From Ferroglobus placidus DSM 10642 (lineage in GTDB: Archaea; Halobacteriota; Archaeoglobi; Archaeoglobales; Archaeoglobaceae): a stretch of 32,000 bases of DNA. A program made the translations under genes and the position numbers. Each line of letters begins with the position of its first letter. Positions within the stretch are counted from its first letter, which is position 1. Shown here piece after piece: positions 1-32,000 of this stretch. The notes under the pieces were generated by a model. It searched no databases. It saw nothing but the letters and a program-made list of their open reading frames with translations, and had not been told where the DNA came from. The stretch spans positions 420,001 through 452,000 of the forward strand of contig NC_013849.1 of the NCBI RefSeq assembly GCF_000025505.1. The letters run 5' to 3'.

Positions 1-1511
1 CAAAAGCAAATCAGCCATCAAGCGCCTACGTGAGCGTATCTAATGGTGTCGTCTCGGCAACAAACCCCATGCCCGTCCCAATAAGCCTGGACAGAATACG
101 GCTCACCGTAAACGGAGAGCCCGTGCCAATACAGGATGCAAATCACAACGGGGTGTGGGAGCCTTTCGAGAAAATCACCTTCGACCTCAATTCAATGCTC
201 AAAAAAGATGTGGCTGTTGTAACGCTTTACATTGACGGGAAGGAGGTTTACAGATCTGTTTATACAAGGCCGACAGCCTTCCCGGAGGACGCACAGTTCC
301 CCGTTATCGATGTGAATGCATCTGCAGGGGGGAAGAAAGGCCTCACCCTGGACATCTCCATCGATGATGATGTTGCAGTTGCCCTTCAGGAAGTTCGGAT
401 AGGTGATGTTAAGGGTGAGAAACTGTACAGCCAGACCGACTTTCTGGAGGAGTACGTGAAGGGGCACAGAGGAGGCAAGTGCAAGCATGAACACGAGGGC
501 AAGAAGTTCAGGAAAGCTGTAGAAAAATACTGGAAAGAAATTGGAGAGAATGGAGAGAAGGGTGAAAAATACTGGAAAGAGGCAGAAGTGAGCGAGAAGT
601 TCTGGAAGGAGGTAAAAAAGTACTGGGATGAGATAGAGAAGGAGCACATTGGAGAGCACTACAAGGTTGAGAAGAAGATCGCTGTTCTGCTTGAAAAACT
701 CATGGGGGCTGTGAAGGAGGGTGGAAAGTCCAGCATACCCTGCGACCTCAAGCATGTCAGCAGCGAGGTCACAATCAACCAAAACCTCTCAGCCGATCAG
801 TACATCAGGATTGTTGCAAAGGATATTACCGGCAAAACCTCCTCAAAAATCCTCTGGCTGCGCGAGCTGGCACCGGAAGTCCACATCATACGTCCAGCAG
901 ACGGGCAGAAGTTCTGGAACAACGAGGACATATCCATTCTCGCCAGAGCTATTGGAGCTGATAGAGTGTACCTGTACGTTGACGGCCGTCTAATACTGAG
1001 TGAGAATGCCGGATCGAGCCCCTACGACTTCGGGAAGAATGTCAGGCTTGATGTCGGAACCCACACGATAAAGGCGAGGGCGGTGAACAATGTGGGGGCA
1101 GGGGAGGATTCTATCACGATAACCGTCATACCGGATAACCCGCCAACTGTCAGAATAACGCAGCCAAAGAATGGACAGACCTTCACAACAACCGGAAATG
1201 CTTACAAGTTAACTGTTACGGCAACAGCCTCAGACGACAGAGGTGTTAGAGAGGTCAGGTTCTACGACAATGGCAGATTCATCGGTAGCGATCTAAGTGC
1301 CCCATACCAGATTACAGCAACCCTTGGACTCGGAACCCACACAATAAAGGCTGTGGCAGTTGACACAGCAGGCCAGACAGCTTCTGACACCGTAATGATT
1401 ACCGTGAAGAAGGTTGGACAGCCTCCAAAGATAGTTCAGGCTTCTGTTCCTGCTATCGGGTGGAGTACCGACTTTAGTGGAGGTACTCCCGTTGTAGGAG
1501 GTGGTAGTTAA
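1..1511 (+). CDS. Surface/secreted protein with Ig-like repeat domains, 5'-partial
   Basis: Frame 3 is open from nt 3 to TAA at 1509-1511, so the gene probably starts upstream of the window; GTG at 30 is only the in-window option. Two Ig-like units carry the signature shared with the next gene (PPTVRITQP.NGQTFTT...ASDDRGVREVRFYDNGRFIGSD...GTHTIKAVAVDTAGQ). A Lys/Glu/Trp-rich insert with four YWKE/FWKE/YWDE repeats lies at about nt 480-700. The stop overlaps the next start (TAATG). Confidence 0.8.
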   Translation, partial: KANQPSSAYVSVSNGVVSATNPMPVPISLDRIRLTVNGEPVPIQDANHNGVWEPFEKITFDLNSMLKKDVAVVTLYIDGKEVYRSVYTRPTAFPEDAQFPVIDVNASAGGKKGLTLDISIDDDVAVALQEVRIGDVKGEKLYSQTDFLEEYVKGHRGGKCKHEHEGKKFRKAVEKYWKEIGENGEKGEKYWKEAEVSEKFWKEVKKYWDEIEKEHIGEHYKVEKKIAVLLEKLMGAVKEGGKSSIPCDLKHVSSEVTINQNLSADQYIRIVAKDITGKTSSKILWLRELAPEVHIIRPADGQKFWNNEDISILARAIGADRVYLYVDGRLILSENAGSSPYDFGKNVRLDVGTHTIKARAVNNVGAGEDSITITVIPDNPPTVRITQPKNGQTFTTTGNAYKLTVTATASDDRGVREVRFYDNGRFIGSDLSAPYQITATLGLGTHTIKAVAVDTAGQTASDTVMITVKKVGQPPKIVQASVPAIGWSTDFSGGTPVVGGGS

Positions 1512-4500
1512 TGAAGCGGGCTGTTTTAGTTTTACTGCTGGCAGCGCTCATGCTCATCGCCCAGCCAGTTAGTGCCTGGGGCGCCCCATCCATCTCACTC
1601 TCACCAACCGGAACTGTAAAGACAACGTCTGTAACATTCACAGCCTCTGCAAGCGATTCAGATGGCGTCAAGTCCATCGCTCTGTACGTTGACGGCCGTT
1701 TGTCGGCCTCGAAGACATACGGAAGCTGTGGATATGAAACGGTGAAGAAGTGCGGATACAAGACTGAGAAGGTCAGAAAATGCGGATGGAAGTATCAGAA
1801 GAGCTGTACACCTGTATTCAAGTGCTGGAGCGAGAGAGAGTGCAAACCAAAAGTGAGTTGCAAGCAGAGTTGGGTGTGTCCTGGTCTGGGATGGCTTGCA
1901 GGGAAATGCTTTGCGCATGCGCCATTGCCTCCATGGTACAGAGGGATCTGCAATGCCTGTGCCAGAGAACAATGTACAAAATCTGAAGATTGCCACAATG
2001 TGAGGAAATGTGGCTGGAAGCAGGAGTGCTACACCAGACCCACTTACAGGTGCTGGTATGAGAATGAGAAGAGGTACACCTGCTGGAATGAGAAAGAGTA
2101 CAGGTGCAACTATCCTCACTCAGCATCTCTCAGCAAAACTGTTAGCCTCAATCCAGGTTATCATTCCGTCAAGGTAGTGGCTGCAGATGCCAAGGGCCAC
2201 ACATCAGCCAGGACTTTCTCTGTAAGTGTGGTTGAGGTCAGACCACCAACAGTCTCCCTCTCACCGCCAGGAGGCACATTCACAACCTCAGGAAGCAGCA
2301 TAACCAGGACGTTCACAGCCACAGCAAAAGACGAGCGCGGTGTGAAATGGATTGCAATGTATTTGGATGGCAGAATGGTGGGATCGAGATACTGCTACTC
2401 ACCAACCTGCAGTCTGAGCAAAGCTCTCACGCTCACAGTTGGAAAGCACACAATCACGGTTAAGGCGAAGAAAGATAGCCTCTGGGGTGCCGAGGCGAGG
2501 AAGGACTGGACTGTTACCGTTATAAAGGATGTTAACGTCAACCTTGAATACGACGCCAAGGTGCCGTATTTCGCCGACAAGCTCCCGGTTAAGATTAACC
2601 TGGCCAATGTGCCTCTGAGAGCTGTAGCGAAGGTAACTGTCGATGGAGAGGAGGTTTTCAGCGGTACCTGCTCTGGCAGCTGCAACCTTGCCGTAAATGT
2701 ACCGCTCAAGGGCCTTGAGAACAGGGTTGGGGCAGCCAAGAGTTACGAGATGAAGATCACGGTGAATGCCGGTAGCATCACGATAACAAAGACCAGGAAG
2801 ATTGAGGTTAAGAGGGGCGAAAGCTTCCTGCCTGGCTCGGAGATCACAATCTACATCAAAGCTAAGAAGGGAATCGGGCGTGTTACAAAGTTTGAGCTCA
2901 CATACGGTGGCAAGAAGTACGATCCGCTGCAGTGGCCAAGCGAGCTGAACGAGTATGCGGACAAGATGGTGGAGGTGCCCTTCAAGATCAGGGTTACGAA
3001 GTCAGATGATGCAACAGTCACAATCTGCAACCTGTATGGCTGTGATGACAAGAAGATGAAGATATTTACAGGTAATGTGGTTGTAGATGCTCCTCCAGCC
3101 GTCAGAATAACGCAGCCAGCAGACGGCAGCACGTTCACAACAACCAGCAACAGCTACAGGTTAACTGTTAAGGCCTCAGCATCAGATGACAGAGGAGTTA
3201 GAGAGGTCAGGTTCTACGACAATGGCAGATTCATCGGCAGCGATCCATCACCGCCGTACGAAGTTACAGCAACCCTTGGACTCGGAACCCACACAATAAA
3301 GGCTGTGGCAGTTGATACTGCTGGGCAGACAAACTCTGACACCGTAATGATTACCGTGAAGAAGGTGGGACCAACACCTACCCCGACACCCACGCCAACT
3401 CCAACACCAGCAGATAACCCACCAACTGTTAAGATAACTTACCCACACGATGGAGATACCTTCACCACGAACAATCTCTTCAGGACGATCAAGGCGACAG
3501 CGAGTGATGACAGAGGAGTTAAAGAGGTTAGGTTCTACATCGATAATGCCTTTGCAGGGAGAGACAGCAGCCCGCCATATGAGATCCAGATACCATTCCA
3601 GCTCATAGGCCTATACGGTAAGCCCGGAAAGCACACAATAAAGGCTGTGGCAGTTGACACGGCAGGCCAGACCGGCGAGGACAGCATAACTGTTACTGTG
3701 GTGAAAGTAGAGCCTACACCTACACCAGATAACCCGCCAACAGTCAAGATAATCTATCCGCACGATGGAGACTCCTTTACGACCTCCAGCAGCACCTACA
3801 GGCTTACAATCCATGCAACCGCTTCAGATGACAAAGGTGTCAAAGAGGTCAGGTTCTACGTCGATGGAGATTACATAGGTGTGGGTGAACCATCGCATTT
3901 CCAGACAACTCCAACTCAGGCGATCACAACCAGCCTTGGAATCGGAACTCACACAATAAAGGCCGTGGCAGTTGACACAGCAGGCCAGACCGGCGAGGAC
4001 AGCATAACTGTTACTGTGAAGAAAGCCACTGACAACCCACCAACAGTCAGGATAACTGATCCACACGATGGATACACAATCACTCTGGCAAATAACGAGA
4101 ACAGCTACTTCCTGAAGGTCACGGCAACCGCTTCAGACGACAAGGGTCTCAAGTCGGTTACCTTCTACCTTGATGGAAAGTATCAGGAAGCTCACAGATG
4201 GAGCTGGCCCTATCCAACCACAAAGACTGTTAAAGCCTCGGTGCAGATCACCAGTACTGGAAAGCACACAATCAAAGCTGTTGCTGTTGACACAACAGGA
4301 CATACTGGCGAGGACAGCATAACAGTGTATGTTAAGAGGGCGGAAGAAACAGATAACCCGCCAACAGTCGAGATAACATATCCACGCAATGGAGACGTCT
4401 TCACGACCTCAGGATACACATACACTCTGACAGTAAGGGTGTCCGCTCATGACGACAAGGGTGTTAAGAAGCTCACATACTACCTTGACGGAACAGCCCT

Positions 4501-6508
4501 GTCGGATACATCCTTCTATCCGTACCCAACTGACAAATCTGACAGATATACAATGACTCTATTAACGGGAAGACACACGATCAGGGTTGTTGCTGTAGAC
4601 ACAGCAGGACAGACAGACTCAGATAGCGTAACCATTACCGTGAAGAAGGCCACTCCTACTCCGACACCGACACCAACTCCAACACCTACACCCACCGTCT
4701 GTGGAGACGGCAAACCTCCATCAGTCCAGATCACCAACCCACGCAATGGTGCGAAGATCTGTACTGATAACGGTGGAAGCACCGCCCGGATTACAATCAG
4801 GGCGCATGCTCAGGATGCTGATGGAATCATGAAGGTTGAGTTCTACAACAATGGAGTCAAGATCGGAGACGGCCAGCCAACAGCAGCAGGTATGTACGAG
4901 ATCACAACAACTCTTGGGGTTGGAACCCACACAATTAAGGCTGTTGCAAGGGACAACTGTGATCAGAGAAGCAGCGATCAGATTACAATAACTGTGGAGA
5001 GGTGCTACTGTGGAGACGGCAAACCTCCATCAGTCCAGATTCTCTATCCAAGTGACGGACAAACGTTTACCACAACTGGAAACAGCATCCGTGTAACAAT
5101 CAAAGTCGACGCGAAAGATCCAGACGGGATCTCTGATGTCAACATCTACGACAACGGAAATAAGCTTGATGCGTACAAATTCTATGACTCCTCCTACGGA
5201 TGGATCTACAAGGCTAGCTCGAACCTCGGTCCCGGAACCCACACAATTAAGGCTGTTGCAACGGACAACTGTGGACAGAGCAGCAGCGATCAGATTACTG
5301 TGAGTGTGCACGTGAGGAAGCCTATATACTACATCAAGCACCTGTTCTTCGACCTAGGGTCTGCCTTCTCCGACAAAGTTATCGTGAGAGAAGACAAGAT
5401 GTTCGTGAATAAGAATAAGGAGGACATCAGCAGAAATGCAGCATACAAGTACAGCGGCTGCATACCGCCGTATCTCTTCCGGGGCTCTACCCTGTACGGT
5501 GCATGGGTGTACGATCCGGATAATCCATATAAAAAGTACTACTTCGTCACTGCAGACAAGTTCACCACACTGGATAGCGGCCTTATAGGCGCGAAGGGCG
5601 GCTTCTGGGATGCGCTTTCCTATGGAGACGTGAAGCCAGGGTTCCGCTACAAGGACCTGAGATCTATCCTCAGCGTGATAAAGAGCCACCTGAAGCCAGG
5701 ATACAAGTGGGATGTTGAGGGATGGGGCGATGAACCGCAGGTTAAGCTCTGGGTAAATAAATTCTCAGTGCCGCCAATCCTTGTTATAGAGCCGATAGAC
5801 ACAATAGGTGTCGTCAAGGCGAGCTACAAGCTCGAAACAAGGTACGGGAAGACTTATGAAAAGACTTTCATTGACTCAAGCAAAGACGATGTAGGTTTGG
5901 TTGGAGTTGGTGCTCCGGGTACGAGAGGTGATCCGAAGTGCGGTTACACCGACGGTATCGATACAGATCTGATTATGGACGGAAAATGGCATCAGCTTGA
6001 TATAACCTTGGAGGACGTCGAGGGCAACGTCAAGACATACCACTATAAGGTCAGATGGGTTGGATCGTGGAGCAACCCAGTTGAGGTCAAGCAATCTACG
6101 GCGGGCGATACTACATCCAAGGTGTGTAGATATGTAACAGAAAACGTCAGAAAGTGCGGTTACAAGACTGAGGAGGTCTGTAGAAATGAGTTCAGGTGCT
6201 GGGATGAGAAGAAGTGTGGATGGCATAAAGAGTGCAGTAAGCCGTGGTGGTGCTTCTGGTGTTCAGAAAAATGCGAGTGGAAGTACAGCTGTAAGACTGA
6301 GAGAAAGTGTGGCTGGAAGCCAGTGTGCCGGAGCGAGAGGAAATACAAGTGCTGGTACGAGCCTGTGAGGAAATACACCTGCTGGACTGAGCCTGTGGAG
6401 AGGTACAAGTGCTGGAATGAAAGGAAGTGTGGCTGGAAGCCAGTGTGCCGGAGCGAGAGAAAATACACCTGCTGGACTGAGCCTGTGAAGAGGTACGTGT
6501 GCAAATAA
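1511..6508 (+). CDS. Giant secreted surface protein (1665 aa) with an Ig-like domain array and two Cys/Trp-rich repeat modules
   Basis: Uninterrupted 4998-nt ORF. N-terminal signal peptide MKRAVLVLLLAALMLIAQPVSAWG. At least nine units carry the G(T/K/R)HTI(K/R/T) ... D(S/T)(I/V)T(I/V)(T/S)V Ig-like signature. PT linkers (PTPTPTPTPTP) lie at about nt 3370-3410 and 4655-4695. Cys/Trp-rich modules lie at about nt 1718-2125 and 6116-6505. A globular region of roughly 300 aa lies at about nt 5340-6110. No C-terminal TM anchor. Confidence 0.9.
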   Translation: MKRAVLVLLLAALMLIAQPVSAWGAPSISLSPTGTVKTTSVTFTASASDSDGVKSIALYVDGRLSASKTYGSCGYETVKKCGYKTEKVRKCGWKYQKSCTPVFKCWSERECKPKVSCKQSWVCPGLGWLAGKCFAHAPLPPWYRGICNACAREQCTKSEDCHNVRKCGWKQECYTRPTYRCWYENEKRYTCWNEKEYRCNYPHSASLSKTVSLNPGYHSVKVVAADAKGHTSARTFSVSVVEVRPPTVSLSPPGGTFTTSGSSITRTFTATAKDERGVKWIAMYLDGRMVGSRYCYSPTCSLSKALTLTVGKHTITVKAKKDSLWGAEARKDWTVTVIKDVNVNLEYDAKVPYFADKLPVKINLANVPLRAVAKVTVDGEEVFSGTCSGSCNLAVNVPLKGLENRVGAAKSYEMKITVNAGSITITKTRKIEVKRGESFLPGSEITIYIKAKKGIGRVTKFELTYGGKKYDPLQWPSELNEYADKMVEVPFKIRVTKSDDATVTICNLYGCDDKKMKIFTGNVVVDAPPAVRITQPADGSTFTTTSNSYRLTVKASASDDRGVREVRFYDNGRFIGSDPSPPYEVTATLGLGTHTIKAVAVDTAGQTNSDTVMITVKKVGPTPTPTPTPTPTPADNPPTVKITYPHDGDTFTTNNLFRTIKATASDDRGVKEVRFYIDNAFAGRDSSPPYEIQIPFQLIGLYGKPGKHTIKAVAVDTAGQTGEDSITVTVVKVEPTPTPDNPPTVKIIYPHDGDSFTTSSSTYRLTIHATASDDKGVKEVRFYVDGDYIGVGEPSHFQTTPTQAITTSLGIGTHTIKAVAVDTAGQTGEDSITVTVKKATDNPPTVRITDPHDGYTITLANNENSYFLKVTATASDDKGLKSVTFYLDGKYQEAHRWSWPYPTTKTVKASVQITSTGKHTIKAVAVDTTGHTGEDSITVYVKRAEETDNPPTVEITYPRNGDVFTTSGYTYTLTVRVSAHDDKGVKKLTYYLDGTALSDTSFYPYPTDKSDRYTMTLLTGRHTIRVVAVDTAGQTDSDSVTITVKKATPTPTPTPTPTPTPTVCGDGKPPSVQITNPRNGAKICTDNGGSTARITIRAHAQDADGIMKVEFYNNGVKIGDGQPTAAGMYEITTTLGVGTHTIKAVARDNCDQRSSDQITITVERCYCGDGKPPSVQILYPSDGQTFTTTGNSIRVTIKVDAKDPDGISDVNIYDNGNKLDAYKFYDSSYGWIYKASSNLGPGTHTIKAVATDNCGQSSSDQITVSVHVRKPIYYIKHLFFDLGSAFSDKVIVREDKMFVNKNKEDISRNAAYKYSGCIPPYLFRGSTLYGAWVYDPDNPYKKYYFVTADKFTTLDSGLIGAKGGFWDALSYGDVKPGFRYKDLRSILSVIKSHLKPGYKWDVEGWGDEPQVKLWVNKFSVPPILVIEPIDTIGVVKASYKLETRYGKTYEKTFIDSSKDDVGLVGVGAPGTRGDPKCGYTDGIDTDLIMDGKWHQLDITLEDVEGNVKTYHYKVRWVGSWSNPVEVKQSTAGDTTSKVCRYVTENVRKCGYKTEEVCRNEFRCWDEKKCGWHKECSKPWWCFWCSEKCEWKYSCKTERKCGWKPVCRSERKYKCWYEPVRKYTCWTEPVERYKCWNERKCGWKPVCRSERKYTCWTEPVKRYVCK

Positions 6509-6616
6509 GGAAGAGCATTATGCAGGAACCACTACTTAACAATCACACTCAGCCCACAGCCCAGTCCCCGAATAGCAGGTATGTACGGGGTTACCTCGAT
6601 CTACAGACCTAAAGGA

Positions 6617-6648
6617 TAAAATAAAAATTTATAAATTTTTTATTTTTA
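6617..6648. terminator. AT-rich inverted repeat between convergent genes (candidate bidirectional terminator)
   Basis: aaaataaaaattt-ata-aaattttttatttt is a near-perfect inverted repeat that gives T-runs on both strands. It lies between the giant plus-strand gene and the minus-strand operon. Confidence 0.4.
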
Positions 6649-6850
6649 TTTGGTGAAAGCGTTTACAGGAGCGCCCCCCCTTTTGATCCCACAGCTGTTC
6701 CAGCTGCACCATTTTCTATGGGCTTTGCCTTTGCACTCAAACTCCTTTGCGAAGTCGACTCCTAACCCTTCAACCAACCGTTTTTTCCCAGACCAATCAT
6801 TTCTTGGCAGATATATCTGACGGAGCTGAAATACCGTAAAGCATATGCAC

Positions 6851-8071
6851 TTATTCAATCTCAACAGAATATATTTCAAAGTCTGGGTTTTTACCGAAGT
6901 TGTCTATTATAATTATCGGTGCCACCCAGGGATCAATTAGCTCTTTCTCAGTCCCGTTGATATTCACACGCAGTACCGTGTATCGGGGGTCATGGTTGAA
7001 TATTTTTCTAAAGTTGAGGTTAAGTCCTTCGGGGTTTATAACCATCTCAGCATGACCATCCTGGGGATTTCTGTGTTTACTGTATCCGAATACATATGCA
7101 TCAAACCCGAGGCTCCTGAGCAAGGCTGTATCGAAGATAGCTGCGTCCTCGCAGACTCCTCCATTAATTATGCTGTTGCCGATGTAGCTCTCAGCCACAA
7201 TTCTTGCAGTGCGAGTCCTGTTGCCCTCATAAACCGGGATTTTTAAGATGTAGGATGCATTAAAGTTGTTTATATTCATATTGTACGGCCCCCTAACACT
7301 TCCCGCCAGCAGGGCAAGGATAAGGGTCTGGGTGCGGTTGTAGTGCAACTCTTCAGCATAGTGCCTAACCTCATCTGCTAGCTTCCTAATTATTCTGGAA
7401 TCCTCTGGCGAAAACCGCATAACACCGTAGTAGAACGGACGGGATAGTACTACCTCCCCCTTGCTGTTAAGCATTGTCAGATTGTCTGGCCGGTTGTTCA
7501 GGTTAGGAGCGGGCTGAATCTTCATAAGGAATCTGTGCAGAGACTCATTTCTTTTCATGTCCAGCGGTATTTCAAACCCCCTGACAACTACTGAAAATTT
7601 GAGTTCCTCACTCTTCTTTATAAAGCACTCCCTCACAGAATACGTGACCGCCGGATACCTGTACACCATTTCCACTTTCGGAACATATGCGGTTACCCTG
7701 TACTTCCCTTCTCCGACCTTTTCTACCACGTGAATAGAGCCGCATACCTGGTCGAGCACTTCTCCCCACTTTACCCTGAGAAACATCAGCCCTAACTTCC
7801 CCTTGTGGTAGAACAGCTCGCCATCCGTGTACCAGTCGTGAGATAGTATGATTTGTGCCCTGTACGGATTGTAGTTTTCAATCACATATTCTCTGCTCGG
7901 CTTCCAGATCTTCTTCTCCCCGAGCCAGTACTGGATGTTCAGCTTCCAGCAGTCGATCACGTCAGAAGGTTGCATTGAGCTGCCCTCCACAACCGGCAGA
8001 AAATAAATGGCTGGAATAACGACGTAAACAAGGATCAGACCGGCCAGGACAGCCTTCTTCCATCTCTCCAT
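6851..8071 (-). CDS. Membrane-anchored transglutaminase-like (Cys-His-Asp fold) protein
   Basis: ATG at 8071 is preceded by GGGGTGA. The alternative GTG at 8104 overlaps the upstream stop (GTGA). N-terminal TM helix AVLAGLILVYVVIPAIYFLPVV. The C-terminal stretch GGVCEDAAIFDTALLRSLGFDAYVFGY...DGHAEMVI resembles the catalytic Cys...His core of transglutaminase-like proteins (recognised from memory, not searched). Confidence 0.7.
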   Translation of the reverse strand: MERWKKAVLAGLILVYVVIPAIYFLPVVEGSSMQPSDVIDCWKLNIQYWLGEKKIWKPSREYVIENYNPYRAQIILSHDWYTDGELFYHKGKLGLMFLRVKWGEVLDQVCGSIHVVEKVGEGKYRVTAYVPKVEMVYRYPAVTYSVRECFIKKSEELKFSVVVRGFEIPLDMKRNESLHRFLMKIQPAPNLNNRPDNLTMLNSKGEVVLSRPFYYGVMRFSPEDSRIIRKLADEVRHYAEELHYNRTQTLILALLAGSVRGPYNMNINNFNASYILKIPVYEGNRTRTARIVAESYIGNSIINGGVCEDAAIFDTALLRSLGFDAYVFGYSKHRNPQDGHAEMVINPEGLNLNFRKIFNHDPRYTVLRVNINGTEKELIDPWVAPIIIIDNFGKNPDFEIYSVEIE

Positions 8072-8100
8072 ACTGTCACCCCTCGCCCTCACATTCGCTT

Positions 8101-8625
8101 TCACAGAACGAGGGCGAGCAGTCTGTGCTTCCCTCCAGCAGCACGCGCAGCATGCTCGATGAGCAAGTTTCTGAGTTTCTCTCTGGAACTTTTGTCGTCA
8201 AACAGTGAATACCTGGTCTCTGTCAGCAGCACTGCAAGCTCCCCGATCTCGTGAATATCTGAGACCTGAAGTACGGATCTGTCAGCAACTTTCTCCATCT
8301 CAATTCCGCTGAGGCAGGAGTCGAATATGAACCTCAGCTCCTCTAACTCTCTGTCCAGAAACTCCACAACACTCTTCAGGTTGCCGCTGTCAAGATCGTG
8401 GAGGATGTCTAAGAGGTAATCGACGGTGTGGTTTGCCTCTACTGGGACCTCTACCTCTGCTGCCTTCCCAGCCTCTTTTACCTCAACATCTGGCTCAGCA
8501 TTCGTTCCCTCCACACACCCATCCGTATGCCTCTGCTCCCACTCTCTCTCCTGCTCCTGCAATCCATCCTCTGCCTTTCCAGCCTTAACACCTGCACATG
8601 CACCGTTCATTTCAACCTCCATCAT
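8101..8625 (-). CDS. Acidic cytoplasmic protein, unknown function
   Basis: ORF 8101-8688. I prefer ATG at 8625, which is preceded by GGAGGGG; the 8688 start would overlap the upstream gene by 23 nt. The N-terminal half is Glu/Asp-rich and the C-terminal half looks helical. The stop overlaps the GTG of the next gene. Confidence 0.6.
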   Translation of the reverse strand: MMEVEMNGACAGVKAGKAEDGLQEQEREWEQRHTDGCVEGTNAEPDVEVKEAGKAAEVEVPVEANHTVDYLLDILHDLDSGNLKSVVEFLDRELEELRFIFDSCLSGIEMEKVADRSVLQVSDIHEIGELAVLLTETRYSLFDDKSSREKLRNLLIEHAARAAGGKHRLLALVL

Positions 8626-8665
8626 CTCAATCCCCTCCAGCAGATGAAGAAAGCTAAAAAAACCA

Positions 8666-10453
8666 CTATCTCTTCCCCTCCAGCTCATCCAGCTCCCTCT
8701 CCCACTTCTCCCTCAATGGATTTCTGTAGGAGATCTCGCCAAGCCCTATTTCCAGCTTAATCTTCCTGAGGTCCGGATCCCTCGCCTCGCTGACGAAGGC
8801 CTCCACTATCCTGTCCTTCACCTTCTGGAACTCTCTTTCGATGGCTGAGTGCAGGGCAAACCCCTTCAGCCCCTCCTTTCTGAGCCTCTCCTCAATCCTC
8901 CTTTTTTCAGCCTCAAATGCACTGAAAAGCCTTCTGAACTCCTGGGATCGAAGGGCCTTCTCAACCCTCTCCCTCTCCATCAGCGCAAATGCCCCTGCTG
9001 TCATATACATGCAAACTGCTGGGAGTACAAGGAACAGGCCGAGTCCGATCAGTATTACATAGAGCTTCAGTGCCGCCCCGCCAAGGGTTGTGCAGGCTAT
9101 GTGCGTTACAAACATCCCTCCAAGCACAAGCCATCCCTCTGGAGTTGTGACCAAACCAATTGCGAGAGAGGTCAGCAGCGCAAATCCCAGAGTGATCGGG
9201 ATGAGGAAGTACACTCCTGCAGTAACATACACTGCAATCGTTGCCCATCCAGCAATGCTATGAGGGGCTGTGCGGATAATGTCCATTGAGTTGAAGATGA
9301 GAATCATTGCAGATCCGATGATTGGAGCTGCTAAGACAGCATCCCTCTCGCACCCTCCTCCGAATATCCCGGTTGGCAGTCTCTTCCTCACCGCTTCACC
9401 CAGTATACCCTTAATAAGGTCAGCTCCAGCTACCGAGAGGGCAACGATGGCGAATGCGAACTTCGGCCCCCACACCCTCAGCTCCTCGATTCCGGGCATC
9501 TGCAGTTCAGGCATCGATGCCTGAGTTGCAGTGGGTATTGGTGTTGGTGCTGGTGATGCTGGTGGTGCTGCAGACATCCCCTTCATCACGTAAAACAAAA
9601 AGGAGAGGTAGGCTGCCACCATGGCCACATCAACCACGATGCCAACAAAGCTCTCCTTTGCAGATCCGATTAGCACTGCAGTGAACAGCATTAATGCTAT
9701 GAAGCACGGTATGAACTCAACCGGGAAGAAGCCGTGGAGTGGGTGGTCTGGCACCACATATCCCTTCACCGCATGCAGGAGATAGAATGCTATCAGCACG
9801 GGCATGACAAATCCGCCCAGGTTCACTCCGGCAACCCTGTCATACCCAGGTTCGGGGAAGCTGTAAACCCTGAAATCACGCATATCTGCAAGACCACATA
9901 TCTGCACGGTTGGGAGCTTCCTGTCGAAGTTGAAACCCACGTTTATCCTGCTGAGGAGGAATATGACAGTCCACACAACTATCCCTGCTGCAATGGAGTC
10001 AAGGACGTATGCCATTGCAAGGGGAGCAATTACGAGCGTGTAAAGCATGTATTCTGCACGGGGTGATACGTTCTTATTGAGGTAGAAGGGGAGGACGATC
10101 TGGAGGAGTGAGTAGAGGGCCAGGGAGAGGGCTAGCACAGTGGGAATCACCCACTCGGGTGCAGTGGTGAACGGGAACAGTGATTCTGCATATACAATGA
10201 AGGGGTGGAGTTTGAGGTAGACGGCATCACCCACTAGGACGGCATGCTTCATTGCGAAGGCGAAGGCAATGAGGGGGACTGCAATCACGGCCTCAAGTAC
10301 AAGCTTGATAATCCCGGCTGCCTCGGAGGGTATGGAAGTGAGATTAAGTGGGAGGTTGAAATTGAGGCCCGGTAGTGTTGCCATCATAAACTCTCTTCCT
10401 GGTATAGCCGGTATAGCTGACATTACCTCTCTCAGCACATTCATTCCACTCAT
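8666..10453 (-). CDS. Polytopic membrane protein (595 aa) with C-terminal charged coiled-coil tail, unknown function
   Basis: ATG at 10453 is preceded by GGGAGGTGG with 6-nt spacing. There are many hydrophobic segments through about aa 480. The tail is Arg/Glu/Lys-rich and helical (ERERVEKALRSQEFRRLFSAFEAEKRRIEERLRKE...). Confidence 0.85.
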   Translation of the reverse strand: MSGMNVLREVMSAIPAIPGREFMMATLPGLNFNLPLNLTSIPSEAAGIIKLVLEAVIAVPLIAFAFAMKHAVLVGDAVYLKLHPFIVYAESLFPFTTAPEWVIPTVLALSLALYSLLQIVLPFYLNKNVSPRAEYMLYTLVIAPLAMAYVLDSIAAGIVVWTVIFLLSRINVGFNFDRKLPTVQICGLADMRDFRVYSFPEPGYDRVAGVNLGGFVMPVLIAFYLLHAVKGYVVPDHPLHGFFPVEFIPCFIALMLFTAVLIGSAKESFVGIVVDVAMVAAYLSFLFYVMKGMSAAPPASPAPTPIPTATQASMPELQMPGIEELRVWGPKFAFAIVALSVAGADLIKGILGEAVRKRLPTGIFGGGCERDAVLAAPIIGSAMILIFNSMDIIRTAPHSIAGWATIAVYVTAGVYFLIPITLGFALLTSLAIGLVTTPEGWLVLGGMFVTHIACTTLGGAALKLYVILIGLGLFLVLPAVCMYMTAGAFALMERERVEKALRSQEFRRLFSAFEAEKRRIEERLRKEGLKGFALHSAIEREFQKVKDRIVEAFVSEARDPDLRKIKLEIGLGEISYRNPLREKWERELDELEGKR

Positions 10454-10506
10454 AAATCTCCACCTCCCTATTCCTTACTTCTTATACCAAAAATAGCAAA
10501 AAACTA

Positions 10507-10529
10507 GCGCCCCTCAAGATGAGGGGCGC
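10507..10529 (-). terminator. Stem-loop plus T-run terminator downstream of the RHH gene
   Basis: GCGCCCCTC-aagat-GAGGGGCGC forms a perfect 9-bp stem. On the minus strand it is followed by TTTTTT. Confidence 0.55.
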
Positions 10530-10629
10530 ATCAGTCAATTATCTTATAGGGTGTCAGGGCAGATCTGTTACGGCCAGTTATGCTGTGGTGGTGTAGGGGT
10601 AGTTAGTCTGATAGTTATCACCTGCCCTC

Positions 10630-10953
10630 TCACTCCAGCCCGGTTTTCTCTGCCGGGAGTGTTACTCCCTCCTTTTTGATCTTGGAGAGGGCATATTCCC
10701 CTATCTCATCTATTTCTGCCTCGGGTCTCCACAGGCTCTCGTCTTCTGCAAGATCCAGAATCCTCAAGATGTTATACTTCCCCTTTTCTTCAGCATACTT
10801 CCGCGTGTACTCGTAAAATACCTCGATGGCCTTCCTTATTATATCACCCATATCAGCGCTAAGTGCCTGAGAGAGCATAACCAGCTTTGTTCTCAACTCC
10901 TTGTCCAGTACCACAGATGTTCTGCTCGAAACCTTACTCCTCTCCTTCACCAT
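10630..10953 (-). CDS. Ribbon-helix-helix (CopG/Arc-type) DNA-binding protein
   Basis: ATG at 10953 is preceded by GAGGTGA. The N-terminus SRTSVVLDKELRTKLVMLSQALSADMGDIIRKAIEVF fits the beta-strand/helix/turn/helix RHH pattern. The longer ORF start at 11049 lacks a Shine-Dalgarno site. Confidence 0.75.
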   Translation of the reverse strand: MVKERSKVSSRTSVVLDKELRTKLVMLSQALSADMGDIIRKAIEVFYEYTRKYAEEKGKYNILRILDLAEDESLWRPEAEIDEIGEYALSKIKKEGVTLPAEKTGLE

Positions 10954-11070
10954 CTTACTCACCTCTTTATTCACTACTCTTTTACTAAATGCATATAGTA
11001 CTAAGAAATATATATAGTTTTCGGTAGCAGGATTACTAAACCTAAACACTTTGTTCTCAGAAATCTAACA

Positions 11071-11346
11071 ATGGCACTAATCTCTGACGCCACTGTGATT
11101 GTGGAGGTGGGAGAAAGTAGTGGTGTTGTTCCTCAGGGATGGGAAGCTCTCAGACTTGGCAGACCCCTGTTTTTCTGGAAGTTACTGGCTGAAAAAGACA
11201 TCAGGTGGGTAAAAGAGATGATGAAGTACGGTGCATGTGTTTTACGGAACATTAATGACTTAAAACGGGCTATGAGAGAACTGGTACCACCGCCTACAGA
11301 TGAGCCATTGAAGTTGTCTCTGGTGGGCCTTAGTGACTTTATATGA
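11071..11346 (+). pseudogene. DprA/Smf-like Rossmann domain, C-terminal fragment only (truncated gene or stand-alone remnant)
   Basis: The 91-aa product ISDATVIVEVGESSGVV...EALRLGRPLFF...MMKYGACVLRNINDL aligns by eye with the distal part of DprA (..lVvEA..kSGsl.Ta..AleqGR.vfa....LI..GA.lv....Di). The N-terminal two thirds of a normal DprA are missing. Confidence 0.5.
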
Positions 11347-11448
11347 GATTAAGCAACCTTCTTATAGTCCTTCAGACGGTTCTAAAGAGAGTAAATATGT
11401 GAAAGAGATTTTGAGAAATCAAAGAGTTTAGCGGTAGATCTCAGTGAG

Positions 11449-11760
11449 GTGTGCTCCAGCCTCAAGTTACCCCCTACCTCTCTCCCAAACCACATCTCAC
11501 CCATGCCTCGACCCTATGGTTACTCCCTACCGTGCTACTACTTAACACCCTACCATCTCTCTCAAACAACCTCTCCCAGACTACTGTGCTACTCTCTACT
11601 TCCCTCTCTCTCACCTCTCAACTCCTCAACTACCCCTACCGTGCTACTCCTTAACACCCTACCGTGCTACTCTCTATCACCCTACCATCCCTCCCAAACC
11701 AACCCTCCAACATCCAAACCACACCTACCACACACCACCACACCGCATGCAATACCGCCA
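11449..11760 (+). repeat. G-poor C/T/A tract with CCCTACC(G/A)TGCTACT-type repeats, copy 1
   Basis: About 310 nt with very few G on the plus strand. It shares the 19-nt core ACCCTCCAACATCCAAACC (11702-11720) with the tract at 21720-21875 (21793-21811). Confidence 0.7.
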
Positions 11761-12514
11761 GATAACCGGTAGTATGATCTCCGAGGAGAGAGCTTTAATC
11801 CGCGAAAAAATCCCGCAAAATCGTTCTTTTTTCAATCTCCCAGGAGATGCCTCTAAATCAGGAATGGAGCGACGACTCGACTTCCAGCAAACGCCAGCGG
11901 TTTTCTTTTAAATATTTTTTGCTTCAACTCATAGCTATTTAGCCGAATATTTGCCAAGTCCCGGGTATTTTATTCTTTACTGGAGAAGTGGGTTAATATT
12001 TATCTGCAGACAGAACGAAGGCCTCTCCTCCGATTTCGGGTTCTGACAATTACCAATCTGAGCACTCTCATGCCTTGTTTTGAAAATCTGGGGAATGGGA
12101 AAGCGTAAATCAGAGATTACTCCCGCTCAGATTGGACATAAACTTCTCAAATAAAATTAATTTTCGAAATCCGCTGTATAGTGTTTATTTTTGATTTAAA
12201 CAACAGAAATAGAACCAAATGTAAGAAGTGCTAAGGCGGAAAATTTACCACGGGATCGGAGTAATATGAGATAGTCTGCTTAAGATAAGATTTTTATTCC
12301 TTGATTTAAAAAACTCGTAGTGTTTCTTAGCTGTCTCTGATTTGTGTAAAAAGGAATATAATTGCTCTTCCAAAAAAAGAAGAAATTATAAAGCTTTAAT
12401 AAACGCCTCTCGTAAATTATCTCAGATGAAGATAATTTCTCTCCTCGCTCCTTTGATGCGCAAATCATGCTAACGATATATCCCTCATTTTCACGTGCAG
12501 GCTGGGTGACATTC

Positions 12515-12935
12515 ACATCAACATCAACCTTTCAACCTCAACCTCACCTCCATCAACCCCTGCATCAACCGCTGCATCAACCTGCGTCAACCGCTGCATC
12601 AACCTCAGCATCAACCGCTTCATCAACCTGCTGCTGCATCAACCTGCGTCAACCTCAGCATCAACCTCTGCTGCTTCAACCTCTGCGTCAACCGCTACTG
12701 CTGCATCAACCTCTGCTGCGTCAACCGCTATTGCTGCGTCAACCGCTGCATCAACCTCTGCTGCGTCAACCTTTGCATCAACCTTTGCATCAACCTGCGT
12801 CAACCGCTACAGCATCAACCTTGCATCAACCGCTGCCTCACGCACTGAGGTTTCTGCGGCAGCAGGCATATGCAGCAGAGCAGCAGCAAGCACCAGCAAC
12901 TGCAACTTCAGCAGCAGAGCAGCAGCAGTAAAGCG
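12515..12935. repeat. Minisatellite of GC(A/G)TCAACC units with variable (G/T)CTGCT spacers, ending in a CAG-rich block
   Basis: About 27 copies of (C/G)(A/G)TCAACC at irregular 9-18 nt spacing over 12515-12840. A GCAGCA-rich run follows at 12850-12935. The 154-aa ORF here translates only to QPLHQPL-type low complexity. Confidence 0.85.
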
Positions 12936-12939
12936 TCAG

Positions 12940-13095
12940 CGGATTAGCTATTCTGGATTGGGCGTTAGCTTTTTTGGATGGTTAGATTTTTGGAGAGGGC
13001 ATTAGCTTTTTGGATGGTTTTTGGCTGCTCTCTTTTCTGGATGGTTTTTGGATTGGGCGTTAGCTTTTTTGGAGAGGGCGTTAGCAACCTTGCCA
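12940..13095. repeat. T/G-rich repeat block (GGGCGTTAGCTTTTTTGGA / TTTTTGGATGGTT units)
   Basis: GGCGTTAGCTTTTTTGGA-type units occur three or four times, interleaved with TTTTGGATGG. The flavour matches the T/G-rich intergenic cassettes at 23.2-29.5 kb. Confidence 0.6.
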
Positions 13096-13169
13096 CTTGC
13101 TCTCAAGTGTTCTCGGTTTTAGCAGGTTTTAGCAGGTTCAGGTGCAATGCGCTGGTGCGTTTGCCGGGA

Positions 13170-13290
13170 ACAGGGGGTCGTCGGGGGGAAGCGTCAGGAG
13201 CCAGTCAGGGACTCGTCAGGGAGAGGAGGCTCGTCAGCTCGTAGGGATCAGGGGCCAGAGACCAAGGATCAGGAGTCAGGGAGCCCGTCG
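13170..13290. repeat. G-rich degenerate repeat block (CGTCAGGGA / ATCAGGRG units)
   Basis: gcgtcaggag, ccagtcaggga, ctcgtcaggga, gctcgtcagc, gatcagggg, gatcaggag and tcagggag recur at about 10-14 nt intervals. Confidence 0.5.
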
Positions 13291-13357
13291 GGAAGAGGCT
13301 TGCAACACATTAGCTTACACAAGCAGACAGAGATTCCTGTTTATCTGGCAGACTCAC

Positions 13358-13440
13358 TTTTACCAGGGGTTAATTTACCCGGGGTAAATCAAAAGATTTA
13401 CCGGGGGTTAATTAAGATTTTTACCAGGGGTTAATCAAAG
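13358..13440 (+). repeat. GGGGTTAAT iteron cluster 1 (3 good and 1 degenerate copy)
   Basis: Copies read taccaGGGGTTAATttaccc, GGGGTAAATcaaaag, taccGGGGGTTAATtaag and taccaGGGGTTAATcaaag. All are in the same orientation. Confidence 0.8.
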
Positions 13441-13771
13441 AACGTTTCACACCAAAGCAGTCTTCGAATAAACCTGGTCTGCAAGAGATGCACGGAGGTA
13501 CAGCACATTCCTCTACCTGAAAAGCAAGTATAGGTTTAGTACCAGTCGGGAAGCTGGGGCGTTTAGCAGGGTCATCGAGAATTTGGGAGAGCTTGCCGGG
13601 AAGAAAAATCATGACCGCTCACAGCCGCACAGCGCTCCACATCACTCGTGCTCGAAGATCATATCGTTAAGTAACGTTAAGTATTATAATTTAACACTAA
13701 CTAGGATGTCCTAAACTTAATTAAAATACAACCAGGCCCGGCGGATTGCTTCAAGCAACCACTCTATTGCC

Positions 13772-13870
13772 CGGATTTGATGTGAAGCCCTTTAACTTAA
13801 CCCATTGAGAACTTCTCTCAGGACTGTAGAGGAGAAAGGATTTATTATTTAAGCAGAAAGAGAGACATAT
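13772..13870 (+). promoter_or_regulatory. Leader-like region of the left repeat array (conserved boxes plus TATA-like element)
   Basis: Box 1 CGGATTTGATGTGAAGCCCTTTAACTTAA (13772-13800) and box 2 TATTTAAGCAGAAAGAGAGACATATG (13846-13871) recur in inverted orientation at 21065-21093 and about 21030-21055. TTTATTATTTAAG looks like an archaeal TATA element pointing into the array. Confidence 0.45.
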
Positions 13871-14189
13871 GTGGGGGAGGAGGGAGAAGACTATGATACG
13901 AGTCCGCCCACGGGTGCTGTGGCATCCATTCCAATCCCCCGGAGAGTGAGGACGGTGATACGAGTCCACTAAAGGTAGCCCTCGCAGTAGATTTGATAAA
14001 ACAATCGTTGCAGAGGGAGATGAGGATGATGATACGAGTCCACTCCTGCATAAAGAACATTGGCCTTTGTAAGTTCAGGCCCCGTTGCAAGAGTGAGGAC
14101 GATGATATGAGTCCACTTGATCAGCTCCCCAAAGTCAGCTTTTTCCGGCGGTTGCAAAGGGGCCGGGGGGATCAGAGATGATGACGGGC
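13871..14189 (+). CRISPR. Degenerate CRISPR-like mini-array (5 repeats of 33-39 nt, 4 unique spacers of 29-40 nt), no cas genes nearby
   Basis: Repeats lie at about 13871-13907, 13937-13969, 14007-14043, 14084-14116 and 14151-14189. The consensus is roughly GTTGCAA(A)GAG(T)GAGGACGATGATACGAGTCCAC. The 3' ends are spaced 62, 74, 73 and 73 nt apart. The core GATGATA(C/T)GAGTCCAC is conserved, while the 5' purine-rich part varies in sequence and length, which is atypical for an active array. Confidence 0.4.
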
Positions 14190-14659
14190 ATTAGTATAGT
14201 TTCAGCAGAGTCAAAATGTAGTTAAATGGGCCCAGGCAAAGCTGAGAGGGTACATAAGGGACAGGATGGAGAGCTACCACAGGCACCTCACCCACATCTC
14301 CCCCTACACCTACGACCCCGAGGACAAAATCAGAGCTCATAGATCTTCTTACCGTATGCGAGCTTTGTTGAGAGAGGAGTAGTTGAAGAGATGTGCTGGG
14401 ATTTTGAAGAGGTGAGGGAGAGCAGGGGTTTGCTGGAGGCCCTCCAGGACGTGTGCTCCCCGGCTGACGGGGAAGACAGCCCCCAAAAAGAATGTTGCAG
14501 ACGATTTTGCTACTCAATGAGAATTGAACTTTGATTGCAGAAATAAAGCATCGTAAAGTTTTGTAAAGATCCAAGGAAGATTTGAAACGCTTTTTTGGAG
14601 GAACGGGGGAAAGTGTCTTTATATTTTCTGAGATAGTAGATTTGTTGAGGTGATGAAGG

Positions 14660-16021
14660 ATGGGTGCGAAATTGAGTGTGTTTGTGCTGGTGCTGGTGGC
14701 ACTGGGTATGGTAGTGTTGCCTGCAGTGTCAGCGAAGCCAATGGGCAATGGATACATGAATCCGGTTCCAGCCTCTGACAGCAGTACAGAGAATAATACC
14801 AATGTAGCCGTTACCACCACGGTTCCATCTACCAGTGAAAATAATACCGCAACTGTAACTGTCACTCAGAATTTGGTCAACCCCTCTCCCAACCCCTCCC
14901 CCAATCCGAATCCGATCCGCCAACAGGGACCGCATCCCTGGATACAGCATCACCAGAAGCCACATCTCTGGAAGCACAAGCATCCCTGGATACCGCATCT
15001 CTGGAAGCACAGAAACCAGAACCAAAATCAAACTCAGCAGGCCCTGGCCCACAAAATGAAAGGGGAGGAGAAGTGGGAAAACGCTAAAGAGAGATTTGAA
15101 AAGGCGAGAGAATGGTTTAACGAAACCAGAAAAAAGGTTGAAGAGGCCAGAAAACAGGCAAGAGAGAAAAGATTTGAGGCCTGGAAGAAGCATCTCACAG
15201 CCTGGGTTGAAGTGGCAAAGAAATGGGTTGAAAGGGTTGAACTCAGAATTCAGAACCTGAAACTGAACAATGAAAGCAAGGAAAGGTTGATGAGCAAGCT
15301 TCAGGAGGTTAAAGACAGTTTAAATAGTATAGAGAGTGAAATCAATGCCTCGCAGAACTACACTGAGCTGAGAGAGAAGGCAAGGGAAATCAGAGAGTTG
15401 TGGAAAGAGTTAAGGCAGGAGATGAGACAGGCTGTGCAGGAATATGCGATTGATAAGTACAGCGAAATTCTTGAAAGGTTAAAGCAGGTTAGAGACAGGC
15501 TTCAGGATGCAGGTGTTGATGTTAGCAATCTAAATGAGAAGATTGAGGAGATAGGGAGTGCTGTGGACGATTTAGAAAATTACATAGGAACAACTGAATT
15601 TCCGGAGAAGGTGAGAGAAGTCAACCAGCTATTCAGAGAAGCCTTTAAGACTGTTAAAGAACTTGTCAGAGAGGCGAAACCGGTGCCGAAACATGGTTTT
15701 GTCTATGCCCGCGTTAATGGTAGCTTTGAGCTGAGCGGGAACTTCAGTTCGGTGCAGATAAAGGTAAAGAATGGCAGTGTATCAATTCCCGAGAATGTGG
15801 TGGTAAAGAGGGTTAACACTTCAGGAGTTGAAATGATTGTTGCCAGAGGTAGCTTTACAGCCAGCGGAAATGGAGAGTTCAGAATACTCGCTCACGGTAG
15901 CGGTGAACTCAGTCTGAGCGGCGAGGGTTATTACAGAGTCAAAAAATCACCTGCTGAGCCTATGACAGACGAGATCGAGTTAGGCAATGAAACTGTAACT
16001 GTAACATTCGGCCAGAGCTGA
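14660..16021 (+). CDS. Secreted protein: signal peptide, PN/PS linker, His/Trp/Lys repeats, long Trp-containing coiled coil, C-terminal beta domain
   Basis: ATG at 14660 lies 7 nt after GAGGTGA. A TATA-like CTTTATATTTT lies at about 14617-14627. Signal peptide MGAKLSVFVLVLVALGMVVLPAVSA. Linker NPSPNPSPNPNP. Repeat HPWIQHHQKPHLWKHKHPWIPHLWKH. A charged helical region spans about aa 140-330. Confidence 0.85.
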   Translation: MGAKLSVFVLVLVALGMVVLPAVSAKPMGNGYMNPVPASDSSTENNTNVAVTTTVPSTSENNTATVTVTQNLVNPSPNPSPNPNPIRQQGPHPWIQHHQKPHLWKHKHPWIPHLWKHRNQNQNQTQQALAHKMKGEEKWENAKERFEKAREWFNETRKKVEEARKQAREKRFEAWKKHLTAWVEVAKKWVERVELRIQNLKLNNESKERLMSKLQEVKDSLNSIESEINASQNYTELREKAREIRELWKELRQEMRQAVQEYAIDKYSEILERLKQVRDRLQDAGVDVSNLNEKIEEIGSAVDDLENYIGTTEFPEKVREVNQLFREAFKTVKELVREAKPVPKHGFVYARVNGSFELSGNFSSVQIKVKNGSVSIPENVVVKRVNTSGVEMIVARGSFTASGNGEFRILAHGSGELSLSGEGYYRVKKSPAEPMTDEIELGNETVTVTFGQS

Positions 16022-16077
16022 ACATCTGGCAGCTGAAGATCTGAAAGCAGGCTGGTAGGGAGGGGGGGCTGAACAGT

Positions 16078-16362
16078 ATGAAGAAAAAATACATACTGGT
16101 GCTCCTGATAGCCATTGCAGCGATCTTTGCAGGCTGTCAGGGGAAGAGGGCTGAAAAGGGAGCTTCAACAACCACAACCACAACCACAGCCACACAGGCA
16201 CCCTCACAGGCATCTACACCTGCAATCACTCCTGCAATCACACCCACAGCCACAACACCGCAAACTCAGCAAGAAATCAATGAGAGCCTTGAGGATCTGC
16301 AGGAGATTGAGCAGTTAATACAGGATCTCAAGAGTCTCGATAATGTTCAGCTGAACGTTTGA
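16078..16362 (+). CDS. Small lipoprotein-like secreted protein with Thr/Pro-rich linker
   Basis: MKKKYILVLLIAIAAIFAGC has a lipobox-like FAGC. It is followed by TTTTTTTATQAPSQASTPAITPAITPTATTP and an acidic helical tail. T-runs follow the stop (tgattattttttagcttttttg). Confidence 0.75.
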   Translation: MKKKYILVLLIAIAAIFAGCQGKRAEKGASTTTTTTTATQAPSQASTPAITPAITPTATTPQTQQEINESLEDLQEIEQLIQDLKSLDNVQLNV

Positions 16363-16504
16363 TTATTTTTTAGCTTTTTTGCCGTTGCCGTTGCGACCAA
16401 CCATCAAATTAACCAATTTTGCTTTTCAGAATTTGGAAGTATAGGCTCTTATCATCGCCTCTACTCCTCGCAGCTTCTTTGTTGCGGGTTGCAGGGGCTT
16501 GTCG

Positions 16505-16692
16505 GAGGTTAATCAAAAAATGAACCCGGGGTTAATTAAGATTTTGAACCCGGGGTTAATTAACCCAGTTAATTTACCGGGGGTTAATCAAGGATAATGA
16601 ACCGGGGGTTAATTAACCGGGGGTTAATCAAAAAAATGAACCCGGGGTTAATTTACCAGAGTCAATTAGAGATAATTTACCGGGGGTTACTT
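16505..16692 (+). repeat. GGGGTTAAT iteron cluster 2 (about 7 good and 3 degenerate copies)
   Basis: GG(A/G)GGTTAAT occurs at 16507, 16528, 16552, 16579, 16604, 16619 and 16644. Degenerate copies are AGTTAAT (16567), GTCAATT (about 16661) and GGGGGTTAC (16682). Spacing alternates between about 13-15 and 23-25 nt. The extended unit is GATAAT(G/T)(A/T)ACC(G)GGGGTTAAT(T/C)AA. Confidence 0.85.
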
Positions 16693-16789
16693 AAAGGAGG
16701 AGAATGTGTTACAGAAGTTGAATTGTGGAGAATAAGAAATTCGAAAGACCAAAAGACAGATATTCTACAAAATCTCAAATTAAACAAGC

Positions 16790-22224: not shown

Positions 22225-22308
22225 GGGGGCGGATCCCGGACTCCTTCTCCTGTGCAATTTACAGGGGAAGGAGGGCCGGGTTTCCGGGTTCGAATCCCGG
22301 CCGCCCCC
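22225..22308 (+). ncRNA. D-arm-less tRNA-like element, copy B (acceptor/T-arm minihelix plus long hairpin); also a candidate att site
   Basis: An 8-bp acceptor pairs GGGGGCGG (22225-32) with CCGCCCCC (22301-08). The T-arm CCGGG-TTCGAAT-CCCGG has a canonical T-loop. In place of the D and anticodon arms there is a CCCGG/CCGGG stem that carries a 13-bp hairpin, CTCCTTCTCCTGT-GCAATTT-ACAGGGGAAGGAG, with one G-U pair on the plus strand. It ends 21 nt before the first gene of the downstream element. Confidence 0.5.
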
Positions 22309-22329
22309 GGAAAAAAAGGAGTGACTACT

Positions 22330-22737
22330 ATGAAAGTAGGTGAGAAAATATATAAGGGTTTTGGTAGGGCCCTTACCAGGGTCCACAGGGCCGTCGCCCC
22401 CCTAGTGGGGGCAGTAAAGTCAGCGCTTGCGTATTTTGTGGAGAGAGTGGAGTTTGAGTACGAAGTCTATAGAACTATTCTGAGTCTTTATCCAGCGACT
22501 CTAAAAGCGGTGTTCAGAGGCGACAGAACAACAGCTACAGAGATCCGAAGAAGTGTGTGGAGGGCCTGCAAACTGTATGCAGCCCTCCACAGCCCAGCGC
22601 CGACGATCAGCAGTCCACCAGCCCAGTATTTAACAGGGTGCATGGACAACACTGAATTCAGAGAACAGCTAGGAGAGCAGCTGAAAAAGGAACTCCAGGA
22701 GCTGCAGGAGCTGGGGAGGGGAGGTGAGAACCAATGA
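22330..22737 (+). CDS. Hypothetical protein (135 aa)
   Basis: ATG at 22330 follows AAAGGAGTG. The stop overlaps the next start (ATGA). The 22213 start in the ORF track would translate the tRNA-like element. Confidence 0.65.
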   Translation: MKVGEKIYKGFGRALTRVHRAVAPLVGAVKSALAYFVERVEFEYEVYRTILSLYPATLKAVFRGDRTTATEIRRSVWRACKLYAALHSPAPTISSPPAQYLTGCMDNTEFREQLGEQLKKELQELQELGRGGENQ

Positions 22738-23252
22738 CCCTCCCCTTAGTTTATAATGATGGCTGGGTCCTCGGGGCCGAGGGCCTCACTCCCGAGGACC
22801 TGGCCTCGAAACCGCAGAAGCAGAGAACAGAGAAGAAGGACGCTTTTAACATTAACTTAGTGATGTCAAAGATAAGCAAAGATAAGGGCAAAAACGGAAG
22901 CAGTGGTAACGGCAGGAACGGCCAGAGAGTCGAAAAGGTCGAAGTAGAACCTCAGGGTACAGTGATTGTCAAGGGAGAAAACGTAGTAATCTCAGAGCGC
23001 AACGGAGCACTAGTGATTCAGCAAAGGTATGTGGAAGTCAAAACGATAATCAGAAAAGTTCTTGTGAGAAGGAGAAGGAACGGAGAGGTTACAAAGGAAA
23101 AAGTAACACAGAAAGTCACAGAGAAACCCTACGTAATAATAGTACCAGCGATGTACAGGGATAACCCCGTTGAATACCTGAAAGCAGTGAAACCAAAGAA
23201 CGGCGGAAAGAGGGTCATCAAGGAGGCTATAGCTCTCCTCAGCAAACTCTAA
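22734..23252 (+). CDS. Hypothetical basic protein (172 aa)
   Basis: ATG at 22734 lies 6 nt after GGAGGTGA and is coupled to the upstream gene. Lys/Arg-rich. Confidence 0.65.
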   Translation: MTLPLVYNDGWVLGAEGLTPEDLASKPQKQRTEKKDAFNINLVMSKISKDKGKNGSSGNGRNGQRVEKVEVEPQGTVIVKGENVVISERNGALVIQQRYVEVKTIIRKVLVRRRRNGEVTKEKVTQKVTEKPYVIIVPAMYRDNPVEYLKAVKPKNGGKRVIKEAIALLSKL

Positions 23253-23306
23253 TTCCGCTTTTCCAGTTTTTTGGTTTTTTTGGTTTTAGGTTGGGAGGTG
23301 AGAAGA
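23253..23306 (+). promoter_or_regulatory. T/G-rich intergenic cassette 1 plus Shine-Dalgarno site
   Basis: ttttccagttttttggtttttttggttttaggttGGGAGGTGagaagaATG. Confidence 0.5.
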
Positions 23307-23972
23307 ATGTCTTCAACTTTTGCCGGAGGAGATTTTGGGTATATTAGGATCCCGCTGGACCAAGGCGCCAGGCTAGTAATCACACATGACACCCTGAAAA
23401 TCTTTCCTCTTGGGACAACCTCCCCTGCCGCACTGGCAGAACCGAGAGCCGCTAGAACAAGGCCAAAAGCCGACACCGTCGCCAAACCCATCACCAAACC
23501 CAGTCCAGCAGAACCGGAAATAGAATCAATCGGGAACAGCGTGGCAGTGGCCGTCAACGGGTTCAGGTTCATTCAGCTGTGTACCGGATACTATCCTCGC
23601 TGCAGTGAGCCAAAGATAAGGATATTCGACTGGAATGACTGGGTCACAGTCGCAAGCAGGCGGAGGGGACCATTCTGGCCCACGTTCCGCCGAAAGGACT
23701 GGGTGCTGAGAGAGTTCAGAGCCCGCACCATGCCAGAGAGAATCAAATTCATGGCATGGCTGGAGAGAAAAAGCGTGTATTCACGGACAACCAGGGCCTT
23801 CAGAATTTACCCGGACGGGACACTGGAGAACATCGACTACATCGGGACGGATTTCAGGGACAACATCGAGGTGTACATGAACAACCTGAAGTACGTGGAG
23901 GGAAAGGAGCTGCTAAAGTATTCACCACTTGTCCACAGATTTACAAAGGAGCTGCTGGGAGAGTCTTTTTGA
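23307..23972 (+). CDS. Hypothetical protein (221 aa)
   Basis: ATG at 23307 lies 6 nt after GGGAGGTGA. Balanced composition. No family recognised. Confidence 0.7.
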   Translation: MSSTFAGGDFGYIRIPLDQGARLVITHDTLKIFPLGTTSPAALAEPRAARTRPKADTVAKPITKPSPAEPEIESIGNSVAVAVNGFRFIQLCTGYYPRCSEPKIRIFDWNDWVTVASRRRGPFWPTFRRKDWVLREFRARTMPERIKFMAWLERKSVYSRTTRAFRIYPDGTLENIDYIGTDFRDNIEVYMNNLKYVEGKELLKYSPLVHRFTKELLGESF

Positions 23973-24027
23973 TTTTTGAGTTTTGGTTTGGGTTTTGGAG
24001 TTTTGTTTGATTTAAGGAGGTGGTATT
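23973..24027 (+). promoter_or_regulatory. T/G-rich intergenic cassette 2 plus Shine-Dalgarno site
   Basis: tttttgagttttggtttgggttttggagTTTTGTTTGATTTAAGGAggtggtattATG. The 18-mer at 24001-24018 is identical to 28486-28503. Confidence 0.5.
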
Positions 24028-24696
24028 ATGGGTAAAACTTGGAAGGAGTTGGGGATTAGTAGGAAGAAAGGTGGGAAGAAGAAAAACAAGAAGAGCGGGA
24101 GCAAGCTCAAACCAGTCTGGACTCCTCCTGCACCAAGGAAGAGAGGCACAGTTGAGGAGTTTGAGAACCTCGGCATGAAGGTAGAGTGGGTTGATGGCAA
24201 AGTGATCATCCACCGCAACGGGAGGGTCGAGACCTACAACAACTTCGACGAGCTGAGAGTACCCAGCAGGAAAGGCATCAAAAACCTGAACGTTCAGCAG
24301 CCCAAACCAAATGCAGTGTACACTGAGCACAATGGAGTTAAGTACTACCTCTTCCCCAACATCAACGTTGCGGTTGCCATGCGCGTTACCTACTGGCCCG
24401 ACGAGTCTGAGGTGCAGCCACCAGAACACCTCTTCGGCCCCGCAACCCCTCAGGAATTTGCAGATGCTATAAGAGCCAGAATACAGAGCGGCAGTCTGAA
24501 CCCGCAGGCCGAGAAAATATACAGGGAATACAAGGAGAAGGCGTGGAAACAGCAGACAAGGAAAGCTGTGAGCAGGGCAATCAGGGCTGTTGCAAAGCAG
24601 AATGGGGTGCAACTGCCACCCAGGGACGTCCCGGTATCCCAAGCGCTCATCGAGGAAATGCAGGAGAGAGGTTTTGAGGTTAAGATTAAGGCATAA
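24028..24696 (+). CDS. Hypothetical protein (222 aa) with basic N-terminus; shares a domain with the 26690-27010 product
   Basis: ATG lies 5 nt after AAGGAGGTGG. KYYLFPNINVAVAMRVTYWPDESEVQPPEHLFGPATPQEFADAIRARIQSG parallels YSIYHFPNLNLFVKVRYETWLTAKGYQPSESSLKKVTPEFVSKVLAAKIEG. Confidence 0.7.
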   Translation: MGKTWKELGISRKKGGKKKNKKSGSKLKPVWTPPAPRKRGTVEEFENLGMKVEWVDGKVIIHRNGRVETYNNFDELRVPSRKGIKNLNVQQPKPNAVYTEHNGVKYYLFPNINVAVAMRVTYWPDESEVQPPEHLFGPATPQEFADAIRARIQSGSLNPQAEKIYREYKEKAWKQQTRKAVSRAIRAVAKQNGVQLPPRDVPVSQALIEEMQERGFEVKIKA

Positions 24697-24744
24697 TTGG
24701 TTATTCTTCTTCCTGTCAAAAGCACTTTTACTGGAGGTGAGGTT

Positions 24745-25443
24745 ATGGACGAGCTATTTTTTGAAGTTTGCTTTGGGTGTTGGGGCCTATCCCCTGCACC
24801 CAGAACCATTATCTGCCACTGGGATGGAGACCACATCCCTGCTGACATGAGCATCAGACTGTATGCCCCATTCTTCCCTCCTAACAAATACAAAAAATAC
24901 ACAAGGAATTTTACCAAGATAGACTTCAGAAATACCAGAGACAATGTGATCAGTACGGGATCTTTAAGGATATACGTACTGCCTGTAACCGACAGAGATG
25001 TGAGGGAAATAGCAGGTGTGGAGCACAGATTCCACAGCTCCAGCAAGAGTGCTGTACCTCTACTGCTTCTGGTGAGTGAAAGCGGTAATGAGTGTGCTGT
25101 CAAAGCTTACCTCTACATTGATGATCTTGACGCTGACGACTTTGAAGTTCTGGAAAAGCTCGTAGATCACTACCAGTCCGTATACAAAAACTTCGCTGTT
25201 ATCGTTCCAGTTTATCTCGGGACGAATGCTCACAAGTCAAGGTATCCCACAGAGCTGAGAGAGCTCTCTATAGGGTTTGTCGGGAAAATGGCTGAAAGAG
25301 GGATAGACGTGTATATAATCCCTCATGCGGAGGGAGTCACGGGGCCTTTCATCACTTCCAGACTGCCCCAGGTTGATGTGGATAAATTACACGTGCTCCC
25401 CAGAATTTACCAGCCCGCATGCAGGGAGGTTAAGGGACACTAA
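24745..25443 (+). CDS. Hypothetical protein (232 aa)
   Basis: ATG at 24745 lies 5 nt after GGAGGTGAGG. No family recognised. An acidic DDLDADD motif follows an SESGNE motif, but a Toprim-like reading is too weak to call. Confidence 0.65.
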   Translation: MDELFFEVCFGCWGLSPAPRTIICHWDGDHIPADMSIRLYAPFFPPNKYKKYTRNFTKIDFRNTRDNVISTGSLRIYVLPVTDRDVREIAGVEHRFHSSSKSAVPLLLLVSESGNECAVKAYLYIDDLDADDFEVLEKLVDHYQSVYKNFAVIVPVYLGTNAHKSRYPTELRELSIGFVGKMAERGIDVYIIPHAEGVTGPFITSRLPQVDVDKLHVLPRIYQPACREVKGH

Positions 25444-25444
25444 G

Positions 25445-25972
25445 TCAGCGAGGCCTTTGCCGGTAGTCTTCGGACACAGGATAGCTGTTGAACTTTATCC
25501 TGCTCTCACTCATCAGAACATACACCACACCCTCCCCCTCTTCGATGTTCACCCTGAACTCGATGCTGTATTTGTCTCTCACCCTCTCAACAACCTCATC
25601 CACCGTCTCCGGTGGGTCAACAACTTTTGCCCGCAGGTCGTCGATGCAGGCAAGAATCTCTCCACGCTCCATACATATCTCTGCAATCTTTTTCAGCAAC
25701 TCATCACTGAACCCAACTTTGAGGGGGACAATTTCGCAGCCATCCGGCATCCCGTAATCAAACATCTCGAACACTGGGTTTATGAGTTCCGACACCTGCA
25801 AAATGCCGCTGTAATAGCGCCTCAGTGCCAGGGTGTTATCCAGAGCACCGAGGTAGAGGGAAAGAGCCCTTGTAAACTCCCTGCTCAGATCTCCTTTCCT
25901 GAATTTGACCGCTCCCCTAAACGTATCCCACACATCCCTGTCAAGCTTCAGATTCACAAACATATACTCCAT
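25445..25972 (-). CDS. RHH-domain regulator with C-terminal domain (paralog 1)
   Basis: ATG at 25972 lies 4 nt after GAGGTGAT. FVNLKLDRDVWDTFRGAVKFRKGDLSREFTRALSLYL fits the RHH pattern and parallels the N-terminus of the neighbouring gene. Confidence 0.7.
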   Translation of the reverse strand: MEYMFVNLKLDRDVWDTFRGAVKFRKGDLSREFTRALSLYLGALDNTLALRRYYSGILQVSELINPVFEMFDYGMPDGCEIVPLKVGFSDELLKKIAEICMERGEILACIDDLRAKVVDPPETVDEVVERVRDKYSIEFRVNIEEGEGVVYVLMSESRIKFNSYPVSEDYRQRPR

Positions 25973-26027
25973 CAAGATCACCTCACAGCTCCAGAAGCTC
26001 AAAAGAAAGAAAAAATAAAAACAACAG

Positions 26028-26603
26028 CTACAGTTTACCTCCCGTCCTGGCTCTGGTCATCTCGGGAAACTTCTTGCTCATGAACACCACAAACGCCTCA
26101 TCTCTCTTGAACACCGCAAAGTCTTCGCGAAAATCCGGAGGATCACCCTTCCAGAATGACAGTGTAACTTCCAGCACCTCACCTCTGAGCAGCTTTCTGG
26201 CGAGAAGTTCCGGATACATGTCGTGCTGGGGCATCGGCACGGGGACATTTGCTACATAACCGCGACTCCGGTCCTCAATCCTGTACGACCCCTCCTTTGC
26301 CCTCGGCAACACGAGCGAAATCAGATGTGTGAGTATCTTCTCGCTAAACTCACTGCCAAGAGGGTATATGTCACAATCAACGAGTTCCTCAAACTTCTCG
26401 TACTCAAGATCGAATACATTAACAACCGAGTATTTTCCGCCTTTCCTGACAATGACGGCTTCATCTCTCATGATGTCAAGGTACATCTGCAGAGCCTTTT
26501 CAACATTTCTTGCAATGTCTCTCTTCCCGCTTATCGCTTTAATGGCATACCATACATCTTTGCCCACACCCACCTTAACCGCCTTCTTAGCGGCCGCACT
26601 CAT
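26028..26603 (-). CDS. RHH-domain regulator with C-terminal domain (paralog 2)
   Basis: ATG at 26603 lies 5 nt after AGGTGG. VKVGVGKDVWYAIKAISGKRDIARNVEKALQMYL fits the RHH pattern. Confidence 0.7.
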   Translation of the reverse strand: MSAAAKKAVKVGVGKDVWYAIKAISGKRDIARNVEKALQMYLDIMRDEAVIVRKGGKYSVVNVFDLEYEKFEELVDCDIYPLGSEFSEKILTHLISLVLPRAKEGSYRIEDRSRGYVANVPVPMPQHDMYPELLARKLLRGEVLEVTLSFWKGDPPDFREDFAVFKRDEAFVVFMSKKFPEMTRARTGGKL

Positions 26604-26689
26604 TTTAACCACCTATTACTACGTATAGATATAATATTATTTAAAGCTTTTGGTTGGTTTTTTGGTGTTTGTTTGAGGAGGTGGTGTGT
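26604..26689. promoter_or_regulatory. Divergent promoter region plus T/G-rich cassette 3
   Basis: The AT-rich TATAGATATAATATTATTTAAAG lies between divergent genes. The 24-mer TTTTGGTGTTTGTTTGAGGAGGTG at 26660-26683 is identical to 27035-27058. Confidence 0.5.
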
Positions 26690-27010
26690 ATGCCCAAGTT
26701 GGCGAAATCCAAGCTTGTTAGGATAAACGCCGCCAGAAAGGCGGCCAGGAGAGTTGAGAGGGTTGAAAAAGATGGTGAGGCAAGTAGAGGAAAGAGGGTT
26801 GAGATGGATGGGTCGGTGGATGGGCCGGTGGAGATTCCCGTGAACGGATACTCAATCTACCACTTTCCGAACCTCAACCTGTTTGTAAAGGTCAGGTATG
26901 AAACCTGGCTCACCGCAAAGGGTTATCAGCCAAGCGAGAGCTCCCTGAAGAAAGTTACCCCCGAGTTTGTGTCAAAAGTCCTTGCTGCAAAGATAGAGGG
27001 GCGGCTGTGA
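26690..27010 (+). CDS. Hypothetical protein (106 aa), paralogous domain to the 24028-24696 product
   Basis: ATG at 26690 lies 6 nt after GAGGAGGTGG. See the shared FPN.N..V..RY..W motif. Confidence 0.65.
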   Translation: MPKLAKSKLVRINAARKAARRVERVEKDGEASRGKRVEMDGSVDGPVEIPVNGYSIYHFPNLNLFVKVRYETWLTAKGYQPSESSLKKVTPEFVSKVLAAKIEGRL

Positions 27011-27063
27011 GTAACACCCAACCGGTATTTTGATTTTTGGTGTTTGTTTGAGGAGGTGATATT
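27011..27063 (+). promoter_or_regulatory. T/G-rich intergenic cassette 4 plus Shine-Dalgarno site
   Basis: ggtattttgattTTTTGGTGTTTGTTTGAGGAGGTGatattATG. Confidence 0.5.
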
Positions 27064-27372
27064 ATGTTTAGAGTTAAGGAGTCTGAATCCCGGACTGGAA
27101 GAAAAATAAAGGTTCTGGAGTTCGAGCTTGAGGGCCCGATCAGCCCTCAAGACCTTCCCGAAATTGAGAAGATGCTCCCTGAAATTAGAGGTGCACACGT
27201 GCTCGTGATATCTGGCAGGGGTCCGATATGGCTATACTGCGTTATCTTGCACAAGTATATGCACATGTTCCCGGCCATTGGAGTGTATGATCCCAAACTT
27301 GAGGGAGCGGTTATTGTCGTTTCACACACAAGATATGCGGATGTGGGAACAGTAATCCCGATAGATTCCTAA
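27064..27372 (+). CDS. csx3: Csx3/Crn3-like protein (candidate cyclic-oligoadenylate ring nuclease)
   Basis: The 102-aa product contains HVLVISGRGPIWLYCVILHKYMHMFPAIGVYDPKLEGAVIVVSH. As I remember it, this matches the Csx3 family signature (..ISGRGPIWL...H....H.....VYDP(K/R)L...VV.SH) and the size of Archaeoglobus Csx3. The His-to-Asp spacing of 9 residues (H67/D76) equals my recollection of the catalytic H60/D69 pair. Not verified by search. Confidence 0.65.
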   Translation: MFRVKESESRTGRKIKVLEFELEGPISPQDLPEIEKMLPEIRGAHVLVISGRGPIWLYCVILHKYMHMFPAIGVYDPKLEGAVIVVSHTRYADVGTVIPIDS

Positions 27373-27394
27373 CCCTGCCCGGGGACAGCCGGGC

Positions 27395-27437
27395 CTGCCC
27401 CGGGTCCCCCGGCCCGGGGCAGTATTAAGGGGTTTTT
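27395..27437 (+). terminator. GC-rich stem-loop followed by T-run after csx3-like gene
   Basis: CTGCCCCGGG-tcccccgg-CCCGGGGCAG forms a 10-bp stem. The T-run in ggggTTTTTgttg follows 10 nt later. Confidence 0.45.
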
Positions 27438-27545
27438 GTTGTTGCTGGCTGGATGGTCTGGCAGGGAGTATTCGGCTGGACTGGCCGGGTACTCCGGTCA
27501 GCCCATCGCCTGTTTTGTGGTTGAGGGAAATTAGGAGGTGGTAGT

Positions 27546-28475
27546 ATGGAGAGAGCAAAGGTAAGTGGGAAGGAGGTTGTGTTCCTGTCAGGGGAAGGTG
27601 CAAGCGTTCTGGGATATGCTGTCTGGTACACATTCAGCAGGTTTACAGAGCACAAGGATGTGGTGAAGGAATGGTTCAGCAAGCACGGGCTCGCGGAGTT
27701 CACACCGGAAGACCCTCACCACCCAAACGTGTTCAAGAGGATATGCTCCGAATACAAAGAGAAGAGAATCAAGTCGCTCGGAAGCACGGAGGTGTACCTG
27801 CTGGTCAGGCCCATCGACAGGGCGGGAAGAGTGAGGAAGCTCGTCATGGAAAAACGTTCAGAGGGCAGAAGGCTAAGCTATGAGGTCGTGGGCGAGATAG
27901 CCTACGATGAGGGGGTAGTGAGGTACAGCACCTCCGATCCTGATGCGGAGGAGGTTGCAAGAGAGATCGCAGGAAGATTTGAGAGGGAGAAGGACTGCCA
28001 CACGGAAGAAACACTGCGCAGGGCACTGCTGGACATAATCGAGAGGAGTGGCAAGGTGAAGCTGAAGCCATCCGGCAGCGTGTACTTCATCCCCGCCAGA
28101 GATTTCCACTACATCGAGAAGTTTGCAAGGATAGTGGAGGAGATCAGGCAAAGGCACCCGGACAACAGGACGGAGATATGGTTCGCGCCGATCATGGACA
28201 CCGAGCAGTTCAGGGACATGGTTAAGCTGAAGGTGGAAGACACGCTGCAGGAGACCCTTGATGCTGCGATAAAGAGAATGGTTGAGCTGAGCAGCGATAC
28301 TGTTGATGAGAGGGAGAGGGAGAGGAGGCTGAAGGAGATTGCAGCCACAGTTGACAACGCTGCAAAGGTTGCTGACAGATACAGCAAAATGCTCAGGCAG
28401 TCCTTGAACAGGACTGACAGGCTGCTTGAGAGGGCAAGAACGATTCTGGAAAAGCTGCAGAGAGCTGCTGAGTGA
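27546..28475 (+). CDS. Hypothetical protein (309 aa), alpha/beta N-terminal part plus C-terminal coiled coil
   Basis: ATG lies 5 nt after TAGGAGGTGG. It contains KLKPSGSVYFIPARDFHYIEKFARIVEEI and a long charged helical tail. I cannot assign a family with confidence. Confidence 0.75.
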   Translation: MERAKVSGKEVVFLSGEGASVLGYAVWYTFSRFTEHKDVVKEWFSKHGLAEFTPEDPHHPNVFKRICSEYKEKRIKSLGSTEVYLLVRPIDRAGRVRKLVMEKRSEGRRLSYEVVGEIAYDEGVVRYSTSDPDAEEVAREIAGRFEREKDCHTEETLRRALLDIIERSGKVKLKPSGSVYFIPARDFHYIEKFARIVEEIRQRHPDNRTEIWFAPIMDTEQFRDMVKLKVEDTLQETLDAAIKRMVELSSDTVDERERERRLKEIAATVDNAAKVADRYSKMLRQSLNRTDRLLERARTILEKLQRAAE

Positions 28476-28517
28476 GTTTTCGGTTTTTTGTTTGATTTAA
28501 GGATTGGAGGTGATTGT
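28476..28517 (+). promoter_or_regulatory. T/G-rich intergenic cassette 5 plus Shine-Dalgarno site
   Basis: gttttcggttTTTTGTTTGATTTAAGGAttGGAGGTGAttgtATG. Confidence 0.5.
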
Positions 28518-29225
28518 ATGGAAGAGAGTGTGAGAATTAGGAAGGAAGGTGGAATCATAAAAGTAACCGGGCCAATGGAGGTATTGGCCCGGAAGGGCGA
28601 ACTTGTGATTTATCCCAGAGGAGTCGCCGAAGCCAAAACCAGGACTGAGACCTCCGAACCCGATATCGAAATAGTACTTCCTGGCCTCCCCACCTCGGAA
28701 ATAGTTGTGGTTCCAGAAGAGGAGGAAAAGGAAGAGGGAGAAGAGAAAGAAGGAGAAGAGAAAGAAGAGGTAAAAATCATAGAAACCGAGGAAGGCGACG
28801 TACTCATTTTGTGCAGGGAGAAAGATATCACAACTGAGAGATCACTCGCCCTTGTGAATCTGCTTGTAAACCATGACCTTCAGCGCATTACAATTGTGAC
28901 GGAGAAGAGAAAGATCACTCTGGACGAAATGCCTTCGGGTGTAGATGTACAGAACTGGCTTCAGCTGGCAGTTGACATTGCCACAGGCGTCAGAAGCAAC
29001 AGAAAGCATGACATAGTCGCCTTAAACCCCTGGAAAATCGTAAACGACTTCCCAGCCAGCATAAAGGACAGGGCCGTCAGAGCTGCCAGAAAGCTGGCAG
29101 ACAGGTACGGCTTTGACGAGGAGACAACAGGATTCCTTGCCTGGCGCCTCGCTGCAAAGACGCTGGATGCAGCAAGAACCCAGAGGTGGGAGGACGAGTT
29201 CGCAAGAATTGTACTCTCAAGTTAA
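28518..29225 (+). CDS. Hypothetical protein (235 aa) with poly-Glu/Lys insert
   Basis: ATG at 28518 lies 4 nt after GGAGGTGA. There is an acidic EEEEKEEGEEKEGEEKEE tract, and the C-terminal half looks helical. Confidence 0.7.
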   Translation: MEESVRIRKEGGIIKVTGPMEVLARKGELVIYPRGVAEAKTRTETSEPDIEIVLPGLPTSEIVVVPEEEEKEEGEEKEGEEKEEVKIIETEEGDVLILCREKDITTERSLALVNLLVNHDLQRITIVTEKRKITLDEMPSGVDVQNWLQLAVDIATGVRSNRKHDIVALNPWKIVNDFPASIKDRAVRAARKLADRYGFDEETTGFLAWRLAAKTLDAARTQRWEDEFARIVLSS

Positions 29226-29235
29226 TTTTTGGGTT

Positions 29236-29457
29236 ATGAGATTTAACAAACTGCTTGAAAAAGCAGTTTACGGCACCTTCATCTTGCTCTGGGGATACTA
29301 CTGGCACCACTACTACTCCCTCCTGTCATGGTTTTACGATCACAATCCCGAGTGGTGGGAGCCCCCAGTGTACTTCCATGTGGTGGCGATTGAAAGCTGG
29401 TTGCTGATCTCGCTCATTATGCTCACGCTGTGCGCATTCATGCTTGTGAGAAGATAA
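29236..29457 (+). CDS. Small Trp/Tyr-rich two-TM membrane protein (73 aa)
   Basis: MRFNKLLEKAVYGTFILLWGYYWHHYYSLLSWFYDHNPEWWEPPVYFHVVAIESWLLISLIMLTLCAFMLVRR. There is no clear Shine-Dalgarno site, and the start lies 11 nt after the upstream stop. Confidence 0.5.
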   Translation: MRFNKLLEKAVYGTFILLWGYYWHHYYSLLSWFYDHNPEWWEPPVYFHVVAIESWLLISLIMLTLCAFMLVRR

Positions 29458-29526
29458 TCTCAGCTGTAGCTTTCGGTAGTTTTGATTTTTGAATTTGAAT
29501 TTGAATTAGAGGTTAGAGGTGATTTT
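29458..29526 (+). promoter_or_regulatory. T/G-rich intergenic cassette 6 (with TTTGAA triplet repeat) plus Shine-Dalgarno site
   Basis: tttcggtagttttgatttttgaatttgaatttgaattagaggttaGAGGTGAttttATG. Confidence 0.45.
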
Positions 29527-30657
29527 ATGGGTAAGGCGGAAGGGATAGGTGAAAGCGGATACAGAAAGCTCCACAGCATCGCCCTTGAACTCTCCAATTT
29601 CTTCAAAGAGAGAGAGGAGCTGATAAAGCTAACAATTCTCGCCCTGCTCAGCAGGCAGCACATCTACATCCTCGGCCCTCCTGGGACTGCAAAATCCGCA
29701 GTTGCAAGAGCCATAGCTTCACACTTCAACGCAAGATACTTTGAGTGGCTTGTCACGAGGTTCACAACTCCAGAAGAGCTCTTCGGCCCAATCGATTTAG
29801 CAGCTCTGGAGAAGGGAGAATACAGGCGAATAACAGCAAACAAGCTACCAGAGGCTGAGATAGCGTTTGTTGATGAGATATTCAAGGCGAACAGCGCAAT
29901 ACTGAACTCTCTGCTGGCAATAATCAATGAGAGGATCTACCACGACAACGGAATGGTTATAAGGGTTCCGCTGAACACCCTGATTGCAGCATCGAACGAG
30001 CTTCCTGAGGATGAGAGGGAGCTTGCAGCCCTCTATGACAGACTCCTCATAAGGTACACGGTGGGATACATCAAAGATGATGCAAGCTTTGAGGAGATGC
30101 TGAAAGGGGGTGAAGAGTACACTCCAAAGACCAGAATAACGATGGATGAGCTGAAGGTGATGCAGGGACAGGTTGCCGGGATAGACATCTCACGGGTGAT
30201 ACCATCAATTGTGCAGCTGAGGAAATCCCTGAGGGAGAGCGGGATCGTGGTGAGTGACAGGCGCTTCAAGCAGTCCATATCCGTCATAAAGGCTCATGCA
30301 TTCTTCAGTGGCAGAAGTGCTGCAACGATAGACGATCTCAGGGTTCTGCAGCACATCATGTGGGACACTCCCGAGCAGATAAGGGCTGTGAGGGCGGTGA
30401 TCATGGACGCAGTCGATCCGTTTGCAAGGAAGGTGATGGAGTACAGGGACATAATCAGCGATTACTCATCCAGACTGCAGGGCAGGATAGATGCGGCGGA
30501 GATACAGGAGATAATGGCTAAGCTTAAGGTTGTTGAGAACGAAATCAAGGAGTTGAGCAGGATGGCTGTGAGCAGCGGGAGGGATACTGCTGAGCTGGAT
30601 GAAATCCTTGACGAGATACAGTCGCTGAAGATGAGCATGCTGGACAAGATGTTCTGA
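29527..30657 (+). CDS. MoxR/RavA-type AAA+ ATPase
   Basis: ATG at 29527 lies 4 nt after GAGGTGA. Walker A is ILGPPGTAKS and Walker B is IAFVDEIFKA. This is followed by NSLLAIINER...VPLNTLIAASNELPE, which is typical of the MoxR/RavA clade (from memory). Confidence 0.85.
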   Translation: MGKAEGIGESGYRKLHSIALELSNFFKEREELIKLTILALLSRQHIYILGPPGTAKSAVARAIASHFNARYFEWLVTRFTTPEELFGPIDLAALEKGEYRRITANKLPEAEIAFVDEIFKANSAILNSLLAIINERIYHDNGMVIRVPLNTLIAASNELPEDERELAALYDRLLIRYTVGYIKDDASFEEMLKGGEEYTPKTRITMDELKVMQGQVAGIDISRVIPSIVQLRKSLRESGIVVSDRRFKQSISVIKAHAFFSGRSAATIDDLRVLQHIMWDTPEQIRAVRAVIMDAVDPFARKVMEYRDIISDYSSRLQGRIDAAEIQEIMAKLKVVENEIKELSRMAVSSGRDTAELDEILDEIQSLKMSMLDKMF

Positions 30658-30754
30658 TAGGAGTGTATTACCTCAAAGCGAGCTTCAGGAGCGAAGAGGA
30701 GGCAGAGATGGCTGTCTTGGCGAGTTATCTGAGTTATCTTAATGAGGTGGTGGA

Positions 30755-32000
30755 ATGCTCGAAGATCTCCTCAAAATCTACGAGAAAGTACCATACACCG
30801 TGAAAAAGGACAGGCTTGACGACATGCTTTTCGGCAGGCACAGGGACAGGATTGTTGAGAAGGTGAAGGATAAGGTTAAGGAAGCAATACCCCAGTTTCC
30901 TCCATTAGTCACAGACACGTTCAACATTTTTCACAAGCCAGACCCGCAGTTTCTGGATGATAGCCAGATAGCTCCGGAGTTCAGGGTAAACAAGAGGGTG
31001 CTTGAGAAGATTATGAACACAGACACCTTCAGCGAGCTGAAGGAGACAACAACCCTTGACGATGTGAATTCTGCGATAGCCACAGCAATTCTCACGGAGA
31101 GGCTGTACGAGGAGCTTAAGAGTAAACTTGGGGAGATAAAGGAGCACACCGAGAAAATCCAGCAGCTGAGGAATCAGCTGCCAGGCAAGAGCGGAGAGGA
31201 TGTCAAGCAAGCACTCCAGCAGATCGAGGAGCACAGCAGGGCTTTACAAGGCATTGTAACACAGGGTGCTGTCAGCGTTGCTGTGAGAAAAGCCCAGGAG
31301 GAGTTTGAGAAGGTGCAGAATGCAATGGTAGCTCTTGGATTTGGAAATGAGCCGGGAAAACCAGTACAGGTTGACCCTGAGACAGCAATAAAGCTTGCCT
31401 CTGAGCTGAAAAGCAATGAACGGCTAAAAAAGATGGTGGAGCTGCTGGGGAAGATGCGGAACCTGCTGAAATCAACCGCCAAGGCCAAGCCGAGAAAGAG
31501 CATGCTTGAGCTGCACAGCATTACATCCGGCAGGGAAATCGAAAGATTGCTCCCATCAGAGATTCTGAAGCTCAGAAAATACAGGGTGGTGTTCCTCAGG
31601 GACTACTATGAGGGAAGGCTCTTACACTACGATTTGAAGAGGAGGGAGAAAGAGAGTAAGGGCCCGATAGTGATTGCTCTTGATCTGTCGGGATCGATGT
31701 CCGGAGCAAAGGAGCAGTGGGCCAAGGCAGTCTCGCTTGCCACAATAGATATTGCAGTGAAGGAGAGGCGCCCATGGGCCATTATAGCCTTCGACGCAGG
31801 GATAAAGGATGTTAAGGTGTTCAGAAAACAGCCGAAGCCCGAGGATGTTCTGGGGATAATGAGAATAGGAGCAAGCGGTGGGACAAACTTTGAAAAGCCC
31901 CTGAAAGAGGCAATGAAAATTGTTGAGGATTGCAGGGAATTCACAAAGGCAGACATCCTCTTCATCTCAGATGGTGACTGTAAGGTTGGGTGGGAATTCC
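30755..32000 (+). CDS. von Willebrand factor A (VWA) domain protein, 3'-partial (ViaA/CoxE-like partner of the AAA+ ATPase)
   Basis: ATG at 30755 lies 4 nt after GAGGTGGTGG. The frame is open to the window end. The MIDAS motif is VIALDLSGSMSG (about nt 31670-31705), followed by GGTNF and LFISDGDC. This ORF is not in the supplied track because it has no in-window stop. Confidence 0.85.
   Translation, partial: MLEDLLKIYEKVPYTVKKDRLDDMLFGRHRDRIVEKVKDKVKEAIPQFPPLVTDTFNIFHKPDPQFLDDSQIAPEFRVNKRVLEKIMNTDTFSELKETTTLDDVNSAIATAILTERLYEELKSKLGEIKEHTEKIQQLRNQLPGKSGEDVKQALQQIEEHSRALQGIVTQGAVSVAVRKAQEEFEKVQNAMVALGFGNEPGKPVQVDPETAIKLASELKSNERLKKMVELLGKMRNLLKSTAKAKPRKSMLELHSITSGREIERLLPSEILKLRKYRVVFLRDYYEGRLLHYDLKRREKESKGPIVIALDLSGSMSGAKEQWAKAVSLATIDIAVKERRPWAIIAFDAGIKDVKVFRKQPKPEDVLGIMRIGASGGTNFEKPLKEAMKIVEDCREFTKADILFISDGDCKVGWEF

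Follow-up and report, generated by a model that had tools for sequence, protein, structure and literature searches.

Degenerate mini-CRISPRs with partial target complementarity form an established class (PMC8501985; see also PMC9458426 and bioRxiv 10.1101/2023.03.03.530964), and the known CreTA and CreR modules sit within or beside cas operons, on whose effector they depend (PMC8501985). In such regulators the seed of the spacer pairs with the promoter of the target, beside a PAM. Here we describe a 3.3-kb stretch of the genome of Ferroglobus placidus DSM 10642 (positions 11347–14659 of the 32,000-nt window that was analyzed, hereafter the gap) with zero credible genes and about seven distinct repeat blocks. 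Its CRISPR-like array (array A) and an inverted paralogue outside the gap (array B) resemble orphan or degenerate CRISPRs, CreA, CreR and crlRNA in having 33–39-nt repeats that start 62–74 nt apart, spacers that are unique and alike in size, a conserved leader with a predicted promoter on one side, the most degenerate repeat at the far end, csx3 nearby, and spacers partly similar to a nearby element. They differ in that their repeats are ~64% alike, no core cas gene lies within the 32 kb and there are two inverted paralogous copies; unlike the case in CRISPR-derived regulators, the spacer matches lie within a structured element and not at a promoter with a PAM. Archaeal class 1 CRISPR repeats usually end 3' in ...ATTGAAAG/C, an ending that the array repeat does not have.

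The iterons of the gap, quasi-palindromic sites of the form AAT-TKWACC-N-GGGGTTAAT grouped in three clusters of which one lies in the gap, are comparable to lambda ori, R1 parC and the pNOB8 AspA site: 4–7 copies per cluster, each a dyad-symmetric site of ~20 bp, stand mostly 23–25 bp apart, and small winged helix-turn-helix (wHTH) genes adjoin the clusters. They differ from these origins and centromeres in that we found no gene here for an initiator, a helicase or a partition NTPase, the three clusters are separated by unrelated genes and extend over 4.5 kb, the spacing is irregular (15 and 39 nt too), and no related iterons were found in metagenome or viral collections. The A. fulgidus HSR1 motif is CTAAC-N5-GTTAG, and the operators of archaeal wHTH proteins of the Phr/HSR1 type have TAAC-N5-GTTA cores; the iteron core TAAC-C-N-GGG-GTTA is alike in half-site and spacer architecture, but such operators number one or two per promoter, unlike the 4–7-fold iteron arrays, and we identified no gene of the Phr family in the window. 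The gap as a whole is also like coding-derived minisatellites and island pseudogenes, with units that are mostly multiples of 3, one coding-like frame, strand composition resembling that of a coding strand and truncated genes at its flanks. It differs from them in that an intact parent gene was not found; decay and coding origin are judged from composition and frame structure.

The F. placidus genome has 44.1% GC, a coding density of 90.9% and 6 CRISPR loci (PMC3236036). At 49% GC, the window is foreign relative to this host; it is a defense and mobile-gene island, probably horizontally acquired and heavily rearranged, whose genes include csx3 (27064–27372; array A is 13 kb away and array B 6 kb), bpMoxR and DUF6744. 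Several genes near the gap are mosaic or truncated. The ShosA-like gene at the left border has lost its 5' part, ~220 N-terminal codons, and what remains matches positions 223–294 of 303 in the PADLOC ShosA model (E 7e-14) and 190–255 of 257 in phrog_9185. The homology of a 184-aa gene to a 142-aa family stops at residue 140, and its usual PaREP1 partner gene is missing. Another sample contains a copy, lacking the iterons, that shares 96.7% identity with a 182-aa gene, and this homology ends abruptly at 16752 and 17354. With moderate confidence, we regard the gap as a non-coding junction in the rearranged island, a patchwork of decayed DNA, an iteron cluster and a CRISPR-type remnant rather than one device, at which a block of minus-strand genes meets a block of plus-strand genes. 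The suggestion in an earlier note on this DNA that the gap could be a graveyard of mobile-element ends, extended to gene remains, fits the truncated ShosA border, the mosaic or truncated neighbors, the strand composition of the left half, the minisatellite units in multiples of 3 nt and the degenerate array. Such a gap would persist because selection for compactness would not act on the island. The same note spoke of a gap assembled from unrelated repeat families, which is fair as to the families but overstates the coherence among the blocks; nor are all the blocks peculiar to the gap, as the iterons, the leader with its array and the CT tract recur elsewhere in the window.

Table 1. Features of the gap and related features elsewhere in the window (positions are those of the window).
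Feature	Position	Strand	Basis or detail
ShosA (DprA-like) defense gene, 91-aa 3' fragment; left border of the gap	11071–11346	+	PADLOC, phrog_9185
C-rich, G-poor (CT) tract	11449–11772		G 6.7%, C 46.5%; 23-nt sub-repeat, TRF score 86
AT-rich, repeat-free segment	11780–12500		GC 37.6%; its ORFs negative in codon score
TCAACC minisatellite, minus strand reads (V-D-A-x)n	12515–12845	-	TRF periods 12/27/45, scores up to 186
GCA/CAG trinucleotide-rich block	12850–12935		TRF period 3, 19.3 copies, 70% matches; run 12872–12928
20–21-nt unit TTTTTGGAGAGGGCGTTAGC, ~6 copies, then GGTTTTAGCA x2.4	12940–13138	+	TRF and repeat families
Purine-rich stretch, G 44%, three exact GTCAGGGA words	13170–13290	+	Weak repeat; no TRF call
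Iteron cluster 1, four sites spaced 15, 23 and 23 nt	13358–13441	+	Motif scan
Leader A, two blocks conserved with leader B	13766–13871	+	35 nt at 91%, 26 nt at 92%
Array A, five degenerate 33–39-nt repeats	13871–14189	+	Repeat family D10, alignment
Repeat-free purine-rich spacer ending in promoter and ribosome-binding site of a 453-aa gene	14190–14659	+	Promoter TTTATATT at 14618
Iteron cluster 2 (outside the gap), 7 sites upstream of the gene for a 182-aa membrane protein	16503–16700	+	TRF, motif scan
Iteron cluster 3, 7 sites, between 184-aa gene and 83-aa wHTH gene; outside the gap	17673–17865	+	TRF, motif scan
Leader B and two-repeat array B, inverted paralogue of leader/array A	20870–21110	-	Repeat search, alignment
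GC-rich hairpin-rich element adjoining array B	21290–21530		Fold z-scores -6.3 (+), -5.2 (-)

We checked the blocks by Tandem Repeats Finder (TRF), repeat-family search and base composition (Table 1). Most of the distinct blocks that had been proposed were recovered; the GTCAGGGA block proved weak, and the isolated words noted in the AT-rich segment occur at chance level. The CT tract is as C-rich and G-poor as described. It holds six CCCTACC words and has a homologue at 21720–21870 (72% identity over 65 nt), and of the 15 CCCTACC copies, against 3.5 expected, these two tracts contain 12; all are on the plus strand. The AT-rich segment is likewise real. As for its iteron-like words, GGGTTAAT at 11990 is the sole copy outside the clusters, with about one expected per 32 kb, and for ATTTACC at 12243 the window holds several further, unrelated copies.

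The TCAACC minisatellite was found at 12518–12840, where the best TRF score is 186. Its units are mainly 12, 15 and 18 nt long, and units of 10, 11 and 16 nt disrupt the frame: six-frame translation shows the minus-strand (Val-Asp-Ala-x)n frame interrupted about five times. That frame has a codon score of +0.78, as against -0.74 for the plus-strand ORF. Some of the frame-breaking units are themselves duplicated, and expansion would therefore have outlasted coding. Purines make up 36–40% of the plus strand over 11.4–11.8 and 12.4–12.8 kb and 56–59% over 13.2–14.8 kb, and the coding strands of local genes are mostly 56–64% purine; the left half of the gap is pyrimidine-rich on the plus strand, a composition as for minus-strand coding DNA. 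The DNA from 11.4 to 13.3 kb was probably once coding or transcribed and would since have decayed and been inflated by replication slippage. The minisatellite would be the clearest case of such decay, minus-strand coding DNA grown by slippage. Further right, the CAG-rich block reappeared in TRF as a GCA/CAG run, and the block reported near 12940–13095 is a 20–21-nt T-run unit spanning 12943–13085 (TRF rows 12943–13014 and 13045–13085), with six runs of at least five T on the plus strand. The GGTTTTAGCA repeat, at 13115–13138, was absent from the earlier list. The three exact copies of GTCAGGGA do lie within 80 nt, but with one mismatch allowed the word has 45 matches against 34.6 expected and is barely enriched.

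The iterons reported near 13358–13440 are present as four ACCNGGGGTTAAT sites at 13362–13435. Sites recur at 16524–16691 and 17688–17858, so that the window has 18 copies, all on the plus strand, where chance would give 0.16, and cluster 1 is 84–88% identical to parts of clusters 2 and 3. In a position-count table of the sites, ACC, GGGG and TTAAT are almost invariant; the spacings are 15, 23–28 and 39 nt. That they recur at three places, always in the same orientation, is more suggestive of function than of debris. The iterons are real and probably bind protein; the form of the site suggests a dimeric HTH protein, and a dimeric (winged-)HTH protein encoded in the island may bind them cooperatively. 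The clusters lie 50–320 nt from three homology breakpoints and therefore mark joints between unrelated modules.

A leader with a CRISPR-like array had been placed at 13772–14189. We find both at 13766–14189, with five units, but the repeats are only 64% alike. The second conserved block of the leader carries a TATA-like TATTTAAG ~20 nt ahead of the first repeat. The repeats follow the consensus GTTGCA-purine-rich-GAYGATGATACGAGTCCAC (in outline, GTTGCA...GATACGAGTCCAC); the first four of array A start 62, 74 and 73 nt apart and leave spacers of ~25–40 nt, and the start-to-start spacing in array B is 72 nt. The two arrays point toward one another. Alignment of seven array units gave a mean column identity of 64%, with conservation limited to the 3' 16–20 nt and only ...GATGATACGAGTCCAC conserved, and the repeat farthest from the leader is the most degenerate. 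For array A, TRF made no call and no significant RNA fold was obtained. Of the hallmarks of CRISPR, the arrays show regular spacing, mutually dissimilar spacers of similar length and a leader with a predicted promoter on one side; near-identical repeats of 23–50 nt, another hallmark, are not what the 64% mean column identity represents. Repeats this divergent lie far beyond any known working CRISPR, which was counted against a CRISPR reading. No core cas gene was found in the 32 kb when 30 ORFs were compared with Pfam and 20 of them with PADLOC, which yielded only csx3. Conservation is higher in the leader than in the repeats, which hints at possible continuing selection on the promoter.

Spacer 1 of array A is 81% similar to 21397–21357 on the minus strand, within the hairpin-rich element, which has no Rfam match. 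The first spacers of both arrays, A1 and B1, match neighboring segments of this element in the same orientation, and the similarity scores of the extended A1 spacer and of B1 lie above those of all 500 shuffles. We infer that the conserved leader, with its archaeal-type promoter, would drive a degenerate five-unit CRISPR-type array, that arrays A and B are orphan, decaying CRISPR remnants, and that their leader-proximal spacers were acquired from an element ~80% similar to the hairpin-rich sequence.

Could the gap instead hold missed genes, or be an artefact of assembling a repeat-rich region? Automatic callers do place small ORFs there (54, 78, 95, 47 and 32 aa), and in one 454-read assembly two ORFs form one of 151 aa, which hinges on a G6 to G5 homopolymer difference seen in the SRR019238 assembly only. 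We listed all ORFs of at least 40 aa and scored them by codon-usage log-odds, with the genes of the window as training set (their own range is +0.07 to +0.51); every one in the gap was negative except the 54-aa (VDA)n ORF (12639–12803, minus strand). The main gap ORFs had zero matches in Pfam and NCBIfam, and those of them that occur in a collection of 15 billion proteins are singletons produced by automatic gene calling on assemblies of this strain; a full HMMER search with the 95-aa ORF returned itself, two low-complexity matches and nothing else. Codon scores, family searches and the protein-collection search thus bear out the view that the gap has no convincing CDS. It is not an assembly artefact either, because four independent read sets yield the same sequence: the assemblies of SRR3923786, SRR019237, SRR019238 and SRR071437 match the window exactly in their overlaps, bar single-base homopolymer differences confined to those of SRR019237 and SRR019238. 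Missed genes or misassembly are therefore very improbable, an explanation largely refuted. It is unlikely, too, that the array and the other blocks are (former) coding sequence for acidic or low-complexity repeat proteins, frameshifted and in no part CRISPR-derived. The variable half of the array repeats has a GAN triplet periodicity and would encode an acidic (E/D)n-T-S-P-L motif; one frame of all six repeat units reads (E/D)-rich-D-[TMI]-S-P-[LP] with synonymous-looking changes (GAC/GAT, GAA/GAG, CTA/CTC/CTT), this frame is open for 73 codons in array B, and the minus frame of the minisatellite is coding-like. Yet the 62-, 74- and 73-nt spacings break the frame at each unit of array A, the open frame of array B has no start codon, and the array ORFs are negative in codon score. 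Third positions are not favored by the changes (minority bases number 5, 10 and 11 at positions 1, 2 and 3 in a hand tally), and the acidic-frame peptide is unmatched at E up to 1 among 5.8 billion proteins.

The long non-coding span had also been taken to suggest an origin, a partition site or recombination sites, which our results do not support: the 30 ORFs scanned across the window include no match to Orc1/Cdc6, Rep, ParA or integrase, or to helicase, ParM or TubZ families. An archaeal oriC finds no support, with no Cdc6/Orc family match in any ORF and all 18 motif copies direct, so that there is no inverted ORB-type arrangement around an unwinding region; the AT-rich segment is not bracketed by any long inverted repeat, and GC skew reaches its minimum near 13 kb, just where minus-strand genes give way to plus-strand genes, which counts against an origin. 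Nor is a plasmid partition centromere supported, as the ORFs scanned include no ParA, ParM or TubZ NTPase family. We consider it doubtful that the iteron clusters and the AT-rich segment are the replication origin or centromere of an integrated plasmid-like element, which an island wHTH protein of 478 or 83 aa might bind by analogy with the lambda O iterons or the AspA and ParR centromeres. The 18 strongly conserved sites in three arrays, with 23–25-nt spacing and one orientation, would suit such a role, as would the wHTH genes adjoining clusters 2 and 3, the foreign GC content of the island, a weak match of the 478-aa protein's wHTH to O-like replication initiators (PHROG, E 7e-7), and the best Foldseek matches of its model, among them the AspA centromere-binding protein and TubR. 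These matches, however, are generic, with MarR, ArsR and Csa3/CasR scoring equally well, and no Foldseek match of the model (single-sequence, pLDDT 65) reaches E 1e-3; by the measure of an iteron origin, direct repeats are present, but the candidate initiators are generic wHTH proteins whose O-like matches cover the wHTH alone and are no stronger than matches to regulators. The AT-rich segment, moreover, is 860 nt from cluster 1, the 15- and 39-nt spacings are out of helical phase, and the wHTH gene carries its own, distinct 22-nt palindrome at 17543–17564. It is quite unlikely that the mini-arrays behind the two leaders work as CRISPR-derived regulatory RNAs of the CreA, CreR or crlRNA kind, with first spacers that pair imperfectly with the hairpin-rich RNA or DNA so that a resident Cas effector silences or senses the element. 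Degenerate repeats surround short spacers behind a conserved promoter, csx3 is in the window, each array's first spacer shows ~80% similarity to adjacent stretches of the element, and the array transcripts would by orientation be antisense to its more stable plus-strand RNA, in keeping with the established mini-CRISPR class. Against this, the 32 kb holds no core cas gene, unlike CreTA and CreR modules, the spacer matches (21305–21398) fall where there is no recognizable promoter, no shared flanking PAM-like motif was apparent on inspection, and arrays of five and two units depart from the one-spacer design of CreA. The arrays do not match a regulator of the CreTA/CreR type, there being no cas operon in the window and no spacer match at a recognizable promoter with an apparent PAM. 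It is similarly improbable that the paired arrays are cas-distal CRISPR-derived regulatory RNAs, antisense guides to a 240-nt hairpin-rich RNA, and that, separately, the iterons are a binding array. If this were true, the arrays would not be relics, and their leader-proximal spacers would be imperfect guides in a host that has type III systems, with csx3 close by; the 18 sites could serve as centromere, origin or silencer of an uncharacterized archaeal integrated element.

Neither the array repeat nor an iteron pair was found in 241 million metagenome records or viral contigs. Within the F. placidus genome, all four assemblies break at 14036. By the rule that a unitig ends at the start of a repeat plus 29, which we verified on a 37-nt iteron duplicate, this break indicates a further exact copy, elsewhere in the genome, of at least 31 nt from the first base of repeat A3 (14007).

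An earlier note had described the interval at 11347–14659, between a ShosA fragment and a gene for a 453-aa protein, as a gene desert assembled from at least six repeat families. Analysis with TRF, a repeat finder and base composition largely confirmed this dense succession of blocks, which is listed with the other features of the window in the table below. For a further GTCAGGGA block, three exact copies do exist but TRF makes no call there, and the isolated iteron-like words near 11985 and 12240 occur at chance frequency. An assembly artefact is excluded: four read-set assemblies match the window exactly in their overlaps, apart from single-base differences in homopolymer length in the SRR019237 and SRR019238 assemblies.

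Features of the window discussed in the text (window coordinates)
Feature	Coordinates	Strand	Details
C-rich, G-poor tract	11449–11772		G 6.7%
AT-rich segment, no repeats	11780–12500		GC 37.6%
TCAACC minisatellite	12518–12840		
GCA/CAG run	12872–12928		
20–21-nt T-run unit	12943–13085		followed by GGTTTTAGCA, 2.4 copies
Four ACCNGGGGTTAAT sites (iteron cluster 1)	13362–13435	+	
Leader and five-unit array (array A)	13766–14189	+	units from 13871
Iteron cluster 2	16503–16700	+	
603-bp module	16752–17354		182-aa membrane-protein gene; locus L015 1467–2069
83-aa wHTH ORF	17288–17539	−	
22-nt perfect palindrome TTGTGATTGATATCAATCACAA	17543–17564		
Iteron cluster 3	17673–17865	+	
184-aa gene	17944–18498	−	
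tRNA-like sequence, decayed	20827–20873	+	
Inverted two-unit paralogue of leader and array (array B)	20870–21110	−	
Hairpin-rich element	21290–21530		240 nt, GC-rich
Second C-rich CCCTACC tract	21720–21870		G 2.6%
tRNA-like sequence, broken	21880–21990	+	
tRNA-like sequence	22230–22313	+	
Two Big_7 genes, 493 and 1665 aa	30–6508	+	
Giant Ig-domain (Big_7) proteins			island content
ShosA (DprA-like) fragment			island content
csx3	27064–27372	+	CRISPR-associated; Pfam E 1.7e-30
bpMoxR and DUF6744 genes			island content; 3' of csx3

BLAST of 11000–18500 found no match among plasmids and one irrelevant low-complexity match among phages. Viral contigs scanned with patterns of the array repeat, the leader, the iteron triplet and the hairpin returned only unrelated sequences or none, and scans of 241 million metagenome records found neither the array repeat nor the iteron pair; lookalikes of the iteron pair turned up in neither collection. 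The literature yielded no hit to the repeat sequence or to the run accessions, and a review of CRISPR in Archaea brings up F. placidus solely in connection with a variant type III module. The interval belongs to known kinds of sequence, of which these particular instances are previously undescribed. The second CCCTACC tract has the same orientation as the first, is 72% similar to it over 65 nt, and sits immediately upstream of a tRNA-like stretch. Its G-rich complement, which contains many GGG/GGGG runs, could form a G-quadruplex.

We found no convincing coding sequence in the gap, in agreement with the earlier note. All ORFs of at least 40 aa have negative codon-usage scores (compared with +0.07 to +0.51 for the window's own genes), the one exception being a minus-strand ORF of low complexity, (VDA)n, in the minisatellite, and the main ORFs match nothing in Pfam or NCBIfam. 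Those with an entry in a collection of 15 billion proteins are singletons that gene callers produced automatically from the same strain. A 95-aa ORF used as query in a full HMMER search returned only itself and two low-complexity matches, and a 151-aa ORF of one assembly hinges on a G6/G5 homopolymer difference. A concatenated query of 18 ORFs from the desert returned nothing, yet ORFs known to be in the same database escaped it too, so its empty result carries no weight. No known RNA family or tRNA was detected in the gap by Rfam (gathering and E-value thresholds) or by ARAGORN, whether or not introns were allowed. The next real gene has its promoter and ribosome-binding site at about 14618–14659, giving a non-coding span of ~3.25 kb.

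The left half of the gap (11.4–13.3 kb) differs from the right in composition. Purines make up 36–40% of the plus strand over the CT tract and minisatellite vs 56–59% from 13.2 kb on, and they account for 56–64% of the coding strands of most window genes. The left part is therefore composed like minus-strand coding DNA, as are the genes to its left, and the right part like plus-strand coding DNA, as are the genes to its right. Most units of the minisatellite measure 12, 15 or 18 nt, with others of 10, 11 and 16 nt in between, and the minus strand reads as (V-D-A-x)n in local codon usage with about five frameshifts. An identical frame-breaking unit, TGCGTCAACC, is present three times, indicating that duplication went on after the frame was lost. 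A 154-aa ORF on the plus strand is open only because the repeat unit is free of stops in every plus frame. No intact parent gene was found; we infer a decayed minus-strand low-complexity gene here, inflated by slippage.

The surroundings of the gap are those of a mobile region. The F. placidus DSM 10642 chromosome has 2,196,266 bp, 44.1% GC, a coding density of 90.9% and six CRISPR loci (PMC3236036); the base composition of the window is 49% GC. Its gene content is typical of a defence and mobile-gene island, which also holds many ORFs without a family match. The two neighbouring genes at the left end of the window are made of many Big_7 Ig-like domains, with extensive DNA repeats within and between them (for example, 1140–1419 and 3092–3371 are 84% identical over 280 nt). 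To the right of the gap, the 603-bp module is 96.7% identical to sequence in run ERR15087786, where its neighbours are a Fic gene and the 3' end of a tRNA, and where it lacks iterons. On either side the homology breaks off abruptly, which is evidence that the module was exchanged recently. Close relatives are present in this run and in ERR15087784. The nearby 184-aa gene belongs to a family of 142-aa proteins known from Geoglobus, Acidianus and hot-environment metagenomes; family homology ends at residue 140, and a 44-aa extension runs into new sequence. In metagenome relatives a PaREP1 gene comes after the 142-aa-family gene. This partner is missing beside the 184-aa gene, and we found no trace of a PaREP1 remnant in the window.

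The iterons, quasi-palindromic sites that include the ACCNGGGGTTAAT motif, recur around these modules. The motif has 18 copies in the window compared with 0.16 expected by chance, all on the plus strand and spaced by 15, 23–28 or 39 nt. From an alignment of all 18 the consensus is (G)ATAAT-T-K-W-ACC-N-GGGG-TTAAT, with hardly any variation in ACC, GGGG and TTAAT. Its two halves, AATTWACC on the left and GGTTAATT on the right, are imperfect inverses of each other, making each unit a 19–21-bp quasi-palindrome, the usual site shape for a dimeric HTH protein. Cluster 1 lies inside the gap, and clusters 2 and 3 flank a small cassette consisting of the 182-aa membrane-protein gene and the 83-aa wHTH gene. 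Given the sharp ends at 16752 and 17354 and the end of homology at residue 140 of the 184-aa gene, the clusters lie 50–320 nt from three homology breakpoints. The palindrome directly upstream of the 83-aa wHTH ORF is distinct from the iteron motif and is probably that gene's own operator. A 478-aa protein, encoded at 18595–20031, carries a generic wHTH with weak matches alike to O-like initiators, Csa3/CasR and MarR; with its single-sequence model (pLDDT 65), the folds found are those of AspA, TubR and the MarR type, none with an E value beyond the range of around 5e-3 to 3e-2.

The earlier note had proposed an origin, a partition site or recombination sites in the gap. This proposal is not supported: a scan of 30 ORFs gave no match to Orc1/Cdc6, Rep, a partition NTPase or an integrase, and as all iteron copies are direct, no inverted ORB-type elements surround the AT-rich segment. 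A cumulative GC-skew minimum near 13 kb was rejected as a sign of an origin because a switch in gene orientation falls at the same place. The iterons might still be the origin or centromere of an integrated plasmid-like element, an unlikely reading with nothing positive in its favour. The graveyard of mobile-element ends, which the note had offered as its other reading, is better supported.

The right half of the gap contains array A, whose five units share a common ...GAYGATGATACGAGTCCAC, mostly start with GTTGCA and have a variable purine-rich middle (mean column identity 64%). The first four unit starts are 62, 74 and 73 nt apart, leaving spacers of 25–40 nt, and the unit farthest from the leader is the most degenerate. 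Arrays A and B face each other across the gene block at 14.2–20.8 kb. Two blocks are common to their leaders, one of 35 nt (91%) and one of 26 nt (92%); the latter contains a TATA-like element about 20 nt ahead of the first repeat. Assembly breaks are indirect evidence of additional copies. Wherever an exact repeat begins, a unitig ends 29 nt further on, a rule verified on a 37-nt duplicate of iteron clusters 2 and 3 (16580–16616 = 17786–17822), where contigs end at 16609 and 17815 and start at 16587. All four assemblies break at 14036, implying a further exact copy outside the window of at least 31 nt from 14007, the first base of repeat A3. Another contig begins at 14294, implying that the sequence ending at 14323 is also repeated exactly elsewhere in the F. 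placidus genome.

We read arrays A and B as orphan, decaying CRISPR-type arrays. They differ from a working CRISPR in that their repeats are too divergent and have no significant fold, and core cas genes are absent from the whole 32-kb window, where csx3 is the sole CRISPR-associated gene. The leader-proximal spacers of both arrays resemble the neighbouring hairpin-rich element: spacer A1, taken together with the first part of unit A2, matches 21397–21357 (−) with 81% similarity over 43 nt, and spacer B1 is similar to 21338–21305 (−), both in the same orientation and both above all 500 shuffles. A minor rival is a coding origin of the array, since every unit, read in one particular frame, would yield an acidic (E/D)n-T-S-P-L motif with GAN periodicity; however, a six-unit peptide from this frame matches no protein, and the unit spacing breaks the frame. 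The other rival is a CRISPR-derived regulatory role. The pair is either a snapshot of CRISPR decay, as in our reading, or a clue to RNA regulation that derives from CRISPR but operates apart from cas genes. We also considered C/D-box sRNAs and rejected them: perfect RUGAUGA occurs in A3 and A5 only, no D box was seen, and the fold is not significant.

Together, these observations suggest that the interval is a patchwork at a junction of a scrambled defence island, in which formerly coding DNA inflated by slippage is combined with a member of each of two sets, the three operator-like site arrays and the two degenerate leader–array modules. Gene decay, slippage and module shuffling in such an island can leave a compact archaeal genome with a conspicuous gene desert full of repeats, which cautions that a desert of this kind need not hold an origin or other dedicated cis-acting machine. 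The 18-copy site array offers a ready handle on a new archaeal DNA-binding protein and its role; it and the link between the spacers and the hairpin-rich element are each worth a small experiment.

The hairpin-rich element beside array B, which contains both spacer-similar segments, has a predicted fold much more stable than that of shuffled sequence (z −6.3 on the plus and −5.2 on the minus strand), its plus strand forming five predicted hairpins, each ending in a C(UCCG)G tetraloop. Rfam gives no match, and the element is a candidate for a new structured RNA, or for a hairpin-repeat element, of a hyperthermophile. Three tRNA-like sequences, none of them called by ARAGORN or Rfam, lie in the same region. 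In the one at 22230–22313, a perfect acceptor stem and a GGTTCGAATCC T-arm frame a single long hairpin, that at 20827–20873 is a decayed copy of the 3' half of the first (83% similar, 1.4 kb away), and the third resembles a broken tRNA. These may be intron-containing or atypical tRNAs, or att-type integration remnants.

Follow-up and report, generated by a model that had tools for sequence, protein, structure and literature searches.

A bona fide member of the Csx3/Crn3 family is encoded in the chromosome of Ferroglobus placidus DSM 10642, within a virus-like and patchily distributed block of ORFans in which we found no cas gene over the roughly 40 kb examined. Our preferred reading, to which we give a probability of about one half, is that the product is an active Crn3/Csx3-type ring nuclease, that its gene is facultative cargo of virus-like elements of the Archaeoglobales, of which F. 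placidus carries one copy in its chromosome, and that the enzyme blunts type III CRISPR signalling. The whole stretch of DNA that was analysed, 32,000 nucleotides in length, is called the window below, and coordinates refer to it.

The identity of the gene is not new, because databases already annotate the F. placidus protein as Csx3: the public entry for the identical protein reads 'CRISPR-associated protein, Csx3 family [Ferroglobus placidus DSM 10642]', on a chromosome of 2,196,266 bp. The gene is probably Ferp_0509, a designation that we deduce from the next gene being Ferp_0510. What is new is the genomic context in which this csx3 is found.

A Csx3/Crn3 protein with the active-site residues of the family

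The csx3 gene (27,064 to 27,372, + strand) is an intact open reading frame for a 102-aa protein, starting with ATG and provided with a good ribosome-binding site, the Shine-Dalgarno-like GGAGGTG that can be read off the sequence at 27,052 to 27,058 (+ strand), 5 nt 5′ of the start codon. A preliminary description of this DNA had noted a Csx3 signature in the product, and the signature is indeed present as VISGRGPIWLYCVILHKYMHMFPAIGVYDPKLEGAVIVVSH, the VVVSH given there being really IVVSH. Searches with models of the family were significant throughout, with 105.1 bits and E=1.7e-30 for Pfam PF09620 (Cas_csx3; cut-off 21), 78 bits for the NCBIfam equivalog TIGR02579 (Crn3/Csx3; cut-off 55.4), and matches to four Csx3 models in PADLOC, the best at E=9e-32. 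Among proteins of known structure, the AF_1864 chains 6vjg, 3wzi and 6yud match at E=2e-18. The AlphaFold2 model (pLDDT 90.8) superimposes on 6yud, which is the Archaeoglobus fulgidus enzyme AfCsx3 with cyclic tetra-adenylate (cA4), the second messenger of type III CRISPR immunity, with a TM-score of 0.80-0.85 and an rmsd of about 1.6 Å, and the best 12 matches of a Foldseek search against the PDB are all AfCsx3 chains (TM 0.71-0.85, rmsd 1.5-3.3 Å). The fold predicted for the F. placidus protein is that of Csx3, a distorted CARF/STAS-like α/β domain.

Are the residues required for catalysis retained? In AfCsx3 the H60A and D69A substitutions abolish activity, R71A and H80A strongly impair it, H57, H60, H80 and R71 have been reported as absolutely conserved, and cA4 is contacted by I22, S44, G45, R46 and I49 (PMC7371418). 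We built a family profile from 155 representatives (394 clusters at E<=0.001) and aligned 187 Csx3 domains. This alignment equates H63, H67, D76, K78 and H88 of the F. placidus protein with H57, H60, D69, R71 and H80 of AfCsx3, and shows M66 as an insertion of a single residue in the stretch that separates the helix histidines. Since H67 is placed at H60 and M66 is an insertion, the active-site set is intact, with a variant spacing. An apparent loss of H60, which came from a pairwise alignment that set M66 opposite this residue, was discarded in favour of the alignment of 187 domains. The H60 column is histidine in 154 of the 187 domains, and insertions of the M66 type (HxxxH) are seen in several other representatives of the family. 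The R71 column holds lysine, as K78 does in F. placidus, in 61 of the 187. Furthermore, the residues contacting cA4 are all present, as I26, S50, G51, R52 and I55. The comparison with AF_1864 proposed in the preliminary description thus finds the catalytic histidines and aspartate kept, with an HxxxH spacing and K for R71. K78 and the HxxxH geometry would be functionally equivalent to R71 and HxxH.

At about 47% identity, AfCsx3 (AF_1864; 3WZI, 6VJG, 6YUD) resembles the F. placidus protein in size, in its single domain, in the predicted fold, in the cA4-contact residues and in the His/His/Asp/His set. The two proteins differ in the helix motif, HKYMH with one extra residue in F. placidus and HKYHH in A. 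fulgidus, in the lysine at the R71 position, and in a one-residue insertion before the last strand of the F. placidus protein. They also differ in their surroundings, AfCsx3 being encoded in a type III-B operon beside csx1 whereas the F. placidus gene is not, and in descent, since the clade of the F. placidus protein is a separate one, confined to the element backbone described below.

Only the A. fulgidus and M. mazei enzymes are known to cleave cA4 to A2 in a manganese-dependent (Mn2+) reaction, via head-to-tail tetramers or filaments. If the F. placidus protein works as AfCsx3 does, its dimers would assemble head to tail around cA4, and a composite Mn2+-dependent site, made up of the D76/K78 face of one dimer and the H63/H67/H88 face of its neighbour, would cut cA4 into linear A2 products.

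A virus-like block without detectable cas genes

The context of csx3 was examined over about 40 kb, comprising 27 kb upstream in the window and 13.3 kb downstream, to ~40.66 kb, in Logan assemblies of F. placidus. None of the ORFs scanned in these 27 kb and 13.3 kb is a cas gene, so that the initial observation of a csx3 without an adjacent cas, csm or cmr gene holds well beyond its immediate neighbours, and no cas operon lies just past the window, up to ~40.66 kb, that would make it an ordinary accessory gene. Array detection found no CRISPR array in the window, no Rfam family matched there, and no tRNA was detected in the window or in the Logan extension to ~40.66 kb. The association with a type III locus, which is typical of Csx3 without being a strict part of its definition, is not seen at the F. 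placidus gene over these ~40 kb, which contain neither cas genes nor a CRISPR array. Pfam and PHROG searches matched hardly any of the surrounding ORFs, and the co-directional ORFan array continues downstream to ~40.66 kb in the Logan assemblies. We also considered the neighbours as a defence system and rejected this idea, as PADLOC matched Csx3 alone and the neighbours are weakly ATPase- or HTH-like.

Directly 5′ of csx3 lies an ORFan, p106/p118 (26,690 to 27,010, + strand; p118 hereafter). On its 3′ side, csx3 is followed by a G+C-rich double hairpin with a T5 tract (27,373 to 27,437, + strand), whose main stem of 12 G+C-rich base pairs spans about 27,395 to 27,422 (ΔG -45.5 kcal/mol, z = -3.2). 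Next come, on the same strand, the gene for the DUF6744 protein Ferp_0510 (27,546 to 28,475), which is the conserved downstream neighbour, a MoxR-like AAA+ ATPase (29,527 to 30,657; Pfam bpMoxR, 208 bits; phrog_19600, E=2.5e-82) and its partner, a VWA-domain protein of 469 aa (30,755 to 32,000) that runs past the window end. A second AAA_5 ATPase and a DUF2201 metallopeptidase/VWA protein are found further downstream. The part of the conserved element backbone that falls inside the window extends from 22,330 to 32,000 (+ strand), being collinear from p135 and p172 on with a related metagenomic contig (L057, see below), and the backbone goes on past the window to at least 37.3 kb.

Several lines of evidence give this backbone a virus-like character. 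Moorella phage MTATph1 carries DUF6744, MoxR ATPase and VWA genes in the same order as F. placidus, with 41% identity between the two ATPases, and Bacillus phage 0305phi8-36 also has DUF6744 and the ATPase. DUF6744 is found in haloarchaeal tailed viruses as well and, both in MTATph1 and in one of these, HVTV-1, it is encoded just downstream of ribonucleotide reductase. A MoxR alignment retrieved 18 contigs from IMG/VR, every one of which carries the MoxR-VWA pair, and the DUF6744-MoxR-VWA trio occurred within 10 kb on five IMG/VR contigs in addition to MTATph1. The model of the DUF6744 protein (pLDDT 82.5) matched uncharacterised Caudovirales proteins alone in BFVD (E=1e-17 to 1e-11), and Foldseek gave no relative of it in the PDB. 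Outside the element family, sequence and predicted-fold relatives of DUF6744 were found only in tailed viruses. Single-protein scans of IMG/VR returned no close relative of DUF6744 or of the MoxR ATPase, and no relative of Csx3 was obtained from IMG/VR, in a pattern-limited scan, or from INPHARED.

The preliminary description had spoken of an apparent integrated element. What stands is a virus-like, patchily distributed ORFan block; the ~40 kb examined revealed no integrase, att repeat, tRNA or virion/capsid gene, neither Pfam nor PHROGs detected hallmark mobile-element domains or an integrase in the block, and the flanks share no att-like repeats. Because these features were not found, the term 'integrated element' rests on gene content and relatives, and mobility is likewise something we infer. 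The points in favour of a mobile carrier are the virus-type DUF6744-MoxR-VWA genes, the long run of ORFans, the patchy distribution, and a variable cargo that includes toxin-antitoxin genes in the relatives. Since the F. placidus genome paper reports a single replicon and no extrachromosomal elements, the csx3 block is chromosomal.

Two families of short repeats occur in the region. A T/G-rich 12-mer, TTTTGATTTTTG, at 27,028 to 27,039 (+ strand), recurs at 23,967 and 29,480, always on the + strand and between element genes, and is probably an oligo-T terminator or a spacer signal common to the block. The second, ACCSGGGGTTAAT, is a 13-nt motif present in 23 copies (0.9 expected) that form three clusters adjoining the gene of a 478-aa winged-helix protein, itself weakly similar to replication initiators. 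These repeats had first been described as cas-less CRISPR-like mini-arrays. This view has to be abandoned, because the unit is only 13 nt long and its spacing is irregular (11-39 nt), whereas CRISPR repeats measure 23-50 nt and are separated by unique spacers of regular length; the clusters look like iteron- or operator-like repeats and have no bearing on any CRISPR theme.

Presence and absence of csx3 on related backbones

The closest homologues of the F. placidus Csx3 (58-67% identity) are all encoded on short contigs from metagenomes or MAGs, and the label of one contig is Archaeoglobales. On these contigs Csx3 is followed by DUF6744, and the 5′ side carries homologues of the F. placidus upstream ORFs. 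A search with DUF6744 identified only ten close relatives among 5.8 billion proteins, F. placidus being the sole isolate. The finding of csx3 in this setting also points to an uncharacterised family of elements among the hyperthermophilic Archaeoglobales.

Nine backbone variants could be compared. Five of them (F. placidus, L003, L004/5, L006 and L007) encode Csx3 immediately before DUF6744, and do so in two backbone arrangements, after p118 or after p222, and four collinear ones (L057/58, L063, L062 and L061) are without it. L057, a MAG contig of 112 kb, has 15 genes collinear with the F. placidus block, at 34-65% identity; its p118 homologue is directly followed by a G+C-rich hairpin and DUF6744, and neither tblastn nor HMM searches detected a Csx3 in it. 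The same order of p118 homologue, hairpin and DUF6744 without Csx3 is found in L063, and in L062 a p222 homologue precedes DUF6744, again without Csx3. In L061 the csx3 slot is occupied by a TumE-family gene, with HicAB downstream. As five variants carry Csx3 and four close ones do not, the gene is facultative cargo at a variable slot. No cas gene was found on the contigs of any of the nine variants.

These relatives also clarify the status of the hairpin, which had initially been taken for a strong terminator belonging to csx3. The structure is real, with the stability and T5 tract given above. Nevertheless, DNA alignment places the same double hairpin and T-tract 5′ of DUF6744 in L003, L006, L007 and in L057, which is devoid of Csx3, and the intergenic counterpart in L063 contains similar G+C-rich palindromes. 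Because relatives without Csx3 carry it before DUF6744 too, the hairpin is a feature of the backbone and not csx3's own, and csx3 is placed between p118 and this backbone hairpin.

Descent and possible roles of the element-borne Csx3

Elsewhere, Csx3 mostly keeps the company of type III genes. Among 35 other Csx3 loci from species-representative genomes, 25 are flanked by RAMP/Cmr-type type III genes, 23 of them also by Cas10, and the remaining ones without such flanks are mostly on short contigs. The csx3 gene directly follows csx1 in L014 and L013; the order is Cmr1-Cas10-Cmr3-Csx1-Csx3-Cmr4-Cmr6 in an Archaeoglobaceae MAG, beside an array of 59 repeats, and Csm1...Csm5-Csx1-Csx3 in Thermosediminibacter. 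In a neighbour-joining tree, which with about 100 columns is indicative only, the five element-borne Csx3 proteins form one clade, being 58-73% identical to each other and at most 49% identical to any other. This clade is apart from that of the Archaeoglobaceae CRISPR loci (AF_1864, L014, L018, L021), so that the phylogeny suggested at the outset groups the F. placidus protein with element-borne copies and away from the type III-B Csx3 of its own family. The helix motif follows the same division, with HxxxH in all five element-borne proteins and HxxH in the 31 genomic copies that could be scored (31/31). Within the element clade dN/dS is 0.10-0.21, values that are approximate because dS is near saturation, and that are similar to those of DUF6744; they indicate purifying selection.

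An element-borne Csx3 is a credible candidate anti-CRISPR. Cas10 would make cA4 when a type III system recognises transcripts of the element, and the Csx3 expressed by the element would remove it, so that CARF effectors such as Csx1 would stay off. The benefit to the element may be an anti-CRISPR effect during infection or the tolerance of a resident, self-targeted element. Points against it are the integrase, att repeat, tRNA and virion genes not found in the ~40 kb, the absence of Csx3 relatives from the IMG/VR and INPHARED scans, and a host that may be without a cA4-producing system. Moreover, the R71 position, reported as absolutely conserved, holds K in F. placidus and E in P0005, a member of the element clade, and 382 spacers from 11 arrays, one of them archaeoglobal, gave chance matches only when compared with the element. 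Three alternatives, which we consider less likely than a cargo ring nuclease, also have to be weighed.

Could csx3 instead be an orphan off-switch of the host, that is, an accessory ring nuclease far from cas genes that resets the type III response of F. placidus itself? As a rule, Csx3 genes are cellular and accessory to type III systems, and F. placidus has several CRISPR arrays and, according to other papers, a type VII system and a minimal type III-like variant. However, F. placidus is listed under subtype I-A only, and A. fulgidus under I-A and III-B (PMC12195208), and no F. placidus protein appears among the 120 listed of 769 matches to Archaeoglobaceae Cas10, a negative that weighs little because A. 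fulgidus is likewise absent from them. F. placidus may thus be devoid of a cA4-producing Cas10 system. Were that truly so, a role as host accessory would be excluded and the gene could only act in other organisms that harbour these elements; type III-B systems with Csx1 are indeed present in related Archaeoglobaceae. Moreover, the presence or absence of csx3 in collinear virus-like blocks is the behaviour of cargo, its clade is separate from that of the Archaeoglobaceae CRISPR-locus proteins, and the nine contig variants are without cas genes. We therefore regard a host off-switch as unlikely.

Slightly less likely still is that Csx3 serves the element's own programme as a sensor, sponge or RNA-processing factor and is not mainly a catalytic anti-CRISPR. 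Its ligand would then be cA4, or else poly(A) or tetranucleotide RNA as in the first report on AfCsx3, and it would regulate the neighbouring DUF6744-MoxR-VWA genes or the conserved hairpin. Consistent with such a role, wherever there is a Csx3 it immediately precedes the hairpin and DUF6744, in both backbone arrangements; cyanobacterial fusions of Csx3 with an AAA+ ATPase exist and an AAA+ MoxR gene lies 2 kb downstream of the F. placidus csx3; and AfCsx3 is also a Mn-dependent deadenylase in vitro (PMC7371418). Yet this adjacency is expected anyway from the overall synteny, and purifying selection has preserved every catalytic residue. Furthermore, four close relatives and all the viral homologues found have DUF6744-MoxR-VWA without Csx3, and the module therefore does not need it.

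We hold it to be quite improbable that csx3 is a passenger without current function in F. placidus, taken from a type III locus by the element lineage and not yet lost. The host is possibly without cA4 signalling and half of the related backbones are without Csx3, as a passenger would have it, but the dN/dS values, the intact reading frame with its good ribosome-binding site, and an active-site set kept across five variants that are only 58-73% identical all argue for a working gene. Most improbable of all is a signalling switch, as opposed to a simple anti-CRISPR, in a host that is maybe without Cas10, where Csx3 would read or quench cA4 or a non-CRISPR oligoadenylate and thereby control the adjacent hairpin and DUF6744-MoxR-VWA, to which it is always linked, for example by setting the moment at which the element replicates or escapes from an alarmed cell.

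A cargo ring nuclease, our preferred reading, would have precedents in viruses. The viral ring nucleases known so far to act against type III are Crn2/AcrIII-1 and the SAVED protein AcrIII-2, which counter type III signalling (PMC7371418, PMC12751052); a few Csx16 and Csx20 genes have also been seen in phages. AcrIII-1/Crn2 (DUF1874) is, like the F. placidus Csx3, a small stand-alone protein with homologues in cellular CRISPR loci; it is a viral cA4-degrading enzyme, and the logic proposed for both is the destruction of the type III second messenger. It differs by its unrelated fold and metal-independent chemistry, in being experimentally proven and in its abundance in viruses. In AcrIII-2, and in the Csx16 and Csx20 of phages, cellular cA4-binding domains have likewise been 'scavenged' by viruses, and AcrIII-2 has a composite active site between head-to-tail subunits, as proposed here for Csx3. 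These proteins belong to other families and are encoded by genomes recognised as viral, whereas the carrier of the F. placidus Csx3 is a virus-like chromosomal island with undefined borders. These borders and the type III status of the host set the limits of our finding.

In the literature that we searched, Crn3/Csx3 is treated as a cellular off-switch and no viral example is reported. A survey of 28,114 phage genomes found AcrIII-1, in 36 of them, as well as Csx20 and Csx16, and no Crn3 (PMC12409355). The F. placidus element and a replicon of Pyramidobacter, described below, suggest that mobile DNA has recruited Crn3/Csx3 on at least two occasions. If so, a Mn-dependent, filament-forming enzyme would join the anti-CRISPR repertoire.

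The second case came from a tblastn search of plasmids with Csx3, which gave four matches. One cyanobacterial plasmid match was inspected and lies within about 10 kb of cas10/cmr2, beside other CRISPR-associated genes. The 18-kb 'plasmid' of Pyramidobacter sp. YE332 (NZ_CP133039.1), in contrast, carries a stand-alone crn3 without cas genes and is clearly phage-like, encoding a LexA/CI-type repressor, an HTH regulator, a DNA polymerase, VapE, an integrase, Rha and a holin. Its product keeps the His, His, Asp-Pro-Arg and Ser-His elements and, like that of F. placidus, is encoded alone and away from cas genes. It differs in its bacterial host (Synergistota), in its HxxH spacing, in its location outside any DUF6744 backbone and in its sequence, with an identity of about 44% confined to the C-terminal two-thirds, the N-terminal third being divergent. 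This crn3 lies two genes downstream of a divergent repressor/HTH switch of the CI/Cro type.

Conserved hairpin and T/G-rich spacers around the Csx3 gene

Positions 27373-27437, between the Csx3 gene and the DUF6744 gene, form a double hairpin that is rich in G+C and ends in a T-tract. Counterparts are found in related contigs that carry Csx3 (L003 3113-3200, L006 2294-2380 and L007 372-460) as well as in relatives devoid of it (L057 9900-9990 and L063 326-400), and the double hairpin with its T-tract keeps its nucleotide sequence among elements that share only ~60% protein identity. The hairpin is thus conserved more strongly than a plain terminator would predict, and for this reason we consider that it may serve in regulation or in the binding of a protein. 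No Rfam family matches it.

A second kind of intergenic signal consists of T/G-rich tracts, which precede many + strand genes in the 22-37 kb region. Three exact copies of the 12-mer TTTTGATTTTTG, at 23967, 27028 and 29480, all lie on the + strand and a short way 5' of element genes, among them Csx3, and similar spacers of the TGATTTTTGG type separate further genes of the element block. Both types may act as oligo-T terminators or restart signals.

The DUF6744-MoxR-VWA module and the cargo of related elements

The block downstream of the hairpin (27546-32000, together with 11229-17799 of contig L053) contains two pairs of an ATPase and a VWA-type protein. The first associates a MoxR-like protein with a VWA protein, and the second an AAA_5 protein with a DUF2201 metallopeptidase/VWA protein. 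The trio DUF6744-MoxR-VWA is also found in large tailed viruses, both bacterial and archaeal. In MTATph1 it lies a short way downstream of ribonucleotide reductase, and in HVTV-1 DUF6744 likewise closely follows this gene.

In the relative L061, the slot held by Csx3 is occupied by a TumE-family gene (114-389), and a HicAB pair follows MoxR (2746-3229). Moreover, MNT/HEPN pairs are present upstream in L057 (3937-4696) and L004 (72-668). This toxin-antitoxin cargo is consistent with an accessory gene pool of mobile elements.

Crn3 on a phage-like replicon and structural neighbours of Csx3

A stand-alone crn3 gene is also carried by NZ_CP133039.1 (11361-11645, - strand), annotated as a Pyramidobacter plasmid, which is phage-like in that it encodes a CI/LexA repressor, an integrase, Rha, a holin and a DNA polymerase. 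The gene lies near the switch region, and the replicon has no cas genes. We regard it as a candidate independent instance of a phage-borne Crn3.

When the Csx3 model was searched with Foldseek, the best matches after AfCsx3 were the cA4-bound Cat1 filament structures (9mue and 9mud, TMq 0.69), and this ranking suggests that the cA4-binding domain of Cat1 is Csx3-like.

Repeats and genes in the left part of the window

The 13-nt motif ACCSGGGGTTAAT, with 23 matches in the window against 0.9 expected, forms three intergenic clusters (13362-13435, 16520-16691 and 17688-17858), in which the copies are nearly all on the + strand and irregularly spaced by 11-39 nt. A nearby gene (18595-20031) encodes a winged-helix protein of 478 aa with weak similarity to replication initiators, and the clusters have the appearance of element iterons or operators. 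Contig SRR3923786_57 ends at the iteron-like cluster near 17.8 kb, and the F. placidus short-read contig SRR071437_83, from the Logan assemblies, ends at the G+C-rich hairpin, 20 nt past the Csx3 stop codon. Both breaks are probably artefacts of assembling structured or repeated sequence.

Two + strand genes encode large proteins built of tandem Big_7 Ig-like domains, of 493 aa (30-1511, 2 repeats scored) and 1665 aa (1511-6508, 9 repeats scored), the latter having no entry on record in the form called here. Both C-terminal regions include Cys/Trp-rich repeated 'KCGW'-type units, seen as DNA repeats at 1769-2109 and 6203-6528. These could be either surface proteins of the host or products of the element. 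The ORF at 12467-12931 (+) consists nearly throughout of imperfect tandem repeats of 12-27 nt, with CTGCATCAACC-type units, and it either encodes a low-complexity protein or represents a repeat tract that is non-coding. Finally, at 10630-11049 (-) and 11071-11346 (+), the gene of a small HTH protein that resembles phage transcriptional repressors (phrog_876, E=5e-5) diverges from a series of small ORFs on the + strand, a layout reminiscent of a lysogeny switch.
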